From: Terriglobia bacterium
GTDB lineage: Bacteria > Acidobacteriota > Terriglobia > Acidiferrales > UBA7541
Assembly (NCBI GenBank): GCA_963757625.1
Contig: CAVWSJ010000002.1
Span: 4,954 to 68,953 of the forward strand
Reading direction: 5' to 3'
DNA length: 64,000 nt
Shown here piece after piece: positions 1-64,000 of the stretch. Every line of letters starts with the position of its first letter. Position 1 is the first letter of the stretch. The notes under the pieces are model-generated. The model did no database searches and was not told where the DNA came from. It was given only the letters and a program-made list of their open reading frames with translations. A program made the position numbers and the translations under genes.

Positions 1-97
1 AATCGCTCCCCGCACGCCGCGACATAGTACGTAGTCGCCCGCGCAGGAAGCGCAACCAAGAGAAAAACACAAAAGAAGACCGCAGCAGATCAGCCAC

Positions 98-235
98 CAG
101 TAGCATAGGCTTCAGCCTGTGCGTGCTTTTGACTTCCTGACCAACCTCAGCCTCACCGCGCTATGCATCCCGGCGCACTCTTGCCAGCCATGCAGTGCAT
201 CGCAAAACCACGACAGGCTGAAGCCTGTGCTACTG
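98..235. repeat. Inverted pair of REP-like hairpin units (GGCTNNAGCC family)
   Basis: 98-120 cagtagcataggcttcagcctgt and 213-235 acaggctgaagcctgtgctactg are reverse complements with 1 mismatch. Each unit is itself a hairpin (acaggct/agcctgt). The pair starts 5 nt downstream of the stop of the minus-strand gene ending at 240. Confidence 0.7.
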
Positions 236-239
236 ATCC

Positions 240-1447
240 CTACTGCACCACATAGCTGATGCCGCCGGAAACCTGTCCCGAGCCGGAATTATACAGGCAC
301 AAATTGTCCCCGCTGGTTCCTTCCGCGCCCACCGCCGCGTCCCCGTTGCCCAGAGCGATTCCGCCATTCGCCGCAAAATTCCATCCCGTCGCCGCCGTCG
401 CGCCGCCAAAGCCGCTCACGCCCGCCGTGCCCGTCGCGCACACCGAGCCAGTCCCTTCGACCAGCGCCACGTTCGTGGCCGCCGCCACCACCACGTGAAT
501 CGAGCAAATATAAATTTTCTTCGACGCTGTTCCCGGCAGCCAGTTGCGTGTTCGCCGTCTGATTGATGCTGACGTAAAGTTTCGTCTGCCCCTTGCACGG
601 ATCCACGACCAGCGTGTTCGTGCCGTCAGTAGCCTTCACGCTGCCAATCGTGTTCGTGCCCGACGCCAGCGCCGGCAGCGAAGCGAGAGACACCGGCTGG
701 GTTGTAGTCCCCACAGGATCGATGCGCACAGGATTCGATGCCGTGCCGATTTCCGTGCCGGACGCATTGCGCAAATTTACGTGGAGCGCCCGCGATGACG
801 TCATACGTGCGGCCGCGGCGTTGCCCGATGAGAGCGCCGAGAGTCCGTCGTTGTATACCCCGCCGACGTTGCTTTCCGCCGTCGTGCCCGCGGTGAAGGC
901 GGAGTTGTCGGTGAATCCTGCGGAAGAGGAACACCCAACAACACAATTGACACGAAAAGCAGTATTGCCGCTATCAACGACGTTAGCACCAGAAAGAGCG
1001 GTGCCCCCAAGTTTGCCAAGGTTGACGTAAAGCATACGGTCAGAAGTAGAGCGAAGAGCACCAGCATCGCCGCTAGTAAGCGCTGTAATCGAATCATTGA
1101 ACACCGCCGAAATGTTATTTACTGCCGTCGAGCCTGCCGTGAACGCCGCGTTGTCGCTGAAGCCCGATGTCGCGCTGCATCCCACCACGCAATTCACTTT
1201 GAGCGCCGTGTTGCCCGAGTCGTAGAGCGAGCTCGACACCGCCGCGCCTCCGATCAGCGCGAGGTCCATCTGCCGGTGCGCGAATTGTCCTTGCGCCGGC
1301 GCCAGCGCCGCTTCCAGGTGCAAGAATGCGCCATCCGCGCCGCGTTCCTCGACCACGGCCCGCGGCGAAGCATGCGAGGTCCCCGCGAAAGCGCCAGCAG
1401 CGCCCGCGAGCATGGCCGATGCCGAAGATCCACCATTTCCGTTTCAT
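240..1447 (-). CDS. Secreted tandem-repeat protein of unknown function (reading frame broken twice)
   Basis: ORF 289..1413 holds two ~83-aa tandem repeats, each beginning VNCVVGCS. A Sec-type signal (MKRKWWIFGIG / LAGAAGAFAGTSHA) is split between two frames at ~1414. The C-terminus continues in ORF 240..494 (KIYICSIHVVVAAATNVALVEGTG...) after a shift in the run gaagaaaattt at ~515-525. Confidence 0.5.
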
Positions 1448-1618
1448 CTTGGTGGCATTGGCTGTGATGGCGGAATTGGAAGTCATGCTGGAATTGGCGA
1501 AGCCATCGCCGGAAAAGGCGGACCTGTCCGCCGAAGCCGAAGGCGAAGGCGGCGAAACCAGGTCCAGCAATCCGCGCAATACGCCGAATTCGACGGCCAC
1601 CGCTGCCGCTTCGTCCAT

Positions 1619-2245
1619 CTAGGCATTGCCCTGAGCGTTTATGGCGAAGGGAACGACAATTCTCAGTTCGCGCTCCGAATGCACCACCCCGCCGGGACGA
1701 TCCACAATTACCGGCGCGGCGGCAAGCTGCGTGACGTGCCGTAAAATGGCCCCTTCCAGCGCGCCATCCACCGAATCAAAACATATGTGGGAGCCAGTAG
1801 CATAGGCTTCAGCCTGCGCGCCTTTCCGTCCCGCAGCTTCCGAACTAACCCCGCGCAGGCTAAAGCCTGCGCTCCCATTGCTCTCGCCGAAGTCCGAAGC
1901 GGGCAAGCCCGCCGCGTCCTCCGCCTTGGACTGAGAAGAGGGCCCGCCCGCCGTAGCCCCGCCTTTCGGGGCGAAGGGAGAGGAAACGCCCGCGTCAGCT
2001 TTTGCTTTGGTAGACGTTTCCTCGTGGACTGAGGCGGAATGGGCGTGCGTGGAGTGGTCCGGCGTTGAGGAGTGTGTCGGGGGGTGTGCGGCCGGGGCAA
2101 GCTCGATCGTGATGGCATAGCCATGGTGCGGCGCCTGCGTAATCGCCTCGGCCGGAAGGAATTCCGTCACCGCAAATCCCGCCATTCGCAGCAAGTGCCG
2201 GGTCGCGCGCGCGCAGTTGTTATCGCCAATGATTTTGATTCGCAT
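1619..2245 (-). CDS. Hypothetical protein with a low-complexity central segment containing REP-like hairpins
   Basis: ORF 1619..2278. The ATG at 2245 gives MRIKIIGDNN...; the upstream GTG lies inside a repeat. The ordered-looking N- and C-terminal parts flank a Pro/Ser/Ala/Gly-rich stretch that includes the repeat units at 1794-1876. Confidence 0.4.
   Translation of the reverse strand: MRIKIIGDNNCARATRHLLRMAGFAVTEFLPAEAITQAPHHGYAITIELAPAAHPPTHSSTPDHSTHAHSASVHEETSTKAKADAGVSSPFAPKGGATAGGPSSQSKAEDAAGLPASDFGESNGSAGFSLRGVSSEAAGRKGAQAEAYATGSHICFDSVDGALEGAILRHVTQLAAAPVIVDRPGGVVHSERELRIVVPFAINAQGNA
1794..1876. repeat. Inverted pair of REP-like hairpin units (GGCTNNAGCC family) inside an ORF
   Basis: 1794-1820 ccagtagcataggcttcagcctgcgcg and 1853-1876 gcgcaggctaaagcctgcgctccc. 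They have the same core as the units at 98-235 and 32618-32635. They are translated as AQAEAYATG and SAGFSLRG in ORF 1619..2278. Confidence 0.65.
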
Positions 2246-2272
2246 GATAGTTTGAATTGAAAACAAATACGG

Positions 2273-2412
2273 AACCACGGATGCACACAGATGAACACGG
2301 ATGAAGCAAAATCCATGCAGGAGAACCGATCCGCGTTACTTCAGGTTAAGCTCTAATGTTCGGTTTATCTTTTTGATTTTATCTGTGTGAATCCGTGTGC
2401 ATCCGTGGTTGC
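2273..2412. repeat. Long inverted repeat built from two IRVHPW-type repeat units
   Basis: 2273-2288 aaccacggatgcacac is the exact reverse complement of 2395-2410 gtgtgcatccgtggtt (16/16). Similarity continues imperfectly to 2307 and 2377. The repeat is intergenic between two minus-strand genes. A related unit lies at 28561-28607. Confidence 0.7.
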
Positions 2413-2421
2413 TTAGGTTTC

Positions 2422-2742
2422 TCACCGCACGAACGTCAATTGCACCGGGCCTGTGCCGCTGGCGGCCTGAAGATACGCGATCGTGTCGCCCGCATGGAAC
2501 CGCACGCCCGAGCCGGCATCCTGCACGCCGCCGGAGTGGCGCGGCACGGCTATCGTTTCCACGCTCCCGGCCGATAGAGTGTCTTGCGTGGTTGCATCGG
2601 CGGAGTCGGTGCGGATGTAGAGATTCACCAGCGCGGAATTCCTGATCGACACGCCCATGCAATCAATGGGCGCGACAATCGCGGTCCAGGACACGGTGTC
2701 AACCGTGAGCTGCATCTTTACGTAGTTTGGATTGGAGGCCAT
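2422..2742 (-). CDS. Small hypothetical protein (106 aa, beta-rich)
   Basis: Clean ORF in the same orientation as its neighbours. I recognise no family motif. Confidence 0.45.
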   Translation of the reverse strand: MASNPNYVKMQLTVDTVSWTAIVAPIDCMGVSIRNSALVNLYIRTDSADATTQDTLSAGSVETIAVPRHSGGVQDAGSGVRFHAGDTIAYLQAASGTGPVQLTFVR

Positions 2743-2815
2743 GGGAACAAGGTGATCCGGGTCACAGACATTGGGTCAGGCTTTCGCTAGCTTGAAATTG
2801 CAGCAGGAGGCCCAC

Positions 2816-2965
2816 ATGAAACCGAAATTCAACAAAAACGCATTCCTGGGAAATCTGGAACACCGCGGGGGAAAGAAGCTCTCCCAGCACGGCGTAGAGT
2901 TTTCTCACAAGGAACACGAAGTGCGAAAACATCCCCCGCGCGGTTTCCGCGGCAAGAAGGGCTGA
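2816..2965 (+). CDS. Possible small basic protein (49 aa)
   Basis: ATG at 2816 is preceded by AGGAGG at 2805-2810 (5-nt spacer). It lies inside ORF 2771..2965, and the product is Lys/His/Arg-rich. It is the only plus-strand candidate in a repeat-rich spacer. Confidence 0.3.
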   Translation: MKPKFNKNAFLGNLEHRGGKKLSQHGVEFSHKEHEVRKHPPRGFRGKKG

Positions 2966-2977
2966 CGCGCCTTGAAT

Positions 2978-3092
2978 GGTGACGCGTGATTCGTGACTCG
3001 TGGAATGCCGAGAACCTGTCTCAAGCATGGGCCTCGTGGGTTGCGGCTTCAGCCGCGACATCAAGAGCCAAGAAAAACTGGGCTTTAGCCCC
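2978..3092. repeat. Mosaic of short REP-like units (BIME-like cluster)
   Basis: Three units: 2978-3003 ggtgacgcgtgattcgtgactcgtgg (GTGATTCGTGAC family, compare 53814-53898); 3042-3058 tgcggcttcagccgcga; and 3079-3092 tgggctttagcccc. The last two are GGCTNNAGCC hairpins. Confidence 0.55.
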
Positions 3093-3280
3093 TAAAGTGA
3101 CGGGCAAACACCGGCAACGGGGATTTATGAGAGAAGTTCGACATTTATCGGCCAAGGTTCGGCGGAATTTGCCGATGGCGGCTCTTGGTCTATGCGGGTC
3201 ACGGATCACGCCGCAGGCGGAATTACTATAACGCGGGACCTAATCGACGACGGCGAGAAACGCAGTTCCCTTTCCCGTTT

Positions 3281-3643
3281 CTAATTTGTCCCGGTAACGG
3301 ACAGGGCCGTTGGGGCCGCGGGAAGAATCACCGCTGAAGCAAGATTGCTTGGAACGCTTTCGACGCTGTTCAATACCGACGTGGCGTAATAGCAATAGGA
3401 TCCCGGGGCGACGGCCGCGTCGGTGTATGTGGTTGCCGTAACGATCGTCGCCGTGATTCGCGTGAAGCCGCTTGTTCCGGTCGTCGGACACGGTCCAGCG
3501 GCGCGGTAGATATAGTAGCCGGCAACGCTGTCGGTTGAGGCCGTCCAGGTGAGGCTGACGGAGTGCGCTTGCGCGTGGATCTGGGCGCACAACAGCATGA
3601 ACATCGCGAATAATGCGAGCTGGATTGGTCTTAGGCGCATCAC
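3281..3643 (-). CDS. Secreted fibronectin type III domain protein
   Basis: Signal peptide MMRLRPIQLALFAMFMLLCAQIHAQA, followed by the FN3-like pattern VSLTWTAS..VAGYYIYR...TTYTD..V.PGSYCYYATSV. A GGGAG-type SD sits upstream. Confidence 0.6.
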   Translation of the reverse strand: MMRLRPIQLALFAMFMLLCAQIHAQAHSVSLTWTASTDSVAGYYIYRAAGPCPTTGTSGFTRITATIVTATTYTDAAVAPGSYCYYATSVLNSVESVPSNLASAVILPAAPTALSVTGTN

Positions 3644-3665
3644 AATCTCCCTTTGTCATTCACGA

Positions 3666-4037
3666 CTACGGCAGGATCTTCGCCGTCAGCGAGGCGCCGC
3701 CAGTGGAGGAAACAACTTTGGCGCGCAGGAATCGAGCGCGCACGCCTATCACGGTTCGCGCTTCCCCGGCGGTCGCCGTGGATGTATCAACCGTGGTGTA
3801 CTCGGCGTCAACGTCCGCCGCCGCGCCCTGCAAGAGAATATTGATCGCGGTGGGGGCGGTGCCGAAAATGGTTTGCCAGCGCACCGTGTGGCCCTGGTCG
3901 GGCAGCCCGGCGGGTTCGGGAATCGCGAATTGGGAGCCGGCCGTTCCGTTGGCCGGAAAACTTTCGGCGTTGAAACTGAATCCGACGTCGCCGGGAAATA
4001 GGGAAAGAGGCGGCGTTGCGTTATTATAAGCGGGCAT
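3666..4037 (-). CDS. Hypothetical protein (123 aa, beta-rich)
   Basis: Clean ORF with AGGAGGG just upstream of the ATG at 4037. It is the first gene of the minus-strand cluster. No recognisable motif. Confidence 0.5.
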   Translation of the reverse strand: MPAYNNATPPLSLFPGDVGFSFNAESFPANGTAGSQFAIPEPAGLPDQGHTVRWQTIFGTAPTAINILLQGAAADVDAEYTTVDTSTATAGEARTVIGVRARFLRAKVVSSTGGASLTAKILP

Positions 4038-4171
4038 GAGCCCTCCTGAAGATTCGGGGCGGGGTGCTTGCTGACCGCGAGGTCTAAAGTACGTGTGCTA
4101 ATTGCCGGTCCTGAGGCGATCCGTTCAGCTCGTGAAGTAGCCGGCGCGGGGCGCAGGGTCGAAGAGAAATG

Positions 4172-4205
4172 ACTTCAAATTTGAATTCTCAAATTCGAGA
4201 TTTGG
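4172..4205. repeat. AT-rich TTCAAATYT-type dispersed repeat (translates as FKFQISNLK-like)
   Basis: acttcaaatttgaattctcaaattcgagatttgg. Same family as 8341, 8966, 12347, 12529, 40367, 40471 and 43031. It is intergenic. Confidence 0.7.
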
Positions 4206-4423
4206 CCATCGCTCGTCCGGTGGGAGAAAGCGCCCCTAAATTAAAAGCGCCCGCCGGAGGTCGAACGGTGGCGGGCACAACGAAACGGATTCGAGTAACT
4301 GAAATTCTGCGAGAGTGAGAATAGCATAAGCGGTATTTATTTGTCAAGACATTTGTATAAAAATAATTCCTACGTCGCGAGCGGGCCTTTTTGCAGCCGC
4401 CCCCTATTGGAAGGAGATTGAAA

Positions 4424-4846
4424 ATGCGCTACACACTTCTGCTGAGCCTTCTGCTCCTCTTCGCCGGCGGCGCCGCCGCCCAGACGAAGCAGTCTGGCGC
4501 GCAAGACCAGCTCCCCATAAACTTTGTGCCCACCGGCAAGGAGATGTTCAAGCAATACTGCGCCGCTTGCCACGGCCTCGACGCCAAGGGCCACGGCCCC
4601 GCCCGATCCGCTCTTAAAGTTCCCGCCGCCGACCTGACCACTCTCACCAAACGCCATGGCGGCGAATTCCCTTACGACTACGTCTCCAACATCCTGAGGT
4701 TCGGCCCCGGCGTCGCCGCCCATGGCTCGTCCGACATGCCCACCTGGGGCGGCATTTTCCAGTACATGGACAACTACAACCAGCCCGTCGTCCAGAAGCG
4801 CATCAAAAACCTCTGCGACTACATCGCGTCGCTCCAGGAGAAGTGA
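4424..4846 (+). CDS. Class I c-type cytochrome (periplasmic)
   Basis: Signal peptide MRYTLLLSLLLLFAGGAAAQ, a CAACH haem-binding motif, and a distal Met in GSSDMPTWG. GGAGA-type SD lies at ~4412 before the ATG at 4424. Confidence 0.8.
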   Translation: MRYTLLLSLLLLFAGGAAAQTKQSGAQDQLPINFVPTGKEMFKQYCAACHGLDAKGHGPARSALKVPAADLTTLTKRHGGEFPYDYVSNILRFGPGVAAHGSSDMPTWGGIFQYMDNYNQPVVQKRIKNLCDYIASLQEK

Positions 4847-5153
4847 GCGCAGTTTGTCTTCGATCTCCGCCTCTTTACTTCCAAATCCTAAACGGGAGCG
4901 AGGCCAAGAATGGCCGTGCATGCGCATCGTCTGAGGGATGCCAGTCGACAGATTTAACACTCTGTTCTCTGTCAGCTCTTTCAGCCAAGCGATCCCCCAG
5001 TTCAAAGTATTTACTTACCTTTTAGCAAACCGCGCCAGTGATTCCTCGGCATTGATAATTGGCCCGCCGTTGAGGCACAATATCAACGAGCCTATACCAC
5101 TTATCTTTTGGTAACTTCATAAAAACATCGTTTTGATATACGCGGATGGTCTG

Positions 5154-6061
5154 ATGCTCTCTAAGGCTCTTCGTTTCTTCAAAGGAAATAAACGAACCTC
5201 TAGCCGCCCTGAATTCCAAGTCAAATTGATCGGGCGTGCCTTGATCTGCGGGCTTATACTGGCTACTCCTACATGGCCCCAAGTGAAAGTCCAAGATGGG
5301 ACTGCTGTGGTGTTTAGAGTGGATGAGGACAAGATCACCGTAGCTTCCGACTCCCGCGTTACTGAATCCGATCACTGGAAGATATCGTGACGATGACTGT
5401 AAAATATCCGCACTCAGCAACGAATTGTTTTTCGTCGCTTTCGGAACCACCAACGTTGACATTTCTATTCCGGGAAGGCCATCTTTGGCTTGGAATTCCG
5501 GTAAAGTAGCTCGTAGGGCTTTCGACGGCGAGAGAGTGGACACCTCGGGTGTAAAAAGCATTGCAGGAATCGCAACTCGGTGGGGTCAATTGGCGAGACA
5601 ATTGTTTAACACGATTCCCGTCGAAGATAGAGACCAGGTTGCGGACCATGGTTTTTCTGGGCCCGCAATCCTGTTTAGTGGTCTCACCGAGGATGGAAAA
5701 TCATGCCTATGGCACACAAATCACTTATGACAAAGCATCGCACGATTTTAAGGCCGTAATCCCCCCAATTGGATTTCCAACGGGCCAGATCTTCAGCTTG
5801 GCTCGCGGTGACGAAATCATAAAAGAATTCGATAACGGAGGTACTACTGAGCGAGCCAGAAAAGACATTCGAGCTTGGCAGGCGACGGCTAAGGTTAAAA
5901 ATGTCGAGGAATTCAACCATCAATGGGTAGTGCAACTTGTGAGGTGGATAATCCAATACGACACGAGCGGAAAAGTTGGAGGCGTTATCGAGGCGGTGGA
6001 ACTGCAAGAAAATGGGGCGATTCATTGGATAGCCCCATGTCCACAGCACAAAGGCAGCTAG
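5154..6061 (+). CDS. Secreted Ntn-hydrolase / proteasome-beta-like protein (frame broken at least twice)
   Basis: Three plus-strand ORFs (5133..5390, 5425..5730, 5561..6061) join seamlessly. The first junction reads ...ITVASDSRVTESDHWK / DDCKISALSNELFFVAFGTTN. The second reads ...LFSGLTEDGK / NHAYGTQITYD. A hydrophobic leader is followed by DG|TAVVFRVDEDKITVASDSRVT, which resembles the HslV/proteasome Thr1 region. The region is low in GC. Confidence 0.4.
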
Positions 6062-6155
6062 AGAGAGATAAATTCTTGGCAACATAGACCTAGTCATATT
6101 TCTTCAAGCTGCCCCGTTAGAGAAGCCCGACCTGCGTCTAGGAAGCCATTTCGCA

Positions 6156-6592
6156 TTACGCCGCATTTTCCGGCACCGAAACCGAAGACTCATGAAAATA
6201 CTTCGATGGTGGAAACATTCCTGAACGAGTAAGTTCGCGCCCGACTCGCGTGCGAATTTCCTCCGCCCAATCCGCCCAGGTCAGTTCGCTGATTCCCAGA
6301 TGCCGCCGCGCCGCCTGATAATCCGCGCCCCCCAGATAATACACGCGGAACATCGCCATGCGGCTTGCCCTGAACGCAGGAAGGGCTCGCCCTCACCTTG
6401 CCCGGTCTCCCAGCGCCCGCTCGCCGGCCCTGGCAAAATCGCAGACGTACTCACCCAGCCGCGGCATGCGGTCCGGATGCCACATGTATTTCCCCGAAGA
6501 TTCCATATTGAGCGTCGCAATCTTCGTAGTCGATCACTTCCCGCGCCGCCCGGTACACATCATGACAAACATCGAATGCAAACGTTGCAAGC
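6156..6592 (-). CDS. Small regulator-like protein with a sigma-70 region-4-like HTH (frame broken)
   Basis: The C-terminal ORF 6156..6359 reads RVYYLGGADYQAARRHLGISELTWADWAEEIRTRVGREL. The N-terminal piece MLATFAFDVCHDVYRAAREVIDYEDCDAQYGIFGEI starts at the ATG at 6592 in another frame. Confidence 0.3.
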
Positions 6593-7009
6593 ATGGTCTC
6601 TCCTCCATACGCTCTGACGTGCAATTGCGATTGGTTTGACGACTACGACTGCCTGAGCGCCCCGTTACTTCCGTTCGCTGACTACGGTGACCGCAATCCG
6701 TTCCGCGCCCGAATCCGTTCCAGCGCTTCGGGCTTCACCTTCACGGGCCCGCAGGAGGGCCCTTGTCCCACCATCAGTTCACGCGCCACCAGAAGCGATT
6801 TGTCGTGCTGCCGAAACGCTGGCGTCTCGGGGCCTGCCGTAGCGGCGAAGGTGTGCTCGGTTTTTGGGTTTGCATTCGGATTTGAAAAACAGGTTTCTGG
6901 TAATTCTGTTCGTCCTCCCGGAGGTTGTCCGCAAGCGGCGCGATTGACCGGCGCGTTCGGATTCTCTTTCCTTTCCAATTCCCTATCCCAATTCCAATCC
7001 TGTGCTTGA

Positions 7010-8310
7010 CCCTCCTCAACCCCGTCCTTGAGCGAACTCCAACCCGCCTTTGCCGTTGTCCGAAAATCCAGGTGGTCTCAATGGGTCACTGCAACACTAG
7101 CCTGAAGCTTACTCGCCGGAGTTTCAAAACCCAAAGTTTTTCTCGGGCGTTGATTTAAGCGCAGCGCGACCTTGTCGAGTTCGGCTTGCGTGTGGACTGA
7201 CAGATCGGTTCTCTTAGGAAAATACTGTCGCAGCAGACCGTTGGTGTTTTCGTTGCTGCCGCGCTGCCAGGGGCTCTGCGGATCGCAGAAGTAAACTTTC
7301 ACATTCGTGGCCACCGTGAAGTTCTTGTGTTGGGCCATCTCCAGCCCTCGATCCCAGGTCAACGAGCGCCGCAGCGATGCGGGGAGTCCGCGAACGTGCT
7401 GGCTCAATGCCGCCACCACAGTCGCCGTGTCTTTGCCGGGCACCTTGACCAGCATGGTAAAACGCGAATGACGTTCCACCAGGGTGGCGATATGGCTGTT
7501 GTTGGTGCCGCGCAGCAGGTCGCCCTCCCAATGGCCGGGGATGGCGCGGTCCTCGATCTCGGCGGGCCTTTCCCGGATGGAAATAGCATCGACGATCTTG
7601 CCGCGAGAGTGCCCGTGGACACTGGAGTGCCGCGACCGGCGGATCTGCCTCTTGGTTCGCAGGTGCTGAATCAGCTCCTTTTTCAGCACTCCTCGTGCCT
7701 GGATGAACAGGCTGCGGTAAATGGTCTCGTGGGACACGCGCATACTCTCGTCGTTGCGATACTGGTTCTTCAGCCATCCGGAAATCTGCTCCGGCGACCA
7801 GTCCAGGATCAGTTTACTCGCAACGATCCTCTGCAACTTCCTGTGGATGGCAAGAAGGCAGACCTTGGGGCGCAAGGCCGAATCCCAGGCCTGGTGATCC
7901 GCTTCATTGGCTCGATAGAGAAGTTGCCCGCCATGGCGGGCGACTTCTCTGCTCACCGTCGATACAGCCCGCTTGAGACCTTTGGCGATCCCACGAATCG
8001 ATGAACCCGAAGCAATCCCTCGTGAGATGTCCTCTCGCTCCGCCAGTGTGAGCGTTCGCAGCGAGCGATGATGCACGGCAGGAGCAATCCCGCCCCGCTG
8101 CGCCAACATGAAGTGAATGACCCCATGTTCCTTGCCGAAGGCCCGCCCAATCTCATGCAACGACTGTCCCAACTTCCATCGGCCCCACATCTCGCTCCTC
8201 TGCATGGCGGAGAGCTTCACCCGTCTCCTGACTGTCATAAACACCACCTTTAGAAAAAAGATTTATACCAGATGGTGTTGCATCGACCGGTTGAGCTGGC
8301 ACAAATTAGC
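7010..8310 (-). mobile_element. IS30-family insertion sequence (ends approximate)
   Basis: Contains a complete IS30-type transposase gene. I see only weak terminal similarity (ctcaacc.. near 7012 versus the reverse complement of ggttgag near 8291), so the boundaries are not established. Confidence 0.55.
7078..8238 (-). CDS. IS30 family transposase
   Basis: N-terminal HTH (LSAMQRSEMWGRWKLGQSLHEIGRAFG), SHETIYRSL, IPGHWEGDLL, LVERHSRFT, LTWDRGLEM, YFCDPQSPWQRGSNENTNGLLRQYFPK. The 386-aa frame is intact. Confidence 0.9.
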   Translation of the reverse strand: MTVRRRVKLSAMQRSEMWGRWKLGQSLHEIGRAFGKEHGVIHFMLAQRGGIAPAVHHRSLRTLTLAEREDISRGIASGSSIRGIAKGLKRAVSTVSREVARHGGQLLYRANEADHQAWDSALRPKVCLLAIHRKLQRIVASKLILDWSPEQISGWLKNQYRNDESMRVSHETIYRSLFIQARGVLKKELIQHLRTKRQIRRSRHSSVHGHSRGKIVDAISIRERPAEIEDRAIPGHWEGDLLRGTNNSHIATLVERHSRFTMLVKVPGKDTATVVAALSQHVRGLPASLRRSLTWDRGLEMAQHKNFTVATNVKVYFCDPQSPWQRGSNENTNGLLRQYFPKRTDLSVHTQAELDKVALRLNQRPRKTLGFETPASKLQASVAVTH

Positions 8311-8826
8311 GGATCTTCCAGGGCTCGATGCAGTCCTCTGACTTTCAAATTTCAAATCTGAACTTTCAAATTGATTCTTTACTGCATTCTCTACCGGCTC
8401 CGCGCGAAATCCTCCTCCCGGCAGCGCCGCCCGTCCGCGCGCAAATCGCGACACATATTCGGCAAACTGCTGTTTCGGCACCGGAGGCGCCAGCCGCTCC
8501 AGCCGCATTCGCCAGGAAGGCGGAGGAAGACGCCCGGGTACATCGCTGCCGGTCCAGTGCCCGTACCGTTTGCCCTCGTGCTCCCAAACAAACAGCAATC
8601 CTTTGTCCTGGAACTCGTCGAAGATCTGCTCGAGCCGTTCGATCGTCAGGTTGTGCCGGATCGCGGCGACGCGTCCCCAGATGACGCGCAGATTCGTCAC
8701 TTCAAAGCAGCCCGAAGCATCCGCCAGGCCATAGAGCCACGCGTACTCGGCCTGCGCCCATTCCGCGCACGAGGCCAGCTTGTCCGAACCCCACATCGCA
8801 TCGAAATCAATTACGCGTTTCGGCAT
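8263..8826 (-). CDS. Phage-like hypothetical protein (possible replisome-organiser/DnaD-like N-terminus)
   Basis: MWGSDKLASC..AQAEYAWLYGLADASGCFEV...LEQIFDEFQDKGLLFVWEHEGKRYGHW fits the general pattern of phage replisome-organiser N-domains; this resemblance is weak. The C-terminus reads through a TTCAAAT repeat into the IS30 flank, so it may be displaced or truncated. Confidence 0.4.
   Translation of the reverse strand: MPKRVIDFDAMWGSDKLASCAEWAQAEYAWLYGLADASGCFEVTNLRVIWGRVAAIRHNLTIERLEQIFDEFQDKGLLFVWEHEGKRYGHWTGSDVPGRLPPPSWRMRLERLAPPVPKQQFAEYVSRFARGRAALPGGGFRAEPVENAVKNQFESSDLKFESQRTASSPGRSANLCQLNRSMQHHLV
8341..8373. repeat. AT-rich TTCAAATYT-type dispersed repeat
   Basis: actttcaaatttcaaatctgaactttcaaattg. 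Confidence 0.7.
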
Positions 8827-8965
8827 GTTCCACCTCGGCTCTTAAAGAGCGCTTACAAGAGCGCCTCCGTAAACCAGAATCCGTACGCGGGCGGACACTT
8901 CACGCCGGCGGGGCCTGACGCGAATGGCAAAAACCGCGCACCTGGTTCCCGCACAACATTTTCCT

Positions 8966-8996
8966 TCTCAAATTTCAAATCTCAGTTTTCAAATCG
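8966..8996. repeat. AT-rich TTCAAATYT-type dispersed repeat
   Basis: tctcaaatttcaaatctcagttttcaaatcg. Confidence 0.7.
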
Positions 8997-9097
8997 TTTC
9001 CAGTGCGGCCCACTATTTTCAGGCGTCGAGCGCGTGCCGTCGCCATCGGTCAGAGCGCCCCTCGAATCGCGCGCTTCGCGGGGGATGGAGCCCGTGC

Positions 9098-9549
9098 TCA
9101 GCTTGAGATCGACACAGCGTCTTGTCCGGTATCGACCAATCGCGCCATGTGATATTCCCACACGCATTCGCCGCGACCGTCAGTCACGGACCGCGCCACG
9201 ATCGCGCCTTCGCGATGGCGTTTCACCACCTCGTATCCGCCGTTTTCCATCTTGCGCAAATGTCTCAATTGTGCCGAGATCGACGCTTCCCCGTAGCGCG
9301 TAGCCTCAACCGCCCGCCCCGCGACGATCTTCCAAGCGACGCTTCACTTCTCCCGAGTGCGGATGCTCCCTTCAATTCCTTCGGCATTGCCGCATACGGA
9401 AGCCCGCGCACTGCGACGAATCCGCTCTCAACAGGTCCGACATCAACCCTGCCAGGCACATGCCATTGATTCCGTTCTGACAACTCCCCTCTCCTAACTG
9501 ACCGAAAGCACCCAGTCAACATGCTCCGTCTTCGGTAGAAATGGATCAC
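9098..9549 (-). CDS. Possible winged-helix DNA-binding protein (frame broken; start uncertain)
   Basis: The minus-strand frame ending at the TGA at 9098-9100 reads VAWKIVAGRAVEATRYGEASISAQLRHLRKMENGGYEVVKRHREGAIVARSV, an ArsR/MarR-like recognition helix plus wing. It has no start codon unless joined to ORF 9265..9549 in another frame. Confidence 0.3.
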
Positions 9550-9585
9550 CCGTCAGCAACCGCCGTTTGCGAATAATCCTTACAA

Positions 9586-9634
9586 TTCAATTCCGACTAA
9601 GGACATTCAATTGCAATGCCGCCCACTCAATTGC
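9586..9634. promoter_or_regulatory. Three iteron-like direct repeats, TCAATT(GC), phased at exactly 20 bp
   Basis: TCAATT starts at 9587, 9607 and 9627 (aTTCAATTcc, aTTCAATTGCaa, cTCAATTGCct). They lie in an AT-rich non-coding stretch between the putative wHTH gene and the IS5 element. Confidence 0.4.
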
Positions 9635-9820
9635 CTTTCCAATCCCGAACAATCTCCCGTATCCGTCGCAATCATATTTGCAAGAATCTTCCATAGAATA
9701 CTTATATGTTCTAAGGGATGTTTATAACTTATGTATCTCACTGAGTACTTACTATATGGTTAGGATGTGTCATGTTGGGACTAGAAATAATGCGAATCGA
9801 TAAGTCGCCCAAGAAGTTTA

Positions 9821-10669
9821 GAAGCCATCTCATAAATGCCTCAGGAGGATAATGAGGCACCGAGTTGGAGCATGCCGAGGAAATTGGCTTCGTGATATTC
9901 CCAGCGGCTGACAAGTCGGCGGAAATTATGGAGCCAGGCAAAGAGGCGCTCGATTTTCCAGCGCCGACAATAGCGACGAAGTTCGCGACCGTCCTGGGTG
10001 CTCTTGCGGCAGCGGTTGTACTTGTGAGGCGCGATAAGCCGAATGCCGTGTTTTTGCCGGAGGCGCTGATCAAGCGGATCGCTGTCGTAGGCGCGGTCGC
10101 CGATCATTCGTTTTGGTTTGGCTCGCGTGAAACGCTGCGCGACGGTCGCTTCGACGAGTCTCGTTTCATGAGGCGAAGCGCTGGTGACGCAGCAGGCGAC
10201 AGGAAGACCATGGCGGTCTGCGATCGCCATGATTTTACTGCCTTTTCCTCGGCGAGTCGGGCCGACAGCAGCGCCCCTTTTTTCGCCGAACTGAAGCTGG
10301 CGTCGATGAACGTTTCCGACAGATCCAGTTTGCCGCGCGCCCGCAGGTCTTCGGCGAGCGCGTGCAAGAGCCGGTCCAGCGTACCGTCGCGCTGCCACTG
10401 CTGAAAGCGCCGGTGGCAGGTTTGATAGGGAGGATAGCGGTCGGGCAGATCGTGCCAAGGAGCACCCGTGCGCAAAACCCAAAGAACACCGTTCAGCACG
10501 GCTTGCGTATCGCGCCAAGGCCGACCTCGACCGTCGGAACGTCGCTTCGGAGCAAGCAGTGGCTTGAGTTTCTCCCACTGCGCCGCAGTTAGGTCCATGT
10601 TCCTGATTTACTCTTGTTTGCATAACTCGCAAGCTCGGAAAGACTTAAATGTGATTATGAGATAACTTC
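9821..10669 (-). mobile_element. IS5-family (IS427-group-like) insertion sequence, 849 bp, apparently intact
   Basis: Terminal inverted repeats are GAAGCCATCTCATAA (9821-9835) and the reverse complement of TTATGAGATAACTTC (10655-10669), 13/15 matching. TA flanks both ends (9819-9820 and 10670-10671). Two overlapping transposase frames carry an A6G slippery run. Confidence 0.8.
9841..10598 (-). CDS. IS5 family transposase, OrfA (10104..10598) and OrfAB fusion by programmed -1 frameshift
   Basis: OrfA reads LTAAQWEKLKPLL...GRPWRDTQAVLNGVLWVLRTGAPWHDLPDRYPPYQTCHRRFQQWQRDG. OrfB lies in the -1 frame and reads DRAYDSDPLDQRLRQKHGIRLIAPHK...RRWKIERLFAWLHNFRRLVSRWEY. AAAAAAG on the minus strand sits at 10283..10277, in the overlap. 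Confidence 0.85.
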
Positions 10670-10879
10670 TAGCAACTTAATGAGATAATCATACTTGAAT
10701 CGCGGAGAATGAGTTTGGCGGAGATATTTGATCGGCCGGCGTGAAGGCGATGACTAACGATGGCGGTGATTCTATGAGATGACTTCCGTTGGGCCGAGAC
10801 CGGAGCAGGGCCCAACGATTGAGGGATCTTGACACCTTGTGCAGATAGTAGAATAAGACACCGGGAAAAGGAATCGCAG

Positions 10880-12314
10880 ATGAAGATGCGGACGGAAAAG
10901 GATTCTCTGGGCCAGCGCGAAGTACCTTTTGCCGCGTATTATGGCATTCAAACACAGCGTGCGATGGATAATTTCCCGATCAGCGGTATCCGCGCACATG
11001 CACAATTGATTCGCGCGATGGGGATGATCAAAGAGGCCGCCGCGGCGGCAAATCGGGAATTGAAATTGCTCGATATCAGGCGAGCACGCGCGATCGTTCG
11101 TGCCGCGGAGGAGGTGATCGCCGGGAGGTGGAATGATCAATTTGTGGTGGACGTTTATCAGGCTGGAGCTGGCGTTTCGTTCCACATGAATGCGAATGAG
11201 GTCATCGCAAATCGAGCCATCGAGTTGCTCGGAGGCAAGCGAGGAGAATATCAAATTTGCCATCCGAACGATCATGTTAACTGTTCGCAATCGACAAATG
11301 ATGTGTTTCCGACTGCCATGCGCCTGGCCACTTTATTTCTATTCGGCGAAGTCCTCATCGCGCTGAAGGACCTCAAGCGATCCTTTGCACGGGAAGCGGA
11401 ATTATTTGATCACGTTCTCAAGTCCGGGCGTACGCACATGATGGATGCGGTGCCCATTCGATTGGGGCAGGAATTTGCGCGCTTATGCCACGGCGATGCG
11501 ACGTGTCGCCGTCCTTCTGAAGCAATCTGCAGGATTTGCTGCGCGAGATAGGACTCGGCGGTTCGGCGGTAGGAACGGGGGTGAACACGCATCCGAAATA
11601 TCAGAAACTCGTGGTCAAATACTTGAAGAAGATTTCGGGATGCGACCTTCGACCAACTGACGATTTGCGGTACGCCATGCAGTCCAATCTCGCCATGAGC
11701 GTGGCATCTTCCGCTCTGCGCAATCTGGCGCTTGAATTGATACGAATTAGCAATGATTTGAGGCTTTTATCGAGCGGGCCAAATACCGGGTTCGCGGAAA
11801 TTCGATTGCCCGCGTTGCAACCGGGTTCATCGATCATGCCCGGCAAGGTCAATCCGGTGATGGCCGAATTGACAGCGATGGTGGGGTTTCAGGTGTTTGG
11901 CGCGGATGCAGTCACGGCGATGGCTGTGCAAGCAGGCCAGCTTGAATTGAACGTAATGATGCCTGCGATGGCTTGGAACGTCCTCCACGCCGCGGAAATT
12001 TTGAAAAACACGATGAAGGTGCTGGCTACAAAGTGCGTCGAGGGTATTACTGCGAACGAGGAGCGATGCGCCTATTACGCAACGCCACGATTTCGATCGC
12101 TGCCGCCTTGAACCCCTACATCGGCTATGCGGCAGCGGCCGAGATCGCAAAGGAAAGCGTGAGGACTGGAAAGCCAGTTACGGAAATAGCGCTTGAACGG
12201 AAACTTCTGGACATAGGGACGATTGGGAAAATTCTTGATCCGATGCGAATGACTTCCCCAACTGCGCCTATTCGAAAGGCAGGCAAGGGACCAATAAAGA
12301 CGAAGCATCCGTGA
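10880..12314 (+). CDS. aspA: Aspartate ammonia-lyase (class II fumarase/aspartase family), frame broken twice
   Basis: REVPFAAYYGIQTQRAMDNFPISG, DQFVVDVYQAGAGVSFHMNANEVIAN, GEYQICHPNDHVNCSQSTND and the signature GSSIMPGKVNPVMAE. The gene is spread over ORFs 10829..11551, 11536..12111 and 11973..12314 (three frames). The ATG at 10880 follows an AAAGGAA SD. Confidence 0.8.
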
Positions 12315-12346
12315 GTTCCGGTGAGACATGCACAGGTTTGAGTAAA

Positions 12347-12377
12347 GAAATCGAAATTTGAGATTTCAGATTTCGGA
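12347..12377. repeat. AT-rich TTCAAATYT-type dispersed repeat
   Basis: gaaatcgaaatttgagatttcagatttcgga (reverse orientation of the family). Confidence 0.7.
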
Positions 12378-12528
12378 AAACGGACCGGGAGCGGTGCAAT
12401 TAGAGGTATCAGATCTGAATGAGCAGGCCGAGAAACAATCTTGCAGTGCTCCCCAATAAGATCGGACACCTCAATTCGGTAAGGTCCAAATCTCCCAACG
12501 GGAGGCAACGTGGGCAGGAACCCTCGCC

Positions 12529-12552
12529 TTGAAATTTGAATTGCAGATTTGA
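12529..12552. repeat. AT-rich TTCAAATYT-type dispersed repeat (short copy)
   Basis: ttgaaatttgaattgcagatttga. Confidence 0.6.
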
Positions 12553-12617
12553 GCGGGCGAGTCGGACCCAAGAACACGAGGATCGTCGAATCGTTTGAGG
12601 CGGATTGATATCTGGAA

Positions 12618-13085
12618 TTACGGGGCCACCGGGGCCTTTTCGAGCAGTTTTTCCTTGCGATAAATCAGGGCGTTGATGTTTGACGTGGCAAGCTCGAAGC
12701 CATGGCCATGCGTGATGGCGTCGGTTGGGCAGGCCTCCACGCAATAGCCGCAAAAAATACAGCGGGAATAATCAATATTGTAAACGCTCGCGTAGCGCTC
12801 ACCGGCGGAAATTCGCTGCGCGTCGGTATTTTCGGCGGCTTCGATATAAATGCAACGGGCGGGGCATGCGGCGGCACACAAGAAGCATCCGACGCATTTT
12901 TCCAGGCCGTTTTCGTCGCGATGCAGAACATGAATTCCGCGGTAGCGCGGTTGAAAGTGGACGGGTTCTTCGGGATAATTTTCCGTAACGGTTTTCCGCA
13001 GCATATTGCGGAACGTCACGCTGAAACCCTTTACCAGCGTGGCGAGCGTTTCGCCCGCTTCCTTGATCATCGATGGCATCGGCAT
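12618..13085 (-). CDS. nuoI: NADH-quinone oxidoreductase subunit I-like 2x[4Fe-4S] ferredoxin (orphan; no other nuo genes nearby)
   Basis: ENYPEEPVHFQPRYRGIHVL, CVGCFLCAAACP and CIFCGYCVEACPTDAI, in the NuoI arrangement. Confidence 0.75.
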   Translation of the reverse strand: MPMPSMIKEAGETLATLVKGFSVTFRNMLRKTVTENYPEEPVHFQPRYRGIHVLHRDENGLEKCVGCFLCAAACPARCIYIEAAENTDAQRISAGERYASVYNIDYSRCIFCGYCVEACPTDAITHGHGFELATSNINALIYRKEKLLEKAPVAP

Positions 13086-13162
13086 TCAGTCTAACAAAGT
13101 CGGCTGATGCGCAGCAAATGCGATGGACGTGCGGGTTATCTTCACGATGAACCGGCGCGCGG

Positions 13163-14163
13163 TTAAGAAAGGTTTGAACTCGTTCTCCCGCCGGAAAGAG
13201 CGGCGACGATCTGTTTGCCGTGGAAACGGCCGTTTTCGATGAAGATTTCGCTGGTGTGATTTCCGCCGATCACGACTCCGGCTAAGAAAATGCCCGGCAC
13301 ATTGCTTTCATGGGTTTGCGGATCCATCGCCGGCTTATTGGTATCCGGGTCGAGCGAAATGCCCAGGGAGCGCAAGAATTCGAAGTCAGGATGGTAGCCG
13401 GTCAGAGCAAATACCTGATCCGCGGAGAGCACTCTTTCACTCACCACGGGTTGAAACCCAAACCCGGCCCGGCTCGATGCGTTTCACTTCCGTCTCGAAC
13501 AGCGCATGGATCTGGCCCGCCTTGATTCGATTTTCGATATCGGGCCGAACCCAATACTTGATTGTGGAACCCAACTCCGCCCGGCGATGGATCAATGTCA
13601 CGTTCGCTCCCGACGCGGTAGAGGTCGAGCGCCGCTTCCGCGGCCGAATTCTTTCCGCCAATGACAATGACATCTTGCCGCCAAAACGGATGCGGCTCGG
13701 TGTAGTAATGAGAGACGTGCGGCAAATCTTCGCCGGGGACGCCAAGGCGATTCGGAAGATCATAGTAGCCCGTGGCGACGACTATTTTTCGCGCGGCAAA
13801 TTGCGCGGCAATTCCCTGCTCGTTGCGCGTGTGCACGCTGAAACGGCCATCGCTCCCTTCGACGCGCTCGACGCGATGGCCCAGACGCAGATCCAGCGAA
13901 TAATGTTCCACGCATTTGCGGTAATACTTGAGCGCTTCGCGTGCGATTGGGCTTCTCGGTCGGTGCTCGTCAGCGGCAAGATCGCCAATTTCGAGAAGTT
14001 CCGGCGTCGTAAAAAAGACCATGTTGACCGGATAGTGATACAGGGAGTTGCACAGGCAGCCCTTGTCGATCACCAGGGGGCGCATCCCGGCGCGTTTGGC
14101 CTCAATGGCGCAGGCCAGGCCCGTGGGTCCCGCTCCAATGCAGATCAGGTCGTATGTGCTCAC
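13163..14163 (-). CDS. ypdA: YpdA-family FAD/NAD(P)-dependent disulfide reductase (putative bacillithiol-disulfide reductase type), frame broken twice
   Basis: YDLICIGAGPTGLACAIEAKRAGM, ATGYYDLPNRLGVPGEDLPHVSHYY, VIVIGGKNSAAEAALDLYR, ALTGYHPDFEFL and VPGIFLAGVVIGGNHTSEIFIENGRFHG. The gene is spread over ORFs 13441..14232, 13437..13763 and 13163..13447. The GTG start at 14163 is a guess. Confidence 0.75.
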
Positions 14164-14412
14164 GAAAGCAGTTTGCCTCGGGAAAGATTGTTTTGCAACG
14201 GCCCGTCGTCGTCCGTTCATCCGTCGGCTCACGATCTTGTAACCAAATTTTTACAATCTGCGCGTATAATCTTGGGCTGGTGCGAGATTCACCTTCGCAA
14301 ATGAGCCTATGACGGCCAGCTGAAACCATCTCCATCGAACCCGCCTGAACTGCCTCTTGAGACTACGAAAGCCTCTTGAACCCTCCGCGCGTATCCGGGA
14401 GCGCTGATCGTC

Positions 14413-15066
14413 GTGGAAGGGATCGATGGCTCGGGAAAGAGCACGCAACTCTACCTGCTCAAGAGGTGGCTCGAAATCGGCGGGTATCGCCTGCATTTCA
14501 CGGAATGGAACTCCTCCCCTCTGGTGAAATCGGCGACGCGGCGCGGGAAACAACGACGGTTGCTGACGCCCACCACGTTTTCGCTTCTGCACGCCGCTGA
14601 CTTTGCGGACCGCTGCGAGCGGCAGATCCTGCCTCTGCTTCACGGCGGATATCTGGTCCTCGCCGACCGTTACATTTACACGGCATTTGCGCGCGACGTG
14701 GCGCGGAACTGCTCGCCGCGCTGGCTGCGAAATCTATACCGTTTTGCGCCGGTTCCGGACATCACTTTTTATTTTCGCGCGCCGCTGGACGTGGCCGTCA
14801 ACCGGATCATGAGCGGCAGGCCAAAGTTCAAGTATTACGAAGCCGGGATGGATTTGAATCTGTCTCTCGACCGGGCGGAAAGCTTCCGGATTTTTCAGGG
14901 GCGCATCCTGGCGCAGTACGATGAGATGATCGAATCCGACAAATTCGTGGTGATGGACGGGACGCTTCCCGTGAACAACCTGCAAAAGCAGATGCGCCAG
15001 ATCGTGAAATCGCGCATCGATTTATCGCGGTTCGCTCCCAAGAAGGCCGCGCGGAGGCCTCGATGA
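14413..15066 (+). CDS. Thymidylate-kinase-like protein, paralogue 1
   Basis: P-loop EGIDGSGKSTQ and LADRYIYTAF (DRY-type motif), with Tmk-like length. The N-terminus is short; GTG 14413 is the only start after an in-frame stop at 14377. Confidence 0.65.
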   Translation: MEGIDGSGKSTQLYLLKRWLEIGGYRLHFTEWNSSPLVKSATRRGKQRRLLTPTTFSLLHAADFADRCERQILPLLHGGYLVLADRYIYTAFARDVARNCSPRWLRNLYRFAPVPDITFYFRAPLDVAVNRIMSGRPKFKYYEAGMDLNLSLDRAESFRIFQGRILAQYDEMIESDKFVVMDGTLPVNNLQKQMRQIVKSRIDLSRFAPKKAARRPR

Positions 15067-15163
15067 AGCCCTCCCGGTCCGGTCGCAAGAATGGCCGCTG
15101 CCAAACTGGCTTCGTCGCACTCCGGGGTCGTCGCCGCGCAATTACGGGCTGCCGCTTCCGGGC

Positions 15164-15862
15164 GTGAACGACGAGGAATTCGGCGGATCGCTGATCGTGA
15201 TCGAGGGGATGGACGGCTCGGGCCGCTCGACGCAGATTTCACTGCTCACCGAATGGCTCGAATCGGAAGGCTTCGCGGTCCAGACGATGGGGCTGCGCCG
15301 TTCGGGACTGGTGGCGAAAGATATCGACGCGCTGCTCGCCGAAAACACGATCACCCGAATGACGCTGACGCTGATGTACGCGACCGATTTCTACGATCAG
15401 CTCGAGCACCGCATCATTCCGGCGCTGCGCTCCGATTTTGTGGTGCTGGCCGACCGCTATTTTTATACACTGATCGCCCGCGCGGCCGTGCGCGGCATCG
15501 AGCGCGAATATTTGCACGGCCTTTACGAAATGGCCTTGCGCCCGGATCTCACGTTCTGGCTCAACGTCCGGCCCGAGGCGGCGTTCGAGCGCGAGTTTCG
15601 CAAGTCTCATGCGATCAGCTATTGGGAGTCGGGGCGCGACATGTCCCTCTCCAATGATTTATTTCAGTCATTCATCATGTATCAAGCCAAGATCAAGAAA
15701 GAATTTGAAGCGCTCGCCGAGAAACAGAATTTTCTCGCGATGGATGGCGAGGCGAGTGTGGCCACGGTGAATGCGGAACTCCGGAAGCGAATTGCCGCTC
15801 ATCTGGGCATTCAACGGACGCATTACCGGCCCTCCTCCGCCCTGGCTCCCTTGTGGCGCTGA
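15164..15862 (+). CDS. Thymidylate-kinase-like protein, paralogue 2 (P-loop Lys replaced by Arg)
   Basis: IVIEGMDGSGRSTQ has GR where GK is expected, followed by LADRYFYTLIARA. Its stop overlaps the start of the downstream ppx-like gene. Confidence 0.65.
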   Translation: MNDEEFGGSLIVIEGMDGSGRSTQISLLTEWLESEGFAVQTMGLRRSGLVAKDIDALLAENTITRMTLTLMYATDFYDQLEHRIIPALRSDFVVLADRYFYTLIARAAVRGIEREYLHGLYEMALRPDLTFWLNVRPEAAFEREFRKSHAISYWESGRDMSLSNDLFQSFIMYQAKIKKEFEALAEKQNFLAMDGEASVATVNAELRKRIAAHLGIQRTHYRPSSALAPLWR

Positions 15863-17430
15863 GACTACCCAAACCCATTCACCTGGCCGCGATTGACGCC
15901 GGCTCGAACGCTTTCCGGCTGATCATTGCCCGTGTGCGTTCCGCCGACGAATGGGAGATTGTCGAATCGGTTCGCGCTCCCGTCCGCCTGGGCCATTCCG
16001 CGTTTACGTCCGGAAAATTTGACCGCAAGACTTTGCGCGACGCCACCGCCGCGTTTCGCGAGTTCCGAACGATCATGGACCGCCACGGCGTCGTTGCATA
16101 TCGCGCGGTGGCCACCAGCGCGGCCCGCGAGGCAGCCAATCGCCACGTTCTGATCGAACGCATTCATCACCAGGCCAGGATCAACCTCGAAGTCATCTCC
16201 GGGGAGGAAGAAGCGCGCCTGGTGCGCGTGGCAACACTGCGGGCGCTTCGCAATTTCGAGCCGCCTCGGTTCATCCTCGATCTGGGAGGGGGAAGCCTGG
16301 AACTCAGCGAATTGAGGAAAGGAGTACTGCAGAGAAGCATTGGTCTGCCCCTCGGGACTGTGCGCTTGATGGAGGCGTTTCACGTCCAGGGCGTGATCCA
16401 CGAACACTGCGCGAACGATATCTGGCTGCACGTATTGTCCGTGCTGCAGAGCGCCCTGGCGAATCGTCCGAGGTCCACGGCGGCGATTGCCGTTGCTTGT
16501 GGAGGAAACGCGGAAACGCTTGCCGCGCTTGCGCCGGGCCCAAGAATGGGCGGATTGGGCACGCTGAATGCCCGGCTGCTGAGCGACAGGCTCTGGAGAA
16601 TTCTCCAGCTCGACGTCGAGGGGCGCATGAAGACATTTGGGGTGCGCCGGGATCGCGCGGAAGTTATGGGTGTCGCGGCGATAATTCTGGTCACGGTGGC
16701 GCGGTGGTTGCGGCTTCGGCATATGATTACGCCGCGCGTGGGCGTACGCGAAGGCCTGCTCCAGGAACTTGCCGCCGCGCAGCTCGCGCCTCCCGCCCCA
16801 ACCGAAGAGCAGCGAAAACAAGCGCAGGTCATGATGGCGGGGGCGGAGTCCTTCGCCTGCCGCGTGCGCTGCGATTTGAAACACGCCGAGCAGGTTCGTC
16901 TGCTGGCCCTGCAGCTTTTCGACAAGCTGTGGCCCTATCATCACATGGATTTTGAGCTGAGGACCGTGCTGGAGGCAGCCGCGGTGCTTCACGATTCGGG
17001 GGAGTTGATCAATCGCAAGGGGCACCATCGTCACGGCGAATATCTGATCCGGAATGCAAAAATTCCGGGCCTCAGCGGCTGGGCAAAGAATATGACGGCC
17101 TGCCTGGTGCGCTACCACAACAAAAAATCCGAGCCCAGCGCGGCGCACAAAGTCTTCGCCTCTCTCAATCGGGATCAAAGAAAGGAAGCGCGCATTCTGG
17201 CCGGGATGCTCCGGCTGGCGGAGCGCCTCGAAAGCGACCACAGCCAGGCGATCGCGAAATTATCCATCGAAGGCGGACCGCGCGACGTTCGCATTCACGT
17301 GGAGCTGCGGGACTCCTCTCGCCTGAATCTTGCCGGAATCGAGCGGAAGGCGCGGCTGCTCGAGCGCGAGTTGAACCTTCGCCTGTCCTTCCACCGCGTT
17401 CTCGTGGTGGAGAAGGAAAGGGTGGCGTAA
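15853..17430 (+). CDS. ppx: Ppx/GppA family phosphatase with C-terminal HD-like domain
   Basis: AAIDAGSNAFRLIIARV, LDLGGGSLEL, and C-terminal LHDSGELINRKGHHRHGEYLI. The 525-aa frame is intact, and the GTG start overlaps the upstream stop. Confidence 0.8.
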   Translation: MALRLPKPIHLAAIDAGSNAFRLIIARVRSADEWEIVESVRAPVRLGHSAFTSGKFDRKTLRDATAAFREFRTIMDRHGVVAYRAVATSAAREAANRHVLIERIHHQARINLEVISGEEEARLVRVATLRALRNFEPPRFILDLGGGSLELSELRKGVLQRSIGLPLGTVRLMEAFHVQGVIHEHCANDIWLHVLSVLQSALANRPRSTAAIAVACGGNAETLAALAPGPRMGGLGTLNARLLSDRLWRILQLDVEGRMKTFGVRRDRAEVMGVAAIILVTVARWLRLRHMITPRVGVREGLLQELAAAQLAPPAPTEEQRKQAQVMMAGAESFACRVRCDLKHAEQVRLLALQLFDKLWPYHHMDFELRTVLEAAAVLHDSGELINRKGHHRHGEYLIRNAKIPGLSGWAKNMTACLVRYHNKKSEPSAAHKVFASLNRDQRKEARILAGMLRLAERLESDHSQAIAKLSIEGGPRDVRIHVELRDSSRLNLAGIERKARLLERELNLRLSFHRVLVVEKERVA

Positions 17431-17930
17431 TGATGCTTCTTTATCTTGTCCGTCACGGTATCGCGATGGACCGCGAGGATCCCAACTGTCCGCCCGACAC
17501 GGAGCGCCCGCTGACGCCGCGAGGAATGAAGCGGACGCATGCCGCCGCGCTCGGTTTGCTTGCGATGAAGGTAAAGCCTGATGCCGTGCTGACTAGTCCG
17601 TGGCTGCGGGCCGTGCAAACCGCGGAAATCTTCTGCGAAGTGATCGGCTTCCCTTCCCGAAAAATCATCCACTCGGATGCGCTCAAGGGAACGAGCACTC
17701 CCGCCGAGTTGCTTCGCGATCTGTCGAAGCTGAAGGCCAAGGAAGTGATCTGCTTCGGCCACGAACCGCACCTGCACCTGGTCATCTGGCAGATTCTGCA
17801 TACCAGCGTCCAGATCACGGAGCTGAAAAAAGCAGGCGTTGCCTGCCTGGACCTGGAGCGGATTTCGCCGCCGCAGGGCCAATTGCTGGCCCTTTATCCC
17901 CCCAGCACGCTTCGCCTTCTCGGCAAATAG
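17430..17930 (+). CDS. sixA: Phosphohistidine phosphatase SixA
   Basis: LYLVRHGIA (RHG motif), RPLTPRGMKRT, FGHEPHL. The ATG overlaps the ppx TAA by 1 nt. Confidence 0.75.
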   Translation: MMLLYLVRHGIAMDREDPNCPPDTERPLTPRGMKRTHAAALGLLAMKVKPDAVLTSPWLRAVQTAEIFCEVIGFPSRKIIHSDALKGTSTPAELLRDLSKLKAKEVICFGHEPHLHLVIWQILHTSVQITELKKAGVACLDLERISPPQGQLLALYPPSTLRLLGK

Positions 17931-18103
17931 TCTGGGATTTAGGCCGATTCAACGTTTCCGGACCGGGGCTCCGCGCGGATTCTCCTTCACTTTCCGATGA
18001 TCGGACTCATCACATTTTTGAGGTTTGGAGGAGGCGGCGGGTCCTGTAAAATTCCATCGCACCAGACCCATGAGATTACAACCCCACCTCCGGAGACTCG
18101 ACC

Positions 18104-19606
18104 TTGGAGCACGCAAGCCGCTATTCGTTGTCAGCGATAGGAAAACGTCTGAACCGCGCACGGCCCCTCTTGGTTGGTGCAGCAGCGGTCTGCCTGCTTG
18201 TTTCGGTCGCCTTATACAACGGTTATCCGACCGTTTTCTCGGATACTGGCGGCTATCTTTTGACCGGGACAACTTTTGTTGCATTCCCGCCGTTCCGCGC
18301 CCCTGGCTACAGCGTATTCACCAGGCTCGCTAGTCTCGAAACCAGCGCCTGGTTCATCATTCTGGCGCAGGCGCTCACTGTCGTCTATGTGCTGCAGGAA
18401 ACCTGCAATTACTTGATTGAGGGTGACGCAAAGATCCGCGATCTTTGCCTGCTTGCCGGCGTTTCAATCCTCGCGGCCTTTACCAGCCTCCCGTGGCTGG
18501 TTTCGCTGCTCATGCCTGACGTTTTCGCGGGAGTGATATTTCTGTCGGCATTTTTGCTGGTGTTCAACGATGATCTGCTCCGCACCCGGCGAATCGCGCT
18601 CGCTGCAATTTTATGGATCTCGGTTAGCTCTCACATGTCATTTCTGCCGATCGCGGGGCTATTTATTCCCGTCCTTCTCGCCATGAAATTTGCAGCGCGC
18701 CGGACGCAACCCGCGCCATCGGCGAAGTCGATCCTGGGCTGGGTGCTCGTCCCGGTCATCGCTTCCGGAATTTTCACCGCCACGTTGAATCGCGAGATGG
18801 GCCTCGGATTCACGGTTTCACCGTCGCGAAATGATTTCATGCTGGCAAATCTGTTTGGTGACAGCCTGGCGGCCGACTACTTGAAGCAGGATTGTCCGAA
18901 GGATCGTCTTGTTTCGTGCCGCGATCTTTCCAGGCTTCCGCAGTCGGCGGAGGAATTCTTGTTTCGGCATCCGTTGTATATCGAACTCCGGAAGCACCCC
19001 GCGGAGATAGACAAAATTGTGCGCGGGACACTCTCCGCCTACCCGCAGCAGTTTCTGGAGAGCAGCGCCAGGCAGACGTTCTTTCAGATAGCTTCCCTGC
19101 GGACGGCGGACGAAATACGCTCCTACGGCGCCAAAGACTGGAATAATCACGCGCTGCAAAGCGTCTTCCCCGGCGAAATTCAGGACTTCCGGAAGGGCAG
19201 GCAATTTCGCGACCGCTTGCTTCCTCTGGCCGACGCCGCATCGAAAGTGGACACCGGGGCATTCTGGCTCAGCGCCGCAGCCTGCCTGCTGCTCGCCGGG
19301 ATCAGCGGGTTCAGTCGCATAAACATGCTCTTCTATTCGTCGATTCTATTCCTCGCGATCAATGCGGCAATTTGCGCCACGTTCGCCGGAGTATTTGACC
19401 GTTACCAGAGCCGTGTGGCATGGATCATGCCCTTCTGCCTCACCGCCTATGTTTTGTGCTGGGTCAGAGAGTGGAAACGCAGCGGCGTCCGCGACAGCTC
19501 CACCACCGCCGATTACGAATTCGAACCCTCGCTGCCCGCCGACTTGGGAACTTATGCAGGACCCGGCCAGGTTTCATTCACGAGCGAGGTTCAAGAAGAA
19601 TCCTGA
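18104..19606 (+). CDS. Polytopic membrane protein, possibly a GT-C-type glycosyltransferase
   Basis: Many predicted TM segments, an early DTGGY loop motif and a large soluble loop. TTG start with GGAG 8 nt upstream. The function is a guess. Confidence 0.4.
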   Translation: MEHASRYSLSAIGKRLNRARPLLVGAAAVCLLVSVALYNGYPTVFSDTGGYLLTGTTFVAFPPFRAPGYSVFTRLASLETSAWFIILAQALTVVYVLQETCNYLIEGDAKIRDLCLLAGVSILAAFTSLPWLVSLLMPDVFAGVIFLSAFLLVFNDDLLRTRRIALAAILWISVSSHMSFLPIAGLFIPVLLAMKFAARRTQPAPSAKSILGWVLVPVIASGIFTATLNREMGLGFTVSPSRNDFMLANLFGDSLAADYLKQDCPKDRLVSCRDLSRLPQSAEEFLFRHPLYIELRKHPAEIDKIVRGTLSAYPQQFLESSARQTFFQIASLRTADEIRSYGAKDWNNHALQSVFPGEIQDFRKGRQFRDRLLPLADAASKVDTGAFWLSAAACLLLAGISGFSRINMLFYSSILFLAINAAICATFAGVFDRYQSRVAWIMPFCLTAYVLCWVREWKRSGVRDSSTTADYEFEPSLPADLGTYAGPGQVSFTSEVQEES

Positions 19607-19907
19607 GTTCGGCCACGAAGCGATCGAGTTCCGAGAGGCGCTCGGGAGTCGCTTCCATTCGCTGCTTCTTCCATACAAACCACGATTGGCCCTTGTCCTT
19701 AACGCGTACGGTCAGGTTCCCGTCGAGCAACATGCAAGGCTCGCCGAACAATCGGAATCCGCCCGCTGAAACGGGATCGAGAAGGGCCGCGCAGTCTCCC
19801 TTTCGGATGCCGACCGTGTTTGCATACAGAGGAAACGCGACCGGAACGTATCCCTCCGATATGAGGCGCTCCAGAATCGCCATCTGTTGCGAGGTAAGTT
19901 CATTCAT
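19578..19907 (-). CDS. Hypothetical protein (109 aa)
   Basis: Clean ORF convergent with the membrane-protein gene. No recognisable motif. Confidence 0.4.
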   Translation of the reverse strand: MNELTSQQMAILERLISEGYVPVAFPLYANTVGIRKGDCAALLDPVSAGGFRLFGEPCMLLDGNLTVRVKDKGQSWFVWKKQRMEATPERLSELDRFVAELRILLEPRS

Positions 19908-20065
19908 GAGGGTACGATCTTAGATGGTCGCGGTCCATGGCGGGAAGAAAAAGATTCAGCGGAAAGAACACAAAGGGCCGCGCGGAATACGATTCCGGGA
20001 CACGCATTTCTCAGCCCTCGCGGGGTCCTCTGTGTTGAAAGTCTTTGTATTGCGTCTTGAATCGC

Positions 20066-20941
20066 TTACGCCACGGCGGGCTTGGCAGTGCCGCCTTCAT
20101 CGGGCGAGTGCTCATTCTGCTCGAGCAATTCGATCAGGTTATGGAGAGTCTCGATCAGTTCGGCGCGTGAGACGTTGCTCTTCCGGAACTGGATTCGCAG
20201 CTTGAACGCCTCGTTCTCCGGATGGAAATTGAAGATGAAGGGCTGCGGCCGCGGGCCGGCGTTCTTCTCTTCCTGGCGTTCGCGGCGGGCCTCGTCGCGG
20301 GTCAGACCGGCCTGAGCGATGCGCTGGATGGCTTCGACCATTTTCTTTTCGCTGGGCTGCCGCGCGATTTGCAGCAGCAGCGATTTGGAGACGATGCCGT
20401 TGTCAATGCAAAGCTTGCGCAGCGCTTCCGGGATCACGCGCAGGGACATTGTTTCGGTAACCGAGGAGCGCGCCTTGGCGATCTTGCGGGCGATGTCGTC
20501 GTGGGTATAGTCAAAATGCTCGGCGAGGCGCTGAAGGCCGTCGGCTTCTTCAAATGGCGTCAGGTCCTTGCGCTGCAGGTTTTCGATCAGAGCGAGTTCC
20601 AGGGTTTCGGCGTCGTCGGCAATTTTCTCGATGCAGGGGACTTCGCGCAGGCCCGCGGCGCGCGAAGCGTGGTAACGGCGTTCGCCGGAAATGATGTGGT
20701 AGCAATCGTCGCGCGGGATGAATCGCACCAGCAGCGGCTCCAGCACGCCCTTTTCCTTGATGGAGTCCGTGAGTTCGCGCAGATCGCCCAGCATTTTCCG
20801 GGGCTGATCGGGGTTGGGCCGGATTTTATCGACCGGGACCATGCGGCCGACGGCCGCGCCGCTGAAACTTGCGAGTTGTTCTACGTAGTGCGCGTCATGC
20901 CGCATCTTCAGCGTGACGGGCAATCCGATCCTCTTCGACAC
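20066..20941 (-). CDS. parB: ParB/Spo0J partition protein
   Basis: VPVDKIRPNPDQPRK, GVLEPLLVR, IISGERRYHASRAAGL and an HTH region. I chose the GTG start at 20941 (VSKRIGLP...); ATG 20905 is an alternative. Confidence 0.85.
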   Translation of the reverse strand: MSKRIGLPVTLKMRHDAHYVEQLASFSGAAVGRMVPVDKIRPNPDQPRKMLGDLRELTDSIKEKGVLEPLLVRFIPRDDCYHIISGERRYHASRAAGLREVPCIEKIADDAETLELALIENLQRKDLTPFEEADGLQRLAEHFDYTHDDIARKIAKARSSVTETMSLRVIPEALRKLCIDNGIVSKSLLLQIARQPSEKKMVEAIQRIAQAGLTRDEARRERQEEKNAGPRPQPFIFNFHPENEAFKLRIQFRKSNVSRAELIETLHNLIELLEQNEHSPDEGGTAKPAVA

Positions 20942-21695
20942 GTTGGATAACCTCCAGGGCCAGCTTCCCGTACTCCTTCGCGCCGGGTGATTTGGGCGCA
21001 AAGGTCATGATCGTTTCTTTGTAGGCTGGGCTCTCCTCCAGTCGCACATTCTTGCCGATCCGCGTCTTGAACAGCACCGAGCCGAACACAGAGCGTATTT
21101 GCTCATGCGTATCGCGGGAGATGTTGGTTCGCTTGTCGAACAGCGTGATGAGCACGCCGAGAACTTTCAGCCCAGGATTAGGGCGCGCGCGAATTCTCTC
21201 GTAGGTTTCCAGCAAATCGTCGGTGCCCTCGATCGCAAAATAGGCGGCCTGAATAGGGACCAGCAGGTGCGTCGACGCCACCATGGCATTCACGGTGATG
21301 ATGCCCAGCGCCGGGGGCGTGTCGATGACAATATAGTCGTAATCCTTCGCGATGGGCGCGAGCGCGTCTTTCAACTTGAAAGGCGCGTCAAACTGCCCGG
21401 CCAGCTGCTGCTCGAGCTTCGCCAGCGCCAGCCGCGCCGGAGCCACCGAAAGCATCGGGTCTTTCGTCACCTTGATGACGCCCGCGAGTTCGGCGCGATG
21501 GTCGCCCAGCACGTCAAACATGGAACCCTGAATGTCGGCGGTCTCAAAAAAAGAAATGCTGGCGTTGGCTTGCGGGTCGAGGTCGATCAGGAGAGTTTTC
21601 TTTTTGCGTTGAGCGATGGCGGCAGCGAGGTTGATGGCAGTGGTGGTCTTCCCCACGCCGCCTTTCTGATTGGCAATGGTCAGGATGGCGGTCAT
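20895..21695 (-). CDS. parA: ParA/Soj partition ATPase
   Basis: ILTIANQKGGVGKTTTAINLAAA is the deviant Walker A; also LLIDLDPQANAS and IVIDTPP. An alternative start is ATG 21710. Confidence 0.9.
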   Translation of the reverse strand: MTAILTIANQKGGVGKTTTAINLAAAIAQRKKKTLLIDLDPQANASISFFETADIQGSMFDVLGDHRAELAGVIKVTKDPMLSVAPARLALAKLEQQLAGQFDAPFKLKDALAPIAKDYDYIVIDTPPALGIITVNAMVASTHLLVPIQAAYFAIEGTDDLLETYERIRARPNPGLKVLGVLITLFDKRTNISRDTHEQIRSVFGSVLFKTRIGKNVRLEESPAYKETIMTFAPKSPGAKEYGKLALEVIQRVEEDRIARHAEDAA

Positions 21696-22062
21696 AAACG
21701 GCCCGGGCATTTCAGCACGGGCTAAAAGCCTCCTAGAGCGGGAACATGTTCGCCGAAGCCACTCTTGGATGCAGCACCATCTCGTCGGCCAAGACCAATG
21801 TTCGGGACGATGCCGACGTCAACACCAAGAAAAGTGAAGGCGAAGGCGAATCCGCTCAACCCCCAGCGTAAGACAATCTACTCGTCCGGTTGCTTGAGTG
21901 CAAGCAAAAAAGCAGTTGCTGAATTTCCAGGACGACAAAGCGATTCCTAGAAGCGGGCAAAACGAGACTCTCGTTCACAGTCAGTCTTCCCAGGGACCTT
22001 ACCCACTTGCCGAAATTGATCCATTCAGTAATGATACCTCTTTCCGTAAGGACAAACTACCG

Positions 22063-23448
22063 ATGCTAACAGGGTTGAGCCTAGCGAATTTCAAGGCCTG
22101 GAGGGATACGGGACCGGTGCGCCTCGCACCGATAACCGTATTCTTCGGTAACAACAGTTCAGGTAAGAGCAGCCTGCTTCAATATCTTCTCATGCTGAAG
22201 CAAACTGCAGAATCGCCCGACCGCCACCGTGCACTTCACCCAGGGGATCGGAACACGCCGGTTGAACTTGGAACTTATCGTGACCTAGTATTCAATCACG
22301 ACATATCTCAGGAAATTCGATTTAGCCTCGAATGGCTGTTGCCGGACTCTCTGTTTGTCTGGGATCCCCTTAGTCGAGAGAGTTTCACAGGAAGGTCAGT
22401 TAGTTTTTCTGCGACTATAGCTGCGGACGCGAAAGGCGCACGACAATGGGTCCGAGAGTTTCAATATACTCTTAGGGACGCGGGCAAGCCGCCAATCGGT
22501 GTGAAGTTTGGTGTGGCGGACGACAAGAGCAGCACTAAATATGAGCTTTCCGCCACGAACTACAAACTGGTTCGAAATCAGGGTCGGGTTTGGAAGCTCC
22601 CTGGCCCAATTCGTTACTACGGCTTTCCCGACGAAGTCGGTGCTCACTTCCAAAACGCTGGCTTTACGAGCGATCTCGCATTGGCGCTTGAGCAGCAGCT
22701 TAAGCGACTACAATATCTCGGTCCACTTCGAGAGTATCCCGAGCGTTCCTACGTCTGGTCGGGAGAAGTACCGGAGCACGTCGGCTGGCGCGGCGAAAGA
22801 GCTGTAGAAGCGATGCTAGCTGCGGCGTCACGGCATATCAGCCCAGGCTATCACCGTCAAGCGCGCCCGTTTCAGGCAGTGATTGCTCGTTGGCTGCAAC
22901 AGCTGGGGTTGCTGGACTCCTTCGAAGTACGCCCCATTGCGGAACACCGAAAAGAATACGAGGTGGGAGTGCGAACACATGGAGCCGAGCACACAGTCCC
23001 CCTACCCGACGTCGGGTTCGGGGTCTCCCAGGTCTTGCCTGTTATCGTAGAGTGTTTTTATGCGGAGCCGAACACCACTATTATTCTCGAACAGCCCGAG
23101 ATCCACCTGCACCCGAGCGTGCAAACAGCCCTTGCGGACCTATTCATTGAAACAATGCAGTCGCGAGAAGGCGGAGCAGACCGCCGGATTCAACTTATCG
23201 TTGAAAGCCACTCGGAGCACTTCCTCAGAAGGCTTCAGCGGCGGCTTGCCGAAAAAGTTGTTAAACCCGAGGACGTGGCCCTTTATTTCTGTGAGGTAGG
23301 TGATCAAGGCGCATCATTACGCCCACTCGAAGTCGATCTCTATGGTGAAGTCAAGAATTGGCCAGAAAATTTCTTTGGCGACGAGATGGGTGAACTCGCT
23401 GCTCGCATGGAAGCTGCGGCCCGAAGTGAGGAAGCGAATAAACAGTGA
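22063..23448 (+). CDS. ABC-type (AAA_15/21-like) ATPase with DUF3696-like C-terminus
   Basis: LANFKAW...ITVFFGNNSSGKSSLLQ (Walker A), YLGPLREYPERSY, DVGFGVSQVLPVIV, IILEQPEIHLHP (Walker B-like), LIVESHSEHFLRRLQ (H-loop), and C-terminal NWPENFFGDE. The ATG at 22063 is preferred over the GTG at 21898. The frame is intact. Confidence 0.75.
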   Translation: MLTGLSLANFKAWRDTGPVRLAPITVFFGNNSSGKSSLLQYLLMLKQTAESPDRHRALHPGDRNTPVELGTYRDLVFNHDISQEIRFSLEWLLPDSLFVWDPLSRESFTGRSVSFSATIAADAKGARQWVREFQYTLRDAGKPPIGVKFGVADDKSSTKYELSATNYKLVRNQGRVWKLPGPIRYYGFPDEVGAHFQNAGFTSDLALALEQQLKRLQYLGPLREYPERSYVWSGEVPEHVGWRGERAVEAMLAAASRHISPGYHRQARPFQAVIARWLQQLGLLDSFEVRPIAEHRKEYEVGVRTHGAEHTVPLPDVGFGVSQVLPVIVECFYAEPNTTIILEQPEIHLHPSVQTALADLFIETMQSREGGADRRIQLIVESHSEHFLRRLQRRLAEKVVKPEDVALYFCEVGDQGASLRPLEVDLYGEVKNWPENFFGDEMGELAARMEAAARSEEANKQ

Positions 23449-23981
23449 CGATACCCCGGGGCCGAACTCCGTACGTCGTTGACACTAATGTGGCCGTAGT
23501 CGCCAACAGAACCGGAGGTGAATCCTACGGCTGCGCCAGCGCGTGCAGTCAGGCATTGCTTAAGATCCGCAGTTCCGGGGTCTTAGTATTGGACGAAGGA
23601 CGTAGGATTCTTAGCGAATATTTCCGGATTTGCGCACCCTTTGCAAAACCCGGAATGGGAAACGCCTTTGTCAAATGGGCTCATGACAACCAGGGCAAAT
23701 ATGATCTGGTTCAAACCGTTGCGATCACCCCCCTAGCGGACGATCCAACCAATTTCGCCGAATTCCCAACGCACGATGACTTAGCTGAATTTGACCCTTC
23801 CGACCGAAAGTTTGTCGCGGTGGCTACCGCGCACCCGGAAAACCCGTCCATATTGCAGGCGACCGATTCGAAATGGTGGGGATGCAGGACCGCCCTGTTC
23901 GAATGCGGGATCGTAGTTAAGTTCCTTTGTCCTGCCGAAATCAAAAAGGTTTACGAGCGTAAGTTTGGCGAGCTTACCTGA
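23445..23981 (+). CDS. PIN-like domain protein (predicted nuclease), translationally coupled to the ATPase
   Basis: The GTG overlaps the ATPase stop as GTGA (23445-23448). Acidic positions are spaced as in PIN domains: YVVDTNVAVVAN, VLVLDEGRRIL, FDPSDRKFVAVA, QATDSKWW. The fold assignment is unverified. Confidence 0.55.
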   Translation: MTIPRGRTPYVVDTNVAVVANRTGGESYGCASACSQALLKIRSSGVLVLDEGRRILSEYFRICAPFAKPGMGNAFVKWAHDNQGKYDLVQTVAITPLADDPTNFAEFPTHDDLAEFDPSDRKFVAVATAHPENPSILQATDSKWWGCRTALFECGIVVKFLCPAEIKKVYERKFGELT

Positions 23982-24141
23982 AGGCAAGAATTCGACTTCC
24001 TCCTTCGGACACGGCTGAGCATCCGGCCCACTTCCCTCCGGGAAAAGGACAAACGCCTTTGCGTTGAAGCCAAAGTGTCAGGCTGGATTGTATTCAGGCA
24101 ACCTTCCTTTGACTTATGCACCCAAACGAAAACTCAAGACT

Positions 24142-24162
24142 AGACACACTTAAGACTGTATT
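24142..24162. terminator. AT-rich hairpin between convergent genes (weak terminator candidate)
   Basis: aagactg-tattaat-cagtctt, a 7-bp stem with a 7-nt loop. There is no clear U-tract on either strand. Confidence 0.25.
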
Positions 24163-24170
24163 AATCAGTC

Positions 24171-24656
24171 TTACATCTTATATCGCCCGAGGTCCTCGTC
24201 GGAGAGGCCTTCGAGCCATTTGCGGAGTTCTTCGCTGGTGGATTTTTCGGAGATGGCGCTGGAAATTTTGGAGCTTTTCAGAACTTCGTCCTCGACGAAA
24301 ATGGGGCAATCGACGCGCAGGGCCAGCGCCAGGGCGTCGCTGGGGCGCGAATCGATGGACATGATCTCGCCGTTGCGCTCCACCCAGATCAGCGCGTAGA
24401 ACGTGTCGTCCTTCAAATCGTTGACGACCACTTTCTGCACGCGCACATCGAGACCCAGGAAAACGTTGCGCAGCAGATCGTGCGTCATCGGGCGCGGCGT
24501 CTGCACTTTTTCAATTTCGAGCGCGATGGCATTGGCTTCATAGATGCCCACCCAGATCGGAAGCACCGCGGTGCCCTGCGCATCCTTGAGCACAACGATG
24601 GGCATGTTGGTGACCGGGTCCATCATGAGTCCGCGGATTTTCATTTCCACTTCCAT
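24171..24656 (-). CDS. Bifunctional nuclease (BFN, DUF151) family protein
   Basis: MPIVVLKD....VLPIWVGIYEANAI, RPMTHDLL, YALIWVERNGEIMSIDSRPSDALALALRVDCPIFV. ATG 24656 follows GGGAGG. The ORF extends up to 24683. Confidence 0.8.
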   Translation of the reverse strand: MEVEMKIRGLMMDPVTNMPIVVLKDAQGTAVLPIWVGIYEANAIALEIEKVQTPRPMTHDLLRNVFLGLDVRVQKVVVNDLKDDTFYALIWVERNGEIMSIDSRPSDALALALRVDCPIFVEDEVLKSSKISSAISEKSTSEELRKWLEGLSDEDLGRYKM

Positions 24657-24679
24657 GGATGCCTCCCGGACTTTCTCTT

Positions 24680-26101
24680 TCATACTACTTGCTCACCGAC
24701 CAGGCTGTTGGGAGCTGCGCCGGTCACGCGCACATGAACATATTGTCCCAAAAGGTCCGAGCGCGGCGAAGTGAAATTTAGGATGCGGTTGCTGGAACTG
24801 CGACCTGACCATTGGCCGGGCGCCTGCCGGCGAGGCAGGGCGCCGGGATGCCCCATCCACCAGCACTTCAAACGTTTCGCCGACCAGCGCCTCATTGCGC
24901 GCGATCTGAATTTCGCGCTGGCGATCTTGCAGCACGGCCAGCCTGCGCCCCTTCTCTTCTTCGGGAATCGCATCGGGCATGTGCAGCGCGGTCGTATTCG
25001 GCCGCGGCGAATACTGGAATGCAAACACGCCGTCGTACTGCGCGGCATCGAGCAGGCTGAGAGTCTCCTCAACATCCTGCTCGGTCTCTCCGGGAAACCC
25101 ACGATGATGTCGGAGGTCACGCTGATGGGACGCCGGGCCGCGCGGATCATGGCAATCTTTTCGAGATATTCCTCGCGCGTGTACGTGCGTTGCATCGCGC
25201 GCAGAATGCGCGTCGATCCGGATTGCACCGGCAGGTGGATGTGATCGCACAGCTCCGGCACGGAATCGATCGCCTCGACAATGTCCTGCCCGAAGTCTCG
25301 CGGGTGCGACGTCGTGAAGCGCACGCGCCGAATTCCGGGCACCGCCGCCACGGCGACGAGAAGTTCCGCGAAACTCATTCGCTTTGGCGACGGGTCCCGG
25401 TAGGAATTGACGGTCTGCCCGAGGAGCTGAATTTCCGAGTATCCCGCGTCCGCCAGTTTGCGCACTTCTTCCAGAATCAGACGCGCTCGAACGGCTGCGC
25501 TCCGGCCCTCGCGTGTACGGCACGACGCAGTAGGAGCAGGATTTGTCGCAGCCTTCGATGATGGTCAGATAGGCGCGGAACGGATTGTCGCGCCGCGTCA
25601 TTTCCGTCTCAAAGGTTTCGTCGGTATCGTTGTCGAGGCCCATCACGCGGCGATTCCCCGATTCGAGTTCGGCGATAAGTTCCGGCAGTTTGCTGTAGCT
25701 GGCCGAGCCGCAGACCAGGCTCACCCAGGGCGCGCGCTCGAAGATTTCTTCGCCTTCCTGCTGCGCGACGCAACCCAGGACGCCGATGATTTTTCCGATG
25801 GTCCGGATGTTTCCGATACGTCCCCAGCCGCGAGAAAACCTTTTGCGCGGCCTTTTCCCGGATGCTGCACGTGTTGTAGAGCACCAGCTTTGCCGCGTCG
25901 ACGCTGTCCATTTGCCGGTACCCGCGCCCGAGCAGGACTCCGGCGACTTTCTCGGAGTCGTGATCGTTCATCTGGCAGCCGAATGTCTCGATGTAGAACG
26001 TGCGATCTTCCGCCGGGGGCGCGGCTGCACTCGCGCCATTCTGCGGATCGCAAGTCCGGACCGGTCAAATCGTCGACGCGGAAATCGAATGGTTGCGGCA
26101 T
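24680..26101 (-). CDS. miaB: tRNA-i6A37 methylthiotransferase MiaB, frame broken at least 5 times
   Basis: FYIETFGCQMNDHDSEKVAG, LYNTCSIREKA, IIEGCDKSCSYCVVPYTRGPERS (radical-SAM CxxxCxxC), FTTSHPRDF, HLPVQSGS, IVGFPGETEQD and a TRAM-like end. The pieces are distributed over all three minus frames (ORFs 25721..26239, 25609..25971, 24693..25724, 24680..25465). Confidence 0.85.
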
Positions 26102-26355
26102 GATCTCTGCTCCAAATAGTATCACAGTCGATGGAGGTCGATTCGCGGGCGTCGCCGTCGCTTGTACAATTATTCCCCGAGGAATCGGGGTTCTCCACGA
26201 AGTACAATCTCCTCGCGGCTGCGATTCCAGTTTCATCAAACTTAGTCGCTGAGCAAACCCTCGTACCGGCGCCGATCATCTAAGACAATAGAATATGAAA
26301 ATAAGGTACACATAAGGAGCCCATCGAGGCGGGCGCGCCGCAGCCAACGCTCGCC

Positions 26356-26385
26356 TTGACAATACATCGTAATACGATGTATCAT
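26356..26385 (+). promoter_or_regulatory. Candidate sigma-70-type promoter with an embedded palindrome, upstream of tolQ
   Basis: TTGACA (26356-26361), an 18-nt spacer, then TATCAT (26380-26385). The spacer holds the palindrome tacatcg-taata-cgatgta. Confidence 0.35.
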
Positions 26386-26522
26386 TCAGTTGAGACACAA
26401 TCGAGCACTTTCGTGCCTGTAATTGTTTGACCCCATTTTGAGCGTGTGCTAGGTTGCCCGTTGGGGCTATCGATCGGCTTTCTGAGGGGGAGACAATTCC
26501 ACTACCTGGGTTTTTGCTGTTC

Positions 26523-27195
26523 GTGGGCCAACTGGGCACGCTGCTGGAGCAAACGGGATGGGTTGCTCGCGTCGTGCTCGCCATGCTGTTGGGTTTTTCG
26601 CTTTTTTCCTGGGCGCTGATTTTTCAGAAGTCGCGCATGTTCTCGCGAATGAATCAGCAAACCGCGCTTTTCCTGCGAATTTTCCGCTCCAATCGGATTC
26701 TTCCCGACCCGAAACAGATGGGTGCAGGCGGTTCTCCGCTCGAACCCGTCTACACCGCCGGATATCGCGAAGTGGAAAGCCAGACTGCGCACCGGAAATC
26801 CGCACGGCAAAATTACCAGCCTGAACGCCGTGACCGTGAGCATGCAGCTGGCCGCCGCCGAAGAAGTCCGCAAAGCCGAAAAATATATGTCCTGGCTGGC
26901 GACCACGGGCTCGGTTACGCCTTTCATCGGCCTGTTCGGCACGGTGTGGGGCGTGATGGATGCATTTACCGGCCTGGGAACCGCCGGGGCGGCGAGTTTG
27001 CGCGCGGTTGCTCCCGGCATTGCCGAAGCCTTGATCACAACGGCGGCGGGGCTATTCACCGCGGTTCCCGCCGTGATCGCCTACAACCACTTTTTGCACG
27101 ACATCAAGGATCTGGGCGCGCGAATGGATGGCTTCACGATGGAAGTCGTCCGCTGGTTGAAAAACTATATCCCGAATTCAGCGGGGGTAATGTGA
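26523..27195 (+). CDS. tolQ: Tol-Pal system protein TolQ (MotA/TolQ/ExbB channel), one frame break
   Basis: The N-terminal TM (VVLAMLLGFSLFSWALIF) is in ORF 26454..27227. The conserved core (WLATTGSVTPFIGLFGTVWGVM, GIAEALITTAAGLFTAVPAVIAYN) is in ORF 26722..27195. The GTG start at 26523 is a guess. Confidence 0.8.
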
Positions 27196-27238
27196 AATGG
27201 ACTTCGCGGATATTCTGCTCGCGATAAAGTAAACGAAT

Positions 27239-27655
27239 ATGCCGCAGCTTTCTCGCCAAACCGGGACTTCCCTTTCGGACATCAATATTGTCCCTTTCGT
27301 GGACGTCATGCTGGTTCTGCTGGTGATTTTCATGATCACCGCGCCGATTCTGCAGTCCGGCATCGAGGTGGACGTCCCGAAAACAAAGACGGTCAAGGAA
27401 ATTTCCGAATCGCGCGTGGTGGTTTCGATCGACCGCGCGCAGCGAATTTACATTGGCGACGATCCGGTCAATATCCACGAACTGGGAGACAAGGTGCACG
27501 CGCAAATGCACAATCCGCAGGGCGAACCTATTTACCTGCGCTGCGATAAGACCGTTCCCTTCGGTTCGTTCGCGCTGGTGGTGGACACGTTGCGGCAATC
27601 CGGCATCCAAAATATCAGCGTCGTCACGGAGCCGCTGGACGAAACTCCGCACTAA
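27239..27655 (+). CDS. tolR: Tol-Pal system protein TolR (ExbD/TolR family)
   Basis: SDINIVPFVDVMLVLLVIFMITAP, with the typical length and operon position. Confidence 0.85.
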   Translation: MPQLSRQTGTSLSDINIVPFVDVMLVLLVIFMITAPILQSGIEVDVPKTKTVKEISESRVVVSIDRAQRIYIGDDPVNIHELGDKVHAQMHNPQGEPIYLRCDKTVPFGSFALVVDTLRQSGIQNISVVTEPLDETPH

Positions 27656-27661
27656 GACCTT

Positions 27662-28462
27662 ATGTCCTATGCCCCCGCCCATCCCGGCGCCGAAAGCCTG
27701 AAGAAGCCCTTGGTGTGGTCGCTCGGGTTCCATGTGATTCTGTTCAGCTCGCTGCTGGTTTCCACATTGCTTTCGCAGCGCGGGGATTCCTGGGGAGGCC
27801 TCGGCGGCGACAACGCAGTGTCGGTCGGGCTGGTCGGCAAGCTTCCGGGAGTCAATCTGCCCCGCCCCGAAGCCGTAACGCACAAGCCGCGTGGTCGATA
27901 CCAGCAAGGGTCTATACAAAGTCCGAACCGCCGCCGAAACCAAAGGAAATCGAGACACGAACGCAAAAAAAATTCCGGAATTCACCAAGGAAAAGGCGCC
28001 CCATTACGTCACACGCCCATCCAAGATACTTGAGGACACGACCCCTCCTCCCCCGAATGCCGTTCCCTACGGTGCAGGGCGGCGCGCCCGCGCTGCCGTA
28101 CTCGCAGTTCACGATGAACGGCGCGACGCAGGGAGGGATGGGATTCACTGGCCCGGGAGGCGGAGATTTCGCCGGGAGATTCCCCGCCTACGTGGATGCC
28201 GTGCGCAACCGCATCAGCAGCAATTGGCTGCAGTCCACGATGGACCCGTCGGTTCGCTGGGCGCCGCGCGACGCAATTTACGTTCCAGATCCTGCGCGAC
28301 GGCACGGTCACGAACGTGCAGCTCACGCAATCCAGCGGCAACCGTTCGGTGGACAACTCGGCTCTGCGCGCCATTTTGAGTTCGAGCCCGGTGTCGGCAC
28401 TTCCGTCGAATTATTCCGGGAGCAGCGTAACCGTCGAGTTTTGGTTTGAGTTTCGCCGGTAG
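27662..28462 (+). CDS. tolA: TolA / TonB-C-terminal-domain protein, frame broken at least 3 times
   Basis: N-terminal TM (LVWSLGFHVILFSSLLV), a Pro/Lys-rich linker, and a C-terminal TonB_C-like stretch (AYVDAVRNRISSNW...FQILRDGTVTNVQLTQSSGNRSVDNSALRAI). The gene is spread over ORFs 27662, 27891, 27715 and 28196. Confidence 0.65.
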
Positions 28463-28510
28463 CATCACGACCCGGTGGTAGAGCTGGCTCGGGTCTGACA
28501 CAGAAGGTGG

Positions 28511-29911
28511 ATGAATGATCGGACAAGATTCGGGCGTCGCAAAGATTCCCTGAGAAAAATCGGTCTGTGGCTTTATCTGTGTCTATCTGTGTTCATCTGT
28601 GGTTTCGTTTCCCTTCTTTCCGCTCCGGCCTGCGTCCGCGCAAGATTGGTTCCGAACCGGCACGGGACTGGGCGTTACGAAACCGCGCGTCGCCGTGGCG
28701 GATTTTGCGCCCAAGTCCCCGACCTCGCAGCCGCTTGGCAGTCGAATTCAGCGATGTCGTGCGCGCCGACCTTGATTACAGCGGCATCCTCGAACTGGTG
28801 AGCAAGAGCTTTAATCCGCTGCAGTCCCCGGCGTTCTCCGGCGGAAGTGGACTTCAAGGCCTGGTCCGACGCGTCCCGCGTCCGCGCAACTTCTGGCCTT
28901 CGGCAACCTCTCCGCAAGCGGCAACAGCCTGGAGATTCAAGCCTGGCTGAACGATGTGCGCAATTCCTCCCTGCCTCCGGTCATCGGAAAAGTTTATCGC
29001 GGCGAAGTCAAGCGACGCGCAGGTCCGCATCTTCGCGCACCAGTTCGCTGACGAGATCATCGGCAAGCTATCCGGCGGTTTGCCGGGCATCGCCAGCACG
29101 CAGATCGCGTTTGTGAGCAATCGAAGCGGCAACAAGGAAATCTGGGCGATGGATTACGACGGCGAAAACCAGCACCAGATTGACGCAGCTCCACACGATC
29201 TCGCTCACGCCGCGCTGGTCGCCCGACGCCTCGCGCATTGCCTTCACCTGTTATGCGCCGCGCAGCGGCAGCGTGCTGACCGCTCAGATTTGCATCCAAT
29301 CGATGCTGACCAACCATCTGATTTCCTGGCCGCGCTTTCAGGGCACAAACTCCTCGCCCGCCTGGTCGCCGGACGGATCGCAAATCATGTTCATGTCCAG
29401 CATGTACGGCAATCCGGAATTGTTCATGACCGATGCCTCGGGCGGCCACCCCAAGCGCCTCACGTATTCCAACGGCGCGAACACTTCTCCGTCCTGGAAT
29501 CCGAAGACCGGCCAGCAGGTCGCGTTTGTCAGCGACCGCGGCGGCATTCCGCAGCTCTACACCATGAACGCGGACGGATCGAGCCAGACGAAAGTGGACT
29601 TGCCCGACATGGGATACGTCATTGATCCGGCGTGGTCCCCCAACGGCCAGTTGCTGGCATTCAGTTGGCGGCGCCCAAACGGAAATTACGATCTCTACGT
29701 GATGGAAATCGTCACGCACCAACTGGTGGAACTGACGCGCGATGCCGGGCGCAACGAACGCCCGAGCTGGGCGCCGGACGGGCGCCATATCGTTTTCGAA
29801 TCCACCCGCACGGGAACGCGGCAAATCTGGTCCATGCTCGCGGACGGAACCGAGGCCCGGCAGCTGACCAAGCAGGGACAGAATGAATCCCCCAACTGGT
29901 CGCCGAAATGA
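28511..29911 (+). CDS. tolB: Tol-Pal system beta-propeller protein TolB, frame broken at least 6 times
   Basis: RVAVADF, AVEFSDVVRADLDYSGILELV, IFAHQFADEIIGKLSG..GIASTQIAFVSNRSGNKEIWAMDYDG, then propeller repeats (SPAWSPDGSQIMF, SPSWNPKTGQQVAFVSDRGG.PQLY, PAWSPNGQLLAF, RPSWAPDGRHIVFES). The exact start is uncertain. Confidence 0.8.
28561..28607. repeat. IRVHPW-type dispersed repeat unit overlapping the 5' end of tolB
   Basis: cggtctgtggctttatctgtgtctatctgtgttcatctgtggtttcg is related to the units at 2273-2412. In the tolB frame it reads GLWLYLCLSVFICGFV. Confidence 0.55.
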
Positions 29912-30033
29912 TTCGAGTTCCGGAGGATTTCGTGATTCACGATCAGCAACGTTTGTTTTGGAAAGGTCTGAGATCGTGTATTTGCACTCACTACACATGC
30001 TCCGGTAAATTCCTAAAGGAGGAAGAAGAAAAG

Positions 30034-30790
30034 ATGCGGACTCGTACGTACGCCAGGGCTCTGTTCAGCACTTTGCTCGTTGTCGTCGCTCTGGGCGCAG
30101 CCTTGCAAAGAAGCCTGCGCTACAAGCGCCACCGCCACCCCCACCCCCTGCAGTGGCGCCGCCTGCACGACCGACGGTGAATCTGCAGGCCTCATCGACC
30201 CTCATCCAGAGAGGTGAGTCGGTGACCCTGACTTGGTCATCGACCAACGCCACCTCGCTCAGCCTCTCGCCAGGGATCGGAAATGGTCACGGCGGAAGGC
30301 ACACAACGCGTGACCCCACCGGATTCCACCACCTACACGATTACCGCCACCGGACCCGGCGGCACGGCGGATGCCAGCGTGCACATTTCCGTCACGCGCT
30401 CCTCCTCCGCCTGCCCCGTGTAAGCTCACGAGCCGACGATGCAGGAGTTGTTCGACAAGGAAGTGAAAGACGCCTATCTTTGATTATGACAAGGCGGATA
30501 TACGCACGGACGCCCGCGATGCCCTCTCGCAGACGGCTCAGTTCTTGCGCTCCTATCCGCAGGTGAAGGTCGTCATCGAAGGACATTGCGACGAGCGCGG
30601 TTCCACGGAGTACAATCTGGCTCTGGGCGACCGGCGCGCGGCGGCAGCCAAGCAATTCCTGGTTTCGCTGGGAATCCCGGCCGACCGGATGGAAACGGTC
30701 AGCTACGGCAAGGAAAAGCCGTTCTGCAGCGCTTCCACCGAAGAGTGCTGGCAGCAGAATCGCCGGGCACACTTTGTAATGGGGAAATAG
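30034..30790 (+). CDS. pal: Peptidoglycan-associated lipoprotein Pal with an extra N-terminal Ig-like domain, frame broken at least 4 times
   Basis: ATG 30034 follows AAAGGAGG. Lipoprotein-like leader MRTRTYARALFSTLLVVVAL. Then VNLQASSTLIQRGESVTLTWSSTNATSLSL...TTYTITATGPGGTADASV, and an OmpA-like C-terminus VVIEGHCDERGSTEYNLALGDRRAAAAKQFLVSLGI..DRMETVSYGKEKP. Confidence 0.8.
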
Positions 30791-30994
30791 CTCGGGAACC
30801 TCGTGGGACTCGCCCAATCAGAGCGGGTCCCGCGAAGCACGAGTTTACGGATGGCGATCCTCACCCTTGACGGACGCGGGCTCTGCTCTTACGCTAAATG
30901 TATGACGGGTGCGAGCCCGCTGTGGCGTGCCCTCGGATGAGTGAAGCGTGACGGCCCAGACGTCGAGGAGCCTGCCCTCAAAAGGAGGAACACC

Positions 30995-31903
30995 TTGCGT
31001 ACCCGATGGATTCTATTTTTCGGTGCTGCCATGCTCGCGGGAGCCCTTGGCGGCGCCCTGCTTGGACCCGCGCCGGCTGGGGCCGTGGCGCGTGAGATCA
31101 TTGAACTGCAAACCGGCGTGAACCAGTTGATTCAGGGCCAGCAGGCCATGCAAACGGCGATCACGCAAAACAACGCCGTGGAGCGGACCTTGATCGAGCA
31201 GTCGCTCGACGCGGTCAATAAGCTCAGCGTCGGCATGGCCGCGGTCCAGAAGAATACGCAGGATTTCTCGGCGGCTTCCGGCGCGCGCCTCGACACGATG
31301 GGCACTCAGGTGCAAGGGCTTTCGGATAACGTTGCGGACCTGCAGGCGCGCCTGGGCAAGCTCGACCAGAAGCTCACCGACATCCAGAACACGTTGCAGA
31401 ATGTGGACTCGAAGCTGGCGGCGCCTGCCCCGGCTGCGGTTCCTCCGCGGCTCCGCGTCCGCTTCAGGACCGGCGCCCGGACCCGGCGGCGCCTCCGATG
31501 GCCGCCGCGCCTCCCGCCTTCGGCCGACGTGCTGTATTCGAACGGGCTGCGGGACATCAACGGCAAACACTATGATCTGGCAACTCAGGAATTTCAGGAT
31601 TACCTCAAATATTACGGCGATACCGATCTGGCTTCGAACGCGCAGTTCTACCTCGGCGAAATCGCCTTCATGCAGAACCAGTTCCAGCAGGCTTTGGACG
31701 CCTACAACAAGGTGATCGAAAACTATCCGAAGAGCTTCAAGACGGCTTCCGCGCGAATGAGGAAGGGCTTCTGCCTGGCGGAACTCGGCCAGAAGGCTGC
31801 CGCCATCCGCGAACTCCGCACGGTCGTCCGCCAGTATCCGGGAACCGACGAAGCAAAGCGCTCCGCCGCAAAATTGCGCGAAATGGGCGCCACGGCCGGC
31901 TAA
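30995..31903 (+). CDS. ybgF: Tol-Pal system protein YbgF/CpoB (coiled-coil plus TPR)
   Basis: TTG 30995 lies 6 nt after AGGAGG. The product has a signal/TM ([16 protein letters not shown]), a coiled-coil, and a TPR region [45 protein letters not shown]. The Arg-rich middle part may hide a compensated frame error. Confidence 0.75.
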
Positions 31904-32056
31904 GACTTCGGCGCCGATTCCAGTTCTGTCTTTCCCGCGCTGTCATCTGCTGGTGTCCTGCGGCTTCAAGTCCTGCGAGCATTGACTCCGTACAAGTTCG
32001 CATAAACTCTGACGAATCTTCACATCCCGTGATTATCGCTTCGGCCCGTCTCACGT

Positions 32057-32085
32057 TTGCACGGCGCTCGCTGCCGTGTTATCTT
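32057..32085 (+). promoter_or_regulatory. Candidate sigma-70-type promoter of ssb
   Basis: TTGCAC (32057-32062), a 17-nt spacer, then TATCTT (32080-32085), ~20 nt upstream of the AGGGAG SD and ATG 32107. Confidence 0.3.
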
Positions 32086-32106
32086 CGCCCGCTCAGGGAG
32101 AAAAAC

Positions 32107-32561
32107 ATGTCTGTCAACAAAGTGATTCTGGTGGGACGTTTGGGCCGCGATCCGGAGACCCGATACACGGGCGCCGGCCAGGCCGTCTGCAACTTTTCAC
32201 TCGCCACCGATGAAACCTTCAAGGACCGCTACGGCGAGCGCCAGAAGCGCACCGAATGGCACAAGATCGTGGTTTGGGGAAAGCAGGCGGAGATTGCCCA
32301 GCAGTACCTGAAAAAAGGCTCGCAAATTTATCTGGAAGGCCGCATCCAGTCGCGCGAGTGGACCGACAAGGAAGGGCAAAAGCGCACCAGCTACGAAATC
32401 GTCGCCACCAATTTCCGCATGCTGGGCTCGCGCGTCGGATTCGATGGGCGGCGGCCGCACGCAGCAGCGCCCCGGCTGGGCATTTCGACGCCGAGGCTCC
32501 CGCCCCTCCGGCGGACGACCAGGCCGGTCCGGAAGTCACCGACGAAGATATTCCGTTTTAA
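32107..32561 (+). CDS. ssb: Single-stranded DNA-binding protein, one frame break near the C-terminal tail
   Basis: [46 protein letters not shown]. The acidic tip DEDIPF-stop is in ORF 32256..32561. Adding one C to the C4 run at ~32470 would restore the frame. Confidence 0.9.
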
Positions 32562-32617
32562 GTCGGTACCGTGCACGCTTTGAGGGCGCGTGTGCATGCT
32601 CATGCGAGCACAATTCA

Positions 32618-32635
32618 ACAGGCTGAAGCCTGTGT
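32618..32635. repeat. REP-like hairpin unit (GGCTNNAGCC family) between convergent genes
   Basis: acaggctgaagcctgtgt. Confidence 0.6.
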
Positions 32636-32639
32636 CCTG

Positions 32640-33861
32640 TTATTCGTACCGCAGCGCTTCGATCGGGATCGAGCTGCGCGGCCTTTGCGCGCGGGGTAAT
32701 ATCCGAAGAAGATGCCCACGGCAGCGGAGAAAATGACCGCAGCGATGATGGCCTTGCCGGAAATCAGCGTCGGCCAGGAGAGGAAATTGCTGATCAAGCG
32801 CCGAACCAATCAGCCCGAATACGATTCCGATCGCCCCTCCCATCATGCTGAGCGTGACTGCTTCCACCAGGAATTGACGCTGCACGTCGTTTTCGGTCGC
32901 GCCCACGGCCATGCGCACGCCGATTTCGCGGGTCCGCTCGGTCACCGACACCAGCATGATGTTCATGATCCCGATGCCGCCCACCAGCAATGAAACCGAG
33001 GCGATGCCTCCAAGCAGTATCGTCATCGATGGACGCCGTCTGGTTCGCCAGGTCCTCGATGTCCGCTTGCGTGCGGATCAAAAAGTCGTCGTCAGTGCCG
33101 GGCCGGATGCGGTGCCGCTCGCGCAGCAAACTGGTAATGGGAGCGACTGCCGCCAGGGACGCCTCTTGGGAGACCGCGGATGCGTTGATGAACTGCAGCC
33201 AGGTGATGCCTTGGATCTTGCGTTGCACGGTGGTGTACGGCGCGAAGATCACGTCGTCCTGATCCTGCCCCACGACGCTCTGCCCCTTCGATGCGAGCAC
33301 GCCGTCCACGCGGAACGGCAGGTTTCCGATGCGAATGGTTTTCCCGATCGGATCCTCATCCACGAACAGAATTTTCTCGACCGTGGTTCCGATCACGCAG
33401 ACATTCGCGGCGAGATCGACTTCCTCATCGCTAAAGACCGAGCCTGATTGCACGGGCCAAGTCCGGATATCGAAATAGTTTGGCGTTGTGCCCGTGACCA
33501 TCGTGTTCCAGTTTTGATTCCCGTACACGACCTGCTGGCGGTTCGTCAAAGACGGCGCGGCCTGCTTGATGAGAGGAATCTCTCGCAGGATGGCGTTCAT
33601 GTCGTCGATCGTGAGGGTCTTCACTCCGCCGTATCCCTGCCGCACGCCGCCCGCCCGGTTGCTTCCCGCCGCGATGAACACGGCATTGGTTCCCATGGCC
33701 GCAATGCCCTGCTGGACCTTGTAATTTGCGCCCTGGCCGATGCTCACCACGGCGATCACGGCCCCCACGCCGATGATGATGCCCAGCATGGTCAGCGCCG
33801 AGCGCATCTTGTTTCGGGCCAGCGCCCGCAGCGCCAGCCGGAATGTGTTCATGAAATCCAT
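32640..33861 (-). CDS. ABC transporter permease, MacB/FtsX type, frame broken at least 3 times
   Basis: The N-terminus reads [32 protein letters not shown], followed by a periplasmic MacB_PCD-like domain. The FtsX part reads [31 protein letters not shown] ... PIEALRYE-stop. Confidence 0.8.
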
Positions 33862-33875
33862 GATTCTTCTCCAGA

Positions 33876-34776
33876 CTACGAAGCGGTTACTTGGCCGCGT
33901 CGGCTGCCGCCATTTTTTCCTCGACGGGCATTATCTTCCGCGTCTTCGGCGGCCTGCTCCTCCGGTGTGGGAAGCGTTTGCAACACTTCGCGGGCAATGA
34001 AACGATCGCGGACGATGTTGTCCCGGCGCAGTTTGCCGTCGCGGAACTCCAGTGTCCGTTTGGCATATTGAGCGATGTCCGGCTCGTGCGTGACCAGCAC
34101 GATGGTCAGGCCTTGCTCATCATTCAGGTCTTGCAGGATGTCCATGATCTCGACCGAAGTCCGGCTGTCGAGGTTCCCGGTGGGCTCATCGGCAAGCAGG
34201 ATCGAAGGCCGGTTCACCAGCCCCCGCGCAATCGCGACGCGCTGCTGCTGTCCTCCGGAAAGCTGCGAGGGATGATGCCCGGCGCGGTCGGCAAGCCCCA
34301 CGCGCGTCAGAGACTCCATGGCCCGCTTGGTCCGTTCTTCCGGGCTGATTCCCGCATAAACCGTCGGCAACTCGACATTTTCAAGCGCCGAAGTGCGCGA
34401 CAGCAGATTGAATTGCTGGAACACAAATCCCAGCTTCCGGTTCCGTATTCGCGCCAGCTGCGTCTTCGACATCCCCGAAACATCCACGCCATCGAGGTAG
34501 TAGTGCCCTTTTGTCGGGCGGTCCAGACATCCCAGGATATTCATGATCGTGGATTTGCCGGAACCCGATGGCCCCATCACGGCGACAAATTCTCCTTCGT
34601 AGATCTCCAAGCGAAACCCCGCGCAGCGCCTGAACTTGAATTTCACCCAAATCGTAGGTCTTGTAGACGTTTTCAAGCCGGATGACTGGCTTCGCATCGG
34701 TGGATGCCTGGGTTCGTATCCACTGCAGTGTGAAGTTTGTTCGGCCATGTTGATTGTCAGGGAAGTCGATAATCAA
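33876..34776 (-). CDS. ABC transporter ATP-binding protein (MacB/LolD-like), one frame break near the N-terminus
   Basis: [10 protein letters not shown] is in ORF 34381..34776. [16 protein letters not shown] (Walker A), [15 protein letters not shown] and [12 protein letters not shown] are in ORF 33876..34748. The start is uncertain. Confidence 0.85.
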
Positions 34777-34821
34777 CTAGAACCTGCGCATGGCGCCGGG
34801 GCCACCTGGCCCGCCTCCGGT

Positions 34822-36378
34822 CTAGGGGCTGCGGGCCTGATTCTGCGCTGTCGTCGTACCGCTGGTCGACTGGCCAATGACGAGTTCGTCTCCCGGTTTC
34901 AGATTTCCGCTGGTCATCGCCGTAAAGGTGAAGTCGGTCACGCCGAGTCCCACTTGTACCGGCTCGAGAGTCTTGTCCGGAAGCAGCTTCCAGACAATGC
35001 CTGTGTCCTCGCGTTGGCTGTTTGCGCCCGCTCCGCGCCCGCCGTTCTGGCCGCCACCCGTCCGGGCGCCATTGCCAGCTCCCTGGCCGCCCGCCTTGGC
35101 TTCGCTCCCGCCGGGGCCCCGCCGCCGGCATTGCCCGCCGGCGCGGCTGGGCCGCCCCCAGCGGCTCCCTGCGCTCCGCCGGTAGCGCCACCAGCCGCAG
35201 CGCCGGAACCGCTGCCTGCAGCGACCCGCGCAGCGGCGGTCGCCACGGCATTATCGATGATGTTGTACTTCGCATAGAGCGCCTTGCGCTCGCTGTCAGT
35301 CAAATCTGGCTTGAATCGCAGCGCGCCGTTGGGAATCTTCACCACATTGTTGGCCGTCGCGACAGGGATGGAGGCGTACGCGGTCATGCCCGGAAACAGC
35401 CTCAAGTCGGGATTATCGAACGCGATCGTCGTGTTATACGTTACGACGTTCTGAATCGTGGTGGCGTTCATGCGACCTGCGTCGACGTGTCCGTAAAACG
35501 TCTCCCGCGGAAACGTGTCCACGCGGAAACGTAGCCTGCGCGCCGACCCGGATGCGGCCAACGTCCGCCTCGTCGGTGTTCGTATAGACCAGCATATGAG
35601 TCAGGTCCTGCCCGATGCTGAACAGGTTTGGCGCTTGCAGGCTGGCCGCGACCGGCTGGCCGACGTTCACCGTGCGATTGATCACCGTACCATCGATGGG
35701 CGCGCGGATCGTGCAATAACTCAGCTGCAGTTTTGCGGAATTCACGGCGGCCTTCTTCATGAGCACCTGCGCCTTGGCTTGATCCCGCTGGGCGATCGTG
35801 GCGGCCAGTTGCGCCTCGGCCTGCTTCTCCTGCGCTGCGGTCGCGTGCTCAGCCGCGACGCGCTTCGTCATAGTTCGCCTGGGCATCATCCCTCTGCTGG
35901 GCGGAAAGAACGCCCTGGTCCGCCAGAGCCTTCGTGCGTGTCAGCTGTGTTTCCATATCAATGGTTGTCGCATGCGCCTTGGCAATGTTGGCCTTCATGG
36001 TCGCCACGTTGGCGCGGCCGTCTCGATCTGCGCCTCCAGATTTGTCACGTTGGCCACTGCATTTTGATAGTCCGCCTGGGCCTGCGCGAGCGCATTCTGG
36101 AACGGGACGGGATCAATCTGCGCCAGGATGTCGCCTTTCTTCACTTTCGAATTGAAGTCGACATTGATGGCCACGACGTTGCCCGACACCACCGAGCCGA
36201 CCGGGACGGTGTTGACAGGATTGATCGTCCCCGTGGCTTGCACGACTTGGGAAATATCGCCCTGGTCGACTTTTGCAGTGAAATATTGCGCGCTGGACTG
36301 CGCGCGCCAACGGATACATAGCGCAGCCCAGAGGATCAGGGCGACTGGGGGAGCCACCAGCATGGCGCGGTGCATCAT
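34822..36378 (-). CDS. Efflux periplasmic adaptor subunit (HlyD/MacA family), frame broken at least 4 times
   Basis: QATGTINPVNTVPVGSVVSGNVVAINVDFNSKVKKGDILAQID, a coiled-coil hairpin, CTIRAPIDGTVINRTVNVGQPV, and C-terminal WKLLPDKTLEPVQVGLGVTDFTFTAMTSGNLKPGDELV. A Gly/Ala-rich insert precedes the last domain. Confidence 0.75.
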
Positions 36379-36470
36379 CGACCGCTGCCACAATCTTTCA
36401 CTTTTCAACAGAATGTCAATGAATTCTTCCCATGTTGGGCGCACACCTCTGAGTCTAATCGTGCCCTTCA

Positions 36471-36859
36471 TTACTCCTGTTTTCGGCGTTCCGCATCCAT
36501 TCTCAGGAGCAATTCTTCGAACTTTGGTCCCTGCTCCGGCGTCAGGACTTGCCGGATTCGGTCCCGGCCCTCTTGCCGGGTCTTTTCGTATTCGGGATCG
36601 TCGCGCTTGTGAATCTCCGCGTAGCTGCGCGCGGGTGTCGTTCAGGATCGCCTGGATCTGCTTCTGCTGGTCCGGAGTCAGATTCAAATCTCTGGTGAAG
36701 ATCGCCATCGTGTTGGCTGGGGTGCGGCGCAACCTGCGAGTGCGCGGCAAGCACACGTGTGGTCACCACATAGGTCCCCACGGAGCCCAGAGCAATGCCC
36801 AGCACAAAGACCAGAACAACGAGCAAGACTGCCTTGCGACTGCCTTGGCTAGCGTCCAT
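36471..36859 (-). CDS. Periplasmic LTXXQ-motif (Spy/CpxP-like) protein, frame broken at least twice
   Basis: N-terminal TM (KAVLLVVLVFVLGIALG), LNLTPDQQKQIQAIL, and VLTPEQGPKFEELLLRMDAERRKQE-stop (TAA at 36471-36473). Confidence 0.55.
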
Positions 36860-37314
36860 AGTGCCTCTCCGCCAGCGATTGCAGCACTTCTTCGTTACTC
36901 ACCGGGTCCCCCGGCGGTTGCGGAAAATCGCTGGCACTCAGTTCGGTTCTGCTAGGCAGTGGCGGCGCGGTGTACGGCGCGGCGCAAACCCGACAAGATA
37001 CACGGACAGAGCGAGCAGCAGCACGGCTGCCGTCAGCGACAACCGCGACGCCAGGAATTCGAGCGGACTCCAGAACGCCGCCGGCGATTCCGCGCGCATT
37101 TTCTCCTCGCGAATTTTCGCCAGGACGCCCGCCAGAAACGCCTGGCGCGGCTCCGCGGCCGGTTCCCAGGCCTGGCGGATCAGATCTCCCGCCAGCCGCG
37201 AATTCTCCAGAGCCGCGCGGCAATTCGCGCACTGTGCCAGGTGTTCGTCGAGTTCGGGGTCCGAGGCCCCTCAGGTAATCCTCGAGGCGTGCTTCGTATT
37301 TTCGACATCCGCAT
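36849..37314 (-). CDS. Anti-sigma factor (zf-HC2-like), frame broken; fused in the ORF track to the sigma-factor ORF
   Basis: CRKYEARLEDYL ... (shift) LDEHLAQCANCRAALENSRLAGDLIRQAW, then a TM segment LTAAVLLLALSVYLV. It forms the lower part of ORF 36849..38075. Confidence 0.55.
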
Positions 37315-37330
37315 CGGAACTTTCGTTTTG

Positions 37331-38039
37331 TTAAACACCTTTGTCGCTCCTTCCCTGCCTGAGCCCGGGACGCATGAAGCGGCCGCTTCTGCATCCGCTT
37401 CCGATACATCTCCACGAGCCGGCCTCGCGCTCGAAATAACCGCACCTTGACCGTATTGACGTTCAGGCCCAGAACCTCCCCGATTTCCTCAACCGAAAAC
37501 CCCTCGACTTCTTTCATGACCAGCATCAGCTGGTCTTTTTCCTCCAGTTCGCCGAGCAGCCGCTCGATCAATTGGCGCTGCTCGACCCGGCGTCCCGCGT
37601 CCTCGCGGTGCTGGTGGCCGCCAAAACTTTGCTCCGGCACCGACTCCAATTTCCGCACTTGTTCTTCGCTCAAATCCGACTCGTACACCAGCCGCCGCAC
37701 TTTCTTCTTTCTCAGATAATCCCAGCACTCATTGACCGCAATCTTGTAGAGCCAGGTGCCGAATGCGGACCGCAGATCAAAGCGCCGGATCGAAAAATAC
37801 GCCTTCGCAAGCGCCTGCTGCGCCACATCCTCCACATCCCCGCTGCCCCGCAAGATTCCTCCCACGACCGCCAGCACCCGGTGTTGGTGGATTCTTACCA
37901 GTTCCTCATAGGCGCGTAACGTCGCCTGCCTTGGGCGCGCCGCACCAGCAGCTTTTCCTCTTCCGCGGGCGTCAACGGTTCCTTCGCTTTGCCCGCCGGC
38001 GTTCCGCGGGCTAATGTCTGATTTTGTGACGTTTGCCAT
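37331..38039 (-). CDS. ECF-type RNA polymerase sigma-70 family factor (3' end approximate)
   Basis: Region 2: VEDVAQQALAKAYFSIRRFDLRSAFGTWLYKIAVNECWDYLRK. Region 4: LMLVMKEVEGFSVEEIGEVLGLNVNTVKVRLFRARGRL. The start is at MANVTK (38039). Confidence 0.75.
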
Positions 38040-38120
38040 CGATTTCCGGTTACACCGCCTTCCCGATATAGTCAACTTTTTTCGCTTGCAGGCACTATAA
38101 CTCTATGGAACAATGCCGAC

Positions 38121-38492
38121 ATGATCATAGGTGACCGTCTTCGCGCACTGCGCGAAGAAAAGAAGTTTTCCCAAGGGGACATCGAAAAGCGCACCGGACT
38201 GCTTCGTTGCTATATTTCCCGCGTGGAAAATGGCCATACCGTTCCGGCCATTGAAACGCTGGAGAAAATGGCGCGCGCTTTGGAAGTCCCACTTTATCAA
38301 CTCTTCTATGACGGAGAAGAGCCACCCGAACTCCCCAATCTTCCGAAGCGCAAAAGCGCCGACGATATCGTGTGGGGCAGTTCCGGGAAAGAGGCACGTC
38401 TTCTGAACAAGTTTCGCAGGCTGATGGGTCGCATTGAAGAAGGCGACCGTCGTCTCCTGCTTTACATGGCTCAGAAGATGGCCAACCGCTAA
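38121..38492 (+). CDS. XRE-family helix-turn-helix transcriptional regulator
   Basis: IGDRLRALREEKKFSQGDIEKRTGLLRCYISRVENGHTVPAIETLEKMARALEVPLYQLF. Confidence 0.8.
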   Translation: MIIGDRLRALREEKKFSQGDIEKRTGLLRCYISRVENGHTVPAIETLEKMARALEVPLYQLFYDGEEPPELPNLPKRKSADDIVWGSSGKEARLLNKFRRLMGRIEEGDRRLLLYMAQKMANR

Positions 38493-38640
38493 GTCCAGCG
38501 GTCTCCCGGGTCCATCGGGACGGCAATTCCCGCCATACAGGCTTATAGGCCCGGGCGTCACCGCGAAGGTTCTGCCGCGAAGGTGATTCCACCCGGGCCG
38601 AGGCCAAGCTGTACATTCTGAGTGTATGTTTCATACTGTG

Positions 38641-38675
38641 AACAGGCAAGCTCGGTCCCCTCCTTGCCTGTTTTT
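38641..38675 (+). terminator. Intrinsic-terminator-like hairpin with T-tract (possibly bidirectional)
   Basis: aacaggcaag (38641-38650) pairs perfectly with cttgcctgtt (38663-38672) across a 12-nt loop, and the T run extends to 38675. It lies 2 nt beyond the guaA stop on the other strand and ~150 nt after the XRE gene. Confidence 0.5.
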
Positions 38676-38676
38676 C

Positions 38677-40232
38677 CTATTCCCACTCGATCGTGCTGGG
38701 CGGCTTCGAACTGATGTCGTACACCACCCGGTTAATCCCGCTGACTTCATTCACGATCCGCGTCGAGATGCGCTCCAGAACTTCCGCGGGCAAGGCGCGT
38801 CCAATCCGCCGTCATGGCGTCTTCGGAATCCACGACCCGCACCGCGACCGTGAACCCGTAGCTTCGCTCGTCGCCCATGACGCCCACGCTTCGCACCGGA
38901 AGCAGCACGGCAAACGCCTGCCACACTTTCTCATAAAGTCCGGCGCGCCGAATTTCCTCCACGACAATGGCATCCGCATCCCGGAGCAGCGACAGCCGCT
39001 CTTCGGTCACTTCGCCCAGCAACCGCACCGCTAATCCCGGCCCGGGAAACGGATGCTTGGTCAGCATCTCTTCCGGCAGTCCCAGCTCGCGTCCGATGCT
39101 CCTGCACCTCATCCTTGAACAGCTCGCGCAGCGGCTCGATCAGCGCAAACGGCAGATCCTTCGGAAGGCCTCCCACATTATGATGCGTCTTGATGGTCTG
39201 CGAGGGGCCTCGAACCGCGACGGATTCGATCACATCCGGGTAAAGAGTTCCCTGCACCAGGAAAGCTGGCCCGGTTGGGACCGCTGGCCATCTGGCGGGC
39301 CTGCTCATCAAACACGGCGATAAACTCCCCACCGATCCGCTTCCGCTTGTCTTCCGGGTCCGTTACACCCTTTAGACGCGCCAGAAAGCGCTTCGATGCG
39401 TCCACCCCCTCGACCTTGAGTCCCATCCTATCGCGCAGCAGTTCCAGGGTCTCGCGAAATTCATTCTTCCTGAAGCAATCCGTTATCCACGAAAATATTC
39501 GTCAGCCGGTCGCCGATGGCGCGGTGCACCAGCACCGCCGCCACAGCCGAATCCACTCCCCCGCTCAACGCGCAGATCGCTCTGCGCTTCGCCTACTTGC
39601 TTGCGGATCGATTCCACCGTTTCCGCAATAAAGGCCGCGCCGCTCCAGAGCGGCCGCGCATGGCAAATATCAAAAACAAAATTGCGCAGGATTTCGGAGC
39701 CGCAATCGGTGTGCCGCACTTCCGGATGAAATTGAACCGCGTAAAGCTTTCTGCGCCGGGTCCTCGGCCGCGGATACGGCGTTGCCGGTTTCTCCGGTCA
39801 CGTGGAATCCGGCAGGAAGCGCGCGCACGTGATCGCCGTGGCTGTTCCAGATTCGCAGCTTGTGCGGAAGCCCCGCGAACAAAGCGAGCCGTTCTTCACC
39901 ACGAGCTCGGCCCGGCCATATTCCCGCCGGTCGGCCCGCTCCACGCGCCCGCCCAGAATGTGCGCCATCCATTGCAATCCATAGCAAATTCCCAGCACCG
40001 GCACGCCCATCGACAACACGCCGGGGTCGCAGGGCGGCGCCCCGGCGTCGTACACGGAATTCGGTCCGCCGGAAAGAACGATGCCGGTCGGCTCGAACTT
40101 GCGGATTTGCTCGACGCTCGCCGTGCAAGGCAGAATCGCGCTGAACACCTGCTGCTCGCGGATTCGCCGCGCGATCAACTGCGTATACTGCCCGCCAAAA
40201 TCAAGCACCACGATGCCGCCGCGCTCACTCAT
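38677..40232 (-). CDS. guaA: GMP synthase (glutamine-hydrolysing), frame broken at least 6 times
   Basis: [106 protein letters not shown] and the ending STIEWE-stop. The pieces alternate among ORFs 39798, 39670, 39483, 39178, 38931 and 38747. Confidence 0.9.
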
Positions 40233-40366
40233 CGTTTCCTCTTAATGTCCTCATCGGGCCGAGTCGCTTGCCCTGTTTTGCTCTGTCTCGCTCTGTCTTG
40301 CTCTGCCTAGCTTTGTTTTGCCTTTTCCGCAACTTCAGTGTGAAGCACAACTTCCCCGCCAAGCCA

Positions 40367-40398
40367 TTTCAAATCAAAAATCTCAAATTTGAAATCTC
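40367..40398. repeat. AT-rich TTCAAATYT-type dispersed repeat
   Basis: tttcaaatcaaaaatctcaaatttgaaatctc. Confidence 0.7.
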
Positions 40399-40470
40399 GT
40401 TCCCTGATCCCCAACACCGAACTATATTGGTTACGCAATTCCCTGTAAAACTCGCTCGCGCGCAAAACTA

Positions 40471-40503
40471 TTTCAATTCTCACATTTCAAATTTGAAATC
40501 TCA
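40471..40503. repeat. AT-rich TTCAAATYT-type dispersed repeat abutting the leuS stop
   Basis: tttcaattctcacatttcaaatttgaaatctca. Confidence 0.7.
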
Positions 40504-43011
40504 TCCCACCACCACGTTGACCAGCTTGTCCGGCACCGCGATTACTCTTAACTATCCGCTGTCCATCCAGAAGTTTCGCGATCTTCGGGTCGGAAAGCAC
40601 TCGTTTCTCTAGTTCAACCTTGTCCAGGCCGGCCTCGACGGAAACCTTGCCTCTCACGCGGCCGTTCACCTGCACCACAATTTCCACCTGATCTTCCGCG
40701 GCCAGTTCCGGCACAAACTTGGGCCATGACGCGTGCGCCAGCGTGTCCTGCGTGTGGCCGAGGATTTCCCAAAGCTCCTCCGCCAGATGCGGCACCATCG
40801 GCGCCAGCATCAGAGTCAGCAGCTCGAAGACTTCCCTGGCAACTTCGGGACGCACGCCCTCTTCCAGCGGCTCCTGCGCCTGAATCTCGTTGACCAGCTC
40901 CATCAGCAGCGCCGTGGCGCTATTGAAATGCCAGCGCGTATCAAAGTCGTTCGTCACGCGCCGCAGCACCTGATGCGCTTTGCGCAGCAGGGCCTTTTCT
41001 TTCGGCGTCGCCGAATCGAGCGAAACCTCCCGCGCCGCCGTCGCAGCGCCTTGCGCAATCGTTCCGCGTGTCTTGGAAACCAGACGGTAGCACGCGCTGC
41101 AGGAAACGCGCGCAGCCTTCGATCGCCTGCTCGCTCCATTCGAGATCTTTTTCCGGCGGCGCCGCAAACAGCGTGTACAGGCGGCCCGTATCGCAGCCGT
41201 ATTTCTCGCGCCATGTCCTCGGCCCCGACGACGTTGCCCTTCGATTTCGACATGGCCGTGCCGCCCTTGAGCACCAGCCCCTGCGTGAACAGCCTCTTCA
41301 CCGGCTCGTCGTGATTCACGAGTCCCAGATCGCGCATCACCTTGCAGAAAAACCGCGTGTACAGCAGATGCAGAATCGCGTGAACGATCCCGCCGATGTA
41401 CTGGTCCACCGGCAGCCAGTAGCGGACCAGCGCCGGATCGAACGGCGCCTTGTCGTTGTGCGCGTCGGCATAGCGGTAGAAGTACCACGAGGAATCGATG
41501 AACGTATCCATCGTGTCGGTTTCGCGTTGCCCTGGCCCGCCGCACTTCGGACACTTCACATTCACGAATTCCGGCACGCTCGCCAGCGGCGATTGCCCGA
41601 CGCCGGAAAATTTCGCCATCGGCGGGAAGGACAACCGGCAAGTCCTTGTCCGGCACGGGAACCATTCCGCACTTCTCGCAATAGATCACGGGGATTGGCG
41701 TGCCCCAGTAGCGCTGCCGCGAAATGCCCCAGTCCTTCAGGCGAAAAATAATTTCGCCCTTGCCGAAGCCGCGCGCTTCGGCATCCGCAGTCATTTTTTC
41801 GATCGCCTTTTCGGAGGTGAGACCTGAGTACGGCCCCGAGTTCACCGACTTTCCGTAATCCGTAAACGCCGCGCGAAGCGTTTCCTCCGTGAGCGCTTCT
41901 CCCTCCGCCGGTTGGACGACAATCGGAATCGCCAGACCGTACTTGGTCGCAAATTCAAAATCGCGCTCGTCGTGCGCCGGAACGCACATCACCGCGCCCG
42001 TCCCGTATTCCATCAGGACGAAATTCCCCACCCAGATGGGAATCTTTTCGCCATTGAACGGATTCACCGCGTACCGCCCGACAAAGAATCCTTCCTTCTC
42101 CGCCGTGGCAATATCCGCCGCGCGAGTCAACGCTCGCCGCAGTCTCTGCACGTTCTCTTCAATTTCGGCTTGATCCTTCACGCCCGCTACCAGCGTGCTC
42201 AGCAGCGGATGCTCCGGCGCCAGGATCAGCGCCGATGCGCCATAAATCGTATCGACGCGCGTCGTAAATACTTCGATCGAAGTGCCTGCGACGCCCATCC
42301 ACGTCAAATCGTACGCGCGTGCCGCGCGACTTCCCGATCCAGTTGCGCTGCATCGTCAGAACGCGCTCGGGCCAGCCGCCTTCGAGTTGATCGAGCGTCT
42401 CGAGCAATTCGTCGGCGTATTGCGTGATGCGCAGGAACCACTGCTCGATCTCTTTCGCTTCGACCGGCGTGTCTTCGTGCCGCCAGCAGCACCCGTTCAC
42501 CACCTGCTCGTTCGCCAGCACCGTCTCGCATTTCGGGCACCAATTCACGCGGCTGCGTTTGCGGTAGGCGATGCCCTTTTCGAGCATGCGCAGGAAAAAC
42601 CACTGGTTCCAGCGGTAATATTCCGGCTCGCAGGTGGAAATTTCCCGCCGCCAGTCGTAGCTGAATCCAAACCGCCGCAGCACGCGCTTAAACGACTCGA
42701 TATTCGTATTGGTCCACTCGCGCGGATGAATGCCCCGCTGGATCGCCGCGTTTTCCGCCGGCAGTCCGAACGCGTCCCACCCCATCGGATGGATCACATG
42801 AAATCCCTGCATGCGCCGGTAACCGCGCCACCACGTCGCCGATGGTGTAATTGCGCATGTGCCCCATGTGCATCGTGCCGGAAGGATACGGCAGCATTTC
42901 GAGCACGTAGTATTTCGGCTTCGAAGGATCGGCATCGGCCTCGAACGCGCGGTCCGCGTTCCAGCGCGCCTGCCACTTCTGTTCAATCGCTTGTGGATCG
43001 TATTCCGCCAC
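40501..43011 (-). CDS. leuS: Leucine--tRNA ligase, frame broken at least 5 times
   Basis: [35 protein letters not shown] (HIGH region), [53 protein letters not shown], and MSKSKGNVV (KMSKS). The end [14 protein letters not shown]-stop is reached only after a last shift. Confidence 0.9.
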
Positions 43012-43030
43012 GTTCGCTGGCCGCTCCGGC

Positions 43031-43073
43031 CAAATTTCGAATCTGAAATTTGATATTTCAAATTGCGAAATTC
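43031..43073. repeat. AT-rich TTCAAATYT-type dispersed repeat filling the nfo-leuS spacer
   Basis: caaatttcgaatctgaaatttgatatttcaaattgcgaaattc. Confidence 0.7.
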
Positions 43074-44195
43074 TACCGCTTCTTTTGTTTCCGAGCCTTT
43101 CTCTTCGGCTTCGTCCCTGCCTTCTTCTTGCCGCGCGCCCTCTGTGTTCTCTGTGGCGAAGATTTCTTCTTCCGTCGCACCATGGAAAATCCATTCTCCG
43201 CCTTCGGCGCCTGCTTTACGCTGATGCCGACCAGATCCCACAGCGCGCGCACATTGCGCCGATCATCGCCCGGCTTGTCGATGGGCGTCTCAAGAATAAA
43301 CGCGCGCCCCGGCAATCCCTGCGCCCCGGGCCCCAGCCGCGGATGATTCAGGATTCTGCCCAACGCCGCGCTGCCGATCTTTCCTTGCCCAATGTTCTCG
43401 TGCCGGTCGACGCGCGAGCCCAGCGGCGTCTTCGAATCGTTCACGTGCAGCACATACACGCGATCGAGTCCCACGGTTCGTCTCCAGCGCGTCGATCGTC
43501 CGGGCCAGGCCCTCCTCGGTCGTAATGTCGTAGCCCGCTTCAAACGTGTGCGCCGTATCGAGGCATACTCCCATCGGCAAATCCGGCGTCTGATCCAGGA
43601 TCGCCTTGAGTTCTTCGAATCGCGCGCCCACCGCCGATCCCATCCCCGCCGTGTTCTCGACCAGGATGCGCAGCCCGCCAAGCTTCATCCCTCTCGCCGC
43701 CTGCCGCATCCCCTCGGCAATTTCGGCAATGGCCTGGGATTTCTCATTCCCCAGTCCCGCACCCGGATGCGCAACCAGAAAATCCGCGCCCAGCGATACG
43801 GCGCGCACCAGTTCATCATGAAACGCCTGAATCGAACGCGTGCGCATCACGCGATCCGGCGACGCCAGATTGATCAAATAATTGTCGTGGATGACCAGCG
43901 GCCCGAGTCCCAACTCGGCGCGCCGCGCCCGGAATCTCGCGGCATCCGCGTCCGCGATGCGCGTTCCGCCGCGCGGCCACATCCGCGGGCTGGCGGAAAA
44001 TATCTGCAGCGCGTTCGCACCGAGCTTCGAAGCAGTATCGAGCGCGCCAGCGATATCTCCCGCGATGGAAGTGTGAATGCCGATGCGAAAGCTGCCATCC
44101 TGCCAGGCGGGCGGACCAGGAATGGGTTCAGGCTCCGGGCGATATTCGTCGTTTACGTCGTAGGCGGGTTCTGCATCGATCAATGGATCGGCCAT
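43073..44195 (-). CDS. nfo: Deoxyribonuclease IV (endonuclease IV) with a Lys/Arg-rich C-terminal tail, one frame break
   Basis: [60 protein letters not shown], (shift) [26 protein letters not shown], and ILETP. The tail reads [34 protein letters not shown]. Confidence 0.85.
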
Positions 44196-44368
44196 TCCTT
44201 CAGCAACGCATTCAGGTGAGCGCTAAGTTCTTCATTCTAGCGGATGCCTGCTTAACCGGCAATCACATCCGCTGATTGAGAAACCCGACGATCGTGAGAT
44301 TGCTCACGAATTCTTCCGGGTTTCTTCTCTCCAGCTGCGTCTCTCTGTGGCAGAATCTCTAGTTCGCG

Positions 44369-45490
44369 ATGCCTCGACGCCTCAATTACCGGTTGTTAGT
44401 CACCGTTATCTTGATTTTGGGCTCGGCAGGTATAGAGATCGCCCGGGAATACCGGCCTTCTTTTCTGCGCCCGGGTTTGCACCTCTACGCGTACGTCGGC
44501 AACTCGGATGACGGGACCGTATCGGTCATCGACCTGATTCGAATGGGAAATATCGCCACGATTCCGGTGGGCCCAACCCCCTCAGGACTCCGGGCGAATC
44601 CAAAACTTGATCAGATCTGGGGCGTATCCACGCAAGGAGGTTACGCGTTCGTTATCGATGTGCGAGCCGGCCGGGTTTCCGCCCGCATACCCGTTGGCAA
44701 TTCGCCTTTCGCTGTGGATTTCTCTCCCGATGGAAGCCGCGCTTACGTCGCCGCATCGGGCTCGTCCTCGCTGGTCGAAATCGACTGCCGGACGGGACAG
44801 ATCATCGGACGCGCGCGGACAGGCCGCCGTCCGTGGCTCGCGCGAGCGACGCCCGACGGCAAACAGGTGCTGGTGCCCGACCGCGAGGACTCCACGCTCC
44901 GAGTTTTTGACGCTACCACCCTGGCTTTGCTGGCCACAATCGACGTGGCCTCTCACCCCGAGCAGATCGCCGTCCTTCCGGATAATTCCGTCGCATTTGT
45001 ATCGGCCACGGGCGCTGATGAAGTTTCCGCGGTGGACCTTCGCCGTCTCGGCCTGATCACGAACTTAAAGATGAGCGGCACGCCCGCGGCTCTACTGGTC
45101 AAACCCGACGGAGGAGAGCTCTATGTCAGCATCCCCACCTCACACGGCATTGAAATCATCGACACGTGGAGGACCGAGATCTCAGGATCAATGATCCTTG
45201 GCTCGACCCCGACCGACGGAACAATGACAAGCGACGCCTCGCTGGTGTATATCGACGACTCTTCCGCAAACAGCGTCACTCCCATCGACATGGCAACGCG
45301 CCATCTCATGCCGCCCATTATGACCGGGCGTCACCCCGGCCCGTGCGCCCTTGACCCCAGCGGCGACCTCCTCCTGGTCGCCAATGAAGCCTCCAACGAC
45401 CTCGCCGTGATCCGGGTTCGCACGCAGAGCCTGATCACCATGATTCCGGTCGGCTCGGGCCCGCGCTCGCTCGCGATCAAGCTGTTTTGA
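44369..45490 (+). CDS. YVTN-family seven-bladed beta-propeller repeat protein
   Basis: N-terminal TM or signal, then about seven repeats of the type YVxNxxxxxVSVID (YVGNSDDGTVSVIDL, YVAASGSSSLVEID, LVPDREDSTLRVFD, FVSATGADEVSAVDL, YVSIPTSHGIEIID, YIDDSSANSVTPID, LVANEASNDLAVIRV). Confidence 0.75.
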   Translation: MPRRLNYRLLVTVILILGSAGIEIAREYRPSFLRPGLHLYAYVGNSDDGTVSVIDLIRMGNIATIPVGPTPSGLRANPKLDQIWGVSTQGGYAFVIDVRAGRVSARIPVGNSPFAVDFSPDGSRAYVAASGSSSLVEIDCRTGQIIGRARTGRRPWLARATPDGKQVLVPDREDSTLRVFDATTLALLATIDVASHPEQIAVLPDNSVAFVSATGADEVSAVDLRRLGLITNLKMSGTPAALLVKPDGGELYVSIPTSHGIEIIDTWRTEISGSMILGSTPTDGTMTSDASLVYIDDSSANSVTPIDMATRHLMPPIMTGRHPGPCALDPSGDLLLVANEASNDLAVIRVRTQSLITMIPVGSGPRSLAIKLF

Positions 45491-45664
45491 TTGGAGATCC
45501 TCGCGCTCATGATCTGGTTCAAGTTCCCGATTTCACACGGGCGCGGCGTCCTCGTCCTGTATCCGGCCAGCATATAAAAAATACAAGGTCTCACCACAAC
45601 CTTTCTCGCCCGATGTCATCCAACTACTTAGGCGAATGCGCCCGGGCCTGCAAGGGGGGTGTAC

Positions 45665-47433
45665 ATGCGGCACGACCGTTCGATTTTCCTCGCTATTTTT
45701 GGGTTCCTGCTTCTTGGATCGTCATTCGCGGTTCCCGCGTTTTCCGGCGCTAAAGACACGCAGCTAACGCCCCCTTCGGCGGGGCTCTCTCACGCGCGCG
45801 TGGTGCGCCTGAGCTTCGTAGAGGGCATGGTCGCGGTACGAATCGCCAGGATCCGACAAATGGACCAGCGCACTGGTGAACTCGCCAATCCAGGAAGGAT
45901 ATTCCCTCGCCACGGATCCGAAGGGTTTCGCCGAAGTGGAGTTTGAGAACGGCTCGACACTGCGCATCGGTCAGCAAATCCGAAATTGATTTCACCCAAC
46001 TGGCGCTCACTCCGCAGGGCGGCCACATCAATCATCTGACCCTGAAGGACGGCTACGCGACTTTCCACATCAGTCCGGAACACAAGGACGAATACCTTTT
46101 GAGTGCCTCCGGCGTCAGCCTGGCGCCCCGCGGGAAAACAGAATTTCGCACGGATCTGAATGAGGATCGCTTGCGCGTGGAAGTGTTTGACGGCCATGTG
46201 CGAAGCGACTGGCTCCAATCAAACCGAGACGCTGGCGAAAAATCATGCCCTGTCCGTGACTCCGACCTCAACGCGCCTTTCCAGGTAACCGAAAAGATTC
46301 AGAAAGATGATTGGGACAAATGGGCGGACGCGAGGGAGCAACAGTCAACATTGGCTTTTAACGATTCAGCCGTAGCCCCAACTTCCGCCCTTTTCGGCTG
46401 GGACGATTTGGATGTATATGGCGAATGGAGCTATTTCCCGGGATATGGAAATGGGTGGGCTCCTTATGAGCCTTTGGGCTGGTCGCCATACTCCGCCGGA
46501 ATGTGGGATTGGTATCCAGGCATGGGATACACCTGGATTTCTGGAGAGCCCTGGGGCTGGTTGCCATTTCATTACGGATTCTGGAATTTCAATCCTGGAA
46601 TGGGATGGTTCTGGATGCCCGGGTCGTTTGCCGCCTGGAACCCCGCATTGGTCAATTGGTATTCCGGCCCCGGATGGATTGGCTGGACGCCGGTCGGCGC
46701 CGCGGGAGTCGGGGGCGCCGCCCCGTGCACCGCCGCAGTGGCAGGCTGCCTGACGGCGGTGCCACCGGGTGCTTTGGCGAATCGCGAACCAATCCGGCCA
46801 GGAAGCCCACTCTGCTCCGTCCAGCTTCGACTGACGCGGTCACGGCGAATCGCGCATCCCGATATTGTCCCCGGCCGTTCGACGGCGCTTTCCCGGGAAT
46901 CATTCTCCCGGGCTGTAGAGTTCTCCGGGCAATCGCACCGGAGGATTTGTTGCGAACTCCCGCCGCTGGTTTTTCAGCATCTGGGTTTTCACGCGGTCGT
47001 GACGCGGCCCCTTCCAGCATTATCATGGGAGGAGCGTTCAGCCCGGACGCGTTCGCGGGACATTCCGCGCGCGTGGGAACATTCTTCGGGGGTAGGGCGC
47101 CGGTTCGCGTCCGGCTAGGCGGCACGATGGGAGGCCAATTCCCCGCCGCGAAATGTGGGTAGCCTGGCGTCCGGTTCCGGTATCGGAAGAGGAGTTCGAG
47201 GCCCCGGCTCGACGTCCATGGTCGGGGGACCGCAGATTCTCTCTCATAACTCAAACGGCGGTTCTTCGCATTCCATGGGTGGATTTGGATCGCACAATGG
47301 GGGCGGCTCGATTGGGATGCCGGGAAGCGGCGGCATGCGTTCCGGTTCTTCTAGTGGCAGTGCCGGGGGAGGAGCCCGCGGAGGAAGTTCTTCCTCCAGT
47401 GGGAGTTCCGGCAGCGGCGGGGGGCATCATTAA
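45665..47433 (+). CDS. FecR-like domain protein with Trp/Gly-rich (Y/W)xWGxW-type repeats and a Gly/Ser tail, frame broken at least 3 times
   Basis: Signal (IFLAIFGFLLLGSSFAVPAFS), then ARVVRLSFVEGMVAV...FAEVEFENGSTLRIG...TFHI (FecR-like), YGEWSYFPGYGNGWAPYEPLGWSPYSAGMWDWYPGMGYTWISGEPWGWLPFHYGFWNF, and a C-terminal GGSSHSMGGFGSHNGGGS... tail (ORF 47155..47433). Confidence 0.5.
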
Positions 47434-47602
47434 GTAATTTCAGGTTTGACCTCAAATAAGGCAAACCAAGAGGTGTAGTGGGAGGGTCACAGCAGACTTC
47501 TGCGTACGCTGGCGGTCACACACGGGCCTGTTCTCGTGGAGGGTTTGCCGCGCCTATTACTCGCGAAAATAACGCTGCCCGGCCAAGAGTCTCAACTCCG
47601 AA

Positions 47603-49152
47603 TTGCTCGCGCTGTCCTATGCTTCTCTCTCCTGTTTCCCCTTGCCGTCGTGCCCCTTGCAAGGTGCTGACATCTCCCAACCGGAACCCAGGCTCATCGA
47701 CCTCAATGTCGTCGCGATCGACAGCCACGGTCAGCCGGTAACCGATCTCACCAGCGACGACTTCCAGGTGTCTGACGCCGGGAAGGAGCAGAAGATCGCT
47801 TTCTTTCACCACAGCGACGCTCGCGGTGGCAATCGGCACCACTGGGGCCGAACGAATTCTCGAATCGTGGCGGCGCTAGAATTCCTTACGCCACAGTCAT
47901 ACTTTTCGATTTGATGAACGAAGGCTTTGGCGACGCGGGGATATGCCGCGGACCCAAATCGTTCAGACCTCCAGAACCTGGAATCGGCCGACTACCTCTA
48001 TTTATATATGATGACGGTGGATGGCCGGCTGTTCGCGGTCCACGGTTTGCCCCGCCCCGGATGAAACAACTCAGCCGGCAAGTGATGCGCCTTGGACCCG
48101 CCAGATCAAGCCTCTGATGGACGATGCCATGCGAAAGGTGACGCGCAAAGGCCGGTCGACATTGATGTCGCCGGGCCGAGTCGCAATCACCTTCCAAGCA
48201 CTGGAAACGCTGGCGGTGCAACTTTCGAGGGTTCCCGGCCGCAAGAACATCGTTTGGGTTACCGATGGCGTGCCGATCGCCCTTGGTCCGGAGCGTTCCG
48301 ATACCGGTGAAGTTGTCGACTTCACCTCTCAGATCGGGAGCTGAGCGAAGGACTCGATCGCTCCGGCATGGCCATCTATCCAGTACGGCAGGTAATCTAT
48401 GGCGCCCCGGATGCCATCGGGGACACTTCCGACAGCGGACAAACAGGCGGTGCCGGAACCGGCGATAGAAAGCATAGAGACTCTCAATGAATTTGCGGGC
48501 ATGACCGGAGGCCGGCCCAACGCGGGAAAGGACATTGCTGCCGCCGTCAAGCAGGCCATGAACGACGTGCGCACCAGCTACCAGATGGGATATTACGCTT
48601 CCCCGGAGAATTGGGACAACAAATTCCACAAGACTCCGCGTGACATGCAAACGCAAGGGAGTCCGCATCCAGGCCAAGACAGGCTATTACGCTTGCCGGA
48701 GGCTCCGGGAACCCACGCCCAACAGGCATTGCCATTCGGCCAGATGCAACACGTTCGATGCCGCGGAAATCGGGTTGCGCGCGAAGGTTTCAACCGATCC
48801 CACGGATGGGCGCGTGACGCGCTTCGATCTGCACATCGACGCCAACGATGTCGCCTGGGTTCGCGAAGGGGAAGATTATATCGGACAACTGCGGCTGGCA
48901 GTGGTCCACTATCTGGCGAACGGCCAGACGGAGATTCTGCCCATAATTCCCATCGACCTTCACTACAACCGCCCGCAGCGCGAGGAAGCGCTGAAAGATG
49001 GCATCGACTTCGTGCGGGACGTGCCGATCGGGAAAAGTGGACAGCAATTTCGCATTATTGTTTTTGACCGAGGGTCCAATGCCGTCGGATCCATCACTAT
49101 TCCCGAATACGAAAACTCACGTGTCGTGCTGCCTCAGCTCAATTCACGATGA
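47603..49152 (+). CDS. VWFA-related (TIGR03436-like) domain protein, frame broken at least 4 times
   Basis: IDLNVVAIDSHGQPVTDLTSDDFQVSDAGKEQKIAFF matches the typical start of the acidobacterial VWFA family. Also RKNIVWVTDGVPIA and NEFAGMTGGRP, plus a C-terminal domain in ORF 48640..49152. The true start and signal peptide lie upstream in another frame. Confidence 0.6.
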
Positions 49153-49187
49153 ATGCACCTGGTAGGCGAATCCTCGAAATCGCCTTG

Positions 49188-51378
49188 TCAGACGGTCCAG
49201 GCGAAGTTGTCTTCGCCCAGTTGAATTTCCAGCATGCCTTCCGTGGGAAGAAGATCCACGGGCAAACCGCCTTCCCACACGGCCACGCCCAGCGAAATGG
49301 ATTTCCGGTTGCCAAGCTGGAACATTTCTTTCGCCACGGACACTTCGAGAATTTTGTCATACGCCACTTTCACGACTTCATCCGGGCCAAGCAGGCAAAG
49401 ATCGCGCGACTCGATCAGATAGCCGCTGACGCGGCCTTCCTCGAGGCGGATCACGACGCGAAGTTCCTGCTCGGCCCGCAGGGTAATTCGGAATTCAGCG
49501 TCGTGCACTTCGGCCAGCGCTTCGGCAAAACACATCCGTGCGCAGGTGAAATTGCTTTTCATCAAATCCGTAACGCAGCTCGTGGAGGATCGTCAAACGC
49601 CCGTGCATGGCGCTGCTGCGGCGGTCGGCCGAATAGAGCCCCGCGCCCATCCATTCAAAGTATGTTGATTCGCGACCATCCACTTTCACTTTGAGAAATG
49701 CCGATGGCGGAAGAATGAGAGCGCGCTCGGGCTGGCGTTTGATCGGCTCGGCCAGAACGTCGGGGGCCTCGCCGCCCAGCGACCGGTATACTTCAGTGAG
49801 CAGTTTCCGGTAGAACGCGTCGAACTCCGCATCGTTCGCCGAACTATGCTCGGGGCCATACCACCAGCACCAATCGCTTCCTTCCGCTGCCAGCAATGCC
49901 TCGTACGAAGCGGCAAGCTGCTTGGCCGTCGGCGCATTGGGAAATCCCTTGGCGGCGCTGTCCGCCTGCTGTGAATAAAAATCGCGCGCGCGCCGGAGGT
50001 GATCCCATGCTACAACGTCTTCCCCCGACCCGATCCACACATCGAAATTCGCGTTGATCCAGGACGCGGGGAATATGCCCATATTCCTGGGAATATCTCC
50101 GGCCGCGGCGGCCGCTTCGCTCGCCGTTAGAGCCAGAATATCGGGATCGTTGTCGATCCGGCGGTAAAACTGTCGAAGGAATTCGCGTCCGTTGCCCGGG
50201 AAATATTCCCACGCATTCTCTCCGTCGAGAATCAAAGAAACCGTCAGAGGACGGCCGATCTGAACGCGTTCACCGATGGCGCGGATGCGCTGGTATAGAT
50301 CTTCAGCCGCGGCCCCGGAATCCATGCGGCTGTAAACGAATCCAACAAGGTCGGATAGATAGTGGTCCCGAAAAAAGCCCACCATATCGCGGCTTCCGAC
50401 ACGAACGCGCAGGGGAGAGTAGAGCTTATCCGCGTTCGCCGGGACGCCCGCGCCATCGCGGCCAAATCCAGCGCCGAGCGTGTGGCCGAGCACGCCTTCA
50501 TCGGTGGCAAACCATTTAAATCCGAGTTCGGCTGCGATCGAGAGCGATTCCTCGGAGACAGAACCCTCCGATGGCCAGAGCCCGTCCGGAACTTTCCCGA
50601 AGACGCGCTCGTGATAACGGCGCGCCCGTGCCAGTTGTTCACGCGCGTCCTCCGGGTGGCGAAAGGACGGCACAGGCAGCGGAGTGTAGAAATTGGAAAC
50701 CCGCGCAATATCCGTATCGCACAGCAGGGGAAGAATCGGGTGATAGAACGGCGTGGCTGAGATTTCAATCTGTCCGGTGGCCGCCGCCTTTCTGTATTCC
50801 GGCAACACGCGGCCGAGAAGTTCGATTTGTTTTTCACTCAACTGCTGCTTGTCCTGCTCCGTAAAGTCGGTGCCTTTCTTTGCCAGGCGCGACACGACCG
50901 GATCGACCGCCAGATATTCTTCATCCATCCAGGCAAGTTGGGAAAGCACTTGAAGGTCGCGCCAGTCACGCTCCCCGAATGATTGAATCGCTCGGTCGGC
51001 GCCCTGTGAACTCACCCATTGATGGAGCTCGATGAATCGCGGCCATCTGGCGAGCAGATGATCGTAATTGAGCTGAAAAGCGCGCAGCAGGATTTCAGAT
51101 TTATCTTCGGTGGTCAGGCTTGCCGTCGGACGGAAGGCGATCGTGAACCACGGCTCGTCGAATTTCCCGCTGGCATATTCCTCGAGTTGCGCGCCCAGCG
51201 ACGGCACGACATTGAATGTCGCGTGAATGCGAGGAAATTCCTCGAGCACCCGCACCATGCCCCAGTAGTCCTTGAGCGCGTGCAGCCGTGTCCAGGGAAG
51301 CACATATCGGCCCGTCGTGGGATCGCGATACTGGGGCTGGTGCATATGCCACAGCGTCATCAGGTGGACGCGATTCAT
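49188..51378 (-). CDS. Glycoside hydrolase family 57 protein (alpha-glucan-acting) with C-terminal domain, one frame break
   Basis: LWHMHQPQYRDP, LPWTRLHALKDYWGM, HATFNVVPSLGAQLEEY, ISATPFYHPILPLL, LWPSEGSVS. The last ~125 aa continue in ORF 49188..49565. Confidence 0.8.
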
Positions 51379-51483
51379 CGCGCGGCCCTGAAGGGTATTT
51401 TCCCGACGAGCTGCACGTAGCCGCCGCACGGACAGGAGGGCAGCCCGAACCAGGCGAGCGTGCTAGAATGGCGGCTTCGTCCC

Positions 51484-53808
51484 ATGCGCTTAATCGACCG
51501 GTATATCGCTCGCCAGATATTCTCCCACGCGTTGCTGGGTCTGGGGATTTTCACGTTTGTCTTTTTTGTGCCGCAACTGGTGCGGCTGATGGATCTGGTA
51601 GTGCGCCACCCGGCCACCTGGTCGGCCATTGGCGTGCTCTTCCTGGCCACACTTCCCGGCATTCTCAGCTTTACGTTGCCGATCGGTGTCCTGGTCGGCG
51701 TGCTGATTGCCCTCGGGAGATTGTCAGCCGATAGTGAACTCATCGCCATGAGCGCGCTCGGCATGGGGCGAAGCCGATTGCTGGTTCCGGTCGGTGTCCT
51801 GGCCATCGGCGCCACCTTGATTACATTTGTCATGACTCTCTGGCTTACTCCTCTTTCCGTGCGCACATTCCGGTCGATTGAGGACCAGTTGCGCGCCGGA
51901 CAGGCGTCGGAACAAGTGGCGCCCCGGGTTTTCGACGAGAGGTTTCCCCGGATGGTGCTCTACGTGAATGACATCGACTCTTCCGGCACGCGCTGGAAGG
52001 GGGTCTTCCTGGCAAGCACCGACCTGAAAGGCGTTTCCCGCCTGACTTTGGCGGAGAATGCGATTGTAATTGCCGATCGCAGTGAGGGCAAGCTGGAGTT
52101 GTACCTTCGCAACGGCAGTGTGCACGAGTTCTCACCGAGCGATCCGGGGCACTATTCACTTTCCGCGTTCGGGCAGCGCGACTTTCCCGTCGACGTCAAA
52201 GGCGACGAGGAAGCCGGCGGCATCTCCGAACCGAGCATCCCCGGCCGCACTACGAAAGCCTTGGTCCGCGAAAGGACCGCGGAGCGCGACGCAAATGTGG
52301 AGCTGCAACGCCGGCTGTCTTTTCCATTCGCTTGTATTTCGTTTGCCCTGTTGGCTATGCCTCTCGGCGCGCGTCCCCGGCGCGGCGGGCGCGCGGCTGG
52401 GTTCCTGATCACCCTGCTGCTCGTCAGCGGCTACTATCTGATGTTTACAATCGGCGCGGGCCTGGCGCGCCAGGGCACGATTCCAATCTGGCTTGGGATC
52501 TGGTCGGCAAACGTTGTCACGGCAGGACTGGGTATTTATCTCCTGCCCCGCCTGGAACGCATGCCGGGGAGCAGCCGGTCGAGCGCCGTGCTTTCCTGGA
52601 TCGCTGGCTGGCGCCTCTGGAAGATTTCCTTCCGGGGAAATGAGAAGACGCAAGCTGTCCAAAACGGCGCGGCGCCGTATCGAAGCCATTCCGCCCGGAA
52701 AAAAGGCCGGGGGGGGATCCCTCAATTGCTGGACATGTACCTTCTGCGCAGCTTCTTTTTTTACTTCGTTCTACTGACCGTCGGATTCATCGTGCTCTTT
52801 GAAGTCTTCACATTTTTCGAGCTGCTCGACGACATCGCGCAGCATCGCACCGGCCTCATTGATGTTATTAACTATTTTATATACCTCGCCAGCTATCTTT
52901 TCTATCAGCTCGCTCCCCTTGCCGCCTTGGTGGCCGTGCTCGTCACCCTCGGCATTATGACGAAGAACAATGAGCTCGTTGCTTTCAAGGCCGGCGGCGT
53001 CAGCCTCTATCGTATTTCCCTGCCGCTCCTGCTCGCCGGACTGGCCCTGGCGACGGGGCTGGTCGTCCTCGACGATACCTACCTGCCCTATGCCAATCAG
53101 CGCCAGGACGCACTGCGAAATGAGATCAAAGGCCGCCCTGCGCAGACGTATTACCAGCCCAGCCGGCAGTGGATCTTCGGCGAAAAATCCAAAGTTTATA
53201 ACTATGAGCTCTTTGATCCGGACCACGAATTATTCGGCGGGTTGAATGTTTTCGAACTGGACCCCGGGACCTTCGAAATCCGGCGCCGTATTTATGCGGC
53301 CCGCGCTCACTGGGACAGGCAACAGCAGATTTGGGTTCTCGAATCGGGTTGGGTTCGCGATTTCGACCACGGCCAAGTCTCCCACTACCAGCCGTTCCTG
53401 GCCACCGCCTTGAATGAAATCGACGAGCCCCCATCCTACTTCAATCGGGAGGTGCGCCAGTCCTACCAAATGACCTGGTGGGAGCTCGAGCGGTATATCG
53501 GCGATCTTCGCCAGGCGGGATTTGATGTCGCGCGACTATCCGTTCAGTTGCAGAAGAAACTCTCTTTCCCTCTAATCGCCCCCATTATTATCCTGCTGGC
53601 CATTCCCTTTTCAATTCTCGTCGGAACGCGCGGCGCTGTGGGAGGCCTCGCTCTGGGAGTGGGCATCGCGATCGTTTACTGGGCGGCTTCCGCGCTCACG
53701 GAAGCAATGGGCGCCGTCGGACAACTGCCGCCATTCCTGGCGGGGTGGGCTCCGGACACGATCTTCGGGTTCCTGGGCCTCTATTTCTTCCTGAAGATGC
53801 CAACGTGA
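51484..53808 (+). CDS. LptF-LptG (YjgP/YjgQ permease) fusion ORF
   Basis: The first half starts MRLIDRYIARQIFSHALLGLGIFTF. The second half starts LLDMYLLRSFFFYFVLLTVGFIVLF and ends in typical LptG TM helices. One continuous 775-aa frame; the junction contains A6 and G8 runs (G8 at 52709-52716). Confidence 0.75.
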   Translation: MRLIDRYIARQIFSHALLGLGIFTFVFFVPQLVRLMDLVVRHPATWSAIGVLFLATLPGILSFTLPIGVLVGVLIALGRLSADSELIAMSALGMGRSRLLVPVGVLAIGATLITFVMTLWLTPLSVRTFRSIEDQLRAGQASEQVAPRVFDERFPRMVLYVNDIDSSGTRWKGVFLASTDLKGVSRLTLAENAIVIADRSEGKLELYLRNGSVHEFSPSDPGHYSLSAFGQRDFPVDVKGDEEAGGISEPSIPGRTTKALVRERTAERDANVELQRRLSFPFACISFALLAMPLGARPRRGGRAAGFLITLLLVSGYYLMFTIGAGLARQGTIPIWLGIWSANVVTAGLGIYLLPRLERMPGSSRSSAVLSWIAGWRLWKISFRGNEKTQAVQNGAAPYRSHSARKKGRGGIPQLLDMYLLRSFFFYFVLLTVGFIVLFEVFTFFELLDDIAQHRTGLIDVINYFIYLASYLFYQLAPLAALVAVLVTLGIMTKNNELVAFKAGGVSLYRISLPLLLAGLALATGLVVLDDTYLPYANQRQDALRNEIKGRPAQTYYQPSRQWIFGEKSKVYNYELFDPDHELFGGLNVFELDPGTFEIRRRIYAARAHWDRQQQIWVLESGWVRDFDHGQVSHYQPFLATALNEIDEPPSYFNREVRQSYQMTWWELERYIGDLRQAGFDVARLSVQLQKKLSFPLIAPIIILLAIPFSILVGTRGAVGGLALGVGIAIVYWAASALTEAMGAVGQLPPFLAGWAPDTIFGFLGLYFFLKMPT

Positions 53809-53813
53809 ACGGA

Positions 53814-53898
53814 GTGACTCGTGATTTGTGACCCGTGATTCGCAGGACATGCTTGGGTCGCGGTCCCGCCTCCGAGCTCTCACGGGTCACGAATCACG
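53814..53898. repeat. Inverted pair of GTGATTCGTGAC-type repeat units between convergent genes
   Basis: 53819-53836 cgtgatttgtgacccgtg versus 53881-53898 cacgggtcacgaatcacg (17/18 complementary). Related units lie at 2978-3003 and 29930-29943. Confidence 0.6.
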
Positions 53899-53902
53899 TC
53901 CC

Positions 53903-56458
53903 TCAATGCTGCGTCACCAGCCGCAATCGAACCGTAAACGCCCGGTGCTGCCCTCCGCCATAGGTCAGGAAACTCGCTCCGGCGTCTATGTTATTGATCA
54001 CAGAATTCGGATTGTTATGCCCTGTAATGTTGACTCCGGTCAGCCGAATGGCCCATTCATGCCCTCTGAATCGAAATCGCTTTTCAAGTCCTAGATTCAG
54101 GCTGAAATAATTTGGATATCGCGCACTGTTCGGACCGCCCACCAGCTGCTGCTGCTCGTTCACGATGCTGAACGGGAATCCCGTGTGATATTCCAGGAAC
54201 TCGCTCAGCAGGAGGCTCCAAATCGGCAGCGGGGTCCAACCCGTGGAAACAAACCGGTTGGGAGTGTCCCACATCAATGGTCCCGACTGCTGAGGCGACA
54301 GGATCAGCTGCGCTAAAGTCGGATCGAGCACCGCGTTGGAACTGGCGCGAGACCGCGTATAGTCTACTTCGATCTGGGCGTTCTCATTGAAGGCGTGGCG
54401 CACCCAAACCTCGCCCGCGACGTACCGGTCATTGCGGTCGCTGGTCAGCTGAAGTGCGCCGGATGGCTGATAATTCCAGGCATCCCCGTTGCGCGATTCC
54501 CGAAGAAGAAACGACACCCCGGCGAAAGTGTGATCGAAAAATCTTTCATCCCACTCTGCCGTTGTATTGTAGGAACGCGTCTGAGTGAGCGTGGCGAGAG
54601 GCACGACGAAAGCAGTCAACACGGGCGGGCCGCTGGGAATCGGCGGACCATTCGGATTCGACGGCGACGGGGGATTGTAAAACTGATCCGTGCGCGTCTG
54701 GTCAAATCCTTGTCCGAGAATCGACATGTCCAGAGGCTGGTAATGTTCTCCCCAGGCGAGGGTGAGCTTCATTCGCCCGTCCTCCGAGAGAACCCAGTTC
54801 ATCGCAAATCGCGGTTCGACAACATCCTTGTGAATCAAGCGGTCCCAATCCGTACGCAAGCCCACGGAAAATACGACGAGTTTCATCGGCCGCCAGAGAT
54901 CTTGCGCGTATCCGCCCACTTGCGTATTGGCCAGGCGAAACGCCGACGGACCGCTGAACGTGGCGACCTCGGATAAGCTGGCGGTGGCGTCGGCGCGGTC
55001 AAAATCGATTTCGCTTCTCGCGGCTTGTTGCGAAAAATCCAAACCCGCGACGTTCCACCCCGCGGAAAGGGTGTGGGAACCAAACCAGTTGAGGGAGGCC
55101 GTCGTAATATCGCCAACTGTCTGCACTCGTCGAGATTGCCGTGACAGCGATTGAAAGTAATTCCCAGTGGCGGTGGTGGGAGTCACAACGTAAGGACTGC
55201 TCCCCAGGGGCGTGCTGCTGGAATTTCCCGTGTCCAATGCCGCGCCAATGTCAATCAGCGTGCGACCGATCCAAATTTGATCCTTTAGAGAAACGAAATA
55301 CCGCCGCGAATGATTTTGTACGGTGGTCGAAAGCGGCGTGAAGGGCCCCAGTCCGCCTCTCGGGTCCTCCAATCCATTGTAAAGAAAGCTCCCTTGAAGA
55401 ATATTTTTAGGCGTCAGGTTGACCTGCAGCCGGATCAGGTTATCGCCGGTCCATTGCGAGTCCGTGTTTTGTCCGCGCGGCAGCTCGCTCACAAATTCAA
55501 AAGAATGTTCAAGGGTCAAGGCTTCCGAAAACCAGGCCTTCCCCTTCTTCAGCGGTCCTGAAAAGGTCATCCTTGGATAAAAGTCGCCGAAATGCACGCC
55601 CTGCTGAAAACTGACATCGGGGATAAAATTCGTGATCCCGAACCGGAATTTGTCATCGCCCGATTGAGTGTCCAGGACGATGATTCCTCCCGCGGCGTGT
55701 GAATATTGGGCGCCGAATCCCCCCGTTTCGATCGTAACCTGCCTTACGGCGTCCACATTGACGCGGGACGTGAAGCCGCCCGTAACGGGATCATTAATCT
55801 CAAAACCATCGAGCAGAATCTCCGTTTGTCCCTGCCGAGCGCCGGCGACGTGGAGCCTTCCGCTAATGTCGGCCACAACCTGAGGAATCGCTCTCATGCT
55901 TTGCTGGAGATCGTGACTTGAGGGAGTGGGCGTGTTCAATATCTCATGTTGCACCATAGATTCCTGGTGGCTTGTTGTATCAGGATCAATTTGTACGGGC
56001 GATGATTTTACTTCAAGTTGTTGTTGAATTTCTGTTTCATGGTTCAAAGTGATCGTAACCTCGGATGACCCTCCAGATAAATCCACCACCCGGTCCTCAA
56101 GGCGAAAGAAGCCCGGCTTTGATATCGTCAAGTGAACCTGAGCCTCGGTCAGGTTTGAAAGTTCAAACTTACCGGCCGCATCCGAATAGACAGTGCGCGT
56201 ATTGGCATTGGAAAGATGTTGGGTGATCTCGACTCGGGGGACGGGTTGCCCGTCTTCATCAATCACCTGCCCATGCAGGTCAACAGGGCTGGGCCCTGAT
56301 TGAGCGCTCCCCCCTAAAGGAATGAGGCAGGCGAGTCCCAGGAGTGCAACCAGACACGCCTTCCAGTGGGGTTTCGGACGCGTATGCGCTCTCCTGTGAG
56401 TAGAAGTGTCAACGCAAGCGGGTCCGATATTACTCTGATTTGAATGTATTCGCTTCAT
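53903..56458 (-). CDS. TonB-dependent receptor-like outer-membrane protein with N-terminal CarboxypepD_reg domain
   Basis: Signal (ACLVALLGLACLIPLGGSAQS), LHGQVIDEDGQPVPRVEITQ...VYSDAAGKFELSNL, a plug-like region (RLHVAGARQGQTEILLDGFEINDP), a long beta-rich barrel, and a terminal aromatic-rich strand. The frame is intact. Confidence 0.75.
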   Translation of the reverse strand: MKRIHSNQSNIGPACVDTSTHRRAHTRPKPHWKACLVALLGLACLIPLGGSAQSGPSPVDLHGQVIDEDGQPVPRVEITQHLSNANTRTVYSDAAGKFELSNLTEAQVHLTISKPGFFRLEDRVVDLSGGSSEVTITLNHETEIQQQLEVKSSPVQIDPDTTSHQESMVQHEILNTPTPSSHDLQQSMRAIPQVVADISGRLHVAGARQGQTEILLDGFEINDPVTGGFTSRVNVDAVRQVTIETGGFGAQYSHAAGGIIVLDTQSGDDKFRFGITNFIPDVSFQQGVHFGDFYPRMTFSGPLKKGKAWFSEALTLEHSFEFVSELPRGQNTDSQWTGDNLIRLQVNLTPKNILQGSFLYNGLEDPRGGLGPFTPLSTTVQNHSRRYFVSLKDQIWIGRTLIDIGAALDTGNSSSTPLGSSPYVVTPTTATGNYFQSLSRQSRRVQTVGDITTASLNWFGSHTLSAGWNVAGLDFSQQAARSEIDFDRADATASLSEVATFSGPSAFRLANTQVGGYAQDLWRPMKLVVFSVGLRTDWDRLIHKDVVEPRFAMNWVLSEDGRMKLTLAWGEHYQPLDMSILGQGFDQTRTDQFYNPPSPSNPNGPPIPSGPPVLTAFVVPLATLTQTRSYNTTAEWDERFFDHTFAGVSFLLRESRNGDAWNYQPSGALQLTSDRNDRYVAGEVWVRHAFNENAQIEVDYTRSRASSNAVLDPTLAQLILSPQQSGPLMWDTPNRFVSTGWTPLPIWSLLLSEFLEYHTGFPFSIVNEQQQLVGGPNSARYPNYFSLNLGLEKRFRFRGHEWAIRLTGVNITGHNNPNSVINNIDAGASFLTYGGGQHRAFTVRLRLVTQH

Positions 56459-56486
56459 GCCCTTTGATTCTGAAGTCAACGCGTAA

Positions 56487-57131
56487 TCACTCGTTTGACC
56501 TTGAGCGCTCGCCAACTCCGACCAATGAGCGAATCTTCTGGATCACGAGGTCGATTCCAACCTCGTTATGCCCGCCTTCGGGGATGATTACGTCCGCGTG
56601 CCGTTTGGAAGGCTCAATAAATTCCATGTGCATGGGCCGAACGGTCGCCAGGTATTGATCGACAACCGAATCCACTGTCCTTCCCCTCTCGCGGATGTCG
56701 CGGCTCAAGCGGCGTATAAAGCGCAGGTCGGCGTCGGTGTCGACAAAAATTTTTATATGCATCAAATCGCGCAGGGCCTTGCTTTCAAAGATGAGGATGC
56801 CTTCGACGATGATGGCAGGACGCGGCTCCATCCGGAGCGTCCGCGATTCACGTTCGTGCCGCGAGAAATTATAAGTGGGGCGTTCGATCGGCGTTCCCTG
56901 CCGGAGTTGCCTGATGTGCTCGACCAGCAGCGGGGTGTCGAGAGAGTCGGGATGATCGAAATTCTGACGCGCGCGTTCCTCCACCGGAAGGCGCGGCAAA
57001 TCCCTGTAGTAGTGGTCCTGCTGAAGCACCAGAACGCTTTCAAGTGAGAGAGCGGAGATAATTCGCTCGGTAACGGTCGTCTTGCCGGAGCCCGTGCCTC
57101 CGCAAATCCCAATGACGAGCCCTTCAGCCAC
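56487..57131 (-). CDS. udk: Uridine kinase
   Basis: VIGICGGTGSGKTTV, QDHYY, NFDHPDSLD, IIVEGILIF, DTDADLRFIRRLSRDIRERGR. I chose the GTG start at 57131; the longer ORF would overlap ppdK. Confidence 0.85.
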   Translation of the reverse strand: MAEGLVIGICGGTGSGKTTVTERIISALSLESVLVLQQDHYYRDLPRLPVEERARQNFDHPDSLDTPLLVEHIRQLRQGTPIERPTYNFSRHERESRTLRMEPRPAIIVEGILIFESKALRDLMHIKIFVDTDADLRFIRRLSRDIRERGRTVDSVVDQYLATVRPMHMEFIEPSKRHADVIIPEGGHNEVGIDLVIQKIRSLVGVGERSRSNE

Positions 57132-57220
57132 AATCTCTCCTGGGTGATCCAGAATCTTCGAGGGCCTGACGTCGGCGAGCCGACTTTGGCGACCGGGTAA
57201 TCGGGAGTTCGCGACGCGCT

Positions 57221-59929
57221 CTACCGCTTCTTGGATTTCTTCTTGCCGCGCCCCTTTGCCGCGCGCTCTTCGATCACAGCTTGCGCTGCGGCGAGTCGAG
57301 CGATAGGCACGCGGAATGGCGAAGCGCTGACGTAATCCATCTTGACTTGATGACAGAACTTCACGCTGGCGACATCGCCGCCATGCTCTCCGCAAATCCC
57401 GATTTTCAGGTTCGGCCGGGTCGCCCGCCCGCGTTCAATGCCCCAGCGAGTCATCAGTCCGACCCCCGGTATATCCAGGGTTTGGAAGGGATCTTCCTGA
57501 AAAATCCCGGTCTTGTCTTGATCCACGTATTCTGGCAGGAAGCGGCCCGCGTCATCTCGCGAAAGCCCCATAACCATCTGCGTCAGGTCATTTGTTCCAA
57601 ACGAGAAGAATTCGGCTACTTCCGCGATTTCATCCGCCAGCAAGGCGGCCCGCGGAATCTCGATCATCGTTCCAACCAAGTATTCAACTTTTACTCCCGA
57701 TTCCTTCATGACTTCGTCAGCGACTCGGTTCACGGCATCCGTCAGAATCTGAAGTTCTTTCTTGTCCATGATCAAGGGAATCATGATCTCAGGTATTACT
57801 TTAATTCCCTCTTTCTTGCACGCACACGCAGCCTCCATGATCGCTCGAACCTGCATGTCCTGAATTGCCGGATAGATGATCGCCAGCCGGCATCCTCGCA
57901 GGCCCAGCATTGGATTCGTCTCGTGCAATTGCTCAATTCTTCTGGCCACAACCTCCACATCCACGCCGATCTTCCTCGCCAGTTCCTCCTGCTTTTCACG
58001 GTCGTGAGGGACGAACTCATGCAAGGGCGGATCGATCAGACGAATGGTGACCGGCAATCCGTCCATGGCCTTGAAGATCCCGACAAAATCCCGGCGCTGA
58101 TAGGGCAAAAGCTTGCTCAGGGCCTTGCGCCTTCCTTCCCGATTTTCAGCGACGATCATCTCCTGTATGGCGAGCTGGCGTTCGACGCTTTTGTCCGGCT
58201 GTTCAAAATCCTTGAAGAACATGTGCTCGGTTCGGACGAGCCCGATTCCCTCCGCGCCCATCTCTCGAGCTTTCTTGGCATCATGCGGTGTGTCCGCGTT
58301 TGTCCGGACGCCAATTTTGCGGATTTTATCCGCCCAGCCCAACAGCGTGTAGAACGCCTTCGGCAGATCGGGAGTTGAAAGTTTTACTTGACCTTCGTAG
58401 ACGATCCCTTCGTTTCCATCCAGCGTAATCCAGTCGCCGTTCTTGATCGTAATTCCGTCGGCGTATGCCATCCGCGCTTCGTGATCGACCTTTAGTTTGT
58501 CGCAGCCCACGATGCAGCACTTCCCCCAGCCTCTGGCGACAACCGCCGCGTGACTGGTTTTTCCGCCGGTCGCCGTAACGATTCCTTGCGCAACAAACAT
58601 CCCGCCGACATCTTCGGGGCTGGTTTCGCGGCGAATCAGAATAACCTTTTCGCCTTTCAGCGCCATTGCTTCGGCCTCTTCGGCGTGGAAAACGGCTTTG
58701 CCGCAGGCAGCGCCGGGAACCGCATTAATTCCTGAAGCGATTCTTCGATTGGCCAGATCGGATTTCGGCACGGAAGGATCGAGCACGGGATAAAAGAGCC
58801 TGTCGATATCTTCTGCCTTGATGCGCTCAATTGCCTCCTCTTTGGAGATAAGCCCTTCCTTGGCCATGTCCACGGCGATCTGAAATGTCGCCGCTGGCGT
58901 GCGCTTGCCAGTGCGGGTTTGCAGCATATACAAAGTTCCGTCTTCCACGGTGAACTCCATGTCCTGCATGTCGCGGTAGTGCTTCTCCAGGAGGCTGCGG
59001 ACCTTCTCGAGCTGCTTGTAGACCTTGGGCATTCGCTTCGCCATTTCTTTCAAGTGCATCGGCGTGCGTATCCCCGCGACCACATCTTCTCCCTGGGCAT
59101 TAATCAGGAAATCTCCATAGAAGCTCTTTTCGCCGGTCGACGGATCGCGCGTGAAGCAAACGCCCGTTCCGGAATTTTCTCCGGCATTTCCGAAAACCAT
59201 CTGGACAACGTTCACCGCGGTCCCCAGCAATCCCGTAATCTTCTCGACGCGACGATAGGTCACCGCCTTCTCAGCCATCCACGAACCGAACACAGCGCCG
59301 ATTGCGCCCCACAGCTGTTCTTCCGGGTCTTCGGGGAAATCCTTGCCGGTCTTCGACTTGAAATATTCCTTGTACTCTGCGACCAGTTCTCGCCATCCGC
59401 CCGCCGGGACTTGCGTGTCATCCTTTACGCCCTGCCGCGTCTTCATGGCGCGAAGCTTGTCTTCAAGCTCTTCCTTAGGAAGCCCAATCACAACCGTGGA
59501 ATACATTTGGACAAACCGGCGGTAGGCATCCCAGGCGAACCGATCATTCTTGGTGTTTTGAGCCAGAGCTTCAACAGATTTGGAATTAAGGCCGAGGTTC
59601 AGGATCGTTTCCATCATCCCCGGCATCGACCGCGCTGACCCGGAACGCACACTGACCAGAAGGGGATCCTTTGCATCGCCGAGTTTCTTCTTCGTTACGC
59701 GCTCCAACCGGGCGAGATTCTTCTTCACTTCCGCGGCGAGCGATTTGGGGTAGCTGTGATCATGTTTCAGATAGTAATCGCAGCATTGCGTGCTGATCGT
59801 GAAGCCCGCCGGCACAGGAAGTCCGATGCGAGTCATTTCGGCCAGGCCCGCGCCCTTGCCCCCCAGTATCTCTTTCATGTCGCCGTCGCCTTCCGCCTTC
59901 CGCGCACCAAAGAAATATACGTATTTCAC
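57221..59929 (-). CDS. ppdK: Pyruvate, phosphate dikinase
   Basis: LGGKGAGLAEMTRIGLPVPAGFTI, GGKTSHAAVVARGWGK (phospho-His region), RTNADTP, GIGLVRTEHMF, FSFGTNDLTQ, GICGEHGGD. The 902-aa frame is intact. Confidence 0.95.
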   Translation of the reverse strand: MKYVYFFGARKAEGDGDMKEILGGKGAGLAEMTRIGLPVPAGFTISTQCCDYYLKHDHSYPKSLAAEVKKNLARLERVTKKKLGDAKDPLLVSVRSGSARSMPGMMETILNLGLNSKSVEALAQNTKNDRFAWDAYRRFVQMYSTVVIGLPKEELEDKLRAMKTRQGVKDDTQVPAGGWRELVAEYKEYFKSKTGKDFPEDPEEQLWGAIGAVFGSWMAEKAVTYRRVEKITGLLGTAVNVVQMVFGNAGENSGTGVCFTRDPSTGEKSFYGDFLINAQGEDVVAGIRTPMHLKEMAKRMPKVYKQLEKVRSLLEKHYRDMQDMEFTVEDGTLYMLQTRTGKRTPAATFQIAVDMAKEGLISKEEAIERIKAEDIDRLFYPVLDPSVPKSDLANRRIASGINAVPGAACGKAVFHAEEAEAMALKGEKVILIRRETSPEDVGGMFVAQGIVTATGGKTSHAAVVARGWGKCCIVGCDKLKVDHEARMAYADGITIKNGDWITLDGNEGIVYEGQVKLSTPDLPKAFYTLLGWADKIRKIGVRTNADTPHDAKKAREMGAEGIGLVRTEHMFFKDFEQPDKSVERQLAIQEMIVAENREGRRKALSKLLPYQRRDFVGIFKAMDGLPVTIRLIDPPLHEFVPHDREKQEELARKIGVDVEVVARRIEQLHETNPMLGLRGCRLAIIYPAIQDMQVRAIMEAACACKKEGIKVIPEIMIPLIMDKKELQILTDAVNRVADEVMKESGVKVEYLVGTMIEIPRAALLADEIAEVAEFFSFGTNDLTQMVMGLSRDDAGRFLPEYVDQDKTGIFQEDPFQTLDIPGVGLMTRWGIERGRATRPNLKIGICGEHGGDVASVKFCHQVKMDYVSASPFRVPIARLAAAQAVIEERAAKGRGKKKSKKR

Positions 59930-60018
59930 GATGTTGTCCTCTCCTAACGAGTAAGTTCAAATCCGTGGTCCAGTCGGCGAGCCGACAATTCAAATACTTA
60001 AAGTTTTTGTTGAATAGC

Positions 60019-62149
60019 CTATTTCTCCGCCGTCACGATCTCCGAGAAGTCCGCAATCGTTGAAAACTCCGACAGCAGCCCCGAGAGTAGAGTCAGCCGG
60101 TTCTTCCGGACCTCCTCGTCTTCCGCCATGACCATTACATCGTCAAAAAAACGGTCCACATCAGGCCGCAGCCCGGCGATATCCTGCAACGCTTCACGGT
60201 ATCGCCCCTGCCGCTTATGCTGCTCGGCGGCTTTCACCACAGTCGTGGCGCGCGCGTGAAGCTGGCGCTCGGCATGCTCGGCAAACAACTCCGATCGCAC
60301 CGCAGGAAGCTTCCAGGCAGCTTCCGGACCCGCCTTTTCGAGAATCTTTCGGATTCTCTTGAACGATACCGCCAGCGGCTCGAAATTCTTCGTCTTCCGG
60401 ATCGCTTTGATGGCTTCAATTCTGCGCACGGCATCCACCAGATCGTCCGACCCGGCAGCAAAGGCGGCATTGATTTCGTCGTACGCGAGTCCTGCCGTGC
60501 TCCTTCAAATAGAACTTCGCGCGGTCCAGGATGAAATCCAAGACCTGTTTTTCCACTTCCGTCGTAACGGTAATCTTTTGAGGCGAACTTGCGAATGCCC
60601 GGGCCGAACGGGCAATGATCAGGGAGAGCGACACCGGGAGTTTCGTCTCCACCAGAATCTTCACGATTCCCATGGCCGCGCGTCGCAGGGCAAACGGGTC
60701 ACTCGACCCGGAAGGGATCAGTCCGACGGCGAAACATCCGACCAGGGAATCGAGTTTGTCGGCCAGGGCAAGCGCCTGCCCCGTCATATTCCGCGGAATC
60801 GGATCGTCAAGGCCGGCAGGTCTGTACTGATCATAAACGGCCCAGGCAACTTCTTCAGGTTCTCCTTGAGATTTTGCATAGAGGCCGCCGACGATTCCCT
60901 GCAGTTCCGTAAACTCTCGAACCATATCGGTGACAAGATCGCACTTGGAAAGTTCGGCAGCCCGGTCCGCAGCGGCCACGCTGGCTTGCGGAATCCCGCT
61001 GGCGAACCACTGCTCCGCAATCCAGCGTACCAGCGTGCGCACGCTCTCGACCTTGTCGCCGTAGCTTCCGAGCTTGGCCTGATAGGTCACAGCGCCCAGT
61101 TTCGGCAGATAGTCGGCGAGCCGACATTTCTGATCGGTCTCCCAAAAGAAGCGGGCATCGGCGAACCGTGCCCGCAAGACTCGTTCGTGCCCCGCTCGAA
61201 TCAGCCCCGCGCGGTCTTTGTCAAGATTGATGATCGCGAGGAAATGCGGCGCCAGGGATCCGTCCTTCCGCTCGAGGGCGAAGTATTTCTGGTGATCACG
61301 CATCACCGTAATCAGAATTTCGTCCGGCAATTCCAGATAGGCAGGGTCGAACCCTCCCATGATCGCGGTAGGATATTCGTTCAGGTAGGTCACCATATCG
61401 AGGAGACTTGCGTCTTCGTGGATGCGGAGCCCCTTCCCCGCCGCCAGCCGCTTCAGTTCCGCATCGATCTTTTTCCTGCGCTCCTCCGGACGCACCAGGA
61501 CGTAGTTCGCTTGCAGCTTCTGAACGTAATCTTTCGCGCCGCTTATGGGGACTTTCGGCTTACCCAGGAACCGGTGGCCTGCTGAGAATTTGCCTGCAGC
61601 CGCGTCGCCCAGCTTGAACCGCAGCGGCTTGCCGTCGAGTAAAGCGACCACCCATCGGATCGGGCGGATGAAGTGCAGGCCTGAAATTCCAGTCCAGTAC
61701 ATTGTGCGCGGCCACGGAATTTCTGCCACCGCCCGCGGGAGGAGTTCCTCCAGAATCTCTCTTGCCGCTCTTCCGTGAATCACTTGCTTGGCAGCCAGGT
61801 ACTCGCCCTTGGGAGTCATTACGATGGATATCTTGGACAGAGGAAGGCCAACTTTTTGCGCGAAGCTCTCGGCCGCACGCGTGGGTTTTCCGGCAGAGTC
61901 GTATGCGACCGACTTCGGCGGACCGGTAATTTCCTTGACTTCATCCGGCTGCTTTAGAAGAACGCTTGCGCACATTCCCGCAAGCCGTCGAGGCGCTCCT
62001 AGAGTCTCTACTGGGGGGCCCTGAAGCAAGTTATAAGCTTTCAAGTATTTCTCAAGTATTACCTGAAGCTCTCGAATTGCCCCGGAAAGCATCCCCGCCG
62101 GGATTTCCTCACAGCCGATTTCGAGAACGAAGTCTCCAGTGAGCTTCAT
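60019..62149 (-). CDS. glyS: Glycine--tRNA ligase beta subunit, one frame break
   Basis: [16 protein letters not shown]-like (APRRLAG), [32 protein letters not shown]. The C-terminal 139 aa are in ORF 60019..60438. The ATG overlaps the glyQ stop (ATGA). Confidence 0.9.
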
Positions 62150-63093
62150 CGTCCGACCTCGGATACGGCCTCGGCGCTGGCAAGCAGCCCCTGCTGAGCC
62201 AGGAAGTCCACCGCAATGCGGCAGGCGATTGTGCGAACCCTACCGATCAGCTGGGCCCGTTCAGTTGTCGAAATGACGCCCCGCGAGTCAAGCAAGTTGA
62301 ATTGGTGTGAGCACTTGAGGCAATGATCATAGGCGGCCAAAAGCGGGAAGCGCCGGTCCTGACCCGGAGCGCGCTTATCGAAACGATCGAGCAGCTGAGT
62401 GGCTTCCTTCTCATGGAGTTCAAACAGCTTTCTCGCGATTACAGGATCGGCATATTCAAAATTGTAGGCTGAAAATTCCTGTTCCTCGAGCAGCCGGACC
62501 TGGCCATACGTGAAGTCATCCGACCAGCGCACGTCATAGACGCTATCCACGCCCTGCAGGTAGGCGCAAATTCGGTCGAGACCATAGGTTAGCTCAACAG
62601 AAACCGGATCGAGATCGATTCCCCCGCTCTGTTGAAAATAGGTGAACTGAGTAATTTCGAGCCCATCCAGGAGAACCTGCCATCCCATTCCCCACGCGCC
62701 AAGCGTTGGAGCTTCCCAGTTGTCTTCCTCAAATCGAACATCGTGTTCGGAGAGATTCAAGCCAATCGCCGCCAGGCTCCGCAGATAGAGGTCCTGAACA
62801 TCGGCGGGTGAAGGTTTTAGAATTACCTGAAGTTGATGGTGCTTGAATAGACGGTTGGGATTCTCACCATACCGTCCGTCGGCGGGCCGACGTGAGGGTT
62901 GGACATAAGCGACCCGGTATGGGTCGGGCCCTAGGACACGAAGGTATGTTTCCGGGTGCATGGTTCCGGCGCCCACCTCCACGTCGTAGGGTTGCTGAAC
63001 CACGCAGCCGCGATCACCCCAATAACGTTGAAGCTGCAGGATGAGGTTCTGAAACGTCGGTCCCTTTTTAATCTTCTTCAAGTGTTCCTTCAA
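62146..63093 (-). CDS. glyQ: Glycine--tRNA ligase alpha subunit
   Basis: [94 protein letters not shown] start. Confidence 0.95.
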
Positions 63094-63094
63094 C

Positions 63095-63844
63095 TTATGG
63101 CCTCTCCGCTGCTTCCAGCATCTTTCTCGACACCAGCCTCTTCTCGATGTGCCGCTCCAAAATATCTAATCCATAACCTAAGATTTCACCGGACCCTGCA
63201 ACCGAAGGATTAGAACTAAGCAGCCGTTCAAGGGTTCCAGAAATCGCCATTCTGCCAACTGAAAGCGCTGCTTTAGATACTTCAACCATTCGAATGTCGC
63301 GGCAATTTAAACAGTAGAGCTCCGCGAAACCCGACGAAGTAAACAAAGATTCGCTTTCGATTAACCTGGAGCACCGGGCGCAACGATCCATAGGGCCCAG
63401 CCAGCCTCCAAGCCGGACGGTCCATAAACAAAAGTAAGCGAGCACCGCCGGGGATGCACCATGGATTCGGACCGCCCTTGCCGTCAGCAACAATAACCGA
63501 AACTGAGCTTCGGCAGGCTCCCGCTCACCCAAAACCGCCTCAGTGATCTCGCTAATCAGGGCCAGACTGATGCCAGCCTCATAATTCTTCTGTACGTCCA
63601 AGAATGATTCGATCAGTTCACATTGATTGATGCGAACCAATTCCCTGTTCTCACGCTCGAAATACCAGATCCGGATATAGGAAAACATTTCGAGAGTGGA
63701 GCCAAAACGGCTCTTGGGGAGCCTTGCGCCCCGCGCGACCCCACGCACGCGTCCGACCTTGCGATCGAGGAAGCTGACCAGCCGGTCGCCCTCACCGAGA
63801 GGATAAGTTCGAAGCACAATCGCTTCAGATTCCTTGACTGGCAT
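63095..63844 (-). CDS. recO: DNA repair protein RecO
   Basis: [36 protein letters not shown], and a Cys pair motif CARCSR...CLNC in the C-terminal half. Start at MPVKES (63844). Confidence 0.8.
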
Positions 63845-64000
63845 TCGCTCCACGGGCGGGCTCTGGCCACAGCGCGTAGCGCCCGCAGTTGATTGTCGAC
63901 GCGCCGACCGTTCAAAAAAACCTGCACACTCGATCGACAATCTTTCGCAGATTTGTTACTTACCACAGCAAGCGCCCTGAAGCAATTAAGAACCGGCCTT

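Follow-up and report, generated by a model that had tools for sequence, protein, structure and literature searches.

A divergent HEC-03-type ABC ATPase and PIN pair inserted in the chromosome of a Terriglobia bacterium

The window analyzed here (the whole stretch of DNA studied, 64,000 nt of contig CAVWSJ010000002.1 from a Terriglobia bacterium) contains a gene for an ABC ATPase that runs into a gene for a small PIN-like protein, raising the question of whether the pair represents a new anti-phage system or a copy of one that already has a name. A first reading, made from the letters alone, had described two intact plus-strand genes overlapping by GTGA at 23445-23448, and both the ORF listing and direct inspection of the sequence confirmed this arrangement. 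All the motifs which that reading had listed for the two proteins were also located in the translations. The elements of the locus are as follows.

22063 to 23448, plus strand: gene 1, assigned as the HEC-03 ABC ATPase gene, 461 aa, with an AAA_15/AAA_21 core and a C-terminal DUF3696 region (PADLOC, Pfam, BLASTP, AF2)
23445 to 23981, plus strand: gene 2, assigned as the HEC-03 PIN-like effector gene, 178 aa (PADLOC, BLASTP, AF2 fold, conserved acidic residues)
23428 to 23448, plus strand: coupling junction, with a GAGGAAG Shine-Dalgarno-like site (23428-23434) in the end of gene 1 and GTGA at 23445-23448
21734 to 22062, plus strand: non-coding leader and presumed operon promoter region; its AAGGA (22048-22052) precedes the ATG at 22063 by ten nt
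24151 to 24173, plus strand: weakly supported terminator-like hairpin where the PIN and BFN genes converge, from a consensus scan only
21734 to 24169, no strand: strain-specific insert carrying the pair, 2436 bp, occupying a slot of variable content that is bounded by parA and the bifunctional-nuclease (BFN) gene

Gene 1 starts with ATG and gene 2 with GTG. As this GTG occupies 23445-23447 and the TGA of gene 1 occupies 23446-23448, the overlap is real. The ORF holding gene 1 spans 21898-23448 on the plus strand; its start at 22063 is supported by the PADLOC profile alignment, which begins at residue 1, and the NCBI/ENA gene call gives the same 461-aa form. An independent assembly, the Logan contig L001 (2554 bp), is 99.96% identical to positions 21668-24221, free of gaps and extending over both junctions. 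A sigma-70 consensus scan recognized no site upstream of the pair, so the operon promoter is presumed only, and terminator-like sites near the pair were no more numerous than in shuffled sequence.

The insertion of the pair became apparent from a comparison with close relatives. In blastn searches against relatives L085-L088, backbone homology ended at 21733 and restarted at 24170/24172, which maps the breakpoints of the insert exactly. The same slot is empty and 171 bp long in L087/L088, and is filled differently, by a redoxin gene, in L085/L086. The GC content of 21734-24169 is 0.532 against about 0.59 in the flanks, and the GC3 of the two genes is 0.54 and 0.59, compared with 0.73-0.78 in parA, parB, BFN and ppx. 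The description of the pair as a lower-GC insertion among housekeeping genes is thus backed by both breakpoints and composition. The listing shows no other ORF within the inserted segment. In addition, parA, parB, BFN, miaB and the other neighbors in the window were not found beside homologues of the pair (0 of 84 homologous loci). The pair was probably acquired horizontally by this acidobacterial (Terriglobia, 'Acidiferrales'-like) chromosome. The search for an insertion mechanism covered repeats, Rfam and mobility genes and allowed none to be named: a repeat search around 21.4-24.5 kb, direct and inverted, returned only short matches at chance level, Rfam gave no matches in 19-27 kb, no tRNA was found at the insert flanks, and the ORF listing of 17-29 kb contained no integrase or transposase. 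We give hardly any credence to the idea that the pair is an inert passenger, a recent arrival that is not expressed or not functional. Its foreign composition, the failure to find a promoter-like site and the many broken genes in the surrounding assembly (miaB, tolQ, tonB and tolB, which may reflect assembly indels) would fit such a passenger, but both ORFs are intact and keep all residues invariant in the family, and the independent assembly agrees in sequence.

In PADLOC searches both proteins matched, along their full length, the profiles of HEC-03 (PADLOC-DB v2 models PDLC04147 for the PIN protein and PDLC04148 for the ATPase). Gene 1 matched PDLC04148 with an E-value of 7.7e-129 and 428.7 bits (protein 1-454 against profile 1-450 of 458), the next-best families reaching 198 bits, and the sole PADLOC match of gene 2 was PDLC04147 (E 1.1e-27, 95 bits, protein 10-165 against profile 3-154 of 159). 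HEC-03, for Hma-embedded candidate 03, is a named two-gene anti-phage system of an ABC ATPase and a PIN-like nuclease (Payne et al, 2024, bioRxiv 10.1101/2024.01.29.577857). The tested example is that of Pseudomonas cichorii ATCC 10857 (WP_025259138.1 and WP_025259137.1), which in E. coli cut the plaquing of several coliphages by orders of magnitude; protection needed both genes, over-expression upon IPTG induction was toxic, and the PIN protein was reported to be similar to VapC 6A7V (10.1101/2024.01.29.577857). Its genes lie at 322707-324092 and 324079-324552 on the plus strand and were cloned as two genes. The names of the PADLOC HEC-03 models (A for PIN, B for ATPase) are reversed with respect to the text of the preprint.

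By BLASTP, gene 1 is 40% identical to the first 399 aa of the P. cichorii ATPase (E 1e-95) and gene 2 is 34% identical to the P. cichorii PIN protein (E 4e-24). As in the window, the P. cichorii system is a two-gene operon in which a DUF3696 ABC ATPase is followed by a small overlapping PIN-like gene. The ATPases have in common the Walker A, an E-Q Walker B (FMEQPEIHLHP in P. cichorii, ILEQPEIHLHP in the window), GFG and ESHSEH, and the PIN proteins share (D/E)TN, DD, EY, DPSDRKF and D(S/T)(K/D)W, the one in the window being 21 aa longer. Their surroundings differ: the P. cichorii copy, from a gammaproteobacterium, lies inside an Hma system, and the window copy stands alone between parA and BFN in an acidobacterium, and a Pfam scan of its neighbors found no defence genes beside it. 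Judged by these similarities, the pair is assigned to HEC-03 as a divergent copy. The sequence-only reading had proposed an ATPase and PIN pairing without a named system. Since the pair is already classified as HEC-03, an outcome which that reading had itself given as refuting its proposal, a novel, unnamed system is refuted; the system has been named and shown to be protective, and the correct label for the locus is HEC-03 defence module. What did hold is the proposal of a defence-type module. The pair represents a divergent soil acidobacterial example, 34-40% identical to the only tested HEC-03, and by analogy with the protection conferred by that homologue in E. coli it would be expected to protect against phages. 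Overall, we consider it likely that the locus is a horizontally acquired anti-phage module of the HEC-03 type, working by the mechanism that we propose below.

The conserved elements of gene 1 are located as follows.

22147 to 22173, plus strand: Walker A/P-loop GNNSSGKSS, residues 29-37; G29, N31, S32, G34, K35 and S37 invariant in 75 of 75 homologues
22714 to 22734, plus strand: YLGPLRE, residues 218-224; R223 invariant among homologues
23008 to 23049, plus strand: signature-like DVGFGVSQVLPVIV, residues 316-329, with G-x-G for the ABC SGG; G318, F319, G320 and Q323 invariant
23083 to 23115, plus strand: Walker B region ILEQPEIHLHP, residues 341-351, with E343-Q344 in place of the D-E of ABC ATPases
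23203 to 23220, plus strand: H-loop-like ESHSEH, residues 381-386; E381, H383, S384, E385 and H386 invariant
23263 to 23400, plus strand: DUF3696 C-terminal region, residues 401-446, including NWPENFFGDE at 432-441 (PF12476, E 1.2e-11)

The recognition of gene 1 as an AAA_15/21 plus DUF3696 ATPase proved correct, as all three Pfam families scored above their gathering scores: AAA_15 (E 3.6e-23; 83.2 bits against 32.1), AAA_21 (5.7e-21; 76.3 against 27) and DUF3696 (PF12476; 45.1 against 22). Its AF2 model (pLDDT 86.7) resembled Septu PtuA, GajA, Rad50 and SMC heads as top PDB fold matches (E 1e-10 to 1e-12), the best being PtuA 8eea (E 7e-12), and by sequence the only solved structure matched was Thermus OLD 6p74 (E 4.6e-4). 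The Walker B region aligns to 'IIEEPEMYLHP' of 6p74, which places Q344 at the position of the catalytic Glu; E343, Q344, P345 and E346 are invariant in 75 of 75 homologues, and the canonical D-E dyad is absent. An invariant Gln at this position suggests that the ATPase works as a switch, operated by ATP binding and hydrolyzing slowly, and not as a motor. In the DUF3696 tail, W433, P434, F437, F438 and G439 are invariant or nearly so among homologues.

Outside HEC-03, the nearest named ATPase is NsnB of the Menshen system, whose profile matched gene 1 over its whole length (PADLOC, E 9.3e-59, 198 bits). The Menshen paper describes for NsnB an Arg in place of the Q motif, GxG in place of SGG, an E-N Walker B and a DUF3696 tail, so that gene 1 has the tail and the derived motifs in common with it; by analogy, R223 of YLGPLRE probably replaces the Q-loop glutamine. 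The NsnC partner begins with a PIN-like fold that has lost its acidic residues and that two DUF3696 tails are predicted (AF3) to clamp. From these models of NsnB-NsnC, the DUF3696 region of gene 1 may be where the PIN protein docks, and the window pair probably works like Menshen at the ATPase-PIN interface. The kinship of the two ATPases, with the E-x Walker B, the Arg, the GxG and the tail in common, and the PIN-like start of NsnC could also mean that the whole system is Menshen-like, in which the PIN-fold protein would do no more than bind RNA or serve as an adaptor, and another component would do the killing. We consider this very unlikely. Menshen has a ParB-DUF262 sensor, NsnA, and none lies beside the window pair: a Pfam scan showed the nearby ParB to be a canonical partition protein (ParB_N plus HTH_ParB), encoded on the opposite strand and part of the conserved backbone. 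Moreover, NsnC couples its inactive PIN-like N-terminal part to a C-terminal toxin or nuclease domain, whereas gene 2 encodes a single 178-aa domain lacking a C-terminal toxin, and the acidic residues lost in NsnC are kept and invariant in its family. The NsnC profile did not match gene 2 in PADLOC, and for gene 1 the HEC-03 profile outscored that of NsnB by 429 bits to 198. With neither NsnA nor an NsnC-type effector, membership of Menshen was rejected.

That gene 2 is PIN-like was upheld in part. Its PIN_3 score in Pfam (14.2 bits) is below the cutoff of 27; PIN_3 was nonetheless the sole recurring Pfam signal in the family, matched by 7 of 40 members with a best E-value of 0.0017. Comparison of the PIN family profile with the sequences of solved structures yielded no real match. 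The AF2 model of gene 2 (pLDDT 94.1), in turn, weakly matched PIN domains in nearly all of its top 18 PDB hits (Foldseek E 0.009-0.19, TM 0.36-0.60), among them SMG6, PAE0151, VapC11, VapC1, HARP and VapC20 (E 0.009-0.09). The four motifs of the protein are VVDTNV (11-16), LDEG (49-52), DPSDRKFVAVA (117-127) and ATDSKWW (139-145). D50, E58, D117, D120 and D141 were found in 82 of 82 sequences and D13 in 81, the remaining one having E. On the model, D13 follows strand 1, E58 lies in helix 54-62, D120 starts helix 118-129 and D141 comes after strand 135-138; D13, E58, D120 and D141 can thus be read as the conserved D-E-D-D order and spacing of PIN nucleases. A Cys30/Cys34/Cys162 triad is also conserved in the family, and its 150 best representatives are nearly all 130-200 aa long. 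Two apparent NsnC-like PIN fusions among these 150 were discarded, P0364 being a spurious repeat-protein match and P0437 having the appearance of an ATPase-PIN frameshift fusion.

Other named systems resemble the pair in part. In Septu PtuA-PtuB and the PtuAB of retron Ec78/Eco7, a small nuclease likewise docks onto the C-terminal region of an oligomeric ABC ATPase, but the effector is HNH instead of PIN and there is no DUF3696; Septu was rejected, as gene 1 scored 15 bits against the NCBIfam PtuA cutoff of 500 and PtuB is missing. PARIS (AriA-AriB), in which defence is described as ending in tRNA cleavage, and Gabija (GajA-GajB) similarly place a nuclease under the control of an OLD-type ABC ATPase (AAA_15/AAA_21), which acts as the infection sensor. 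Their effectors are TOPRIM domains, unlike the PIN protein of the window, and both systems were dismissed because the AriA and GajA profiles match gene 1 only at residues ~297-389. No partner gene for PtuB (HNH), AriB (TOPRIM) or GajB (helicase) was found in 21.7-24.2 kb. VapBC has the PIN fold that is predicted for gene 2 and shares its D-E-D-D type acidic site, and VapC11, VapC1 and VapC20 are among the best fold matches of gene 2. However, gene 2 does not reach the Pfam thresholds for PIN and carries the conserved cysteines, and the gene upstream encodes a 461-aa ATPase where VapBC has a small VapB antitoxin. VapBC membership was rejected, the ATPase gene being the only other ORF in the inserted segment and a VapB-type gene being absent.

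We then looked at the pair across related genomes. The order, strand and start/stop overlap of the two genes are conserved across phyla: of 80 related genome loci, 79 have the PIN gene immediately after the ATPase gene, and the genes overlap by 4 nt in 58 and to any extent in 68 of the 80 loci used for this count, 77 of which are genome loci. The synteny that the sequence-only reading had suggested checking therefore exists as a conserved coupled pair. The distribution of the homologues is patchy, mobile and strain-specific. Some adjoin BREX, DISARM/Hma-like, Ppl or type IIG restriction-modification genes, and others are carried on conjugative or mobilizable plasmids, with Hok/Gef and AbiEii as neighbors on Aeromonas pAsa9-like plasmids; phage-borne copies were limited to partial matches of ~30% in Klebsiella phages. 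This plasmid setting, together with the toxicity of induced HEC-03, a tight translational coupling typical of toxin-antitoxin pairs and the isolated position of the window pair among housekeeping genes, would suit an addiction module, in which the ATPase neutralizes a VapC-like PIN toxin and the pair mainly stabilizes mobile DNA instead of acting against phages. We find this unlikely, since the partner is not a small DNA-binding antitoxin of the VapB type but an ABC ATPase whose nucleotide site is conserved throughout, the tested homologue lowers phage plaquing by orders of magnitude, and some homologues lie within BREX or DISARM/Hma-type loci. The addiction and phage-defence roles are compatible with each other.

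In about a third of the loci (26-28 of 80), and also on Azotobacter and Aeromonas plasmids, the pair is joined by a translationally coupled RNA ligase. This ligase (225-235 aa, PF09414), whose gene is coupled to that of the PIN protein, keeps the KxDG, EG.YLR and RAK.VRP motifs intact and had no match by sequence among solved structures. WP_005321439/436/423 of an Aeromonas pAsa9-like plasmid are one example of such a three-gene operon. Such an association could indicate a non-immune module for RNA processing or repair, in which a cut made by the PIN protein is resealed by the ligase under control of the ATPase, the window copy then being a derivative without the ligase. This, too, seems to us very improbable: the ligase is absent from two thirds of the loci, from the window and from the experimentally active two-gene system, tblastn revealed no ligase remnant anywhere in the window, the region following gene 2 included (nothing below E 0.06), and the patchy, mobile and strain-specific distribution and the defence neighbors of some homologues speak against it. 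At the family level, the addition of a coupled ligase in about a third of the loci may be new, as may the invariably E-Q Walker B and the derived ATPase motifs in common with Menshen NsnB; neither the ligase association nor the link between HEC-03 and Menshen is mentioned in the literature that we compared.

Returning to the HEC-03 assignment, a preprint of September 2026 still calls the mechanism of this system undescribed, and we propose the following one. Translational coupling would ensure that ATPase and PIN protein are made in a fixed ratio. The ABC ATPase would form dimers or tetramers whose C-terminal DUF3696 tails form a complex with the PIN protein that keeps it inactive, a docking mode that we carry over from the predicted NsnB/NsnC complexes of Menshen. 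In line with such an arrangement, PtuA (in the PtuAB complex) and GajA, the closest folds to gene 1, both hold or regulate a nuclease. Upon infection, a phage-derived cue sensed by variable inserts of the ATP-bound ATPase would release or activate the PIN domain. The latter would act as a Mg-dependent nuclease of the VapC/SMG6 type and cut RNA (tRNA, rRNA or mRNA), so that translation would stop and the infection would abort. RNA is the presumed target, PIN-like folds also including DNA 5'-nucleases; the ligase coupling, the Walker B Gln and the motif kinship with NsnB together point to an RNA target and an ATP-binding switch.

A more specific version of this mechanism is possible, though we hold it as doubtful: the pair could be the ancestral core of HEC-03 and Menshen, a hydrolysis-poor ATP clamp caging an active PIN RNase, with immunity achieved by repairable RNA cleavage. 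If so, the ligase present in about a third of the members would reseal the target, and the two-gene forms would either use host repair or kill the cell. The Walker B Gln, the kinship with NsnB and the PIN-coupled RNA ligase each provide a testable point on the mechanism of HEC-03.

Two overlapping genes on the + strand of the window make up the locus:

22063–23448, + strand: gene 1, the ATPase (ATG start at 22063, 461 aa)
23445–23981, + strand: gene 2, the PIN-like protein (GTG start)

The ORF listing gave one + strand open frame at 21898–23448 and a second from the GTG at 23445 to 23981, and the sequence itself showed that the GTG of gene 2 overlaps the TGA of gene 1 (GTGA, 23445–23448). A separate 2554-bp Logan contig matched window 21668–24221 with one mismatch and no gaps. 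These results confirmed the two intact, overlapping genes described by the sequence-only reading, whose quoted motifs were all found in place. AAGGA lies ten nt 5' of the ATG of gene 1, and GAGGAAG ten nt 5' of the GTG of gene 2. The ATG at 22063 is the preferred start of gene 1, since position 1 of the PADLOC ATPase profile aligns with residue 1, homologues begin at the same point, and the NCBI/ENA gene call corresponds to the 461-aa form; a 516-aa form was used only by a Logan gene call.

Both proteins matched the PADLOC models of HEC-03, a two-gene anti-phage system: gene 1 hit "HEC-03B" (E 7.7e-129, profile positions 1–450 of 458) and gene 2 hit "HEC-03A" (E 1.1e-27, positions 3–154 of 159). 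In BLASTP comparisons with the experimentally tested pair, identity was 40% for the ATPase (E 1e-95) and 34% for the PIN protein (E 4e-24), and the diagnostic motifs are common to both pairs. HEC-03 was described as an ABC ATPase and a PIN-domain protein embedded in Hma systems (Payne et al, bioRxiv 10.1101/2024.01.29.577857). In that work, expressing the pair from Pseudomonas cichorii ATCC 10857 in E. coli brought plaquing down by orders of magnitude for at least two phages; neither gene was dispensable, and the system was toxic on induction. A September 2026 preprint regards HEC-03 activity as demonstrated and its mechanism as still undescribed. As far as can be judged in silico, the window pair agrees with HEC-03 on every feature open to such analysis, and by its sequence the locus is a divergent member of this already named system, not a new one. 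The initial view that an ATPase plus PIN pairing had no named system, which made it the best novel candidate, is thus refuted by the PADLOC match, on the very ground that this view had itself named. Membership of Menshen, Septu, PARIS, Gabija, or VapBC was also considered, and each failed on defining features. The added value of the locus lies in family-level leads and in an exactly mapped insertion. The component names in PADLOC-DB (PDLC04147/PDLC04148) run the other way round from those of the preprint: "HEC-03A" denotes the PIN protein and "HEC-03B" the ATPase in PADLOC, whereas in the preprint HEC-03A is the ATPase and B the PIN protein.

Gene 1 scored above the Pfam thresholds for AAA_15, AAA_21, and DUF3696, and its AF2 model (pLDDT 86.7) resembled ABC ATPase heads in a fold search, with PtuA of the Septu PtuAB complex ranking best, followed by retron-associated PtuA, GajA, Rad50, and SMC; the family assignment made from sequence therefore holds. 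Across 75 homologues, E343–Q344, R223 in YLGPLR, G318-F-G320, and the DUF3696 tail were invariant. The Walker B dyad E343–Q344 (window 23089–23094) is E-Q and not D-E in all 75 homologues and in the tested HEC-03, and alignment to Thermus OLD places Q344 at the catalytic-glutamate position. When this E is changed to Q in engineered ABC ATPases, hydrolysis is blocked and ATP-dependent dimerisation is retained. Taken together, these two points suggest that the HEC-03 ATPase may be an ATP-binding switch with poor hydrolysis.

For gene 2, no Pfam family scored above threshold (PIN_3 was sub-threshold at E 0.081), and across 40 homologues PIN_3 was the only Pfam family to recur, in 7 of them (best E 0.0017). 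The best PDB matches of its AF2 model (pLDDT 94.1) were almost all PIN domains (SMG6, PAE0151, VapC11, VapC1, HARP RNase P, and VapC20), with scores that were weak though consistent in kind (E 0.009–0.09, TM 0.37–0.60). In 82 sequences, D50, E58, D117, D120, and D141 were invariant, and D13 was conserved in 81, with Glu in the remaining one. D13, E58, D120, and D141 follow the order and spacing, and occupy the secondary-structure positions, expected of a PIN D-E-D-D site, in which they would cluster in three dimensions. The PIN-like assignment with four acidic positions was thereby borne out, albeit with weak fold scores. Three cysteines that are not a canonical PIN feature, C30, C34, and C162 (23532–23534, 23544–23546, and 23928–23930), are kept in 81–82 of the 82 members, including the tested protein, and might form a site for metal binding or redox chemistry.

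Outside HEC-03, the nearest named ATPase was NsnB of the Menshen system (PADLOC profile, E 9.3e-59 for gene 1). In NsnB, Walker B D-E is changed to E-N, the Q motif to Arg, and SGG to GxG, and the protein ends in a DUF3696 C-terminal helix; AF3 models show the N-terminal PIN-like domain of its partner NsnC clamped by paired DUF3696 tails (2025, PMC12065111). Gene 1 has matching derived features, namely E-Q in parallel to E-N, R223, GxG, and the DUF3696 tail. Gene 2, unlike NsnC, has retained the acidic residues and carries no extra toxin domain, and is thus probably itself the nuclease. A Menshen-type adaptor role for the PIN-like protein is accordingly very improbable, as NsnA is absent, gene 2 lacks a C-terminal toxin, and its active site is conserved. 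In the HEC-03 pair, the ATPase would serve both as sensor and as keeper, with the PIN protein as effector, and the DUF3696 tails might dock onto the latter, as predicted for the related Menshen. In the family of the window pair, the nucleotide-binding residues and the PIN acidic residues are intact, pairing is obligate, the genes are translationally coupled, and the module is horizontally mobile; phage protection requiring both genes, and toxicity, are known for a homologue only (bioRxiv 10.1101/2024.01.29.577857).

RNA is the likelier substrate of the PIN protein, because the nearest folds are the VapC, SMG6, and HARP RNases and because an RNA ligase gene is coupled to part of the family. This third gene (PF09414, 225–235 aa) was present in 26–28 of 80 genome loci (about one third) and in the Azotobacter and Aeromonas plasmid copies, usually overlapping the PIN stop by 4 nt, with motif I (EEK-DGAN), EG-YLR, and RAK-VRP intact.

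Examples of the third-gene RNA ligase on homologous contigs (about 22 more were found)
L009, 8501–9187: RNA ligase
L057, 8528–9217: RNA ligase
L004, 8525–9199: RNA ligase
L089, 10927–11619: RNA ligase
L090, 7928–8629: RNA ligase

Among the closest relatives of the window pair, operons with and without the ligase are intermingled, and the window contains neither a ligase nor a remnant of one. No PADLOC model was matched by the family RNA ligase; the HEC-03 preprint does not use the word "ligase" in its main text, nor does the Menshen paper (PMC12065111) use "RNA ligase". A pure RNA-processing role agrees poorly with the patchiness and mobility of the family and with an experimentally active HEC-03 that has no ligase, and we regard it as highly unlikely.

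The PIN family comprised 1930 matches at 90% clustering and 1141 clusters at 50% identity (E <= 1e-10), and among the best 150 of these 1141 representatives nearly all members were stand-alone proteins of 160–185 aa (130–200 aa at widest). The representative search also returned P0437 (479 aa), an apparent frameshift-type fusion of the C-terminal two thirds of the ATPase to the PIN protein, and P0364 (3796 aa), a repetitive surface-type protein that we rejected as spurious because it scores via 38 weak repeats. With one genome scanned per species, 479 loci turned up, spread over many phyla. Of these, 80 were kept, and a DUF3696 ATPase lay directly upstream on the same strand in 79, the lone exception being cut by the contig end. 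Stop/start overlap was analysed in a set of 80 loci (77 genome loci and three obtained through protein look-up): 58 overlap by exactly 4 nt, and some overlap was present in 68, in agreement with the proposal of a conserved coupled pair. The window's neighbours were shared by none of the homologous loci compared. In 21 random loci, neighbours included BREX genes (PglX in two, PglZ in two), DISARM/Hma-like genes, Ppl, and a type IIG enzyme, which fits the published picture of HEC-03 embedded in defence systems; judged by its neighbouring genes, the window copy lies outside any defence island. Plasmids of Aeromonas, Azotobacter, and Rhodococcus, conjugative or mobilisable, also carry homologous copies. 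This plasmid context and the toxicity would suit a toxin–antitoxin or addiction module, but a VapB-type antitoxin is absent; we consider this reading unlikely, and it would be compatible with a defence role.

Finally, we mapped the insertion that carries the HEC-03 pair. The downstream BFN (bifunctional nuclease) protein has relatives at 89–99% identity, one of them named Candidatus Acidiferrales, and the relatives share the backbone order tolB – tonB – exbD – tolQ / miaB – BFN / slot / parA – parB – 109-aa ORF – sixA – ppx – tmk. The slot between BFN and parA is a variable site.

Content of the BFN–parA slot
L087 and L088 (more distant relatives, BFN protein 89% identical): empty, 171 bp
L085, 7567–8583, and L086, 7501–8424 (BFN protein 96–98% identical): thioredoxin/AhpC-type redoxin gene
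Window, 21734–24169: HEC-03 pair

Comparison with the relatives by blastn put the two breakpoints at positions 21733 and 24170 of the window. The 2436-bp segment has a GC of 0.532 versus about 0.59 in the flanks, and GC3 is 0.54 and 0.59 for the pair versus 0.73–0.78 in parA, parB, BFN, and ppx, so that the lower-GC insertion among housekeeping genes noticed earlier was substantiated. No repeats, tRNA, or recombinase were found at the segment ends. An inert passenger in this genome is very unlikely, since nothing is degraded in the sequence of the pair.

Backbone homology stops only 23 nt 5' of the start codon of parA (window 21711–21733), which puts the parA–parB promoter region in this genome within acquired DNA; parA–parB is divergent from the HEC-03 operon. 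Just downstream of the pair, miaB, tolQ, a tonB/tolA-like gene, and tolB (24680–30000) are split over two to three reading frames in the window and intact in L085–L087, probably reflecting assembly indels, or possibly pseudogenes. Local sequence quality is thus uneven; the HEC-03 pair, parA, parB, and BFN are intact, and the pair is confirmed by a separate assembly. A second strain-specific segment (17933–19579) lies between sixA and the 109-aa ORF, which are adjacent in L085 and L086, where it has no counterpart; a 500-aa ORF at 18104–19606 had no Pfam match and looked membrane-protein-like by eye. Regions at about 3800–5000 and 10400–13000 have a GC as low as that of the HEC-03 segment (0.524–0.53 in 2.4-kb windows) and carry short, fragmented ORFs.
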